64,000 bases of DNA from Negaprion brevirostris. Taxonomy: Eukaryota. The stretch spans positions 93,620,663 through 93,684,662 of the forward strand of contig JARDVH010000084.1 in NCBI GenBank assembly GCA_030324005.1, in the 5' to 3' direction. The notes under the pieces were generated by a model. That model saw only the letters and a program-made list of their open reading frames with translations. It was not told the DNA's origin and did no database searches. The position numbers were made by a program, and so were the translations under genes. Position 1 is the first letter of the stretch, and every line of letters starts with the position of its first letter. This document shows positions 1 through 64,000 of the stretch, piece by piece.

Positions 1-372
1 GTAATTGTTGTTTCTGCGCTGGGAAAAAGCTTCCAACTGTTCACCCTTTCTATATTCCTCATAATTTTATTAACTTCTATGAGGTCGCCCCTCAGCCTCC
101 ATCGTTCCAGGGAGAACAATCACAGTTTATTCAATCTCTCCTCAGAGCTGTTTCTCTCCATACCAGACAACATCCTTATAAACCTTTTCTATACTCTCTC
201 CAAAGCCTCCACGTCCTTCTAGTTGTGTGGTGACCAGAATGGGGGACAGTATTCCAAATGTGGCTTAACTAACATTTTATATAACTAACATAATTTGCCA
301 ACTTTTATACTTGATGTCCGTCTGATGTAGGCAAGCATGCCCCATGCTTTCTTCACCATCTTTTCCACATAA
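1..372 (-). mobile_element. CR1 LINE 3' fragment
   Basis: The reverse complement carries C-terminal CR1 ORF2 sequence (RPHLEYCPQFWSP-like and RLRGDLIEV-like segments). Confidence 0.8.
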
Positions 373-427
373 TACATAATTAATTAACACAGCCACCCGT
401 CCACCTTTTCCTAACTTTCTGTCATCT

Positions 428-1970
428 AAAAACATAGAAAATAGAAGTGGGAGTAAACCATTCAGCCCTTCAATCTTGCTCTGCCATTCATTATGATCAT
501 GGCTGATCAACTCAATAATCTGTTCCTGCTTTTCTCCCATAAGCTTTGATCTCTTTTGCCCAAGAGCAATATCTAACTACATCTTGAAAATACAATGTTT
601 TGACCTCATCTGCTTTCCGTGGTTGAGAATTCCACAGACTGGCCACTCTCTGTGTGAAGAACTTTCTCTTGTCTCAGTCCTAAATGGTCTATCCCGTATC
701 CTTAGGTTATGACTTAGACTGGTCCTGGGCACCCCCACCATCGGGGACATCCTTTCTGCATCTACTCTGGCTATATTGTTAGAATTTTGTAGGCTTCTAT
801 GAAATTCCCCCCCTCATTCTTCTAAACTTCAGCGCATATAATCCAAACTGACTCAATCAATCATTCCCAACATCTCAAGAATCAGCCTGGTAAATCTTCA
901 CTGCATTACATCTATAGCAAGAATATCCTTTTCAGTTAAGGAGACTAAAACTGCACGACATATTCAGGTGTGGTCTCATCAAGGCCCGGTATAAATGCAG
1001 CAGGCCAGTCCTGCTCCTGTACTTGAATCATCTCGCTATGAATGCCAACGTACTATTTGCCTCCTTCACCACCTGCTGCACCTGCATGTGTATTTTCAGC
1101 GACTGGTGTATAAGGACACCAAAATCTCATTGCACACTCCCCTCTCTCAATCTATAGCCATTCAGATAACAATCTGCTATACTTTTCTTGCTGCCAAAGT
1201 TGATAACCTCACATTTATCCATATTATACTGCATCTGCCATGCATTTGCCCATTCACTCAACATGCAGAAGACAGAACCAGACAATGTAATTAGTCAGCC
1301 ATTTCTTTGTTCCCCATTATAAGTTCTGCTGTTTCAAAGGATCCTACATTTGTTTTCACCAATCTTATTTCTTTACATAGCTATAGAAACTTTTGCAATC
1401 AGTTTTTATGTTCCCACAAGCGTACTCTATTTTCCAATTAACACATTAACCAATCCGTTTGTCCTCCTTTGCTGAATTCTAAACTGCTCCCAATCCACAG
1501 ATTTGTGAATTATTCTGGCCAATTCTGTGCCTCTTGCTTGGATATCTAATTTCCCTTGTAAGCCATTGTTTGGCCACCATTTTCTTTTGTGCCAGACAGG
1601 AATGAAAAATTGAATTGAATTTTTCCCATTGCCTATCCTCCACTATCTCATAGTAAATGTCACATATACTTCAAAACTCAGGTCCCAATCCATACCATTT
1701 CTATTTTTGCAACCTTTTCATCTGTTTTGATTGAATGTTATGTGTGTTTATATACAGACCCTTTAGTTTTATCCTTTTATTATTTTTGTAGCATCTGGCC
1801 TTATCTGCTATTTATTTTTAGATTTATACTCCCTCCCTGCCACGGTCTATTTATTATTTCCCATATTAGTACCTTTGTCTCTTGCTTGTCTCTATGATTA
1901 CCACATCTTCCCAAATTTGACCCACTATTGACTTGCCCCAATATTCAGTTTAAAACTTTCTCTCCTTCCC
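428..1970 (-). mobile_element. CR1 LINE, decayed (3' tail at 428, RT C-terminus, further 5' fragments)
   Basis: The catagaaaatagaag...ccattcagccc tail plus RT C-terminal homology to ~1265; more diverged upstream fragments follow. Confidence 0.75.
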
Positions 1971-2309
1971 GTGTTGAAGTCAATATGGGTAAGTTGACCG
2001 TGATCCAAAACCAGCATAGTGCGCAATCACTTGGAATTCCAGCCCAGTGAGTTAGGTTATAATCACTCCCAAACCCTCTACTCACCAATGACAGAGAAAC
2101 ATGATCTAAAGCAGAAGTTGTTTTTCCTCAAATGATTGAAACATAGAAAATATAAATGTCTTACCGACTGGCTTGAAATTTATGAAGGGTGCTGCTATAT
2201 TGAATGATGATCAGACTCTTCAATACACCGTGGGTAAGATGGACTATTCTGATTTACCAAATGGGATGAGATCTAAATTCGTACTGAATAGAAACCTTCG
2301 CATTCTCTG

Positions 2310-2395
2310 AACTTGTGCGGCAACTAAGGGATTTCACAGTAACTTCATTGCAGTATTAATATAAGCATACTTGTGACACCAATAAATAAACTTTA
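2310..2395 (+). repeat. SINE 3' tail fragment
   Basis: gggatttcacagtaacttcattgcagtattaat...cttgtgacaccaataaataaactt, shared with the SINEs at 42026, 29058 and 44760. Confidence 0.75.
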
Positions 2396-3137
2396 AAAAG
2401 CTTAATTTATTGTTCTAACTGGAAATTTGTTGTAGTCCATGTGAATCTAATTTTCTCAATGCCCTCGGTAACTATACACTCCACTGACCAATTGCCATTC
2501 AATATGTAGCTGCTGGTCATCTCCAGCAGCATGTTTGAAGAGGAAATGAGAAATTAGAGACATGCACTCTATTTGCAATTAGCACAGACCAATAGTGTTC
2601 ATTTATGTGTATTCTGCAATGTGATCTTTTGTAATTCTGTAACTAGCATTGCCAAACACGTGTCAGCTACCACAGAATATACCCGCTTATATTTTATTAA
2701 TTCCCTAAAATGGCCAGTGAGCTGTTGCATGTTTGGCTTTCAACACCAGAGTCCATCTTTCATCAGGCAATTGCAAAGTTTTCCTAATCTTTCCAGCCAC
2801 AGAATCCTCTTGGCTTCCCAAGAGCACTGACAGAACCACCAAGAAACATCCTTATTATGTTGAAGAGTTAAACCACAAAATATTCATTACTTTCATAAAT
2901 GGGTATAAACATGCAAAAACAAATTCAGAATACCCTTTTCAGTTTCTTATATGTATGTATGAATTAAAATTAAGGAATTATCTTATTCAACAAATATTTA
3001 TCTCTTACCATTTTATCATTTTTAATAGAAGGAGGGATGCTAATCTTTTGCTCATGAGATTCATTTAATATTAAGAGTGCTACTGGAAACTGGATTCTCA
3101 TATCAGACACGCACACTTGCTGTTTCTGGCACAGACA

Positions 3138-3217
3138 CTGCTCTCTCGCGCACTCGCTCCTCTCTCTCGCGCACTCGCTCCTCTCTCTCGCGCACTCGCT
3201 CCTCTCTCTCGCGCACT
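3138..3217. repeat. ~20-bp tandem repeat (ctctctcgcgcactcgctcct-like) running into a gap
   Basis: About 4 visible copies; the source of the spurious CARERSE ORFs. Confidence 0.9.
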
Positions 3218-4902
3218 NNNNNNNNNNNNNNNNNNNNNNNNNNNNNNNNNNNNNNNNNNNNNNNNNNNNNNNNNNNNNNNNNNNNNNNNNNNNNNNNNNN
3301 NNNNNNNNNNNNNNNNNNNNNNNNNNNNNNNNNNNNNNNNNNNNNNNNNNNNNNNNNNNNNNNNNNNNNNNNNNNNNNNNNNNNNNNNNNNNNNNNNNNN
3401 NNNNNNNNNNNNNNNNNNNNNNNNNNNNNNNNNNNNNNNNNNNNNNNNNNNNNNNNNNNNNNNNNNNNNNNNNNNNNNNNNNNNNNNNNNNNNNNNNNNN
3501 NNNNNNNNNNNNNNNNNNNNNNNNNNNNNNNNNNNNNNNNNNNNNNNNNNNNNNNNNNNNNNNNNNNNNNNNNNNNNNNNNNNNNNNNNNNNNNNAACCT
3601 CTCACCCCCATCCAACCTTTCCCACCCCGTCCCAGGCATCTCTTGTCCCTGGCCTTGTGCACCCCAGCGTCAGCCCCTCACATGCCTGGCTCTTTCTGCC
3701 ATCTTGTTGCCTTAGCTCTTGGCTTTGCATCTGACTTTCAATACTGATTTGCTGCTATTTCCAGCTCACCCAATTAGAGACCAGCTTTTCAGTGCAGTGT
3801 CTGCCTGATTGGTTAAATAGCATGCTTATTCATAGCCATCAAAGTGTGAAAACTGCCTTTGATCGGTCAAGCTGGAAGAACATTTTATTTATAAAATTTA
3901 GAAATGTTGGATCTAATGCAGAGCCTCTGGAAGAGTCCTATGGAATCCTTTATATTTTTACTGATTCTATCATTGTTTTTAGTGATTCTATTGTCATCCT
4001 TGTGAGTGAGTGAGAGAAACTGCCCCTTTGTTTCTTCATATAATTTGTTGTCAGAAATTGTCTTGCAATTTCTGTGAATTACTTTGAAATTTTAATTTCT
4101 GAGTACTATTTGAATACAAATTATTGTCATCTTGAGCTCCCCTCCAATATTATTCTGTACTTGGCAGGTGGAGCATTCTTTAATGAGCTGTTTACACTCA
4201 CACCCTGTCTACTACTTCTGAGGGTTCACTTGAAAATTCAAGTTCTATTGGCACCATTTGCAGCTGGTAATGTGCGATTCTTGGAACATAGGCACATCAT
4301 GCTATAGTTATGGTCGGTAATTGGAGCTGAAAGCTGTTTTTTCTCTACAGAGGCATTAACAATGCTTTGATTTCATTCCAGCAATGGTTGGAAACCAACC
4401 TTCACACAGGCATGTTGGAACGAATCGAATCAATACCTGAACAGACCTCTTTGCAATGGGAGCATTCTGCCTGAATTTGGATACAAAAGACAGTCGAACT
4501 GCTTTCATTGGGAATCAGTCACTCTTCGGCCCATAATTGTGATATCCAGGAGGTTTTCTTACTCTTTCATTGGCAAATTTTGCAAACTGGGTGCTTCAAA
4601 AACAAAATTGTCTAAGTAAAGTGACCCAGCAGTTTGTATTTCTCATTGAGGGTAAGTACTTTCACATTTGCCTTTACAGTTTAGTGGGATGTTACTTGGA
4701 TGTCATTAGAAATTCCTGTATGTTTAGGAAAAGGTCAGTGTTATTTCCTTTCACAAAACAAGCTCAGAATTCTAACTATTTTCTCATTGATGACTTTTTG
4801 TACAGGGCATTGACAACATTTGCGAATTTGAAGTCTTTGATTAATCCATGGGCTGAATAATATATTCATGGGTGGGGAAGATTTACTTTTTTGCCAAGCG
4901 TA

Positions 4903-7040
4903 TCATAGAACAAAGAAAATTACAGCACAGGAATAGGCCCTTCAGCCCTCCAAGCCTGCACCGACCATGCTGCGCGACTGAACTAAAACCCCCTATCCTT
5001 CCAGGGATCATATCCCATTATTCCCATCCTGTTCATGTATTTGTCCAGACACCCCTTAAAACTCACTATCTTATCTGCTTCCACTACTTCCTCTGGCAGC
5101 AAATTCCAGGCATCCACCACCCTCTGTGTAAAAAAATCTTGCCTCGTGCATCTCCTTTAAACCTTGCCCCTTGCCTTAAATCTATGCCCCCTAGTTATTG
5201 ACTCTTCCACCTTGTGGAAAAAACTTCTGACCATCCACTCTGTCCGTACCGCTCGTAATCTTGTAGACTTCTATCATGTCGCCCCTCAACCTCTGCTGTT
5301 CCAGTGAGAACAAACCAAGTTTCTCCAACCTCTTCTCATAGCTAATGCCCTCCATACCAGGCAACACCNNNNNNNNNNNNNNNNNNNNNNNNNNNNNNNN
5401 NNNNNNNNNNNNNNNNNNNNNNNNNNNNNNNNNNNNNNNNNNNNNNNNNNNNNNNNNNNNNNNNNNNNNNNNNNNNNNNNNNNNNNNNNNNNNNNNNNNN
5501 NNNNNNNNNNNNNNNNNNNNNNNNNNNNNNNNNNNNNNNNNNNNNNNNNNNNNNNNNNNNNNNNNNNNNNNNNNNNNNNNNNNNNNNNNNNNNNNNNNNN
5601 NNNNNNNNNNNNNNNNNNNNNNNNNNNNNNNNNNNNNNNNNNNNNNNNNNNNNNNNNNNNNNNNNNNNNNNNNNNNNNNNNNNNNNNNNNNNNNNNNNNN
5701 NNNNNNNNNNNNNNNNNNNNNNNNNNNNNNNNNNNNNNNNNNNNNNNNNNNNNNNNNNNNNNNNNNNNNNNNNNNNNNNNNNNNNNNNNNNNNNNNNNNN
5801 NNNNNNNNNNNNNNNNNNNNNNNNNNNNNNNNNNNNNNNNNNNNNNNNNNNNNNNNNNNNNNNNNNNNNNNNNNNNNNNNNNNNNNNNNNNNNNNNNNNN
5901 NNNNNNNNNNNNNNNNNNNNNNNNNNNNNNNNNNNNNNNNNNNNNNNNNNNNNNNNNNNNNNNNNNNNNNNNNNNNNNNNNNNNNNNNNAACCTCTCCTC
6001 ATAGCTAATGCCCTCCATACCAAGCAACATCCTGGTAACTCTTTTCCGAACCCTCTCCAAAGCCTCCACTTTCTTCTGGTAGTGTGGTAACCAGAATTGA
6101 ACACTATATTCCAAGTGCGGCCTCACTAAGATTCTATAAAGCGTCAACACGACTTGGCAATTTTTAAACTCAATATCCCAACTGATGAAGGCAAGCATGC
6201 CGAATGCCTCCTTGACTACCTTCTCCACCTGCATTGCCACTTTCAGTGACCTGTGTACCTGCACACCCAGATTCCTTGGCCTATCAATATTCCTAAGGGT
6301 TCTACCATTTACTGTATATTTCCTATCTGTATTAGACCTTCCAAAGTGCATTATCTCACATTTGTCCAGATTGAACTCCATCTACCATCTCTCCACCCAA
6401 GTCTCCAACTGACCTATATCCTGCTATATCCTCGAATAGTCCTCATTGCTATGTGCAAATCCACCAACCTGTGTGTCGTCCACAAACTTACTAATCAATC
6501 CAGTTACACTTTCCTCCAAATCATTTATATATATTACAAACAGCAAAGGTCCCAACATTGATCCCTGAGGAACACTTGTCACAGCTCTCCCTTCCACTGC
6601 TATCCTCTGTTTTCTTTGACCGAGCTAGTTTTGTATCCATCTTGCTAGCTCACCTCTGATTCCATGCGCCTTCATCTTCTGCACCAGTCTGCCAGGAGGG
6701 ACCTTGTCAAAGGCCTTACTGAAGTCCGTGAAGATAACATCCACTGCCCTACCCTCAATCATCTTCATCACTTCCTTGAAAAACTTGATCAAGTTAGTGA
6801 GACATGACCTCCCCTTCACAAAACCATGTTGCCTCTCGCTAATACGTCCACTTATTTCCAAGTGGGAGTAAACCCTATCCAATAATTTCCCTACCACTAA
6901 CATCAGGCTCACCGGCCTGTAATTACCTGGATTATTCTTGCTACCCTTATTCTCCAATCCTCTCGGCCTAACCTGTAGCCAGTGAGGATACAAAAATTTC
7001 TCTCAAGGCCCCAGCAATTTCTTCCTTTGCCTCTTTCAGT
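4903..7040 (-). mobile_element. CR1 LINE, 5'-truncated, spanning a gap
   Basis: ORFs 6625-6993 (PGNYRPVSL, QHGFVKGRSCLTNL, DFSKAFDKVP) and 5191-6381 (RPHLEYSVQFW); 3' tail near 4905. Confidence 0.95.
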
Positions 7041-7424
7041 ATGGGATGTGACGACCTAAGAGGTCATTTATGATTATACAGTATGTGGGCAAGTCAAAAA
7101 GTTCAAAACCTGTCCGCATTATTTAAATTGCAATTCAGAAGTCAATCCAGTGAATTGCTGTAATATGTTCAAAAGTCTCCAGCATATGAATCGTGACAGT
7201 TGGGATCTTGTTTTTTTATGGGTAAACTTCTTTGGGTGGGTTTTAAAACTGTAGCTAAGACCAGAGTCTCAGATTTGCAGTTAACACCTCATTGACCAGA
7301 GTGATTGCTCATCTGAATAAGCAGAGGAACTCTTTGGATATTGTTCATCAGGGGCACTCTCTTCTGATACAGAGGATTCTTTTGATTATTTTCCTGTCCT
7401 TTCCCTAGGGATAAAAAGAAACAA

Positions 7425-8730
7425 ATGGTAATTGTGACCTCAATTGAGGACACATTCTCTTGTGAGGAGGAGAGAAGGATTAGGAGGTCAAGAAGGATGA
7501 GAGGAAGAAAGGAATGCAGGGAGGCTCATGATGCTGATGTTTTTCAGAAAGGGGATAGAGCAGCATCAGATCCTGAGCTTCACTGGGAACCCAGCAAACC
7601 TCAGCAGGGGTGCAGACAATCTTCTGATGCCCCAAGAGTATATAAGCAGAGATTTAGCTTCCTAAAGCAACTGAGACTCAGGACAGAAGACAACTTAGAC
7701 TTTCAAGAAGCACTGTGAGATTACAATGTGGCGCTCGCAAGGGAAGACCTCAGTTCAGCTGCGCTTGAGTCTACCTGTTGCCTGTCAAATTGAGGCAACA
7801 GTGGCCTTTCTCTCCTTTGTAACAGGCTGAAGTAAGGCAGCCTGTGGAGATCTCAGTGGGATAACATAACACACTGAACCTTTGCATCAAAGTATTCACG
7901 TTCACAAATAAAATGTTCCAGAAGGCTGGAAAATATATTTCATCCGTGCATGATGACCAAAGCCATATGGATAGAGATTGAGACTTTGCGGTGATTGCAG
8001 GTTTTTCCCAGCCATTGATGTAGCTATCAAGTCTCCTTCTGGACAGTCATGGAACTTCATGAACAGAATGGGCTTCCATTCGATAAATGTGCAACTGATG
8101 TGTGTGACCATAATTGGCAAATCATGTAGGCATGTGCCAGGTACCTGGGCAGCAGTCACAAATCATACGTCCTGACGAACTCACAGATTCCAAACCTTTT
8201 TACCAGCCTGGATTTCTTTTAGGTGTGGCTACCAGGTGATAAGAACTATCCTCTGAAAAGATGCCATTTGTGAAAATGCCCTGACTTGACTTAAGAGCCA
8301 AACCAGCACCAGAGCCATAATGGAACAGACTATTATTCTCCTCAAGATGTGATTCTGATGCCGGAGGTACAATAAAGTGTGTGTCCCTGATGTTTATGAT
8401 TTGCTATGCATTCTCTAACATTGTCATGCAAAGGGAGATGCCCTGGGGAATGATGACACGATGTGGAGATGTCGGCGTTGGACTGGGATAAACATATTAA
8501 GAAGTCTCACAATACCAGGTTAAAGTCCAACAGGTTTATTTGGTAGCAAAAGCCCAGTGAGCGCTCTGAAAGTTAGTGGCTTTTGCTACTGAATGATGAC
8601 ACACCAGACGGAGGCCAGTTCTTCAACGAGAAGAGTGATGGCGAGCTCATGGATCCCCATGATGCTCCTACAGATACCCCTGGCCATGATCAAATGGATG
8701 GCCATTGCACCAGAGATGTTTAATTGATAG
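7425..8730 (+). mobile_element. PIF/Harbinger transposase remnant (HARBI1-like)
   Basis: Frameshifted motifs in HARBI1-type DDE order: RVYKQRFSFL, LPVKL, GDLSGI, AIKSPSGQSWNFMNRMGFHSINVQLMC, SQIPNLF, WLPGDKNYPL. Confidence 0.85.
8460..8590. mobile_element. Penelope-derived short insertion with a 12-bp target-site duplication
   Basis: aagaagtctcacaataccaggttaaagtccaacagg core; gaatgatgacac is repeated at 8448-8459 and 8591-8602. Confidence 0.7.
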
Positions 8731-8744
8731 CAACGATCGTTTGA

Positions 8745-9915
8745 TTGGGTGTGCATCTCTCTATTCAACAAGAGACGGAGACAGAAACCAGTAAACTTCA
8801 GTCCAATTACCATGATGTCTGTCATGTGGAAGGTCATAGTGTTTTACAGCACAGAGGCCCTTCAGTCTAACATATTGAATAGCTCATTAGGAGGTTATAT
8901 CTGGACACTTAGAAGAATGCAAGATAGCTGGGAAGAGTCAGCAAGATTTTTTTTGAAATCATGTTCAACCAATTGATTAGAGTTTTTTTTTGAAGGAGTA
9001 ACATGCTATGGAAGACAGGGAGCCTGTAGAAATGCTGCACTTGGATTTTCAGAAGGCATTTGACAAAGCACTACTTGAAAGGTTATTGTGGAAAATAAGT
9101 GCTCATGCTACAAGAGGTAACATATTAGCATGAATAGAAGATTGGCTGTATTACAAAAAGCAGGGTATGAATAAATGGCTCTTTTTTTGATTGACAGGAT
9201 GTGCTGAGTGGAGTTCAGCAGGGGTCTGCGCTGCAGCCTCAACTTATAACAACTTAGCTCAATTACTTAGATGAGAGGACTGAAGACAATGTAGCTAAAT
9301 CTGCAGATGACACAAAGATTGGTGGGAAAGTATATTGTTTGATTTGATTTATTATTGTCACATGTATTAGAATACAGTGAAAAGTATGCCGCATATAGAA
9401 AAGGAAAGGAGAATGTGCAGCATGTAGTATTACAGTCATAGCTAGAGAAAAATCAACTTAATATCAGATAGGTCTGTTCAAAAGTCTGATGGCAGCAGGG
9501 AAGAAGCTGTTCTTGAGTCGGATGGTACATAACTTCAGACCTTTTGCATCGTTATCTCGACAGAAGAAGGTGGAAGAGTGTGTGTCTGGGGTATGTGAGG
9601 CCTTCATTATGCTGGTTACTTTTCCGAGGCAGCAGGAAGTGTAGACAGTTTCATGGTTGGGAGGCTGGTTTGCATGATGCACTGGGCTTCATTCACAACC
9701 CTTTGTAGTTTTTTACAGTCTTGGACAGAGCAGGAGCCACACCAAGCTGTGATACCAACTGGAAAGTATGCTTTCTATGGTGCATCCATAAAAGCTGGTG
9801 AGAGCCAAAGGGGAAGACGTAAGGACATTGACCGACAGGTTGAGTGACTGGGCAAAATCTAGCAGGTGGAGTATGATGTGGGAAAATGTTGGGAAGACAG
9901 AAAGCATTGTTTTTG
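8745..9915 (+). mobile_element. Old CR1 RT fragment interrupted by a Rex/Babar-type LINE
   Basis: KPVNFSPI, LDFQKAFDK and ADDTKIGG remnants up to ~9337; homology resumes at ~9811. Confidence 0.75.
9338..9810 (-). mobile_element. Rex1/Babar-type LINE 3' end
   Basis: LTSFYGCTIESILS and RLKNSFFPAAIRLLN motifs; (atttg)n tail near 9340. Confidence 0.75.
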
Positions 9916-10059
9916 GCTCCCACCACAAGATTTGCTGCATATCCACTGACTTCATGCCTCTCCCTGCCAGCTGTCTGAGCTGTCTGGCCACGGCTTGGTG
10001 ATTTATTTGATCATATATCTTCATGATAACCAAATTAACCAATTACAATTTCTGTAATA

Positions 10060-10190
10060 TAGGTGGAATTTTATGGTCCCACCCACCACTGGGATCATCT
10101 GGTCCCACCAAAAGTCAGTGGATGTTTGGCTGGCTTGCTGCATCCCCTGCTGCAGATCGCATCTCGATGATGATTGGCAAATCCCAGCCA
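10060..10190. mobile_element. Short MITE-like element
   Basis: The core ctgggatc...ccaaaagtca...gtttggctggc is shared with 63398-63527; ends are imperfect inverted repeats. Confidence 0.6.
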
Positions 10191-10194
10191 TATT

Positions 10195-10460
10195 ATGACT
10201 CCTGCCTCGGCTCAACTGCTGCTAAAAGCCTCATTCATGCCTTTGCTTTCAATAGATTTGACTCCTGTCGGTGTGCGGCTACTACCTTAAAATTCCCATC
10301 CTTGTTTTGAAAGCACTCCATGGCCTCATCCCTCTCTACCTCTGTAACCTCCTCCAGCCCTACAACACTTTCTGATATCTCCAATGTATCACTAAATTTA
10401 TTATTAGTATTTTGCATTCACTTGCTTAGGTCTTCAGTCTGTAATTTCCTCCCTAAACTA
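10195..10460 (+). mobile_element. L2 LINE 3' remnant
   Basis: LIHAFAFNRFDSC resembles the L2 LIHAFVTSRLDYC motif; followed by a ccatggcct...ccctctctacctctgtaacctcctccagccctaca segment. Confidence 0.6.
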
Positions 10461-11284
10461 CTCTGTCTGACTTTTGCTGAATGTGGCCCATGCCAGCTAT
10501 AAAGACTTTTGGACATAACAAATTTGTCATAGAAAGTGAGTTTTCCAACTCTTTATTAATATGCTTACAATATTTTTGTTTTTATTTCTCCATTAGACCT
10601 GCTCTGTCACATACAGGGTCCAATGTTCAACGTACTTAAGGTGAATTCGACAGCAGCAATACTTGGTCCAGTTATTTTCACTTGCGTGCATTGGTTCATT
10701 TCAACACTGACAGGCATAAACCACAGTGACCATCGAAACCCTATGCAGGCCAGGGTGTGTTGATGCTTTTCATAGTTCAAATATTATGTAGGATATTTTT
10801 CATCCTTAACGTTAGCAAAGTCACATCAAGGCTCCCATTCATTTCACCATATTTGATGACCGGTTAAGATTTTTCACCTTGCTGCCGAATGCTAGTGCTC
10901 AGCTAACATAGAATGCCAGGTAAAACTCCCTTTGTGGTGTTCTCTCAGCTACCTGGAAACTTATAATTCCAGCATTTGATGCAAAATTGGAAGTGATCCA
11001 AACCACAGTAATTCTCATATTTTTCCACTCAACTTCCCCAGATCAAGTTCAGATAGCATGAGTTAGATGCAACCTACAATACTTCTGACAAATACTAAGC
11101 TCGATCCATGTTCAGCATGTCAGTTTCCCTTCCCTCTCGTCTCCAGAAATGGAGTTTGCCAGCTTTATTAGTCAGATGACAGACTGTTGAATCAATGAGA
11201 TCAAGGTTCAGTTTAATTTAAATGTTTAATGTCTCTGTGAAATTATTAAATTCTGTGTTAAGCTCTCCCTGTTTTTAATCGTTC

Positions 11285-11520
11285 TTAGGATATGGACGTT
11301 ACTGTCAAGACCAGCAGGACCAACATTCGTTGTCCAGCCCTAGTTTCTCTTAAACGACCTAGTCGGCCATTTCAGAAATCAGTTAAGAGTCAACCTTATT
11401 GGAGACAGATTTGGATCAGACAGAGTAAGTATGGCAGATATTTTCATCCCCAAAAAGCATTGGGAAATCACCAGTTAGGTTTGTATGACAATTAGAAAGT
11501 TTCATGGTCATTTTACTGTT
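11285..11520 (-). repeat. Deu-domain-type SINE remnant
   Basis: Reverse-complement similarity to the SINE body at 58428-58670. Confidence 0.5.
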
Positions 11521-11629
11521 AGCAGCTTTATATTTTTGCCTTTTAGAGAACTGAATTCATGGGGGAAGTTGAATTTGAGTTCTCTGAATTGTTCCAAGAA
11601 TATAACACTATCTAAATGGATAAAAAAAT

Positions 11630-12705
11630 TGGCTTCTTGCCAGAAGCCAGAGGGTGGCTGCAGAGAGTTGCTCTTTAAACTGAAAGCCTGTGACCAGCGG
11701 TGTGCCTCAGGGATCAATGTTGGGCTCACTTTTATTTGTCATTTATATTAATGATTTGGATGATAATATAGGAGGCATGGTTAGTAAGTTTGCAGATAAC
11801 ACCAAGATTGGGGGCATAGTGGACAGTGAAGAAAGTTATCTCTGTTTGCAATGGGATCTTGATCAATTGGGCTGACGAATGGCAATGGAGTTTAGGTAAA
11901 TTTAGGTAAATTCAAGGTGATGCATTTTGGTAGATTGAACCAGGGCAGGACTTACTCAATTAATGGTAGGGCATTGGGGAGAGTTACAGAACAAAGAGAT
12001 CTAAAGGTACATATTCATAGCTCCTTGAAAGTGGAGTCACAAGTAGAAAGAGTGGTGAAGAAGGCATTCGGCATTTTTGGTTTCATCAGTCAAAACATGG
12101 AATGCAGGAGTTGAGACAACTTGTTTATTTGTACAAGACATTGGCAAGGTCACACTTGGAATACTGGGCACAATTCTGGTCACCCTATGAAAGAAGGGAT
12201 ATTACTTAACAACAAAAAGTGCGGGGGAAAATGCTAGGACGCTTCCGGGACCTGATGGATTGAGTTATATGGAGAAGCTAAATCGAACGGGATTTTTTTT
12301 TTCACTGGAGCACAGGAGGCTCAGGTGTGAACTTATAGAGGTCTATAAAATAATGCGGGGCATAGACAAGTTACATAGCCATTTTTCCCCCAAAGGTAAG
12401 GTAGTCTAAAACTAGAGGGCTTGGGTTTAAGCTGAGAGGGAAGAGATACAAAAGTGCCCAGGGCGGCTTTTTATCAAACAGAGAGTGATGAGTGTCTGGG
12501 ACAAACCGCCAGAGGTCTTAGTAGAGATTGGTACAAATTTATCGTTTCAAACGCACTTACATAGTTGCATCGATACTATGAGTATAGTGGGATATGGGCC
12601 AAATGTGGGCAATTGGTATTAGTTTAGAGTTTAAAAAAGGGTGACATGGACAATTTGGGCTGAAGGGTCTGTTTCCGTGTTGTAAACCTCTATGAACATA
12701 TGACT
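11630..12705 (+). mobile_element. CR1 LINE 3' ~1.1 kb
   Basis: [33 protein letters not shown] and MHFGRLN motifs; ctctatga-type tail. Confidence 0.93.
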
Positions 12706-15187
12706 CCATTACATTAAGTGTCTCTTTTCAATTGCCAAGTTTGCGGTAACCAACGTTTTAATGTGCAAGAATGCACAACCGAAAAAAAAACACTCATATC
12801 TGTTGATGAATATCAATTCTTGTTATTTCAACTGAATGAAAGCAACCTGGTGTCTGAACTGAAAAGTATATTTTGCAGAAATAAAGATTCTAACGAACTT
12901 GTTAAGAGAAACAGGTGATTGAAAAAAAGAATCACTTCCGCCGTCTATTTGACAATATAGTAGCGTGTTTACCATTACGTTCATTATGCGCTGCCATTTT
13001 CAATTGATGCGTCCCTTTAAATACCAAACAATCATACTAACTGCCGTTTACATCACGGTGAAGCAAAGGACACTTCATGAGAAATGCAATATGGGGAATA
13101 TTTATTTGAAACTGAGAATAATAAACAAAGTTAACTTGCATTTTGTCGTTGTAATGGTGCATCACATCTATCAGCAGCAAATATCATAACAGGGGAGGAA
13201 ACATCGCGAAGATTGTATTGTTAAGATTCGAAGCAATAGTTGTACTTTTACAACTTCTGATTGCTAAGGATACTAGCATTAATGCATATAATGACACATT
13301 AAAACATTAAATATTATTTGGATTGTTTATATTACCATATATAACATCATTAATAAGATATGTGTAAACGAAATACATTCGATTTCAAAAGAGTGCCACA
13401 GGTCCCCTTAAAGATTTTTACTGTAAATCAACAGCTAACGGGCAACAACTTTACACAATTTGAAACTGATGTCCTGTGACATGTTCAGACAGTCTGTGTT
13501 CTTTATCAAGGAAAGAAAAACGTATTTACAAGGAAAAGCATCAGCTTGGCACCACATTTTAAATTGGCTTACTCGCTGTCTTTGTGTGTCCCTGAACAAA
13601 AGGATTAACTGCAAGTTTTGAATAAACGTCCTGATTACCTCTGAAGATACGCAAATTAACAGCTCTGGCTGCAGACAATACCACCAACGAAGGTTATGAA
13701 AAGTATGCATCACTTTCACAACTCAGGCTTCTCTACTGCAATCTGCTTATTTCTTACGGCAAAGCCCTGCAAACTGTATTTTTTTCTCTTTATAAATATT
13801 TATAGCTGGGACATTTATAAATCCCGTCGATCTGATGCTGAATTTAGAGCCTTTCTTATATCTGGTATGAAAGCATGGGAGTCATACGAGAACAATTTCT
13901 GGCTAGTAGAACAAAACAAATTGTTTTGCTTTAAGACAATGTCCGCCTGCCCTTTTGCCACACACCATGAATAAGGACAAACAAGTATAATTAGCACTTC
14001 GAGCTCGCATGGCAGCTCTTCAAAATCTTGTTTTTTTTTTCCTTTGTCTCCGCAGATCCTGCCGGTGCTTTTGAGTTTTTCTTTCAGGAAGTTTTTCTTT
14101 GTTTCAGAAATTCGCGATGTTTCACTCCTATTCTGTCAATTTGCCAACTCGCCGCAAATGCACGGAGAAGGATTTATTCCAAGATTATAGAAACTGTCCA
14201 CTTCTAAATGATTATATGGAAATTCTGTAGCATCGCGTACACAATTCTATCCATGCCCTTGTTCTACTCAACTTGCAAACGAATATTCCTGGTAAAGTGC
14301 AACAGTGTACAGCCAGTGATGCTGCGAAGCTTTACCTAATTGCACGATGATCATGGCACCGGACCCACTTACATCATAATCATAATAATAATAATAATAA
14401 TATTTCCTGTTGCTTCTTTTCTGAGATGTATTTATTCTTAAGCTATCACTGCTGTACATGACGGGTGCGCTGCTGCTGTTTTGAACGTTACTGCAATTCG
14501 ATATTTTTGTATTTCGTGAAATGTTTAGGTACTTATTTGAAAGCTTACTCTTTATTAAAGTTAGACAGTGCGACAAATTCACTAGAAAGCTGGCCCCATA
14601 TTTACAGGAGCACTGTTTGAATGTCAGCGTGAGTAATTATGATATTTACACTCTTCGTAACACCCACTATCGTATTTTCAGAGCTGAAGTTGGCTGACAG
14701 AGAGAGAGGTAAATTAATTATATCTACTTAAATAATAATTGGGGGTTACCTTTATGTCCATATATTTTCACTATTTACTGAGAAAAAATGTATTCAATTA
14801 TAAAATTATTTTTGCGTTGTTATATTTTAGTTTTGAATGAGAAGTTCAATTCAAACGGTGAGTAGGGCAAACTAATGAATAATACGACACTTAGTTGAGA
14901 AAGTAAGTTTTTACTTTCGAAAACTGTTATCGGAGCAGGAAACCGTTAGGCAGGAGCGGCAACTTTTGACGCGGTTCTCTGTAATTGCCACCGGGGGCCA
15001 GTTAGAGAATGCACACTCGAACTGCAGAGCTCTCCTCCATCATCCATTTAAATCAAATCACAAACACTGTATGGAGTGCGCAAGAATTGAAGAATTGACA
15101 ATAACAATCATTCTATTTATCTATATTCATTATGGTTACAAAGCGTCGCAAGACCTTTCAGACACTAATTTACCGAACAGTATAATA

Positions 15188-16210
15188 AGAACATAAGAAC
15201 ATAAGAAATAGCAGCAGGAGTAGGCCATCCAGCCCTCCGAGCCTGCCCCGCCATTCAATAAGATCATGGCTGATCTGTCGTGGCTCAGTNNNNNNNNNNN
15301 NNNNNNNNNNNNNNNNNNNNNNNNNNNNNNNNNNNNNNNNNNNNNNNNNNNNNNNNNNNNNNNNNNNNNNNNNNNNNNNNNNNNNNNNNNNNNNNNNNNN
15401 NNNNNNNNNNNNNNNNNNNNNNNNNNNNNNNNNNNNNNNNNNNNNNNNNNNNNNNNNNNNNNNNNNNNNNNNNNNNNNNNNNNNNNNNNNNNNNNNNNNN
15501 NNNNNNNNNNNNNNNNNNNNNNNNNNNNNNNNNNNNNNNNNNNNNNNNNNNNNNNNNNNNNNNNNNNNNNNNNNNNNNNNNNNNNNNNNNNNNNNNNNNN
15601 NNNNNNNNNNNNNNNNNNNNNNNNNNNNNNNCACCAACCTTCATATTGTCTGCAAACTTATTAATCAATCCAGTTACATTTTCTTCCCCATCATTTATAT
15701 ATATTACAAACAGCAAATGTCCCAGCACTGAACCCTGAGGAACACCACTTGTCACAGTCCTCCATTCAGAAATGCACCCTTCCACTGCTACCCTCTGAGC
15801 CAGTTTTATATCCACCTTGCCAGCTCACCACCTGATCCCATGCGACTTCACCTTCTGCACCAGTCTGCCATGAGGGACCCTGTCAAAGGCCGTACTGAAG
15901 TCCATGTAGACAACATCTACTGCCGTATCGTCATCAGTCAGCTTTATCACTTGATCGAGTTCACGAGACACGACTCCCCTTCACAAAACCACGTTGCCTC
16001 TCACTAATACATCCACTTATTTCCAAGTGGCAATAAATCCTGGCTCAACGAATCCTCTCCAATAATTTCTCTTCCACTGATGTAAGGCTCACGGGCCTAT
16101 AATTACTTGGATTATTCTTGTTACCCTTCTTAAACAAATAACAACATTGGCTTTTCTCCAATCCTCTGGGACCTCCCCTGTAGCCAGTGAGGATACAAAG
16201 ATCTCTCTCG
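15188..16210 (-). mobile_element. CR1 LINE fragments across a gap
   Basis: (agaacata)n tail at 15188; [12 protein letters not shown] and NKFADNMKV motifs. Confidence 0.9.
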
Positions 16211-16639
16211 CAGGAAAGCACCTAACTATTGTTTGTAAATGTTTTCCATTATTTGCATTGAATTGTTTTCTGGAATGATGCTTCAGGGGGTGAAGAGTGA
16301 GAGGGAAATGTTTGAGTCCTTCAAAATTGTATTAGCATAGTGAATGCAAACAACAATGCAATTTGGAAGCCCTGGGAATGTGTTCTGCACAGGTAGCTGC
16401 TGCTGGCTCAATCCATAAAGTTCCCCATTTTCAGAAAGCTGCATGGTCAGGTGCTCTTTGCATTGACCAGAATCAGCTGAACAGCTGCTATCTCGAAGGC
16501 CCATAGTTAGATGGCTTGGTTCCCATTGCCATGAAAGTACATTGTATAACTTCGTATATCATTCAGGAAAGAACAGGTGTTCATCTGAAGATAGAGCACT
16601 AGCATTTCTTAAAGGGCCGGAAACAGAACTTGCTTTCTT

Positions 16640-17450
16640 TCATGCTCGTTCATGGAATATGGGCGTCACTTGCTACGCCAGCATTTGTTGTCCATTCCCA
16701 AATAACAGTTGAAAAGGTGGTAATGAGCTGCTTTCTGGAACTGCTGCAATCCATATATTTATGAACACACAAGATGCTATTACAGTAAGAAGTCTCACAA
16801 AATCAGGTTAAAGTCCAACAGGTTTATTTGATAGAACCAGCTTTTGGAGCTCTGCTCCTTCACCTGGTGAGTCAGACTCACCAGATGAAGGAGCAGCACT
16901 CTGAAAGCTTGTGCTGCAAGATCAACCTGTTGGACTTAAACCTGTTGCTGTGAGACTTCTTACTGTGCCCACCCCAGTCCAATGCCATCATCTCCACATC
17001 AAGGTGTTGTTAGGGAGTTCCAGGATTTAGCAATAGCATTTAGTTCCAGGTCAGGATAGTGTGACTCGGAGGGGAAATTACAGATGGTTGTGTTCCCCAT
17101 GCTGCCGTAGTCCTCCTTGGTGGTAGAAGCCAAGAGTTTGGATCTACTGTCAAAATAGCCTCGGTTCCTTGACAAAGTGCATTTTTGTACACACAGTTGC
17201 CACTTTGATTGGAGTGACTGTTTATTGTGGTGTATGGGGTACCAAACAAATGGGTTGCTTTCTCATGTATGATTTCAAGCCTGCTGAGTATTGTTGGAGC
17301 TGCACTGATCCAGGCAAGTGAAGATTATTCCACCACACTCCTCAATTGTGTCGAATTCTGAGCTGCTCACTGCTCTTACAAGCATCTGTCTGGTCAAGTT
17401 CAATTTATGGTCAGTGTTAATCTGCAGAATGTTGATAATGCACTGCAGGT
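16640..17450 (-). mobile_element. LINE 3' fragment (same family as 37575-38480) hosting a Penelope palindrome
   Basis: Reverse-complement similarity to 37575-38480, including a 3' tail like that of the Deu-type SINE. Confidence 0.6.
16783..17000. mobile_element. Penelope-like pseudo-LTR palindrome with degenerate hammerhead cores
   Basis: ~190-bp imperfect inverted repeat from cagtaagaagtctcaca to tgtgagacttcttactg, centred near 16874. Confidence 0.75.
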
Positions 17451-19359
17451 ATTCTATGAATGTTGTAAAAGCAAATCCTTTGGATACTGGAAATCTTAAA
17501 CAAAAACAGAAAATGCTGAAAAATGTCAGCATCTCTGTAGGCAGAAATAGTTAATGTTTCCACTCTATCTGACCATTCTTCACAGTCCTAAAATATNNNN
17601 NNNNNNTAAGCATAGCAAGGGAGGATGGAAAAAATAGTTTAGAAGACCACCTCAAAGTGAAACATCTGCACCTGTGCTCTCAAATTATACAGTATGATTT
17701 TATAAATGTAGACATTTTGACTACTAAAGAACCATAATAACATCAGAATTGCAAAGTTAGAAACCAGTCTTTTTTTCAAACAGCGCCTTACATATTTGGC
17801 TGCATAGCTAGAGGCTTCAGTCTACAGATTATGGTAGTTTCTCATTGATTGGTAAACCAAAAGATTGCAATTTTCTATTATTTCTTCCTACTCTGCAGTA
17901 AAACATTTCATTAACAGCTTGTCAGAGACGTTGAGCCTCAGCTCATAGGAGCTGTTCCAATGACAGACCATTGCCACTTCTTATTGTTTATTCAGAGAAA
18001 TTGGGTTTCAATTTTGTCTGAGTTTAGTATTTGAATTAAAGTGATAAATGATTGCTGTAAGGAGAGGCAATTTAACTTTCTTTTTGGATAACAGATATCA
18101 GGTGTATGTACAAATGTGAAATGATTATTTTGGAAGTGTTGCTGGTTCATAAACTGTTACTCAGGGAACATCTATAACATACTTGAGATTCATTTTCATG
18201 GTTTGCCATCTTAATCACTCACAGTCAGCACTACCTGCATCACCGGTCACATGGTAGAAAAGTTCAGTTCTCGCATTACATCTATAAATGGTATTACAGT
18301 TTTTAAAATGTTTAGAAATGTGGTTGAAGTCTGATTGAGTGCTATTTCAGGCTGGTACCAAGTTAGCCATTTTCTGAGTATTATTTCCTGTATTAGGATG
18401 AATAGAAAGAGTAAAAAAACCACACTTAATAGTATGTATCTTTTTCAGCATTTTCTGATGTGAAGTCACTGAGAATGACAAACACTTGAAACACTCTAGA
18501 TAGTCAGGCAATGAAGGATAGCGTTGGAATCTAGTCTTCACATATTCATCAGCTTTTATTTACAGAGACACACATTACAAACCACCCATTGAATGAGTAA
18601 TGTTCGCATATCCACAATTTCTTCTCCCTCTCAATTCTTTCCCTGGGGAAACGGCAGCCACGTCAGTGCAGAGGTTGGAATGGTTTCAGCTGAACTAGGG
18701 CCTGAATGCAGGGATTGATCTAGAAGTGTCCAAATCACTGAGTTCAGAGCAGCAATAATGGCTCTAATTAATATTAAATTATGTTTTACTCAGAAGTTTC
18801 TTCCCCTTTTATATTCAGTTACTGCACCACAGTTTGCTGCAGAGTAACTACTGAAACCAGACTTGTCCAATATATAGCCACTGAGCCAGATGCAGCTAGT
18901 GAAGCCCCTTGATGCAGTTTCCGGAGCCAGTTTTCAAAATTCCTGTCAAAGACGTGAGTTTCGATAGAAAATTCTGCTCCTCCAATCCCAGACTGATTCT
19001 CTTCTATGTTTGCTGCTGATAGAATCACTAATCAGCCTATTAGCAATGATTGAGGAGAGAAGCCGTCTTTGATTGGAGGAGCAGCGAATATCGGCATCAG
19101 TGAGTATGCTGAGGTCTGTGATGCTGAGGGAAGCAAAGATATGGAGGGGCTGGAGCTTGGGCAGCAAGGAAATGGTGGGGCTGGAGCCAAGAGAACCAAA
19201 CAACAACTGGCTGGATCACAGGGGGCTAGGTACTTTGAGCACAGGGAGATTGTAGTTTTGGTGGCGCCGAGTGGGCAAGGTGCATTGGCCTCAGAAAGAT
19301 GGGGTTTTGGTGGACCTGGGGAGGAGATAGTGCCACTGTGTGTGTCTAGGAGTGAGAAA

Positions 19360-19680
19360 CTGACTGTGTGTGGGAGGACAAGATTGACTTGCATGCGTGC
19401 GAATGAGACAGGTTCTGTTTGCGGGAGTGAGAACGAATGACTGTGTGTGTGTTTTAAGGGGAGTGCAAGAGAGTGACCGAGTGAGTGGGGTAAATGCAAG
19501 AGACTGAGTGGGGGTGGGGTTGAGTGCAGGAGAGTGAGCAGTTGTGCGGGGTGAGTTTGAACGACTGAGCAAGTGTGCGGAAGTGAGTGCGAAAGACTGA
19601 GTGAGTGAGCGGGGACGCATGTGAGAGACTGAGTGGGAATGAATGATGAGTGGGGGTGAATGTGAGAGACTGTCTGGACC
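19360..19680. repeat. Degenerate GA/GT-rich simple repeat
   Basis: Repeated gagtgag, gactgagtg and gtgtgtg units. Confidence 0.75.
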
Positions 19681-20174
19681 CAGCCTCAGGTTTCTCACTT
19701 CTACCACCACATACTAATGCATACCCATTGTCTCACTCACACTGCCCACTGATATGCAGTGACCTTTTCACATTCTGGTTATTTTATTACTTGCTGTTTT
19801 GTATCCCAACAATTTATTGCTATGATATTGCTGTACCTTTGCTGAGCAAGTATTTATTTCCTTACAACCTCAACTTACTTTTGAAATTCAGTTTATTATT
19901 ATGTTATACTTTATCTTTCTGAAATCTGCTCATCAGCCCTTTACGTATGAAAAGTATGCAAATGTGGCACCCTGACAAAAGTGCTGCATTTACGTGGCTG
20001 GAACCTATTCAATTGAGTCCGATTCAAAAGCACGTTCCCCATTCATGACTTGGCCACTTGTGTGATTTTGAGGAACGTTATCCCTGCAAACGGCGAAACT
20101 TCACTTAAATATAATTAGACATCTACCTAATATACAGTGCCTCGCTAATAAACATCTATTACTTCACTTCAGAT

Positions 20175-20402
20175 ATTTGCACATTCTTCCCGATGTGGAA
20201 TTTGCACATTCTCCTGAGTCTGCGTGGGTTTCCTCCAGGTGCTCCGGTTTCCTCCAGATTCAATAGAAGAGCTGGTTAATGTCAGGGGCCTAGCTAGGGT
20301 AAATGCATGGGATTATGGGGATAGGGCCGGGATGAGAGAGTATTGTAGTCAGTGCTGACTCGATGGGCCAAATGGCCACCTCCTGCACTGTAGGATTCTA
20401 TG
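20175..20402 (+). repeat. V-SINE/HE1-like SINE, 5'-truncated
   Basis: tgtggaatttgcacattctcc...tctgcgtgggtttcctccaggtgctccggtttcctcc core; ctgtaggattctatg tail. Confidence 0.85.
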
Positions 20403-22548
20403 TAAACTGCCACTTGCAAAATCTGAAACCCATTGGTCTCACATATCATGTCCAAAGAATAAGGCATCTTTGAGCACTCATGCTGGAATTCTCCTTATTT
20501 CCATTTCATCAGGTTTCCATGTGGAAATATATACACCATCAGGGCTCAACACTACCTTTAAAAATATTTTAAACTAAAATAAATTTTGTATGTTTGTTTC
20601 AGAGATATGAGGATATAGCTGCCATTTAAATCATGGAAGGTGCATTCTTATCATGAATATTTCTTTGCTTCTGTCATGGATGAAGGCACAGGGTTTCAGT
20701 TTTTATGAAAAAAAACCCATGTTCTGAAATTACATTTCAAGACAGTATGAGCCAACTCCACAGTTACATTCCATCCGCTGTCTTTCATGATCCTGAAAGT
20801 CTGTTTCAGAACAGAGTTTTGTTTCACTGTTACACAGAATTATTACCTTTATAAATTATCTCAGTGTTCTGTGGTTATCCATTGCTGCACGTGATCAAGA
20901 TCATTGAACCAAAGAAAATTGGTACCTCAATGAATCCTTTGTTGAAATCTGTTGGGACCTTAGAGCTTTTGCAGAGTACCCTGGGGTATAACCAGCCAGA
21001 GACTGCAGGGTCAGTTCCAGCTCAGGCGTGACCAATGATCTATAAAAGTTTGCTTATAATTTGATTGTAGAAGTGTATACTCACACATTAGTTTACCTTC
21101 CTGGGTAGATGTAATCAAATCCCATGGCACTATTTCAAAAGAGAGCAGGCTTTATGTTTACCCCTCAAACAACTTAACATTTATCATTAAAGTAGCTGAC
21201 TGTTGCTGCATGCAGCTTGGCTGTGGCATTCCCTACTGTATAATAGTACTCTTCCCTATTACTTTGTTGGCTGTTAAACCAGAGCCATTGGCTACACTGG
21301 CTTAATTCAGTGTGAGATGTTACTCATCTCTACACATCATGTTCAGTCTTCTTCTAACAGTGATTAATTAATTTCAGCCTAATAGAGATAGGAGTTTTGT
21401 AATTATGTTGGGTTCTTCCAAATTGGGGAGGGAAATGCCAGTAAATAACCCTTTTGGTGATTAGTGTGCACTGATAAAAGTGTATCTGTGTGAAAGCTAA
21501 TGTTTAATGAAATATTAAAACTTCCTTCTCCCTCCATGGGGAATTCAGGAGAAATGGGGTAAAATATATAAGAACAAAACTGAGGGCTACTTCGAAAAGA
21601 CATGACTGACCTAAAAGCACACCCACTTTGGGCATTAATACTCTGAAATTGAGGCAATACTAATTCAAAAAGTTGGGACTCACTTTTGGCCAACAATTTG
21701 GGATGTGATGAGGTGGGAATAAAATTAAAACTAGTTTAAGGCACCATAATCCAGTTTTTCATATTTTCTGCAACAACTTTAACATATGCTTAGTGGCACA
21801 CCACAATTTTGCAACAGAATAAGTCTTTTTTGTTGAACATGCAGCTGCTTCTGTCAATTTTCAAATGAAACAGTAGCTGACAATGGGAATACATTCAAAC
21901 TGCAAAGAGCAAGAATGTCCCTTTACATGGGCTAACTACAGGTTAGATAAACATGTAATGCATCAGCTAGTTATGAAACAGAGTACTCCAGACTTTCCCC
22001 AGCCCGCAATCTGCCTTCTCCTCTCTCTCATTCTGATCAACAGGATGTGCAAATACTAAATGTGTTTCCATTTTCCTCTACTTGAACAATTTGGAAATAA
22101 ATACAGGAAAGGAAGGAAATGCGCAGCAGTTTTCTGCTTGCACACAGCACTTAATACCAGTTGTTTAATGAATTCTGGCTCCAGGCTGTTAAACCCATCA
22201 CATGCTTATTTGCTTGGTCAACCAGTATATCCATGAAGTGTCTTGCAATTACAATAAATTAACATATAATTATGGGAAGGGTGCTGTGCCTTTACCTATG
22301 TTTTCTCACTTTCATGGCCTCTTTGCTTTACTCCTCACTTTTTTCTAGCCTGATGGCCTTGCTGTGTATTTCCAGCATTTTCTGTATGTATTTCCCTCAT
22401 TGCATTCAGTCCCTTTAGAACCTCCTTTCTCTCACAAGCAAGCCAATTCAAGTCAGCTGTAAAAACTGGAGCATGGGAAGCAAGCGACCACTGTATCGTT
22501 GGGCAGTTCGAGCCCACTGTTTATCTTTCTTGTGACCGTGGGTAACCA

Positions 22549-22695
22549 TCAGACATTGGCACTTGCTTCTTGTCCTTTCTGCACTGGCATCATGGGCGTT
22601 GACACATCAGGATTGAATTTTATCTCATCATATATTGTGGTGAGTTGAACTCGACTTTGCTGTCTTTCACTGGCATCCAATTGACATAAATGTCC
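22549..22695 (-). CDS. CD2/SLAM-family receptor, terminal cytoplasmic exon with ITSM
   Basis: Acceptor gtctcag|GGA (phase 0; most of the upstream intron is in a gap). Translation GHLCQLDASERQQSRVQLTTIYDEIKFNPDVSTPMMPVQKGQEASANV*. TIYDEI at 22638-22621 fits the ITSM consensus TxYxxI/V. Confidence 0.82.
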   Translation of the reverse strand, partial: GHLCQLDASERQQSRVQLTTIYDEIKFNPDVSTPMMPVQKGQEASANV

Positions 22696-22945
22696 CTGAG
22701 ACTTGAANNNNNNNNNNNNNNNNNNNNNNNNNNNNNNNNNNNNNNNNNNNNNNNNNNNNNNNNNNNNNNNNNNNNNNNNNNNNNNNNNNNNNNNNNNNNN
22801 NNNNNNNNNNNNNNNNNNNNNNNNNNNNNNNNNNNNNNNNNNNNNNNNNNNNNNNNNNNNNNNNNNNNNNNNNNNNNNTTCTGTGATAATGCAGGGGAAT
22901 TTTGTACTGTGGCAAAACAGAGGAAGCTCTGTGGTGTGGGGTGAC

Positions 22946-23258
22946 TAGAACAAAGAAAATTACAGCACAGGAACATGCCCTTCAGCCCTTCAAGCCTGCA
23001 CTGACCATGCTGCCTGACTTAAGTAAAACTCCCTACCCTTCCGGGGACCATATCCCTCTATTCCCACCCTATTCATGCACTTGTCAAGACGCCCCTTAAA
23101 AATCACTACCGCATCTGCTTCCACTACTTCCTCCAGCAACGAGTTCCAGGCACCTAAAATCTGCCTCATGAATCTTCTTTAAACCTTACCTCTCGCACCT
23201 TAAACCTATGCCCCCTATAATTGACTCTTCCACCTTGAGAAAAAGAGTCTGACTATCC
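22946..23258 (-). mobile_element. CR1 3' end (same subfamily as 4903)
   Basis: Closely matches 4905-5240 (agaacaaagaaaattacagcacaggaa...). Confidence 0.9.
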
Positions 23259-24294
23259 TGGGTGAAAGGGAGTTTTGTTTTGCAGGGTGTGCAGACATAA
23301 CACTGTATGCACACCTACATACAGGGACTATCCAGGGTGAAAAATTGAGAGGGAGTTTTGGTTTGCAGGGTGTGCAGACATAACGCTGTACAACAAAGTA
23401 TTAATAAAGACAGCTTTGAAATGTCAGGTAAAATGTGGGTTTTGATTTTTCATCAACATGACATTTAATTTTAGGTTGGAAATATACTAACAGATTAAAG
23501 ATAGAATGCACTAAAAACAGGAAATAACTATGAGGTCACTCAGATGTGTTTTAATCATGAAGTGGTTTTATAATTTCTGATTAATGATTGCTCTCACTAT
23601 CCCGTCCGTTCTCTGGTCATATTTAAATCAGACCCAAGATATTTACTGTGAGATTACATGGTGCTAACTTGCTGCTGATTCTGCTGCTAAGGGTAGACCA
23701 TAATATGCTACTGAGCACATGCCTACCCTGAAGCTGAAGGGACCAATTTTCAAGTGTGCTTTTGAATTCTTTCTAGTTTGCTTTCAAACGTATCTTCCTT
23801 CTCTTGTTAGTGGTTTCTCGCTCAAGTTATAACCACAGAACTAAAAACAGAAGCATTCAGAGAGCAAGATCGAGAAAGGCAGACAGACAGAGATGACTAG
23901 GAAAGCCACAGGCAAGAGCTAACAGAAGTAGATGAAAAAATGAAGGTAAAAAAATCATGAGGATAGTAACAGAATACAGATGAGAGACAGAAATACAGAA
24001 AAAAGAAATGAGAATAACAAACACAAGATGATTAAAGCAGAGAAAAATACAGAGGACAAAGAGGAAAAGCAACACAAAAGGGGGTGTAACAGATATCAGG
24101 AGAATAATAGAAAAGACAAAGGGAATTTTAGCCTAATGCCCCAGGGGAAATCCTCCAGAATCAGATAAAACATTTTTTTGCACCCTGCTCCATAACTGCA
24201 CTGACTTCAACTATCTGCCAGCATTCTCTCAGATCCAGTGTGTTTCTCTACAGGCAAGTTAGGACAAGCCTGTAGAGAAAGAAATAGGAGATTA

Positions 24295-24535
24295 GAAATA
24301 GGAGAGGAGAGGTCACCCTGTTGGGAGTCTTTTATAGACCTCCAAAAAGTTCTAGAGAGATTGNNNNNNNNNNNNNNNNNNNNNNNNNNNNNNNNNNNNN
24401 NNNNNNNNNNNNNNNNNNNNNNNNNNNNNNNNNNNNNNNNNNNNNNNNNNNNNNNNNNNNNNNAAAGCTGGTCGGCGCAACATCGTGGGCCGAAGGGCCT
24501 GTTCTGCGCTGTAATGTTCTATGTTCTATGTTCTA
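24295..24535 (+). mobile_element. CR1 fragments flanking a gap
   Basis: Endonuclease motif GVFYRPP before the gap; (atgttct)n tail after it. Confidence 0.75.
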
Positions 24536-26826
24536 AAGGCACTGGATCAGAGGGATAATAAGAGTGACAGAAAGAGAGCCTCATATTGACCTCATTGGTC
24601 CAAAACCAAAGAATTGAGATGATGACCCATCAGACCTCACAGGTAAATGGATCTTATCTGAAATCCTCTTTCCTGGAACAACTAACCATTGAAAGAATAA
24701 GTAAAGGCAAACAACTACATTTTGACTTTTCTTTTGTGAGCAACAAGACACATCTCGAATTACAGACATGATATAACTAAAGGGCCGAACAGGCTTGATG
24801 GGCTGAATGGCTCAGTCCTGTTCTGATGTTCATTCACTCCTTGACTGTTACAACTCAGGTACAGGGCTAATACAGCAGATCTTGCAAACAGTATTTAAAT
24901 CTCTTGAGCTAGCCCTAGTCAAATACAGACCTTGGTCATAGAGCACGACCAACATGTTGGTGCAGTATTAAGATAGTGCGTGGTGAGACAAGGAAAATTA
25001 TGGTGGAATTAGGAGAATTTAACAATAGAATTTGGCAGATTAGAGTTAATGCAATTGAAAACCTCTGAGTTAAAAGACAGTAGGAGAAGCTTGGAAAATA
25101 ATGGAAGGTGTCAGCATCAGTGTTAGTACGATTGGAAAAGAAAGGAAAAAGAATATAAAAGCAAAATATTATAGATTGTGGAGATCTGGAAGAAAACAAA
25201 GTGCAGGAAGAACTCAGCAGGTACTTTTAGGCGGCATCTTTGGAGAAAGAAGCACAGGCCGAAGTTGTCCGGCTGTTACTGCTCGTGGGACCTTCTGGTC
25301 CCGCTGACAGCCACCCCTTGTTGTGGGTTCCATGGTGACAGAGGATGCAATCAATAGGAAAACCTGTTGACAGTGGCTGACTGGAGATCACCGCAAAGCA
25401 TACTACAGGGAAGGTTAGGGGTAGAAAGTCCCATCCAGATTAATGTTTTGAGTCTAATGTAACTCTCCTTTGGAGAAACATGGTTTGGTCAGTGTGTATG
25501 AACAAATATAAAAGGTTGCATTGGAAATATGTTAGCACATGGAAACAGCAGGGATGCAACATTAATAAATTATTAGGTGCAGTGACATGAGGCAAGACAT
25601 TGTATTATTGCTATTTCATTCTATTAACATTCTCACCCACAAAGGTAATTAGATAAAAACACAATGAATAATAAGTGAGAGGCATGTTGGGCATTGCAGT
25701 TTTAAATTATACTTTAACAAAGTGCAGATCCAGCACAGGCTTCTTCCTCATTACTATCAGCCTCATTACATCCACCTTCAGTGCAGGTTTCCAGCTTCAA
25801 GTTTCAATGTAGAATGTTACACAAAACCGCATTCATGTTAAAAGAATCTAGAATGTTATATTCTCAATTTGTTCAAGAATAATGAATGCATGACATGTTA
25901 CTCTGGTACATTCACAATTATTCTTAATAGTTTGGGAGATGTGTGTTATAACATTTCCAACACTGTGACATGACTGTTTAACAAAAATGTAGAATGTAGT
26001 ANNNNNNNNNNNNNNNNNNNGTAGAATGTAGTATTGTCCTTGAAAGTGGACTGAACCAGAGAGGACCTATCAGTCAGCAGCCGCTGTTATGTGGAAAACA
26101 GCTTGTTTAGCTGCTCTGACATTGCTGCGGGCCTTACATATTATATTACCAGTTCCATCCTTTGTCTCACGGAAGGGAGGGAAGAATGCCTATAAATGAT
26201 CTTTCCGCTCCAGGTACACATCAGAACTTGAGGAATAATGAAGCTTTGTGTGCATAGTGTTTGCATAATGCACTGCCAAAATTAACTTTGGGGCTAATAA
26301 ATTTTCAAGTTCAGAAATAAAAGCATGAGGATGAAGGGAAGAGGAAGATCGTTTGTTGAAGCTTAGGAGAAACAGGAGGTGAAAGTTCAGAGCGAAATTC
26401 ACCACAGTAACATTGATAAATTAGGAAGAGGGACAGGGAAACTTTGAAGTTATACGTTTGTGGTCAGATATCCCTTTTTCTAAGATGAAGTGTGAGATGA
26501 GTGCTTGAAAACACCCCACCCTTCCCAACTATGTCTCCACCCCTATAGATGTGGGAACAGAGTTTGTGAAAAAGGAAGCAAATTAAGAAGCAGCAGCCTT
26601 ATGTTACTAATTGCAAATCCTATCACGGAGACGCCTTGGTGTAGTCACATGATGGGTCATATTGGCATTTCCATTACAAAATGTTTGAATTATTTGAAAT
26701 GAATAAGTGAACTGCAACTTTAAGTAATGCTGCTTTTCTCATTAAAGTAGCCAGATGAAGTTAGTGTTCGCATAGAGGAGGCTGTAGAGAATAAACGATA
26801 GACATGCTTTTGCTGCTTGTACTAAC

Positions 26827-26900
26827 CTGGACCCTGGCATTGCTCGTTCTCGTGATTGCAGCGTACTGTGCTGGTTCACTTGTCCCCTCAATGTTAGGAG
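26827..26900 (-). CDS. CD2/SLAM-family receptor, cytoplasmic exon 1 (AQYAAI tyrosine motif)
   Basis: Acceptor gtttctatttaaag| and donor CAG|gttagt; 74 nt, phase 1-0. Translation APNIEGTSEPAQYAAITRTSNARVQ. Its end phase matches the next exon. Confidence 0.75.
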
Positions 26901-29057
26901 CTTTAAATAGAAACAATTGCTGTTGGAACCACGTTTGGAAGCTCTTTTAAGTTTAAAAAAGTTCTCACCAATTTCCTTCCTGTGCTAAAAGCACAGGACT
27001 AAAAGCTCGTCCAAATGATCCTTCTATATGTAAAAGCCTAGATGTGATTGTTCTCTAGCAATATACCCATTATACAGATACCACTCATACAGCCAAATCT
27101 GATCACGCTCCCATTGGGAATGCTTTTAAACAGTGAAATGTCACCTCAAATATCCTACCCAATAGCACTGACGTGAAGCCCAGTCAGGTGCTGTCATCAG
27201 GGAGGTAACTTCCAGTGACCTTTAGACACATAATTCTATATTGACTGGGTATTCATTAAAAGAGAGATTTCTAAGTCATCCTTTTGTGAAGAATTATGGG
27301 CTATCGTGAGAGATTTGAGACTCCAACATTATGTTAAGTAAAACAAAGTGTAGAGTAGGTAAAATGATTACATTTTTGAACTGATACAACTCAGGAAGTG
27401 ACCATGGGCTGTCTTTGGCAGGAAGGATAATCTCATGAGATTGGTCATTTAATTATTTTTTGATGAAAGTAATTATTGCCTTGTCTTGTCACATGTTGCA
27501 TCTCTACGACGCCAAAAAAACAACTATATTTGCATTCAGAATTATCTAAGGTTAGTATTCCATTCAGACAAAATTCATAAGCGCAGTCATGTGCTGAAGT
27601 NNNNNNNNNNNNNNNNNNNNNNNNNNNNNNNNNNNNNNNNNNNNNNNNNNNNNNNNNNNNNNNNNNNNNNNNNNNNNNNNNNNNNNNNNNNNNNNNNNNN
27701 GAAAGGGTTAATGCAGCCTTTTTATTGAGTGACATAGCTAAAATATCAAGGAAAGCATTGCAGGATAGTGCCAAATTTGAAATGAATGAGGGAGATTAGA
27801 TATATTGGTGAGTGATATTTTATTGGCATCAATGCTGTAGGAAATGTGGGAAGAGGAGAACTCTGAACAAGTTATTCAGGTCCTGGAAAAGTGGGGTTTT
27901 AGACTTAAAGACAACATTCTGAATCTTTGCAATTTGTGATAAATTCTATGAACCAGTGACAAAATGCACCATTAGCTAACCAGTTTGTATCAGTATTTAT
28001 CCTCTGGACGACTACTGGTCCTCATCCCTAATGCTTGCCCTGTTCCTGTATCTATCTATCCTTTTACCTTGAAACATCTTTCTATCCTCTTCATAAAAGG
28101 TTAAATTTCTTGGGGTCAACTTTAGCAGATTTTTGTTCAATCACCACAAAGTTATGGCTTTCAACACCACCAATATCAATCATGTGACTTAATACTAATA
28201 AGTGGATACCAGTGCTCTGATGACATTCACCCCATGGTCTCTGCTTCATTCACTTAAGTTACTAATTCTGGAAGGACATGTCACAGCCTTAGTACTCTCT
28301 TGTATTTTCTTGCTGTCTTAAGTAAATTACTTTTAACCTTATATTCTCTCATTCTGGATACTTGAATCATTGGATACAACTGCTGCAAAACCTGCTCCTA
28401 ATTCTTGATAATTTTAAACACTCACAATTCCTTGCTCTAATGAAAACATCTCAGCTTTTGCTTTGATGTTGGCTCACGCCAGACAGCACCAGTTATCCTG
28501 TGCTGATTTCATTGTATTGCCTCAATCTCTTTGGCTACTTTGGAATTAAAATTCTGCACCAACACTCTTACCTGGTCTTATCTCATCTCACTTATACACT
28601 ACTGATACACACACTGCATTTTTATAGTATATAGAGTCTGTTAAGGCACCTATCTATGGACCACTATATACTATAGATCACTATTTACACATGAAGGGTC
28701 TCATTCCACAAGATCCAAGACATGTCTGAGGTGTTGGTGATATTTTGTTACATAGAGTGATTTAGTACCTGACAGATAATGAACCAGATTTTCAAATGAC
28801 CACAGAGGTGGGGCTGGAAGCNNNNNNNNNNCAGGGGACATCTGGCTCAGGAGCATTTTCAAGGAGACGAGGGAGAAGACACAGGGATAACATCCCTGCA
28901 CTCCATGCAGTGAGCAGCTAAGTGAATCACTTAAGAGGTCAAGTAAAGCCTCATTTATACCAACTAGAATTTTCCAGTCAAAAGGCAAGCACCCCCATGG
29001 TGGACAAAACATAGCCAGTTAAAGGAGGTGACTTGGTGGCAAAGCAGAGGGAAAACA

Positions 29058-29290
29058 CAGTGGCAAGTGATTTAGCATTGCTGCATCACAGCACCAGGGA
29101 CCCAAACTGAATTCCTATGCGGAGTCTGCATGTTCTCCTGATGTCTGCATAGGTTTCCTCCGCGTGCTCTGGTTTGCTCCCACAATCGAAAAGACATGCT
29201 AATTTCTCCATCAATGTGCCCAAACAGGCACCGGAGTGTAGTGACTAGGGAACTTTCACAGTATCTTCATGTATTCATGTCACAAGTAGA
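29058..29290 (+). repeat. tRNA-derived V-SINE-like element
   Basis: Head ttagcattgctgcatcacagcaccagggaccc, V core and gactagggaactttcacagta tail. Confidence 0.75.
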
Positions 29291-29299
29291 CTTACATAA

Positions 29300-30330
29300 A
29301 GAGGAGCCCTGCTTTAAAAATATTCAAAGACAGTGCTTCCATTGCCTTTTCAGGAAGTGAGTTTCAAAGTTGCAACCATCTGAGAGATATTTTTCTCCGA
29401 ATCTCTGACTTTAACGTGCAGTCCCTTATTTTTAAACAGTGACTCTTAGTTCTACATTCACCCACAATTCATCCTCTCCACATTCACCCTGTCAGGACCC
29501 TTCAGGATCTTAAAAGGTTTCAATTAAGTTAGCTCTCTTACTCGTCTACACTCCAGTGAATATAAGCCTTGCCTATTCGACCCTTCCTCATAAGACAACC
29601 TGCCATCCAGTAAACCTTCTCTGAACGGCTTCCAATGCATGTACATCCCTCTTTAAATAAGGAGACTGATACTGTTCATTGCTCCAGATGTGGCCACTCC
29701 AATGCCCTGTATGACTGAAGTATAACCTCTACTCTTATATTCAATTCAATTTGCAATGATAGCAATCTATTATCTTAATTAATTACATGTGCTTGTATAC
29801 CATCCTCGTGTGATTCATGCATGAGGATGCCCAGATCCCTCTGAATCTGAGCTCTGCAATCTCTCACAATTTAGATAATATGCTTTTTTATTCTCTCTGC
29901 TAAAATGGACAATTCACACTTCCGCACATTTAATTTGCCAGATGTTTGCCCACTTATCCATGTCCCTTTGTAGGCTTGTTATATCTTTTTCATAGTTTAC
30001 TTTTCTACCCATCTTTCTGTCATCAGCAAATTTAGCAACAATACCTTCGTTCCTTCATCTACGTCACGTGTCTAAATTTTAAAACATTGAGGTGGCACAA
30101 AAGGTGTGAAGAACAGTTTATAAGGCATACCGTATTCTGGGCTTTATTAATAGGGGCATGGAATACAAGAGCAAGGAGGGTGTGTTGAACTGATACAGGA
30201 CACTAGTTGGATGTCAGCTGCAGTATGATGTATAGTACTGGGTGCAGAAGAGATTCACAAGAATGGTTCCAGTGATGAGAAACTTAAGTTACGAAAGTAG
30301 ATTGGAGATAAGGAGGCTCAGAGGATGTTA
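29300..30330. mobile_element. CR1 fragments (minus 29300-30090, plus 30095-30330)
   Basis: RT C-terminal homology on both strands. Confidence 0.7.
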
Positions 30331-30564
30331 TGTATTAACTGGGAATTAAAACAAACAGGAAAATAATGAGGTGCCACACTTGTGGGTTTATTTAGAAGAT
30401 GTTGCTTCTTCCAAGTCCAAGATGGAAGAGCCTTAAAAGCCCATGAATCCTTCTGCTTACGTCATTATAGGTATCATGATGTTATACCAGCAGAGATGCA
30501 GCCATTTGAAATAAATAGCATCCCTTGCCCTTTAAGAAAAGTTGTCATGTGGGGACTAAAGGAG

Positions 30565-31075
30565 GTGGAGGTGATTCTCCCAGTCCACTTTGCTGCAAAT
30601 GATGCACAGCAGGCCAGGAGATTCAAACGGAGGCTGTTCAGCGGGCTTCACACTGGGTACCACGGCCTCCACACCAGAAATCAGTGTGGAGCTGCATAAA
30701 TTATTTAAATGCGCATTCCAATACAAGTTGAACATCATTAGTACACCTGGGACTGAAGTCTCTGGACCTGCCAGCCTCTACCCCCCTCCTCTCTCCAGCA
30801 GGGTTTACAATAGCTCCCCACTTGCGGGGAACTGGTGGCCAACCTTACGAGAGTGAAGGGGGGGCCACTGAGGCCCCCAGAGGATCAGAGCAAGGGGGCT
30901 GCCCCCCCCCCAGGGACATCGCCAACTTGGCAGTGCCACTTTGGCCCCTGGCACTGCCAAAGGAGCAAAGTGGCAATGCCCAGGGGGCACCTTGGTACTG
31001 CTCACCAGGATCAGGATTGCCTGATGGGGGGGGGGGGCAGGAAGTGGGGGTGGGCACCACTGCGTCTCTACAATA
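30565..31075. mobile_element. GC-rich non-autonomous DNA transposon-like element
   Basis: GC-rich island with internal inverted motifs ttggcagtgcc/ggcactgccaa and G/C runs; starts with a gattctccc TIR-like sequence. Confidence 0.5.
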
Positions 31076-31169
31076 TGGACCTGTTTTTGCTAGGATAACA
31101 GCAGGTACTCATTTTTCATTGGTTATGTATCTTATTACTAGTACTTGTTCTGAGTAAATACTGTCTTTT

Positions 31170-34100
31170 TGAGAGTGCTGTTCCCTCCTAGCAATCTGCG
31201 CTTCATGTTGTTGCTCAACAATCTCTGAAGTATCAGATGGTATAAAAAAAGGTCAAATTTTGTTCTTAGCTTTCTTTTTAAAAGTGCTATCACTGATAAA
31301 CTTTGTTATAGGATGTACAGTGTCCCTGTGTGATACCACAAAGTTATTTATTTGTCTTGACAATGCACCCTGGTTGTTTGATGCCTTGATTGATTTTTTT
31401 TGTGACTATAAATTGTTCGGCAAATTACTTTGTAGATGGATGGACGGAGCCAACTTGATTTGCTGCACATCATTTCCTTTCAAGGAGCCCTTGAACTCAT
31501 TGGAAGTGAACAGTGTCCCATTGTCACTTACTAATTTGCTCAGGTTGACCAAATCTGGCAAATATTTCATCCAGTTTTTAAATTGCTTCCAGCAATTTAG
31601 AATGTGCATCTACAGTACTAGGAACATGTGTCCCTCTATTGGGCCAGTATAAGCTAAGTATTCTCGCTGCCATAACTGTTTCGGCCATTTCCACAGATGT
31701 AAGGGTTATAACAGTGGAATATTTCTTAGTTTTGTACAGGGCTCCCATTGCCCCACTTCCTCTTCAATTTGTGCATTTATTCCTGGTCACCAAAAATGTC
31801 AGTTCCTACATTCTCAGCATGTAGCTTTTCAAGGATTCTCCCACGCAAGCATGAAAGAATATTTGCTCAGATTCCCTACAATAAAACTCTGTTCCAGACT
31901 GCCTTTTTGTGATGTAAGCCTTGGGGTCTGCGGTTTCCACAATGCATTTCCGTTTTTTTTTTAGGACCATATCCAAAACATTCCCCATCATTGGATCGGT
32001 TCTTGTGTTTCACTGAACTTGAGTTGAAGTCACAGGTACTGTCCACTTGTGTGAGATATAGAACGTTAAAAGTTTGTTCAGGTTCTTACTTGATTTGTAA
32101 TGGCAATCAAGACAAAGCATCAGCATTTGTAGGTTGCTCTGATTTACAATATTTTATATTGTAGGTGTGTGCTGATAACATTAAAGACCATTTCTGTAAT
32201 CTACCAACTGCTAAAGAAGGAACATCTTAATATGGCCTGAAGATTTTTCTTGGGGTCGGTGATCTGTCAAAAGTGTAAAATGACAGCCATACAGGTAGAG
32301 ATGAAATCTTCTTGCTCTGAACATGATACTCAAAGCTTCTTTTTCCAGCTGAGCATAATCTGTTTCCACACTAATAAAAGAGTTTTGAAACGAAAGCCAC
32401 TGGTTGCCTTTCACTCGAAAGCATGATGTGATTGAAGTGCATTAATAGCTCTGAGTTCTCTAAGGCTTCTTTTACCTTTTTGTACACTCTTACGCAATCC
32501 CCCTTGACGGTTTGACACATGGCAAAGTATGCAGTGGCTTCAATAGCATTGCTAAGTTTGGAACAAATTTACATAATAGTTTATCAATCCTAAAAAGAAA
32601 CAGTTGTGCCACATTTTGAGGAAATGGTGCTTCTAAGATTGCCATCATATTTTCTGTTTGTTATGTAAGCCATCTTTATCAACAATGTGACCCAAGTAGT
32701 TTATGGATATATTGAAAAAGTCACAATTTTCCTTTTTGACCTGGAGATTATGCTTTGCAGACATTGCAATGTGGCTTCCAATTTCTTCATGTGCTCTTGT
32801 TGAAATTGTGATGAGGATATCATCTAGACAACACTGCATACCATTTAGCCCACCCAGAATTTGACCCATGGACCTCTGGAATAGAGCAGGTGCAGATGTT
32901 ATCCCAATGACAGTCTCCATTATTGAAACAGACCATTTTGTCTCAATAGTGAATAATGGTGTGAACTTGCAGTCACATTCATTTGGCAGTAAGCTGGTGG
33001 TAGATCTCTTTTTACTGAATTTTGAGACTTCAGATAGTCTAGTGAATAAGACTTTAATCAGCAGTAGTGGATATTGACCAGCACACAAAACCATATTAAT
33101 TGTTATCTTGAAATTGCCACAAATCCTTACTGAGCCATCAGGTTTTAGCACAGGCCCAATCACTTGTAGTAACTGGCTCAATGACTCCTGTTTTGAATAG
33201 TTATTCTTAGTTTCTCAACTTTGGTCTGATGGTCTATGATACCATTTTGACTTTGAGATATTTTGGCATACTGTTTGGCTCAATTTTGAGTTGGACTTGA
33301 ACTCCTGTCGTTGACTCATGAGTTTTCAAATATAATTTTGTACTTTTCTAGAAGTTGCTGTAGGTCAGTCTTATTATCGACCAATGATTTACAGATCCCA
33401 GCATAAAGCAGAAAAGTTCCCATGGACCATGTGAGGTCTGCTGTTTGTACATTCAGTTCTATTTTTATGCTAATGTATCTTTTTACTAGTGTGACCATTT
33501 CTGTGTATATGTATGTATGTATATATAACACGTCTTTCGGATGACATTTGATGCTTTAAATAGCAAATGCTTTAACTTCTGATTATATGCTGGCTCAGCT
33601 ATCGGTGATACTGCAGCTTCAGTATCCACTTCCATTTTGACTAGTTTACTCAACATTGGAAATACCCAAAAATGTTATCAGTCGTCATTGATAAGATCCT
33701 CGTGTCAACTCTTAAATTTGTCTTGGCACATTACCATCTAAGGTGTCTGCATTTTTTTGCCTGTCATCTTATCAATTCATGCATACCTCAATGTATTCTT
33801 TTTCATATACATTAGTGGGATAGAGGATTTTGCTGTGTTCAGCATGTTTTGACATTATGTCCTTTTTGCACAATTCTTGCACTTTTCCTTACTCCAGCAT
33901 TCCCCTAATAAGTTTCCAACTTGTGCACATCGGTTACATGCTTGTACTTTTGCAGGTTTATTTCTAGTGGTCTCCATTTTGTGGATCTTCATCCCNNNNN
34001 NNNNNNNNNNNNNNNNNNNNNNNNNNNNNNNNNNNNNNNNNNNNNNNNNNNNNNNNNNNNNNNNNNNNNNNNNNNNNNNNNNNNNNNNNNNNNNNCTTCA

Positions 34101-34900
34101 TCCCAACTCCTACCTGTGAAGCTCCTTTAGCAGACAGCTCCATAAACACTGCAATGTCTACTGCTGATTTAAAAGTCAGTGTTCTTTCAGTGAGTGGCTT
34201 TCTTTGAATAGCTTCATTCCAGATTCCACATACCAGTGGCATGGTGGTTAGCACTGCTGCCTCAGGTACCCAGGTTCAATTCTGGCCTCGGTTGACTGTA
34301 GAGTTGCATATTTTCCCTGTTTCTGCGTGGGTTTCCTTAGGGTGTTCTGGTTTCCTCCCACATTCCAAAGACGTGCGTGTTAGGTTGCTTGGCCATGTTA
34401 AGTTGCTAAGTCAGGGGGATTAGCAGGGTAAATACATGGGGTTACAAGAATAGAGCCTAGGTGAAATTGTTGTTGGTGAAAGCTCAATGGGCACTGTAGG
34501 TATTCTATCATGAGAGTATCAAGTGTTGCATCAAGTTTGCAGCGTTTAAGCTAGGCTTTGTAAGGACGCCACGAACTGTCAAATGCTTTCACCTCGCTTC
34601 ACCAGTGCAACCTAAATTTTTCTGCATTAATGAGTGGTTTTGGCAAGAAATGCCCTTGTAAATCCTTCATCAATTTATTAGTTTTTGACTCCTGGCTCTG
34701 CTGGATGGATGAGATTTTATAGTGATGTAGAAGTTCTATGTCCTACCAAACTGAGAAATGTTTAGGTAATCTGATACTTGATTTGCTTGGAAATAATATT
34801 GGAATTTTTCTTATGAGTTCCAAGTCTCTCATTATTGATCAAACACATCCATGCTGCTAACTGTCCTGTCATTTTTAGTTACCAGCTACCAGGTTTTACA
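31170..34900 (-). mobile_element. Gypsy/Ty3 LTR retrotransposon internal region, decayed
   Basis: Order gag (VCGIWNEAIQRK...LTFKSAVDIA), protease (VKMEVDTEAAVS, ~33610-33650), RT (KPDGSVRICG; SAPALFQRSM; LDDILI), RNase H ([11 protein letters not shown]; FTLLTDHRP), integrase (LVSDNGTLFTSNEF). Many stops and frameshifts. Confidence 0.93.
34236..34508 (+). repeat. V-SINE/HE1-like SINE inserted in the Gypsy gag
   Basis: gtggcatggtggttagcactgctgcctc head and V-domain core; gag homology resumes on both sides. Confidence 0.85.
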
Positions 34901-34979
34901 CTTGTTCAGTTTCCCCCTCTTCCTTATACAATGCAAGAGATCACTCCAGCTATCACATAGCAGGAGATTTACTCCTGCT

Positions 34980-36090
34980 GTTCAAAATTTAAGGGGGCTG
35001 GACAGAGTAGAAAGGGAGAAACTATTCCCACTCGTAAAAGGATCATGAATGGGAAGGCACAAATTTAAAGTAATTTGCAAAAGATGAAACTATGATACAA
35101 GAAGAAATCTTTTCACACAATGAATCATTTGAATCTGGAGTATTCTACTTGGAAGTGTGGTGGGGGCAGATTCAATCAATGCATTCAAGAGGACATTAGA
35201 TAATTATGAATGAATGCTGTGATCCAGTTGCAGTCAGCCCTTTCTGGGATCATGGATCCTGGGAATGAATGCCTTGTTCCCAGAGACCACCAGCCAGAGG
35301 CCAGCCACTGTGCATTTTAGGCAGTGTCTGATTGACTGATGAAAGTTATCAGTAATGCACCCCACAGAGGCTCAGTGTTGCTGAGGAGGCCAGGCCACAG
35401 GTAGTAAGGGCAAGGATGGGGTTGCAAGGTGGGCCTCAAAACTCTGGTTAGACCCCACTTGGAGTTCTGTGAGCAAATCTGGACACCACACCTTAGGAAG
35501 GATATATTGCCTTTGGAGGGAGTACAGTGCAGTTTTACAAGAATTATTTCTGAACTTCAGGGTTTATATTATTATACAAATTAGGCCTTATGTGCTGTAA
35601 GATACAGGGCCATGGGCTGGATGCAGGAAGGTGGGATTAGAAACGCCACCTGGGTGTCTTTGGGTTGGCATGGACAAGATGACTGAATGATCTCCTTCTG
35701 TGTTGTAACTTTTGTATGGTTCTGTAGTTTTCTCCAGTATGTAGAGGTTTGAGGGCTGATTTGATCGTTTTTTAAGATATTAATAGGAAAAGACAGGATA
35801 GGTAAAAATAAACTGTTTCTATTGGTTGGGATTCAGGGACATGTAGTCTAAAAATTAGGCCAGATCATTCAAGAGAAATGTTAGGAAGCGGTTCTACACA
35901 CAAAGGGTGGTAGAGGTTTGAAACTGTCTTCAAGAAAAGAAAGTTGATGCTAAATCGGTTGTTAATTTTAAATCTGAGATAGACAATTTTTTTGTTAAGA
36001 AAAGGTATTCATGATATGGGCCAGAGACAGTTGTACTAAATGGTGGAATGAGTTTGAAGGGCTGAATGGCCCATTCCTGTTCTGATGTTC
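34980..36090 (+). mobile_element. Cluster of CR1 3' fragments
   Basis: GLDRVEREKLFPL and RPHLEFC remnants; gggctgaatggcc tail. Confidence 0.7.
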
Positions 36091-36565
36091 ACAGAGGATG
36101 TCGTTCAGCAGCAAAGGCAAGATGAGTGGTTTTCACCACTCCCACTACCTATTTCTCAGTGCTATATCCCTCAATCAGGAACTGACTCTGGGAGCCTAAA
36201 AGCAAGCTTTCATCCTGGGAACTCAAAGGCAAGGTTTGCTTTCCGGCACCTCAGTACATTAAGATCCCAACCGCCACTGCCATTGAGTGAATACTGATGA
36301 TGTTGAAATGGACATTAGTTGCCCACTTAATAGTATAACAGAAAGGCCATCCACAAGCTTCTGCCTCAGAGTTAATGGGGGCAAAAGCAGGAAGGCAGTC
36401 GGATCTTCAACTGCCCAATTTAATCCCCTACCTCCCAGGCTCCAAAATTGTCCTGAGTGGATTGGGGGTGGGGAGAGTCATTAAATTATACCTTGTTTTC
36501 TCAATTTAGCAGTTATTAGATGCTGAAATTATGACCAAGGAAGATGAACAATCAAGAGTACCTGC

Positions 36566-36688
36566 CTTCATTGGGCTTCGACTGTTTCTTCCTTACAAAG
36601 ATTGCAGCAACCAGGATGACAATCAATATGGTAATCACAGCAACTGCTATGCCAATGTGGAGCTGAGTTTTGTTTTGTAAGTTGGGAT
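36566..36688 (-). CDS. CD2/SLAM-family receptor, stalk and transmembrane exon
   Basis: Acceptor ctcttttttcag|AT (phase 1). Translation DPNLQNKTQLHIGIAVAVITILIVILVAAIFVRKKQSKPNE gives a ~21-aa hydrophobic span followed by an RKK stop-transfer. The 3' end is ambiguous: exon ends at 36566 with a GC donor, or at 36562 or 36597 with GT donors. Confidence 0.88.
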
Positions 36689-36854
36689 CTGAAAAAAGAG
36701 AATATTTTCACTGTGACTCTGTTCCTTTATTGACACATAGGGATTTAAATAAACATACTTTTAAAAAAAATCTTGGGAATGAGAATGGCTGAAGCAGCAT
36801 CAAGGTCAGCGTTTGAAATTTTCAACTCAATTGACACACATTATCGTCCAGTTT

Positions 36855-37085
36855 TATTGTTAAACTTGATTACGGAACGGTTACACCACTGGAGACAATT
36901 GACCCAGCATGTCCATGCTGATTTTCTAAGGGCAACCCAGCTGGTCCCATTCCCCACCCTTTTTTTCATAGTTCTGAATTTTTTTTTTATCTTCAGATAA
37001 TCATCCAATGCGCTTTCAAAAGCCACAATTGAATCTGTTTCCAGTGTACTGTCAATACTGTTCAATCCCAACCACTTGCTGCCTC
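36855..37085 (-). mobile_element. CR1 3' end fragment
   Basis: ETDSIVAFESALDDYL matches the CR1 ORF2 C-terminus. Confidence 0.65.
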
Positions 37086-37574
37086 TTGCCTGATAATGGA
37101 TGACCTTTTTGCTTTAATTCCAAACTCCAAGATTAATCCCAAAAGCAAGTGTCTTTAAGACAAAATTGTAATTAATAGGGGATCATTGATGGACGGTGAT
37201 TCCTATTCAATGATTCAATTAATCTCGTCCTCTGCTTGCTTTTCAACACTGATTTTTCTAATTAAACCCAGAGTTTTCTGATCCTGAATCAATGTTTTAC
37301 TTCTAACTTTGTAAAGCTTTCTTGCTATCAATTTCATAAGTGATTTAGTGCAACTTGGGAAGAAGGAAAACCCCAACTCTGAAGGCTGAAGCATATGACA
37401 GTAGACCAGTTATGGTTATTTATGACTCAACCTTTGCATTCTGACCAGGGCAAAGATAAAGCCACTAATTTTAAAAACAGGAACTATAGGGAATTAGATG
37501 AGTGCAGTATGGTGATAACTTGTTTGGTAAGGCACCCTTTGTGTGGCCTTGTGACAAATTTCCATTTCTAGCTT

Positions 37575-38480
37575 ATTGAATTTGGCTGAATAACAACTCC
37601 AACCTTTCGAAGGCTTGACTTGATAAGTGATAAGTAAAATTTGTGCCATCTAAGTAACAGTCAAGACCATCTCCAGCGAACAAGAATTTAACCATCTCCC
37701 TTTGAGATTCAGTGCCAGTATTATTGCTGAATTTCCCCACCATTGGAGTGGAAATGGGGTTACCATTAACCAGAGACAGACCTGGATTTGCCATATGAAT
37801 TTTGTGGCTACAAGAGCAGGTTGGAGGCTGGGAATTCTGCAGCAAATACCTCATTCTAAAAAGGTGTCCACCACATACAGGACACTTGTCAGGAATGTGA
37901 TGAAATATTCTCCATTTGCTTGGATGAGTTCAGTTCTGACAACATCAGCCAAGTACTGGTAAATGGAATTGGGTAAGAGGTCAGGTTTTCTCATGTGTCA
38001 GTACAGACTGGATAGACTGAAGAGCCTATGTACACTGTCTAATTTTATGATTCTAAGAAGCTCAATGCCATCCCGGAAAAGGCAACCTATTCACAACCTC
38101 AGCATTCACATCCCTCCACACTGAAGCATGGCGGCAACAGCACGCACTATATACAAAATGCACTGCAACAATTTCAAGGTTCTTTAAACAGCACATTTCA
38201 AACTTGCAATCTCTATCACATAGAAGGATAAGGGCAGCATACGTATGGGAACTCCATCACCTGCAGCTTTGCTGGGCCATGCCTCCCCCAAGCCACATGC
38301 CAACCTGACTTCAACATGTCACAGACTTAAAAATTGGTAAATTCCCTCCCTAAGTTTTGTTAATGTTTTACCTAACACCTTATGGACTACAATTGTTCAA
38401 GAAGTCAGTTCGGAATCGCCAAGGGCAATTAGGAATGGGCAATAAACACTGTCCTAGTCAGCTAACTAATTCACAGAACA
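37575..38480 (+). mobile_element. CR1/L2-clade LINE 3' fragment
   Basis: ATRAGWRLGIL and TTYRTLVRNVMKYSPFAW motifs; gggcaattaggaatgggcaataaa tail. Confidence 0.75.
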
Positions 38481-39778
38481 TTGGTTGGTTGGTTGGTGGG
38501 GGTGGGAAAGATTTTTTTTCTTTTAATTGCACTAACTCTTGCAGATATATAATTGAATGGCTGTCAACCACATCTTGATACCAAAGCTATCTAGACAGTG
38601 AGAGGTGGTCATACCCTAAACCATCACATTAGTGACTCATGGCATTGAGTTAATCTCTGGGTTTTCACCATACCCAATGACAGCAATGGAAAGTAACGTT
38701 GGTCTCATTTGTTTTCCAAGGGCGGATTAGGTTAAAATTACACTCAATCCTGCCACTAATCTTTGCCTATTTTGGCGATTACCCAATTTTTATACAGATG
38801 TACATTTTCCAGCAGGACATCCTAGAAAGTGGTGTGAAGTGAGAAAACCGCCACTTGTTTCCTCATCCTTAACTCAGCCACCATCCTGGCATTCCTGCTT
38901 GTCTATTCAGCTCAATTATACTTTTATTGGAGATATCAAGCCAAATGTACGGGCCAGATCTTCCAATCAGCAGTGATGCTGTGTGCATTGCTGCTGCTGG
39001 TTGAAATCATTACACTTTTGGTGCCCACTTTCAGTCAGGATTTCCAAGTCCAGCTAAAACATTAAAACCCTGGTGCAGCAATCAGGAGAAAACTGGAAAA
39101 AAAGGACAATTTTTTTTTTACAACATTATTGATCATACTTCCATAAGTACTTCAAAGTCTCGTGTACTCAATCGGTGTATCATAGGATGGGAAATGGATC
39201 ATTGGGCTTGGATTGGGAGGGTGGGTGACTTGTGTCAGATCAGAGTGTTGCTTGGTCGGGGTGGGTTAAGTTTTACTGTTAGTCACTTGAGTTACACTAG
39301 AGACTAGACAGTCTGTAACTTCTCGGATAAGTAATGTATTTGTTGTCCAAGAGATCAACGTAGCCTGGTGTTGCAGGCAATTCAAATCAGCCCATCGAAA
39401 GTTTAAACTTCCCAGGCAATGATGGCCCCTCTGTGCTCGTAAAGACCTCCTGAGGGTCCTGTTTCTTTCCAACAAATTGAGTAGAGTGTTAGGCATGGCA
39501 GTAGTGCAGCCTTACATAGCGTCCCATCGTTTTATCACTACCATTAAGTTTAAGTAAATCCACCTTCCAAAGTTAAATGGAAAGAGCAAAATAATATTCA
39601 CATTAGACTCCAAATGTGTCCATGCAAGCAACAGCCCAGACACAATACCTGCACAGTGCTTGCGCCCACAAAACTGTTCCCAGCAAGAGTCAGTGTTAAT
39701 AGAAGGGCAGAAAATTGAAGGGAAAATATACATTTCATTAGTTCTGGAAACTCAGGGTCAATTAAAGAGAGCACCAAC

Positions 39779-40069
39779 CTTTTCCAATGTTACATGGTCC
39801 TGCGAGGTCAATGCTCCCGGTCTCCTTACTAACTGGGTTCTTCACCGTGCAGTTATAAATTGTCTTGGCCTCATGTCGATCTAGAGACATTTCCAGTGTC
39901 GTTCCATTGTCAGTAACACTGTGTAACCCACCAGTTGTGATCTCCTCTGATCCTCTCCACCAGCTGTATTTCAGGTTACTGTTGTTTTCCACTGAACAGC
40001 TCAGGCTAACATTACAGATCCCATTAGTGGAGACACCTTTTATCTGTATGTTTAGATTTGATACACGTT
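39779..40069 (-). CDS. CD2/SLAM-family receptor, IgC2 exon
   Basis: Acceptor tctttgaatag|AA and donor AAAG|gttggt; 291 nt, phase 1-1. Translation ERVSNLNIQIKGVSTNGICNVSLSCSVENNSNLKYSWWR...IYNCTVKNPVSKETGSIDLAGPCNIGK has four Cys (CxxxLxC, YxCxxxNPVS, distal C), the SLAM C2 signature. Confidence 0.93.
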
Positions 40070-41039
40070 CTATTCAAAGAAAAGCATAAGTAGACTTAAT
40101 GATACAACAAGATTTAGAAGTTAGGACATTGGAGAATGTGTTTGTCAGTCATGATTTAAAGAAATTTATTTGATCACTTTAGGGACTCAGAGAAGGATAT
40201 CCTTTGTTGGCCTAATTTCTAGTGCCTTTCAACAGCTATGGAAGACAAATTCAATTGACCATTTTCTCCCCCCAGTAGAAAGCAGAGATTGATGCTACTG
40301 ATTCTCAGCTGGGAGCTTTGTGATCAATAGCTGGGAGCTGCTGCTTTGGACAAACAGAGGACTCAGATGCAGCAGCAACTCACCTGCTTCAAAAGACCTT
40401 TACATTACTGAGTCAAAAATCTTGGAACCCTAACCCAGCAGCACTGTGTGAATATCCTCACTGCAAGAGAATGCAGTCAGAAACAACACACACCATCATC
40501 TTTTTAAGGACCATTATGGATGGTCAACAGATATTGACCTTAGGGGGCAATGGCCACACTCCAAGAATGAATTTAAAGTATTGTCAGTGTATGTTGTTTT
40601 ATACTATGCCATACCTCCTTAGTGCCTAGCTGTGTAGGTTCACACTTTCTTCACCATAACAATAATGATTTGTGCATGTATTGCACTTTTAATATAATAA
40701 AATGCCTTGTTGGACTTCAATAGAATATTACCAATAAAAAACTGACTAATTTACATAAGGAGACTTTACAACAGATGACCAAAAACTTAGTTAAAGTGAA
40801 TCTGATAGCATAGTGTTTAATTACTGGACTAGTAACCCAAAAGCCTGGGCCAGAGAGCCGCTGATGTGAGGATGTCTGGTGAGTGGAGCCATGGGCAGGA
40901 TGAGGATGTGAGCTTAACATAAATAGACCTTATGGAAACGTGAGGGTATTTGTTTGAGAGGGTAGTGATATCCCCTTGAAGTGGCAATGTGAAAGAATCA
41001 ATGGGAATGTGTGAGCCTGTGAAGCAAGAATAACTATGG

Positions 41040-41270
41040 ACTTCCCTGGCAGCATAGATGAGATCATTCATCCTTTCCCTGCACTGTGTGTGAACCTCTT
41101 GTGTGTTGAGTTGGCATCCAGCACCTCCCAAACTGGAGGGCGAGGTTGGTGGATCTGCAGTCAGAGTGGCTGTAAAAAATATTGTGGCACACCTCAACTG
41201 CTTCCAGCAAGCAGTCCAAGGAGTTGTCAGTAAAGTTGAGGACAGCTGTCTTTTTTCATTTTGGGGCTCT
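41040..41270 (-). mobile_element. Harbinger Myb/SANT DNA-binding ORF remnant
   Basis: KKTAVLNFTDNSLDCLLEAVEVCHNIF, then after a frameshift TQCRERMNDLIYAAR; resembles the Myb/SANT (NAIF1-like) partner protein of Harbinger elements. Confidence 0.65.
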
Positions 41271-42025
41271 CCCCTTGCTGTGCATCAGTCCTGGTGTAAG
41301 CGATTACACTTTAAGTATGGCAGACAGGGCATGTTAGCAATGAGCAGCGTGTGCTAGGTGAATTGGAGGCAATTCTGGCATTTTTCCCATGGATGAACAT
41401 TTAATAAGCTCTAAATGATCTGGGGCAAAACTCTGCCTTTGCAGCTGGTGGAGAACTTGCCTTTTTTTTTTAAACCCACCATAGTACTTGATGTGTAAAT
41501 TGGAAAATGCCACTCTCTCTATGTACATTATATATATATTTTTTAAAGTTACTTTAAAAATTACATTTGAAAAGTATGCCTGGAAGGACAGTAGAAAGAC
41601 TTGAGTTTTGGTTGTAACGGATGGGGTTGAGGAAATTATCATGCCAGTTCTGCAACTTTTTTTTAAGATGGGAAACTTAATGCAAGAAGCAGGTGTCCTC
41701 TTTAAAAAAGGTAAGATTGGTCAGCTAATGTTCTCTCACAATGGAGACCAGCCTGTTCCACCTTGGTCAGGGCAAAAGTATGCCTTCATGAGGATGGGCA
41801 CCAAACTAGAAAACGTGGATTAATTGAACATTTCCAACAGCATTTTTTTTTTTTAATTATCTCCATCTGCAGTATTTGTAGAACGGCAGCTGGATGCTGG
41901 TTATGATATTTCTGATCTCTCATAGCTTTAATGCCATCAGATAATGTAAATTGGTGCCTGACTTTTTTTTATGCCAATGCACCCATTTCCAAGAGCAGCA
42001 GGTCTTCAGGAAATCCATTCTTTCT

Positions 42026-42300
42026 GGGCAGCACAGTGATTCACACTGCTGCCTCACAATGCCAGGGACCCAGGTTCGATTCCCGGCTTGGGTCACTGTC
42101 TGTGCCAAGTCTGCACGTTCTCCCCGGGTGCTCCGGTTTCTTCCCACAAGTTCTAAATAAGTGCTCGTTAGGTGCATTGGCCATGCTGAATTCTCCCTCT
42201 GTAACCAAACAAATGCCTGAGTCTGGCAACCAGGGGATTTTCACAGTAACTTCATTGCAGTGTTAATATAAGTCTCCTTGTGACAGTAATTAATAAACTT
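42026..42300 (+). repeat. Full-length tRNA-derived SINE
   Basis: gggcagcacagtg head, B-box-like ggttcgattccc, V core and cttgtgacagtaattaataaactt tail. Confidence 0.9.
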
Positions 42301-42829
42301 GCATCTGATCTGCTCTAATCCTCTGTCTTCTAATCTTCTGCACAAATCTTTTCCCCCTGCACTGATTGTCACTTCCAATGGGTAAGATTGTCTGGTAAGA
42401 CATTGCATTGATTCCAAGATGGTGCCAGAATGAGGCAACTTCTTGCAAACTGTGTCCAGCTCACCTTCTAATTCTACCTTTTATTCTTGTTCTATGCTTC
42501 TAAAATTCATTCTAACTCTTTTAAATTCTCCAGCAATTACATTCTGCACTCTCATTTCCTTCTCTATGAACAGTATTTTTTTCTGTATAGTGCACAAGAA
42601 AAAATACTTTTCACTGTATGTTAATACATCTGACAATAATAAATCAAATCAAATCACATGTTAAAAAAGGGTTAAAGGGGTATGTGGAACAGGTGGAGAG
42701 GTGGATTTGAGACCAGGAGAGATCAGCCAGGATCTGATTAAATGGCGAAGCAGTCTCGAAGGAGTGAATTTCCGACTTCTGCACCTAATTCCTATGTTCC
42801 TATGGAATTTGTCACACTTTAAACTGCCC

Positions 42830-44062
42830 CATCATGTTTTTTGAGGATGTGACCAGTAGAGTGGACAAGGGTTAACCAGTGAATGTTGTGTAACTGGGCT
42901 TTCAAAAGACTTTTGACAAGATCCCACACAAGAGATTAGTGAACAAAATTAAAACTCTTGTTATTGGGCTAATGTATTGATAATAGTTGGCAGAAAGGAA
43001 GCAGAGAGTGGGAATAAATGGGTCCTTTTCAGAGTGGCAGGCAGTGACTAGTGATGTACGGCAGGGTTCAGTGCTGGGACCCCAGCTTTTCACCAACTAC
43101 ATCAATGATTTTAATGAAGGAATTGAATGCAATATCTCCAAATTTGCAGTTGGCACTACGCTGGGTGGCAGTGTGTGCTGTGGGAAGGATACTAAGAGGC
43201 TGCAGGGTGACTTGGACAGGCTGGCTGAATGGATAAATACTTGGCAAAGGCAATATAATGTGGATAAATGTGAGTTTATCCACTTTGGTAGCAAAAACAA
43301 GAAGGAAGATTATTAGCTGAATGGTGACAGTTTAGCAAAAGGGGAAGTGCAGCATGACCTGGGTGTCACGGTGGAACAGTTGATGAAGGTTGTTGTGCAG
43401 GTACAGCAGGCGGTGAGGAAAGCTAATGGCATGCTGGCCTTCATAGCAGGAGGATTTGAATATCAGAGTAAGGATGTCTTGCTGCAGTTATACAGGGCCT
43501 TGATAAGGCCACGCCTTGAGTATTGTGTGCAGTTTTGGTTTCCTAGTTTGGGGAAGGACATTCTTGAGATTGAGGGAGTCCACAAAGGTTCACCAGCCTG
43601 ATTCCTGGAATGGCAGGACTGACATATGAAGAGAAACTGGATCGACTGGACTTGTACTCACTGGAATTTAGAAGAATGAGAGGGGGATCCCATAGAAACA
43701 TATACAATCCTGATGGGACTGGACAGTCTGGATGTGCGAAGAAGGTTCCCAGTGTTGGGGAAGTCCAGAACTAGGGGTCACAGTCTAAGAATAAAGGATA
43801 AGCCATTCAGGACAGAGATGTGGAAGAACTTCTTCACTCAGAGAGTTGTGAACCTATGGAATTCTCTCCCACAGAAAGCTGCTGGAGCCAGTTTAGTGGA
43901 TATGTTCAAGAGGGAGCTGAATGTGGCCCTTGCGGCTAAAGGAATCAAGGGATTATGGAGAGAAAGTGAGAGTGGGAAGGTGAAAGTGATTATATTGAAT
44001 GGTGGAGCAGGCTCAACAGGCTGAATGGCCTGTTCCTGCTCCTACTTTCTATATTTCTATGT
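42830..44062 (+). mobile_element. CR1 LINE 3' ~1.2 kb
   Basis: QGSVLGPQLF, RPRLEYCVQFW and FFTQRVVNLWNSLP motifs; tttctat tail. Confidence 0.95.
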
Positions 44063-44244
44063 TTTCCAATATCAGCTTTAAAATTATAAAACAGAGTAGT
44101 CATGCCTCACCATGGACACAGGACTCCTGCCGTGGGAACAACCTATACACTTACACAGAAAAATAAAAGAAAATATGAACAGGAGCAGTTCTGAGCTCTG
44201 CAAATTACACAGTTCACCTTGAAAGAGGAACAAGCTGCAATACT

Positions 44245-44465
44245 TGTATAAAAGCAGAAAATGTTGGAAAATCTCAGTAGGGCTGACAGCATCTGTGGAG
44301 AAAGAGTCAATGTTTTGAGTTTGTAAGACTCTTCTTCAGATGTAATAAGGATTCAAGACATTAACTCTGTTTCAATCTCTACAGCTACTGCCAGATTGGC
44401 CAAATTTTTCCAACACTTTCTGTTTTTTATTTCCAATTTCCAGCATCCACAGCATTTTGCTTTCA
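44245..44465. repeat. Palindromic Penelope-derived repeat
   Basis: aaaagcagaaaatgttggaaaat...atttttccaacactttctgtttt inverted arms. Partial copies at ~17490, 22340, 25160 and 44670. Confidence 0.65.
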
Positions 44466-44759
44466 AGTTAATGTTAACAGTCATGGTGTTTTATCCAGCT
44501 CATCCTGCCCCTTGCCACTTGTGTTCCTTCCCTTTTACCTACATTTGCCACAACTAGGGAACCCTGGACAAGGAAAATGTGGAAACCATCATCACCATTG
44601 ATGCCTTTCCACAATGCTGGTTGCATTGCAGGGATTAAGACCTAGCTGGCAATATGATACTTTTTAAAGGCAAAATACTGAGGCTGTTGGAATCTGAAAG
44701 GATGGTGTCAGACTTGGTGAAATTTTCCAGCATTTTCTGCTGATGCTGTCAGACCTGGT

Positions 44760-44950
44760 TTAGGTTTATTTATGAGTGTCACACGAAGGCTTATATTAAT
44801 ACTGAAATGAAGTTACTGTGAAAATCCCCTAGATGCCACACTTCAGCACCTCTTTGGGTATACAGAGGGAGAATCTAGCATGGCCAATGCACCTAACCAA
44901 CACATCTTTTGGGTGGCATAGTGGTTAGTACTGCTGCCTCACAGCACCAG
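44760..44950. repeat. SINE 3' half (minus) abutting another SINE head (plus)
   Basis: Reverse complement of the 42170-42300 tail, followed by gggtggcatagtggttagtactgctgcctcacag. Confidence 0.8.
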
Positions 44951-45154
44951 GNNNNNNNNNNNNNNNNNNNNNNNNNNNNNNNNNNNNNNNNNNNNNNNNN
45001 NNNNNNNNNNNNNNNNNNNNNNNNNNNNNNNNNNNNNNNNNNNNNNNNNNNACAGGGCAATTGGGCTCAGATCCAGGAATATGCCCTCAATGACACTTAA
45101 GTACACAAAGGTTGTTAGATCAGACATGTAATCCTATAATTAAAGAGAGATTAC

Positions 45155-45490
45155 CATAAACTCGCAGTTCTGTAACTTCTTCGTGAACAACGCCTTCTGA
45201 TCTTGCATTAACTTCATAGAAGCCTTGGTCACTTTTCCTCAGGGTCTGTATTTCCAAACTGAAGTCTGTGAGGTTTAAGTTGATTCTCTGTCCAAACTCA
45301 TTGGTACAGTCTGCTGGGTTGTTTTGGGTTTTCATACATAGTTGAATCTTTATCCCACTGGATGAATTTGTGAAGTCCCAAGTAACTATCGAAGGGTCTG
45401 CCCATGGTAAATGTACTGATAACGTTACAGACTGTCCCAGAGTCCCATTCACCAGGTGCAAAATGGAATTCCCATCCACCCGTCCCAGAC
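45155..45490 (-). CDS. CD2/SLAM-family receptor, N-terminal IgV-like exon
   Basis: Acceptor tttcttttccag|G and donor TATG|gtaatc; 336 nt, phase 1-1. Translation GLGRVDGNSILHLVNGTLGQSVTLSV...VTWDF...RINLNLTDFSLEIQTLRKSDQGFYEV...ELRVY has the V-set motifs (G-x-S-V-T-L, C-strand Trp, D-x-G-x-Y) but no B-F cysteines, as is typical of CD2/SLAM domain 1. Confidence 0.92.
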
Positions 45491-47994
45491 CTGGAAAAGA
45501 AACAGGATGTGCCATGAGAGTGCTTTTAGTTCTGGTTTGTTTGGGACTGACTTTCTACTCTGTCCTCCATTGTTGTTCCTGAACTGAAATACATTTCAGA
45601 GTTTGTGCAAGCACTGATATAGTATTAGTTAGAAGCCATGGCTCTTAAACTTAGAGAAGTCTTCAGTTGGAGAGTTTCACTTATAATCCTTGTACCTGAA
45701 TCATTGACTCAGCAAAATATAAACAGAGAAAATGAAAGAAAAATTTGCTATTAAAGAGTGCCTTTCAATCTCCCAAAGCACTTGACAGCCACTGAAGTAT
45801 AAGATATAGCCACCATTGTAATGTAGGAAATACAAGAGCCAGTTTTTCATACAGTAAGCTCCTACAAATAGCAGAGATGATGACCAAATATCATGTTTCA
45901 ATTATGTTAACTAAAGTATAAATATTGAGCAATACATAAGGAAAACCTTCCCCCTCTTTCAAAATAGTGTTGACATCTTTTACATGTAGCCAAAAGGGCA
46001 GGGAGGGTCTTACTCTATTTTCCCATTGGAAAGACTGCGGGTGCGATCTTTCCTGCCATTCATATCACACTTCTATTGCAGTGTGGTTGGAGAATTTGGC
46101 AGCCAGCCAAATCTCTGTTCACTGTGGCAGGATGGGACAATCCCGCAGCTGTGAACGTAGTAAGATTGCAGCCTGCACCTCAGGCAGTGAAGCATGTCAC
46201 CAGTACTGCACTGGAATATCAGCCTGGATTTGTGTTCAGTAGTCTGGGAAAATCTCAAAACCAGCACTTTCTTAGAGACAACAGTGTTACCACCTAACCA
46301 TAATGGATTAAAATGACGTAAATATATGAGTAAGTGTCATTTTGGGTGAGAAAAGTGGTGTGATTCATGTGACATGACTGGCATGAATCAGATCGCAATT
46401 TTCCCACACTGTCATTTTTTTAGGAAAGGGGTGCCTGAGAGGATTCGAATAAGGTTTTATGTCAGAACTGAACGTGCTATATCCCTCACCTGCAATCTTC
46501 TAGCCCTGCTTCGCTCTAATGTGATCTTCATCAGGCGCGACATGGCTGCAAAATCGTGACCATTCTTTTCTTTTATAAGTTTTACAGGAAGGCATTTGAA
46601 CCCCAATCTCAAGTTTGGGTTGATTAGAAGCCTAAAGTGTTAACAAATATGAATCATGACATAAACTTAAGGGAGGTTGAACAAGAGTGGAGCAATGAAC
46701 GAGCTCCCAAAAGGTGGTTAACAGAGCAGTTGGCAACCTTACATTGATCCATAATTTTAAATGCTATCCAGATTGTTCGGGTCTTGACAACTAAAGGTCC
46801 CCTTGTTATTTACCATACCTCACCATGCCCTAGTGATTGGACACTCCCCTGAGCCATTCCATTCTTCCCTGAGCTATCTCACAAGGGTTCTGGTCTCTCC
46901 ATGAAGTCTCTAATTTTGTGTTAGAGGCTGTCAATTTCAAATCTTATTCCACCTCTGACTGCACTCCCTTCCACACACACACAATCACTCCACAAATCTG
47001 GATTCCGATCCCAAAGGAATTCTCTAACCATTCATCTCTAATGATCGCCAACACGTTTCCCATGTTTCAATTCCTTCGGCCTTCAGCTGTGCCCATGCCA
47101 TGCTCCCCAAGACCTCATCTCTAATACCTATCTCCTCCATCCCATGCTCTCAGATACATCTTGCTAATCTTGGCTCTCAGGCTGCCACCTGGTACGGAGT
47201 TTGTTTGCTCAACAGCCAGCCCAGCCTATAAGTCCAGCTTGATTGAGAATAGGAATCTGCTTTCCCTCTCACTTTTGTATCATTCACACGTTTGGCCACA
47301 ATATTCTCTGTTGCTCCTTCCAGATTGTTATATAGTGAAGACCTGGGGTTCCAGCACAGACCTATGGCACTCCACTGGTGACTGTTCTCCAATCTAAGAA
47401 ACAACAACTTATTGCTACTCGCTGCTTCACAACACCAGTTTTATGCCTTGGTGGCAAGTTTGTAAAGCACCCTGCTGTCTCTTTCACTTGCTGTTTATTA
47501 AGAGGAATACAACTAATTACAGGAACAAAATAAGTATTAATATAAAACTATATTCTCCTGGTTCTCCCACTGCCAACCCAGCTCCGTTGCTATGTTTCCA
47601 TTTGAGTACAAAAAAGCCCATTGTATCACTCTTCTTAATGCCTCACCTTACTCATAGAATCCGTTATGCCAGCTCTTTAAAGTATTATCAAATTCATACC
47701 ACTGTCTCTGCCCCTAAAGTCATAGATTTTTCTGTTTTGTTCTTACTGTTCCATTTCTCCTCCAGTCACATGACTGGACACCTCACTGTGAGATCTGGAA
47801 CTGGAGGTCAAATGAAGATTTTGTCTCTGCTGTTTTAAGCATTGGGATGTTGCATGCACAGCTTGGGTTGATTTTCAAATTTCTGCTCCCGTGAAAAAAC
47901 AATTTTGTGGAGAGTTAATGGAAATTAATAGAGTGTAAAAAATGCTGCTAATTTCCCATAGTGCATATTGCACAGAGTCAAATATAACCCCAAA

Positions 47995-49030
47995 GTGTAA
48001 GACCAAAAGGAACAGGAGCAGGAGCAGGCCATTCCGTCCTTTGAGTTTGTTTCACCATTTAATAAGTTCATGGCTGGTTGAACACTGACCAAGTCAATTT
48101 TCCTGCCTTCTCTCCGTAATGCTTAATTGCCCTAATGATTAAAAACCTATCGATCTCAGCCTTGAAAGTGCCCAAGAACTCAGACTCCACAGCTTCCTTG
48201 GGTAAAGAATTCCAAACATTCGCCACTCCGAGAAAATAAATTCTTCCTCAAATCCATCTTTAATGATTAACTCCTTAATCTGAGACTATGCCCCCAGGTC
48301 CTACACATGAATGGAAACATTTTCCCAACACTCCCAACAACCTGTCTAACCCCTGAACGATCTTACTATTTCAGCCTTATCACTTCTCATTCTTCTGAGC
48401 TCTAAGAATTACAGGCCTAGCCTGTCCAATGTTTCCTCACATGATAGTTACTCCATACCCTGGATCATCCTAGTAAACCTGCTCTCGACTGCCTCCAGTG
48501 ACATTATATATTTCCTTAACTAAGGGGACCAAAACTCTACAGTATTCTAAATGTGACCTCACTAGTATCTTGTGCAGTTATAGCAACACCTCTTTACATT
48601 TATATTCTGGCTCCCTTGGAATAAAAGCCAACAATTCATTTGCCTTCCCTATTACTTTGCACTTCTATGCCAGCTTTCTGAGTTTCATGAACAGCTACAG
48701 CTTTCTTCATATCTCTTCCATTTAAATAATAATCCATCTTCTCTGTCTTTCTTTCAAAACGAACTCTCTCATTTTCCCACATTGAATTCCATTTGACAAT
48801 TTTATGCCAGTCACTTAACCTGTCAATATCTTACTGTTATTTATATTCTCACAATCTGCCTTTCCTCCCATCTTTGTATCATCCACATATTTGGCCAAAG
48901 CATATTCTGTTCTTTCCTCCAAGTCATTAACATATATTGTGAGGAGCTGTGGTCCCAGCACTGATCCCTGTGGCACTCCACTAATTAATTCTCTGTCCTG
49001 AGAAAGACCTACTTATCTCTACTCACTTCT
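47995..49030 (-). mobile_element. CR1 LINE 3' fragment, old
   Basis: ggagcaggagcaggccattc tail and [10 protein letters not shown] on the reverse strand near 48950-48980. Confidence 0.8.
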
Positions 49031-49865
49031 TCACAATATCAGTTTTACGTCTTGGTGGCAAATTTGGAAAGCACCCTGCTGTCTCTTTCACTTGCTGTTT
49101 AGTAAGGGGAATACAGCTAAATTACAGGAGATACGGATATGACTGAGGTCTCCTGTGAATTTCCTCCCTTTTATATATGCTTTCTGTCAAACACAATGTT
49201 GCAGATGGAAAGTGGGTGGTGAATACATCGATTTTACCCAACTACTGGGTCTGTGAAGTCAGAAAAACAGAGTCTCATCGCAGATATGAAATCGATGTTC
49301 TTCCTGTAGCTATAAATTGATTGCAAAAGTACCTAATGTATTTCCGGTATAATCCTTGATCTACCCTGGAAAGCAGAGCGTTCACAAGACCGCGACCCTT
49401 GAGTAGGAAGGCTGGAGGATTGTGCTGGGGATATAATATCAAAGAAATCTAACTTTTCTGGTGATCCGGGCTATGTCTCAGCCCTGCATTACTCATTTTT
49501 TCCCATCCAAATTTGCATAAAAACAAATGTCTTTTAGATTTGGTTTGTAACACTGAGCGTATAGAGAAAGAGCTTGGAGGAAATTAATCCATTTCCATAA
49601 ACCACCAAAAATGTTTAGGCCACGAAGAGAACCAGGGGAATTTCTGAATCAGAAGAAATACTCATCAGAGAGAGGCTGAGCAAGCGACAGTTGGCAGGAG
49701 GGTGAATAAAGGCAGGATATTGAATCATTGGAAACACAGATGGAAGTTGATGAGGTTTGTATTGTGGCAGCACCAGCCCAAATAGGCGAAGGGTCGTCTT
49801 CATCTAAACTGATCTCAGCCTTCCTCCCATTCCCTTACAATGCCTTTCCTCCTTTCTGAGATTGA

Positions 49866-50070
49866 GCGGGATTTTTCTCCCACTCCATGGTGTGTTTTGT
49901 GGCAGCAGGGGGCAACGCACACTCGCGGTGCAATCTTATGGTCCTGTCGTTCTCAACAGGGTTTTCCGTTGAACGCACCCCTCGTCACCGGGAAATCCAC
50001 GGCAGGGATGCATCATCGGTGGGACCGCAAGATCTCACTGGCATGAACGGGAGCAAGATTTTGGGGAATG
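49866..50070. mobile_element. CpG-rich MITE-like element
   Basis: gcgggatttttctccc...cgggagcaagattt ends and internal inverted segments. Confidence 0.5.
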
Positions 50071-51514
50071 TCAGTGTCAATGTTAGATTTTGTCCTAAAT
50101 TAGCAAAGAACTTGAGAAAAAGTAGTATTAAATTATTTGCACTTAGATACGCTGATGATTTGCTGAGTTCATGAGCGTATTATTCAACAATCGAGGAAAG
50201 TCCCTGGGTTCAAGCCTCAGTGTCTGTTGTCTGTGGTTGGCCCTAGAGTTGGGTTTGTGGGCAGGGGAGTGTAAAATCAACCACAGTTTTTGTTCCTAAT
50301 AATTATTCAGTGGCCACTGCTGGAAGGTGTACATGTGTGAAGATAGATTGGCACTTAGCTGCAGTGCCCTACAAGGTCTTTGGCCACTTAGTGTCACTGA
50401 GCACACAGGAAGAATAAGCAGTTGGCCATGGCAACTGGTTTATGCTGGGGATCCATAATCAGCAAGAATTAGTATCCTTCAGAGAAGAATGGAAACGGTT
50501 AGCTTTGGGGATAAACAAACATGTTATCAGCCTTTACCCGGAGTTTTGAGGAGAGCAAATGCACGAGTAGGAAGTGAAGACCTTGGTAATCAAAGACAGT
50601 GAGCCATTAAATCTACAATCATGCAATTAAGAAGAGAATTTGTTTAACATGTGCTCTCTGACATCCGTTTTCACAATCTGATTTCCTTCAGTTTAATAAA
50701 GTAGGAGCAGCTGCTTTGCAAATCTACAGCAGGTGCTGGCGCCTGTCAATAAAATTATTCTTCAGAAACAACATAAGTACAATGGATGAGCAATGAAAGA
50801 GAAAGATGTTCATTAGTACAGGACCTATATGTTCTCTATTTCAACATATGATACGTCAAATTAATTACTTTATTACTTTGCAGACAAACACTGCAACTAA
50901 TGTAAACACAAGATCCAATAAATAGCAGAAATGATGAATGACCAACTAAACAGTTTCTGATTGTCTTCGTGGAATAATTAAAGTGCAAGAGGCCAATCTA
51001 CCCATCTAGTATCTCTGAAAAACCATTCTATCTCGTCCCACTATAAAGTGTTTATTCAAGGGACATTGTTGCCATCTGGAAACCTGTTTCCCTGTTTCTT
51101 GGCTGTTAGAGTTTGCATGTTTCTGGGAGTGAACTCTGTTCAAATATTTGCATGCGTGATATCCATTATTCATGCCCCATAATAATGTCAGTATACACAA
51201 CTATAAGCAGCTGTTTCTATTTGCTGTCAGAAGGGTGTGGAAAAAACTGAACAGCTTGGCAGTTTGGAGCTGCATTTAAGGATGATTCGGCCTCTATATT
51301 TAGATATATTTCAGGCAAAACAACTTGTGTTTCACAAGAAATGTGCAGTGTATTTACTCAAAAATGTTTCAGCCCTTTGAGGAGTGACAGGATTTTAATT
51401 TATATGGCACACTGGCCAATGCCAGTTGGTCTGATTACTGTCAAAGCCACTTAGTGAGAGGCCTGTCCTCCCTTTGTGCTACAAAGATACACCACATCAC
51501 TGATAGCTTATTAC

Positions 51515-51839
51515 CCAGAAGGCTGACTGGATAGCGAGTAACCAGAAGCTGGGGATTCTGAATGACATTCCGTCTGGGTTATTTAATGTACTATATAAAT
51601 AAATGGAGTCACTATTCTATACCATGTGCAAGGCTCACGGTGTAAACTGCAGCCAGCTAATAACTGTACATAGAGTGATCTTGTTTCCATTACTTTTTAG
51701 TTTTGTGTACACAAAAATTTCCAGTTCTGACTAGTTCAAACAAGGACGTGCTGTGATGCATAGATACAGCAAGCTGTTCACAGACATAATTTCTGCAGAG
51801 ATAGTAAAGTCTTTCACAAGAATCAGGATTCTTACCTCA
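51515..51839 (-). CDS. Candidate 5' (leader) exons of the SLAM-like gene, uncertain
   Basis: A strong donor ATGAG|gtaag near 51835, spliced to a 59-nt ag/gt-bounded segment (51573-51515, phase 2-1), gives MRRNVIQNPQLLVTRYPVSLLG, which is phase-compatible with the IgV exon but a poor signal peptide. Another frame of the same segment reads MSFRIPSFWLLAIQSAFW, which is more signal-like but ends in phase 0. Confidence 0.25.
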
Positions 51840-53074
51840 TGTGACCACCGAATCAGATACCCATAAACAGAAATTTAGACTATCCCTGCTGATTCCTCTG
51901 CCTACCCTTTTGGAATTGAGAGCGCGAACATTGAATGAGGACAAGTTTGGTCTCAGCTGCTAAATAAAGCTGTGTTTATTGTCTGGTGCACTTGACCACC
52001 AGGCAACACTAACTACTGAGGTGTTAAACCTCATTAGACTTAGGAAAGCAAAAAGAAAACAACAAGTAACTTGATTGCATTTCACAGCTTTCTTGACCTT
52101 GGTGTGTAGGCTATGCAGCCCCGCAAGTTCTCTGCCAGTCCACATGCTCNNNNNNNNNNNNNNNNNNNNNNNNNNNNNNNNNNNNNNNNNNNNNNNNNNN
52201 NNNNNNNNNNNNNNNNNNNNNNNNNNNNNNNNNNNNNNNNNNNNNNNNNNNNNNNNNNNNNNNNNNNNNNNNNNNNNNNNNNNNNNNNNNNNNNNNNNNN
52301 NNNNNNNNNNNNNNNNNNNNNNNNNNNNNNNNNNNNNNNNNNNNNNNNNNNNNNNNNNNNNNNNNNNNNNNNNNNNNNNNNNNNNNNNNNNNNNNNNNNN
52401 NNNNNNNNNNNNNNNNNNNNNNNNNNNNNNNNNNNNNNNNNNNNNNNNNNNNNNNNNNNNNNNNNNNNNNNNNNNNNNNNNNNNNNNNNNNNNNNNNNNN
52501 NNNNNNNNNNNNNNNNNNNNNNNNNNNNNNNNNNNNNNNNNNNNNNNNNNNNNNNNNNNNNNNNNNNNNNNNNNNNNNNNNNNNNNNNNNNNNNNNNNNN
52601 NNNNNNNNNNNNNNNNNNNNNNNNNNNNNNNNNNNNNNNNNNNNNNNNNNNNNNNNNNNNNNNNNNNNNNNNNNNNNNNNNNNNNNNNNNNNNNNNNNNN
52701 NNNNNNNNNNNNNNNNNNNNNNNNNNNNNNNNNNNNNNNNNNNNNNNNNNNNNNNNNNNNNNNNNNNNNNNNNNNNNNNNNNNNNNNNNNNNNNNNNNNN
52801 NNNNNNNNNNNNNNNNNNNNNNNNNNNNNNNNNNNNNNNNNNNNNNNNNNNNNNNNNNNNNNNNNNNNNNNNNNNNNNNNNNNNNNNNNNNNNNNNNNNN
52901 NNNNNNNNNNNNNNNNNNNNNNNNNNNNNNNNNNNNNNNNNNNNNNNNNNNNNNNNNNNNNNNNNNNNNNNNNNNNNNNNNNNNNNNNNNNNNNNNNNNN
53001 NNNNNNNNNNNNNNNNNNNNNNNNNNNNNNNNNNNNNNNNNNNNNNNNNNNNNNNNNNNNNNNNNNNNNNNATC

Positions 53075-54990
53075 CTGATTCTCCTCCTGGTCTACTTCAG
53101 TGATCCCACACTCCTCCCTGTCTGCTTCACTATTATCCCAGACTGCTTCACACTCTGTGTCTGCTACACAGTGATTAATCTCGTGAACTGCCTCCAAGGC
53201 AACTACATCCCTCTCCAAGTAACAGGACTAAAACTGTGCACAGTACTTCAGATGCAGTCTCACTAATGCATTGTACAATCGCTGCAACACTTCCCTACCT
53301 TTATACTCTATCCCTTTAGAAATAAATGCCAACATTTCATTTGCTTTTCTTGTTACCTGTTGTACCTGCATATTAGTTTTCGTTCAAAAGGACACCCAGG
53401 CTGGAACTCTACCACCTTACCTGCCATGGAAAAATTGGATCCAACAACGGAAATCTCCTTTGACCTCAGGCGGGAATTTCTGGTTTCACTCGAGCAAGGC
53501 CATAAGTCCTGCCCCAGACTTCTGTGCTGAAGCAGTCTGAAGCTTCTCTTATAATTAATTAGATAATTAGATGCCTATTTTTTCCTGACCAAAATGGATA
53601 AACTCACACTTAACCACACACACATAAAATGTGAACTGTTGACTTATATTTGGGCGGTCCCCATATCTGCCACATTTCGGGCCACTCAGCTAACCTATTC
53701 ATATGTAAATTTCTTATTTCCAAATTGCAACTTACTATCCTATCTATTTTGGTGTCATCTGGAAATTTGGCTATCGTACATACTGTACTTGTACCTGAGT
53801 CATTAATATACATTGTAAATAGTTGGGGTCTGAGGACAGAACCCTGAGGCAACCTACTAGTTACATTATGTAATCCAGANNNNNNNNNNNNNNNNNNNNN
53901 NNNNNNNNNNNNNNNNNNNNNNNNNNNNNNNNNNNNNNNNNNNNNNNNNNNNNNNNNNNNNNNNNNNNNNNNNNNNNNNNNNNNNNNNNNNNNNNNNNNN
54001 NNNNNNNNNNNNNNNNNNNNNNNNNNNNNNNNNNNNNNNNNNNNNNNNNNNNNNNNNNNNNNNNNNNNNNNNNNNNNNNNNNNNNNNNNNNNNNNNNNNN
54101 NNNNNNNNNNNNNNNNNNNNNNNNNNNNNNNNNNNNNNNNNNNNNNNNNNNNNNNNNNNNNNNNNNNNNNNNNNNNNNNNNNNNNNNNNNNNNNNNNNNN
54201 NNNNNNNNNNNNNNNNNNNNNNNNNNNNNNNNNNNNNNNNNNNNNNNNNNNNNNNNNNNNNNNNNNNNNNNNNNNNNNNNNNNNNNNNNNNNNNNNNNNN
54301 NNNNNNNNNNNNNNNNNNNNNNNNNNNNNNNNNNNNNNNNNNNNNNNNNNATGGCCAATCAACCTAACCCACACATCTTTGGACTGTGGGAGGAAACCGG
54401 AGTACCCAGAGGAAACCCATGCAGACATGAGGAGAATGCGCAAACTCCACAATGATAGTGATCCAAGCCAGGAATCGAACCAAGGTCCCTGGAACTGTGA
54501 AGCTGCAGTACTAGTCACTGTGCTACCGTGCCACCCATACAAAGATGATAGGAAAATGACTCAGTCTATCCTTCACAAAACCATGCTGACTGATGGATTG
54601 AGTTCTAGCTTTCCAAATGTCATGTTATTACTCCCTTAATACTGGATTATAACAATTTCAAAATTGCAAATGTTAAACTAACTTGTCTATAGTTTCCTAC
54701 TTTTTGTTTGTCTCCCTTTTTGAATAAGGGTGACATTTTTCCCAATCCACAGGAACCTTTCCCGTATCCAGGGAATTTTGGAATATTATAACCAATGGAT
54801 CCACTATTCCTGCTGACACTTCTTTAAAATCCAAAGATGTATGCCAGACGTGGGGAACTTGTCTGCATTTAATCCCAATACTTTACTCAGCACTTTTTTC
54901 CCTGTTGATGCTGAATATTCTTCCGTTCTATTAGCTCTGCATTACTTGTTACTGCTGGGATGGTACTAGTGTCATCCACCGTGAAATCTG
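53075..54990 (-). mobile_element. CR1 fragments with an inserted SINE (54351-54538, minus)
   Basis: LPQGSVLRPQLF and KFPDDTK motifs; SINE head and V core on the reverse strand. Confidence 0.8.
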
Positions 54991-56262
54991 TTATAGCAAG
55001 ATAGTTGAGAAATTGATCAAATAGTGTCACATGATTTTTACCTCAGCCCAAATGGGCCCCAGTTCAATGACTTGCGCAACCTGGATTCTCTGAACTAGGC
55101 CTTGAACCCAGGACTGTCTAACAAGAAACAAGAGAGTTTTATCAGGTGAACTATGACTGACATCTAAATAAGCGCAGCAGAACTAAGCAGCTTCGACACC
55201 AGAAGCGAGGGCACCAGAATACGTGAACCTGAGCTCAATGACTCAGGTTCACGTATTGCTCTGTGGCCATCTCTACAAGCCACTTAGTAACACCATTGTA
55301 TCAGTTATATTTCTATATTTCCTGCCGAGACAGCTCAAGTCTCAGTGTCAGTGAATCACATTCAGTTGACTTAAAGTTGTGGCTGGAAGCATACATTGGA
55401 AATGTAGTCAGTTTAAAAAATACTTAACATTGAGTGGAGTCTATAAATCAACCTCTGAAACCTCCAAACATTCTTCCAAAAATGGGGCTTGACTGATAAC
55501 GCCAGCTACAAAATGTGAACNNNNNNNNNNNNGGGTGTGTGTGTTCCCCATATTAAAATGTGAAAAAACAACAGCACCAGTAACTCAAAATTAACAGGTC
55601 ATAATTTACTGAATCAATTAACTGTACAATGATACGTTTAACCACAAGACTTTTTTTTAAAATGCCAAAGTCTTCGCCTTCAGCATCCGATGCAGAGATC
55701 TGCAATTTCATTACAAGTCACTTTGGCTGTTGCCTCGCTCTGGTTCAGATGTTGCACTTTTGCAACAAATCCTCTTCACCTCCATTCATTGAAATTGATA
55801 TTCTCCCTAACAGCACTCTGGGTGTACCTACACTTCAGGGGCTGCAGGGGTTCAAGAAGGTAACTCACTACCATCTGCTCAAGGGCAACTAGGGATGGGC
55901 AATAAATGCTGGCCAGCCAGTGATACCCACATCCCATAAAATGAACTCTAAAAATGTTTTTTGCAGAATATGTCCATTTTGTGCTAAAAGCATCCCACGA
56001 TTTGATATCAAAAGCATACAAAACATCACAGCAAAGCGTATGTTTCCACTGTTGGTGAAATTTTCTTTATCAACTATACAACTACTTTATTTGGTACAAA
56101 CATGGTCATTGAATAGCTTATAAAGGCACAAATCCAAAAGATTGAACTATGAATGTTCAACATCTCCGATATAACTGTGATGTGGGTGTTCTTCACAGGC
56201 ACCTCTTGTCATTGCTTTTACGGGATTCAAATAAGTCCCAAACCAGTAAGCTACATCCTTTA

Positions 56263-57165
56263 CATAGAGTCATAGAGGTTTAGAGAATGGCCCAAATTGT
56301 CCATGCCATCCTTTTTTGAAACCAAAGCTAGTCCCAGTTGCCCGCATTTGACCCAAATCCCTCTACAGCCATTTTATCCATGTAATTGTCTAAATGCTTT
56401 TTAAAAGACAAATTTGTACCTACCTCTACTACTACCTCCGGCATCATGTTCCAGACACCACCCTCTGTGAAAAAATTGTCTCTCTGGACCCTTTTGTATC
56501 TCTCCTCTCTCAGCTTAAACCTATACCCTCTCATTTTAAATTCTCCTACTTCAGGAAAAGTTGTTGACCATCTCGCTGATCTATGCCCCTCATTTTTATA
56601 TAGATCTCTGCAAGATCACCTCTGAGGCTCCCTGGAGATTTGATGCTCCAGGGAAAGAAGTCCCCGTCTATCCAGCTTCTACTTATAACTCAAACCATCA
56701 AGTCCTGGTCGCATCCTAGTAAATCTTTTCTGCACGCTTTCTAGTTGAATAATATCCTTTCTATAATAGGGTGACCAGAACTGTACACAGTATTCCAATT
56801 GTGGTCTTACAACTCTTACACAACTTCAACAAGACATCCCAACTCCTGTATTCAATGTTCTGACCAAAGAAACCAAGCATGCAAACTGCCTTCTTCACCA
56901 NNNNNNNNNNTTATCTAAATTAAACTCCATCTGCCATGCATCAGCCCCTTGGCCCAATTGATCAAGATCCCATTACAATCCTATATGACCCTCTTCACTG
57001 TCCACTGTGCCACCAAACATGGTGTCATCTGCAAAATTACTAATCCATGCCGCCTAAATTCTTGTCCAAATCATTAATATAAATGACAAATAACAGTGGG
57101 CCCAGCCCCGAGACACACCACTGGTCACAGACTTCCAGTGTGAAAAATAACCTTCTACGACCCTC
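56263..57165 (-). mobile_element. CR1 LINE inserted into the pogo transposase
   Basis: [14 protein letters not shown] and other RT motifs; tacatag on both sides (56261-56267, 57166-57172). Removing the insert rejoins the transposase reading frame. Confidence 0.9.
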
Positions 57166-57912
57166 TACATAGGCTACAAGGATGGCTATTCCACACATTA
57201 TTGATCTATATCTCCACTGCATCTTCATGCATCCAACTGTTGTCACAGTACAGTTGCAAAAAAGCTCCTTCAGGGAACATGATGTTCTTTTGAAAATTAC
57301 CATCGGCTTTAATTTAATTCTCGGTCACAGAGGTTAGTACCACCATGAAATTTGTCTTCTCTTATTCACAGGAAGAACTGTTCCAGACTCTTTCCATTTC
57401 ATTGTTTGAATGCTGGGCATTTCAAAATTTAGAGAGCTTTATCCTCCATTTTGTTGATGTGAAATACTAGGGACCTGTGTTTTTTTTAACTGCTGTCTAA
57501 TAATCAATGAAAATATTACCTCGACATTGAGGTCTTTTGGTAGTCTTTGAGAAACCCTGGTTTTCAGTTGCTAAACTGAACTGTTTCATTTCATTAAATG
57601 GCCACATCAATTTGGTCTGAAATCTTTGCGGGACTCAGGGTTCAATTTGGCTAACACTTGAGTCTGTTTTAACACATTTCATTCCTGGTAACAATGTAAA
57701 ACTGCTCCAATGATTTGAAATCACATTCCAATATTTGCTTCTCAAAATCAGGCCATTCGCTGGTCCCTTTTTGGTGGCACATTGGTTTTGGGCATTCTCA
57801 TCAGTTTAGATTGTCTTTTCCTTCCATTCTCACACCAGTTTGTCCACTGCAGTAGAATTATTTGGTGAGTTGGCAGAAAGCAGCTTCAGACTTCATTTTC
57901 TGGTTTGGAAAT

Positions 57913-58670
57913 GGGGAGGCAGTGGCATAATGGTATTGTCACTGGACTAGTAATCCAGAGACCCAAAGTAACACTCTGCGGGCCCGAATTCGAATCCAGA
58001 TGTGAGTGCTGTGCCTGTGCATAGGCTCCAGCCTAAGGCTGAAACCAAGGTTGTTGTTTGGTCTCAAGCAAATATTCTGAGTGGGTTACCAGGGCGTAAT
58101 GAGAACACAAATGTAGCTCAGCATTGGGACCAAAATTCCTGGGCCCTCCATAGATTGAAACAAAATGTTAAGCACTGGAGAGTAATGACAGGAGCTGCAG
58201 ACTAAACAAGCAAAACATAAGTTAGCAAAATCATCTGTTGCAGTATGGCTGACTTTTGAGTTAGCCTCTCCCCCCAAAGGCATGTATTTACAAGGCATCA
58301 GTTGGCTATGCAATGTCTGGTACCAAATGTGAGGACTCCATTTTTGAGTCATTATGCCAACTGGTACAAGAAACTGGCAACAGGTTCCTACAATCAACAT
58401 AAGACTTCAACAGTCTTATGTTGACTGTTGGCAGATGGTGAAATTTGAATGCAATGAAAATCTGCAATTAGAAGTCTAATGGCGACCATGAAACCATTGT
58501 TGATTGTTGTAAAAACCCATCTGGTTCATTAATGTCCTTTAGTGAAGGAAATCTGCCATCCTCACCTGGCCTATATGTGACCCATAGCAATGTGGTTGAC
58601 TCTTAAATGCAGTCAGGGGTGGGCAATAATAGCTGGCCTAGCCAGCGACACTCTCATCCCACGATCAATT
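57913..58670 (+). repeat. Deu-domain SINE (SacSINE1-like), split by a ~425-bp insert
   Basis: tRNA-like head to ttcgaatcc (~57997); the body resumes at ~58428 (ggcagatggtgaaatttgaa...aaacccatctggttcattaatgtcctttag) with a gggcaataa tail. Confidence 0.8.
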
Positions 58671-59480
58671 TTTTTTAAAAATCCATTTCTGTTTGTCACT
58701 CACTATTTATATATACACACTATTCTTTGCAAGCATGTCTTAAACTGCCTCTCACCTTTGCAACATAGTACAATATAAATATAAAACATACGTATCTGTG
58801 GTGAAAATTTGAGGCTGACTACTAATAGAAGTCTAGAACCATAAAAAAAAAGTGTGGGGCGGAGCAAAGGCATGATTTTTGGCACCAAAAATTGCATCAT
58901 CATTTTTGCAGTGTTAACTTGTGTGCCCTGATCTGTGGTATACTTAACAAATTTATGCAAAACTATTTAAAAACCTTTGAAAAGGGGAGGAATTCTCAGC
59001 AGCTTCTGGAAAAGAAACAACTGGCCAAGAACCTCCCAAGGTTCATTTTCTCAGTTGACCTCACAACAGGGATGGCTGGTGTTCCTGCTGACACCGTGCA
59101 GCAAAAACCTTATTATTGTTGAAGTCTTATGTTGACTGTAGGAACTTATTGCCAGTGGGCGTAATGACTCAAAATGTGAGTCTTCACATTTGGTACCAGA
59201 CATTGAACAGATGGGGCACTCAAAAGTCAGCCATACTGCAATAGATGATTTTGCTAATTTATTTTTTGCTTGCTTGGTCTGCAGCTCCTGTCACTGCTCT
59301 CCAGTGCTTAACATTTTGTTTCAATCTTTGGGGGGCCCAGACATTTTGGCCCCAATGCTGAGCTACATTTGTGTTCTCATTATGCCCTGGTAATCCACTC
59401 AGAATGTTTGGATGAGACCAAACAACAACCTTGGTTTGACCCTTAAGCTAGAACCTATGCACAGGCACAGCACTCACACC
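58000..59480. repeat. Long inverted repeat pair (58000-58412 and 59116-59480)
   Basis: The arms are reverse complements over ~360-410 bp with scattered mismatches and indels. ORFs 58086-58400(-) and 59190-59393(+) translate to nearly the same peptide. Confidence 0.95.
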
Positions 59481-59669
59481 TGAAATGAGTATCCCAGTTG
59501 AAAGTTAGCCCCCACTGAACCCTGGCTATGAGGACAGGAGACTAGCTGACATTAGGAACCATGGGGACGAGGACAGTCAGCTAAATAACAGTGCTGTCAA
59601 AATGAATTTGGGATAAAATTAGTTCACATTTGAAAAAGCATGAAGTAATAAATAAAAATATGTACTGAT

Positions 59670-60700
59670 TAAAGGCAAAATACGTTTGACTAACTTGATA
59701 AAGTGCTTGGATGAAATAACAGAGCAGGTTAATGGATTAACGAGGTACTAATAGCACAGATACATGATTTATTAATTGTACAGGCCAGTAAAGAATAAAC
59801 AGTTAGTTCTCAGACTGATGGAGATACACAATCGTATTCTCCAAGTTATTAGAAATATTGCTCTTGATTAATATTAATAATCAAAACATGATAATTTCAT
59901 AGTTTACAGATGATGCAAAATTCAGAAATATAGTAATTAATGCAGCAAATAATAGACATGAGGAGGGCATTTACTGGTAAAATGGCAGACATGGCAAATT
60001 AATTTAGCATGGATGATCAAACAGAAGCATGAAGTGATGCATTGTTAGAAAGAAGATAGAGACAATTTGAATGAAACAGTGCAATTTAAAATGGAGTGCA
60101 AGAACAGAGAAACTTGGCGTGTATGTACAGAAATCTTTGAACATTTGACAGTGGTTTTAAAATAATCATATATTACTGTATGAATAAAATGCAAAAGCAA
60201 GGAAGAATTAAGAGAGAATGAAAGTTACATGATACTTGACAACTACTAGACCCATCAAAGCATTTTGCTGCCAGTGGAGTACTTTTGAGTGTAGCCATTG
60301 TTGTATAGAGGACATGTAGCAAACAATGTGTGGCTCTGCTTAACACCACATCTGAACGTAGCACTTCTGACAGTGAAGCTTTCCTAGTGGTACACAGGAA
60401 TGTCAGTTGATTTTTGTGGTCAAGCACAAGAATGGAATTTAAACCTACAATTGAGCCATAGCAGATATATAAACTAATGTTAACCTTTATAAAATACTTG
60501 TCAAACTTTACTATATTCTATTCTCCAAAATATTAGAAACACTCTCCTTTTTGATAAATATTTGATAAACAGAAGGATGACAGTCTTAGAGATTGTGCAG
60601 AAAATATTTACTAAAATACCACCAACGTCGAGGGGACTACAGTTATGTGCAGAAATTCCAGAAACTAGAGACCTTCATCTTAAACAGAAAGTTAAATGGA
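59670..60700 (+). mobile_element. Very old CR1 remnant
   Basis: Degenerate LTNLIK, FTDDAK and VQEQRNLGV segments. Confidence 0.5.
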
Positions 60701-61974
60701 AATTTGATTGTGGTGTTCAAACCCAAATGGTTTTGATAAGAGTAAAGGAGGCGGCACCTTGCAAAGTTCAGAATGGAAGTCATCAAGGAAAAGACATACA
60801 AAGAAGCAGCACAACCATTCTGGTAAACCCATGTAACCTGCTATGTAGAAAGCTGCTGGTCTTGAAGGACCTGTGGAAAAAATCTGGCTGCCTCTCACTC
60901 CCTGGTTTACAGGCACTCAGTGTGTATATAGTGGGAAAAGAAGTGCCTCAGAGAATCAGATCCCTTTGACGTTCTATTCTATCCCTGCAAAGGCAATTGT
61001 TGTGTACAAAATATTAACAGAGAACTAAGAGTGGGGGAGAAACAGCCTAAGTCTGCACTAACAGGAAATTGTGTAGCGAGTAGGCAGATCCTATAGGAAG
61101 CTGGTGAGGGACAATGCGGTTAAACCCAGGATGGTAATCAAGATTTTGGGGAGGTTTTGTTCAACCCTTTATCTTTCTTGTCAGCCTCATGTGGTTTCCA
61201 CTGAACTCTTGCAATTGAACTCTTACAATGGCTTCATCAAAAGCTACTATTTCTGGCAGGATTCCTTGAAAGAAGGGGCCAGTCGCTGAGTAACCCCAAC
61301 TCCCACTAAATGCTTCCACATCAAGAACACCAGAAAATCCCTGCATCAGTTTTCTTGTGAATATAACAAAAACTAATTAAAATACGATGATTAACTGTAC
61401 AATTGTTTAATTCTATTGTATGTGACTTTGCACTCTTGACTTTTGAAAGGACTTCCAGAACATGGACAAGTTGGGCCGAAGGATCTGTTCCATGCTGAAA
61501 ACTTCTATGACTCTATGACATTATATATTCGAGCTTCTGACACTTGTATTGAATTTTTAACTAAACCACATTTCCATTCCTGCTTGCAATTTGTCCTGGG
61601 TAAATGTGATTAAGAGATGGCTTGATCGGAAACTGTGGTCTGTGCATTAATTGATCCCAAATGTTTAAAGGGAACCAAATGGTAAAAAACTAAACTTCAG
61701 TAGAAGTTTAATGTGCATGAAAACAGGCTGCTGTGTGAAAACCATTAGATAAAAATAAATTTGTAAAATTCCAGACACCAATACAGGGCAGAGAAGACAA
61801 TAATGCTTTGAATCTCAGNNNNNNNNNNNNNNNNNNNNNNNNNNNNNNNNNNNNNNNNNNNNNNNNNNNNNNNNNNNNNNNNNNNNNNNNNNNNNNNNNN
61901 NNNNNNNNNNNNNNNNNNAAGTACAGATGACAGTCAGGATATGAAAAAGTGATCCAGCCCGAGTGTATAGGTTA

Positions 61975-62230
61975 GGAAGCAGTGGTTAGCACCGTTGTCT
62001 CACAGCACCAGGACCTGGGTTCGATTCCTCCCTCAGGTCAGTATTTCTGTAGAGTTTGCACATTTTCCTGATGTCTGCGTGGGTCTCCTCTGGTTTCCTC
62101 CCACACTCCAAATGTGTGGGGGTTAGGTTAATCAGACATGCTGAATTACCCCTTAGTGTCTGGGTAATTGGGACGGGTAAATATGTGGGATAATGGGGAT
62201 ATGGCCTGAGTGTGATTGTTGATGCAGGCA
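61975..62230 (+). repeat. V-SINE/HE1-like SINE
   Basis: agtggttagcac head, ggttcgattcc B-box-like motif and V core. Confidence 0.85.
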
Positions 62231-62789
62231 ANNNNNNNNNNTATTGGAATTGGGCTCAAATCACAGCTTTAGGTTAAATTGGTCTCCAAAGGCTTTGCAG
62301 TATTTTAAGGATGTTAGGCAGCTCAAGGTATCTATGATGTGTTTGACCAAAAGGTTAAGGGTCACATTGCTTGTGCAAGTATGAGCTGGTGGAGGGACCA
62401 TGCACATAGCACATTGACTGATAACTTGTGCCCCTGACACAGTTGTGAGTGCAGTTATGTGGTAATCTATTTAGGTCTTAATGGAAACACTGTTGCAGTT
62501 TCATGCCTCTTAATCTTACTGATAATGAATAAAATATAACCGCTGTCATTCATTTTGGTATCACTTTGAATCATTTCACAACTAGAGGAGGAGCTGAGGC
62601 TGCTGGCAATGGCCGTTGTATGGGGGTGGAAGTGAGTGCTGGCAGGTGCTGGCTCAGAATGTGGGAGTGGGGTGAAAGGGGGATAGAGANNNNNNNNNNN
62701 NNNNNNNNNNNNNNNNNNNNNNNNNNNNNNNNNNNNNNNNNNNNNNNNNNNNNNNNNNNNNNNNNNNNNNNNNNNNNNNNNNNNNNNNN

Positions 62790-62922
62790 GATTAAGGGTT
62801 ATGGGGAGAGGGCGGGAGTGTGGAACTGAGCCACAACAGATCAGCCATGATCTTACTGAATGGCGGAGCAGGCTCGAAGTGCTAGATGGCCTACTCCTGC
62901 TCTCAATTCTTATGTTCTTATG
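62790..62922 (+). mobile_element. CR1 3' end
   Basis: gatcagccatgatcttactgaatggcggagcaggctcga...ttcttatg tail. Confidence 0.85.
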
Positions 62923-63397
62923 ATGTAAAATAGTGACCTGATCTCTATGCAGCCAGGTTTTGCCAGTGTGTTTCGGCCCAGACCCCTGTATGATATGTGA
63001 AACACGCCCCCTTGATTTTGTTTTAGTGGAGTGTCCTACAGCCTGGGGAAAAAGATCTCACTTTCCTTCCTGGAAACAACATTGCCATTTTTTAGTTATA
63101 TCTTGAGGCCATGGGCTAAATCTAGGTTGTTGATTTCGGATATAAATGAGAAAATTCCTCATTCAGACAACTGTGAATCTTTGAAATTCTGTTCCCCATG
63201 GTGCTGTGAATGCTCAGTCAATGCATACATAAGCCAAAGTTGAATGGAATTTTGTCTGCTAAAAGAAATAAGGGATGTGGGGATAAGGCAGGAAAGCCAG
63301 TTGATGCAGTAGTTCATCCATGACATTATCGAATGGGTGGTGCAGGAAACGAATTGTTTAGATTACTCATGTTACTATTGTTAAGGTCCCACCACAA

Positions 63398-63527
63398 TGG
63401 CCAGGATTTTCTGTCCCCACCTACTGCTGGGATCTTCCAGTCTTACCAAAAGTCAACGGACGTTTGGCTGGCCTGCTGCATCCCCCACAGCGGGTCTTGC
63501 CACAGACAGGCTAGAAAATCCCAGACA
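63398..63527. mobile_element. MITE-like element
   Basis: Inverted ends ggattttct and agaaaatcc; core shared with 10060-10190. Confidence 0.65.
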
Positions 63528-63814
63528 ATAGAGCAAAGAAAAGGCATTGTCAACTTTAACTGCTTCTTTGGTGAAAGTAGCCTGTAGGTCTACATCTGCT
63601 CAATAGCCTACAGGAAAAAGACTTCTCAGTTAATAAAGTGCAGATTATTCTATTCCTAATTTTTAATGTAGTCAAACACCAAACGGATTTCAGACCTGCC
63701 TGCCTAAACGTGCCCCAACGATCATAGATACAAGTTAAAATCTCACTGGAGAATTTCGTTTCAGTTATTTAAATACAATCAATATTTCATATCAATATAA
63801 AGTTTGGTATGCAC

Positions 63815-64000
63815 ACTCGGACTCAGCAACTTTTACGGATGCACCATAGAAAACATTCTTTCTTGTTATATCACTGCTTGGTACGGCAACTGCTCTACCC
63901 AAGACCGCAAAAAAAAAAGGTTGTAAACAAAGGAGCCCAGTCACCCAGTCACCCAAACCGACCCCCCACACATTGTCTATACTTTCTGCTGCCTCGGCAA
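63815..64000 (+). mobile_element. Rex1/Babar-type LINE fragment
   Basis: NFYGCTIENILSCYITAWYGNCS; same family as 9338-9810. Confidence 0.75.

Follow-up and report, generated by a model that had tools for sequence, protein, structure and literature searches.

The last coding exon of a shark receptor gene of the SLAM/CD2 family appears to be an ancient dual-coding exon that probably switches the receptor between adaptors. The gene lies in a 64-kb stretch of DNA, referred to here as the window. At the end of its transmembrane (TM) exon, two splice donors lie 4 nt apart, and the use of one or the other, combined with inclusion or skipping of a 74-nt exon, gives access to different frames of the last exon, one of which encodes an ITSM and another a pY-x-N motif. 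We regard the exon as dual coding because both of these outcomes seem to be maintained by selection. Judged from comparative sequence evidence, both main tails have probably been kept by selection, so that the receptor would swap ITSM recruitment for recruitment of the Grb2 family.

On the evidence of its exons (Table 1), the gene encodes a chondrichthyan SLAM/CD2-family receptor with an IgV domain, an IgC2 domain, and a TM segment, and it is present in a single copy in the window. The predicted protein has the architecture of the family, with an N-terminal IgV domain, a membrane-proximal C2-type Ig domain, a single TM helix, and one ITSM. Its IgV domain is 79% identical to that of Mustelus SLAM family member 9-like, the closest named relative. 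SLAMF6 is both the top mammalian match (24%, E 6e-7) and the top PDB match of the Mustelus orthologue (E 4.3e-10); no single mammalian SLAMF is assigned as the orthologue. A search of positions 45501-64000 for a leader exon found none (best E 0.21), and the leader exon may lie in a gap or beyond the window. The junction from 39779 to 36688 is contained in record 21 of run X2, as deduced from piece lengths. The donor of the 74-nt exon, CAG/gttagt, matches the consensus MAG/GTRAGT at 8/9 positions. The last exon gives tblastn matches in all three frames, and its AG lies just outside an assembly gap (22708-22878), within which the pyrimidine tract falls.

Table 1. Exons, splice donors, and motifs of the receptor gene, in window coordinates
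Feature	Position	Strand	Basis or remark
IgV exon, phase 1-1	45155..45490	minus	Pfam V-set E 9.4e-11, 42.3 bits vs cut-off 26
Second Ig exon (C2-type), phase 1-1	39779..40069	minus	Pfam I-set E 1.9e-07, ig E 5.4e-07, both above cut-off
TM exon, 123 nt with donor A, phase 1-1	36566..36688	minus	Translation; tblastn of protein P0010, 81% over 42 aa
Candidate donor C, TTT/gtaagg, exon end 36597, phase 0	36591..36599	minus	Unsupported
Donor A, AAG/gcaggt, exon end 36566, phase 1	36560..36568	minus	GC donor, ITSM isoform
Donor B, CAG/gtactc, exon end 36562, phase 2	36556..36564	minus	GT donor 4 nt downstream; YxN isoform or GSS-stop
Read-through of both donors, GRYS then stop (tail-less)	36551..36565	minus	Translation; X2 contig; 1/90 isoforms (P0042)
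Cytoplasmic exon 1, 74 nt, skippable	26827..26900	minus	tblastn of orthologue tails, identity up to 92%
AQYAAI motif in 74-nt exon	26871-26854	minus	Not a canonical ITSM: T missing at -2
Last coding exon, main-frame stop at 22551-22549	22549..22701	minus	X4 record 24 departs from genome at 22701
Dual-coding overlap of last exon	22701-22620	minus	Two frames read
Second-frame motif DIYVNW, pY-x-N type	22677..22694	minus	Second-frame stop 22622-22620
Main-frame ITSM TIYDEI	22621..22638	minus	Fits TxYxxV/I

Several further features of the window and its relatives were observed. On the minus strand, positions 18719-18669 resemble a terminal exon used alternatively by Mustelus isoforms X3 and X7 (82% over 17 aa) and have an AG acceptor. 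Positions 2226-2164, also on the minus strand and 34 kb downstream of the TM exon, resemble the beginning of the tail that donor B gives in Mustelus isoform X2 (86% over 21 aa); a donor-like site follows this match, and within the window it lacks a clear AG acceptor ahead of it. Skipping of the TM exon (joining the exons at 39779 and 26900) is phase compatible, and TM-less isoforms that keep the tail frame are annotated in Mustelus (P0003 and P0008) and Stegostoma (P0025); these are possibly secreted forms. Decayed reverse-transcriptase-like fragments, recognized by eye in the list of open reading frames, are of the LTR type in the TM intron (32645-33214 and 33964-34275, minus strand) and of the LINE type at 5191-7002 and 42987-44024.

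The original prediction placed three candidate donors in three phases at the end of the TM exon, and on the minus strand both their sequences and their phases are as it gave them. Donor A does differ at one position from AG/gcaagt, and translation bears out that joining donor B to the exon at 26900 yields GSS-stop and that joining donor C to it opens a different (third) frame. We scored the donors as matches to MAG/GTRAGT over nine positions. Donor A matches at 7/9, and the window's minus strand holds 12 GC sites that reach at least this score; donor B matches at 6/9, as do GT sites about once per 100 nt; and donor C matches at 5/9, a level met 2.4 times per 100 nt, about three times in an exon of this size. 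Because such sites are so frequent, donor C is at chance level, and its use was found in none of 107 isoforms (0/107); it was rejected on both counts. Its +3 base is changed from A to G in three of the four runs aligned, and its use would remove the basic residues that follow the TM helix. Donors A and B are thus real, and the third is not supported. Donor A has GC at +1/+2 and a strong remaining match (7/9), as in U2-type GC-AG introns, and there is very probably a genuine GC-AG intron here; the GC at +2 is read directly in the window and in one of the four runs (X2), peptides being unable to separate GGC from GGT.

To count the use of these donors in relatives, 112 proteins were gathered, five of which were dropped (three window peptides, one unrelated member of 49 aa, and one bat SLAMF6). 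Seventeen of the remaining 107 lack a TM-exon end, being TM-skipped forms, paralogues, or truncated, and were read by eye; they contain no donor C. The final set comprises 90 isoforms with a recognizable TM-exon end from 21 species; it includes three older duplicate versions from Callorhinchus, and the Pristis and Mobula clusters gave one isoform each. Nearly all 90 are database gene models, and for the window's own species we infer donor use. In 41 of the 90 isoforms, representing all 21 species, donor A is joined to the 74-nt exon, E/K-A running straight into that exon with zero inserted residues. By this count donor A is the main donor, and the prediction that the ITSM tail depends on a direct junction from the GC donor (36566) to 26900 is upheld. 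Donor A was expected to keep both AQYAAI and TIYDEI in frame; the frame is indeed kept, and measured against the canonical consensus TxYxxV/I, as given in PMC12084948, TIYDEI alone qualifies in this tail. TxYDEI is present in 19/19 genes.

The main annotated arrangement of donor B joins it to the last exon in its second frame, with the 74-nt exon skipped (19/90 isoforms). It is annotated in 15 of the 21 species, spanning sharks, skates, rays, and the chimaera Callorhinchus. Donor A leads into the third frame of the last exon in 7/90 isoforms, GSS-stop occurs in 3/90 (two species), read-through in 1/90, and other ends in 19/90. Strict coupling of donor choice to skipping is not supported, as all four combinations are annotated and NMD would bias protein counts in the same direction. 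Acceptors at 26941 and 26878, either of which would put donor B in the main frame, were rejected for their weak tracts or contexts, and the 14-residue insertion or 7-residue loss that they would produce was seen in no isoform tail on reading by eye. In skates and a stingray (P0073, P0074, P0099, P0104, and P0036), a second acceptor lies 6 nt into the last exon and removes two residues, leaving both frames intact.

Two isoforms thus read one exon in different frames in 15/21 species, the chimaera included. In 16/16 genes, the main-frame and second-frame peptides can be encoded by one DNA sequence entered at a phase-2 AG; for two more species, the second-frame sequence was worked out solely from the other two frames. 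YxN followed by W is found in 19/19 genes including that of the window (YVN in 16, YIN in two, and YAN in one), and in all 19 the tripeptide fits the Grb2 SH2 consensus pY-X-N-X, as stated in PMC6435016, making it a predicted docking site. Around 22653-22648, the window is one codon shorter in the overlap than 17 of 18 orthologues, without loss of either frame; the overlap of Callorhinchus is likewise shorter by one codon.

To compare constraint on the two frames, changes were counted by parsimony, using a tree built without the last exon together with a species tree, and letters deduced from the peptides. Under DIYVNW there are two changes at main-frame wobble positions and six to seven at second-frame wobble positions, several of which alter the main protein, whereas under TIYDEI the pattern is reversed, with 14 main-frame wobble changes and one second-frame wobble change (Fisher P 0.0007-0.002). 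A six-codon segment as quiet as the DIYVNW stretch has a permutation P of about 0.004, this stretch having been chosen post hoc. At non-CpG main-frame synonymous sites, there are two changes at six sites under the motif versus 27 changes at 14 sites (binomial P 0.003-0.005, likewise post hoc). Within the motif, the comparison of second-frame wobble with other positions gives P 0.07-0.12. The main-frame wobble sites under Y, N, and W show no change in 19 genes, and the main-frame first positions there do change (G/R, L/I, C/R, and Q/E).

The strongest alternative to selection on both tails is that only the GC-donor ITSM isoform matters and that the +4 cut and the skipping are noise arising from a weak donor; the second frame would then have stayed open because the main-frame HLxQLD, an exonic splicing enhancer, or both fix the nucleotides. 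Slippage by 4 nt needs no selection because the GT of donor B is the +5/+6 of donor A's own consensus, and a GT at those positions is ordinary donor consensus according to PMC11162779 and PMC2490688. The quiet stretch lies 8-25 nt from the acceptor. Splicing enhancers are common near acceptors. The main-frame L, L, and D are also nearly invariant there, the C/R/H variation falls on a CpG hot spot, the contrast between frames is not significant once CpG sites are removed (Fisher P 0.10-0.24), and an isoform in the noisy third frame is annotated too. Against this reading, the constraint appears to track the codon positions of the second frame, down to the absence of change at the main-frame wobble positions that underlie Y, N, and W; the length of the third frame, in contrast, ranges between 6 and 27 aa; and joining of donor B to the last exon is annotated in most of the species sampled. 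Overall, we regard noise as unlikely to be the whole explanation, and selection on both tails as the better account.

If both tails are selected, one U1-type site, AAG/GCAG/GT, would be cut either at the GC (36566) or 4 nt further on at the GT (36562), the weak GC donor permitting the +4 cut. Donor choice and inclusion or skipping of the 74-nt exon would together give four outcomes. The GC donor with inclusion would yield a 75-aa tail carrying YAxI and the ITSM, and the GT donor with skipping would yield a 28-aa tail carrying DIYVNW in the second frame and without the ITSM. The GC donor with skipping would yield a third-frame tail of variable length and with no conserved tyrosine, and the GT donor with inclusion would yield GSS-stop, probably degraded. 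Under this scheme, receptors sharing one ectodomain would recruit SAP/EAT-2/SHP-type proteins through the ITSM tail and the Grb2 family through the pY-V-N tail. More tentatively, and with the balance somewhat against it, the GC/GT pair may have been kept as a regulated switch since before the chimaera-elasmobranch split, governing two mutually exclusive SH2-docking sites in overlapping frames. If so, a 4-nt shift together with an exon skip could let immune cells redirect a single receptor from one pathway to another.

In the original prediction, donor choice could toggle instead between a signaling ITSM receptor and tail-less decoys ending in GSS-stop, by analogy with the long and short tails of SLAMF7 (CS1-L and CS1-S) and 2B4; read-through to GRYS-stop would give a further tail-less form. 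The tail does change with the donor, but the main annotated product of donor B is the conserved YxN tail, and GSS-stop, cast there as the product of donor B, is a minor outcome. The stop in GSS-stop lies 67 nt upstream of the last junction. Under the NMD rule, the limiting distance is 50-55 nt. Because of this position the GSS-stop transcript is likely an NMD target, a prediction that weighs against a decoy, as does the fact that the short tails differ among species while the YxN tail is conserved. In favor of decoys, GSS-stop is annotated in two species, the 15 isoforms classed as "G-other" include several further very short tails, CS1-S is described in PMC7409338 as lacking ITSMs and not activating NK cells, and a spliced contig, record 21 of run X2, reads through both donors and beyond the in-frame stop, although this read-through may represent partly spliced RNA. 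That contig leaves the reference at 36510 with 525 further letters. We therefore consider a signaling-versus-decoy toggle improbable as the main role of the donor pair; the decoy reading is secondary, and the switch looks like one between signaling and different signaling. Paralogues that have a TM segment and few cytoplasmic residues occur in catsharks, the epaulette shark, and skates (P0026, P0034, P0045, and P0047), and decoys may therefore already be present in the family at the level of genes.

RNA-like contigs were also compared with the gene. Four of 16 runs (10 of the 16 being only presumed to be RNA) were aligned on 22400-40200 at 85% likeness, and junction statements from them are arithmetic on piece lengths, repeats dominating the table of joints. 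Among the joints listed from these four runs, none is a junction of 36566, 36562, 26900, or 22701, including that from donor B to 22701. In run X4, record 24 (depth 13.8) has 114 letters remaining where it departs from the genome. Depth in this run is 25 at 36594 and 11.2 at 36606, and a two-allele site splits the contigs there. This logic holds on the side of record 31, which ends at 36607, because its 88 remaining letters equal 6 + 82. Record 24 would then end at 36605, and its 114 letters equal 74 + 40, which puts the donor at 36566; with donor B the remainder would have to be 118. Provided that the 74-nt exon is of equal length in that organism, the X4 lengths are consistent with the path 36566-26900-22701. 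Record 21 of run X2 passes from the Ig exon to 36688 and continues to 36510 with two differences only (36594 and 36606), and the GCAGGT hexamer is unchanged in its organism. In run X1, the piece that covers the TM exon runs unspliced into both flanks and is uninformative on donor use.

These data bear on the reading that the GC is a sequencing error or species quirk, with the ITSM isoform made through the GT donor and an unseen phase 2-1 micro-exon, which the original prediction had named as the case that would overturn it: intron assembly gaps at 27601-27700, 28822-28831, and 33996-34095 leave room for such an exon, and the GC has so far been read in the window and in the X2 organism, but the micro-exon is ruled out because the direct junction from donor A to the 74-nt exon has no added residue in 41/90 isoforms, neither X2 difference falls at the donor, and the X4 lengths leave no spare bases, so that this reading is largely refuted and scarcely credible.

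The same exons are present in RefSeq chondrichthyan models named SLAM family member 9-like or SLAM-like, and both main tails occur among them as automatic isoforms (for example, XP_078073567.1 and XP_078073572.1 in Mustelus and XP_007908711.2 and XP_007908712.2 in Callorhinchus), as unremarked predictions. We found no published account of the donor pair, the dual frame, the YxN motif, or shark SLAM isoforms in a search that left most subscription journals outside its reach. Mammalian SLAMF7 (CS1-L and CS1-S) and mouse 2B4 (2B4-L and 2B4-S) likewise combine one ectodomain with alternative tails. As summarized in PMC7409338, the short CS1 and 2B4 forms lose ITSMs, 2B4-S and 2B4-L signal oppositely, and CS1-S is non-activating and has no known function. 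Unlike CS1-S, the short shark tail holds a different conserved SH2-type motif, in an overlapping frame of the ITSM exon itself.

GC-AG introns number in the thousands per genome. They account for 0.82% of human U2 introns and have a stronger flanking consensus (PMC1557818), and an enrichment in alternatively spliced genes is reported in PMC2490688. The GC-AG intron alone is therefore ordinary; what is notable is the last exon, 14 kb downstream, which cartilaginous fishes, from sharks to a chimaera, read in two frames. In PMC11162779, a single U1 site is described as serving two cuts at the delta-3 tandem donor of STAT3 exon 21, a principle that the shark donor pair would share. In contrast to known tandem donors, the shark pair shifts the frame by 4 nt between GC and GT, and skipping of the 74-nt exon is what makes this shift productive. 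Tress et al. (bioRxiv 10.64898/2026.05.28.727796) describe alternatively spliced dual-coding exons with selection in both frames, and their set resembles the shark exon in giving different C termini from one exon, in its age, and in reduced synonymous change. That set is human centered and brain enriched, whereas the shark exon belongs to an immune receptor and carries one SH2 motif per frame; the main text of that preprint contains neither "SLAM" nor "CD84", and the supplements could list family members.

If functional, the shark exon would represent a compact and very old case in which the same DNA lets an immune receptor exchange phosphotyrosine motifs, in the lineage with adaptive immunity that branched off earliest. 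Whether +4 donor slippage, usually deemed noise, can be fixed as a signaling switch could also be tested directly on it, and the exon suggests that overlooked second-frame tails are worth seeking in the SLAM genes of bony vertebrates.
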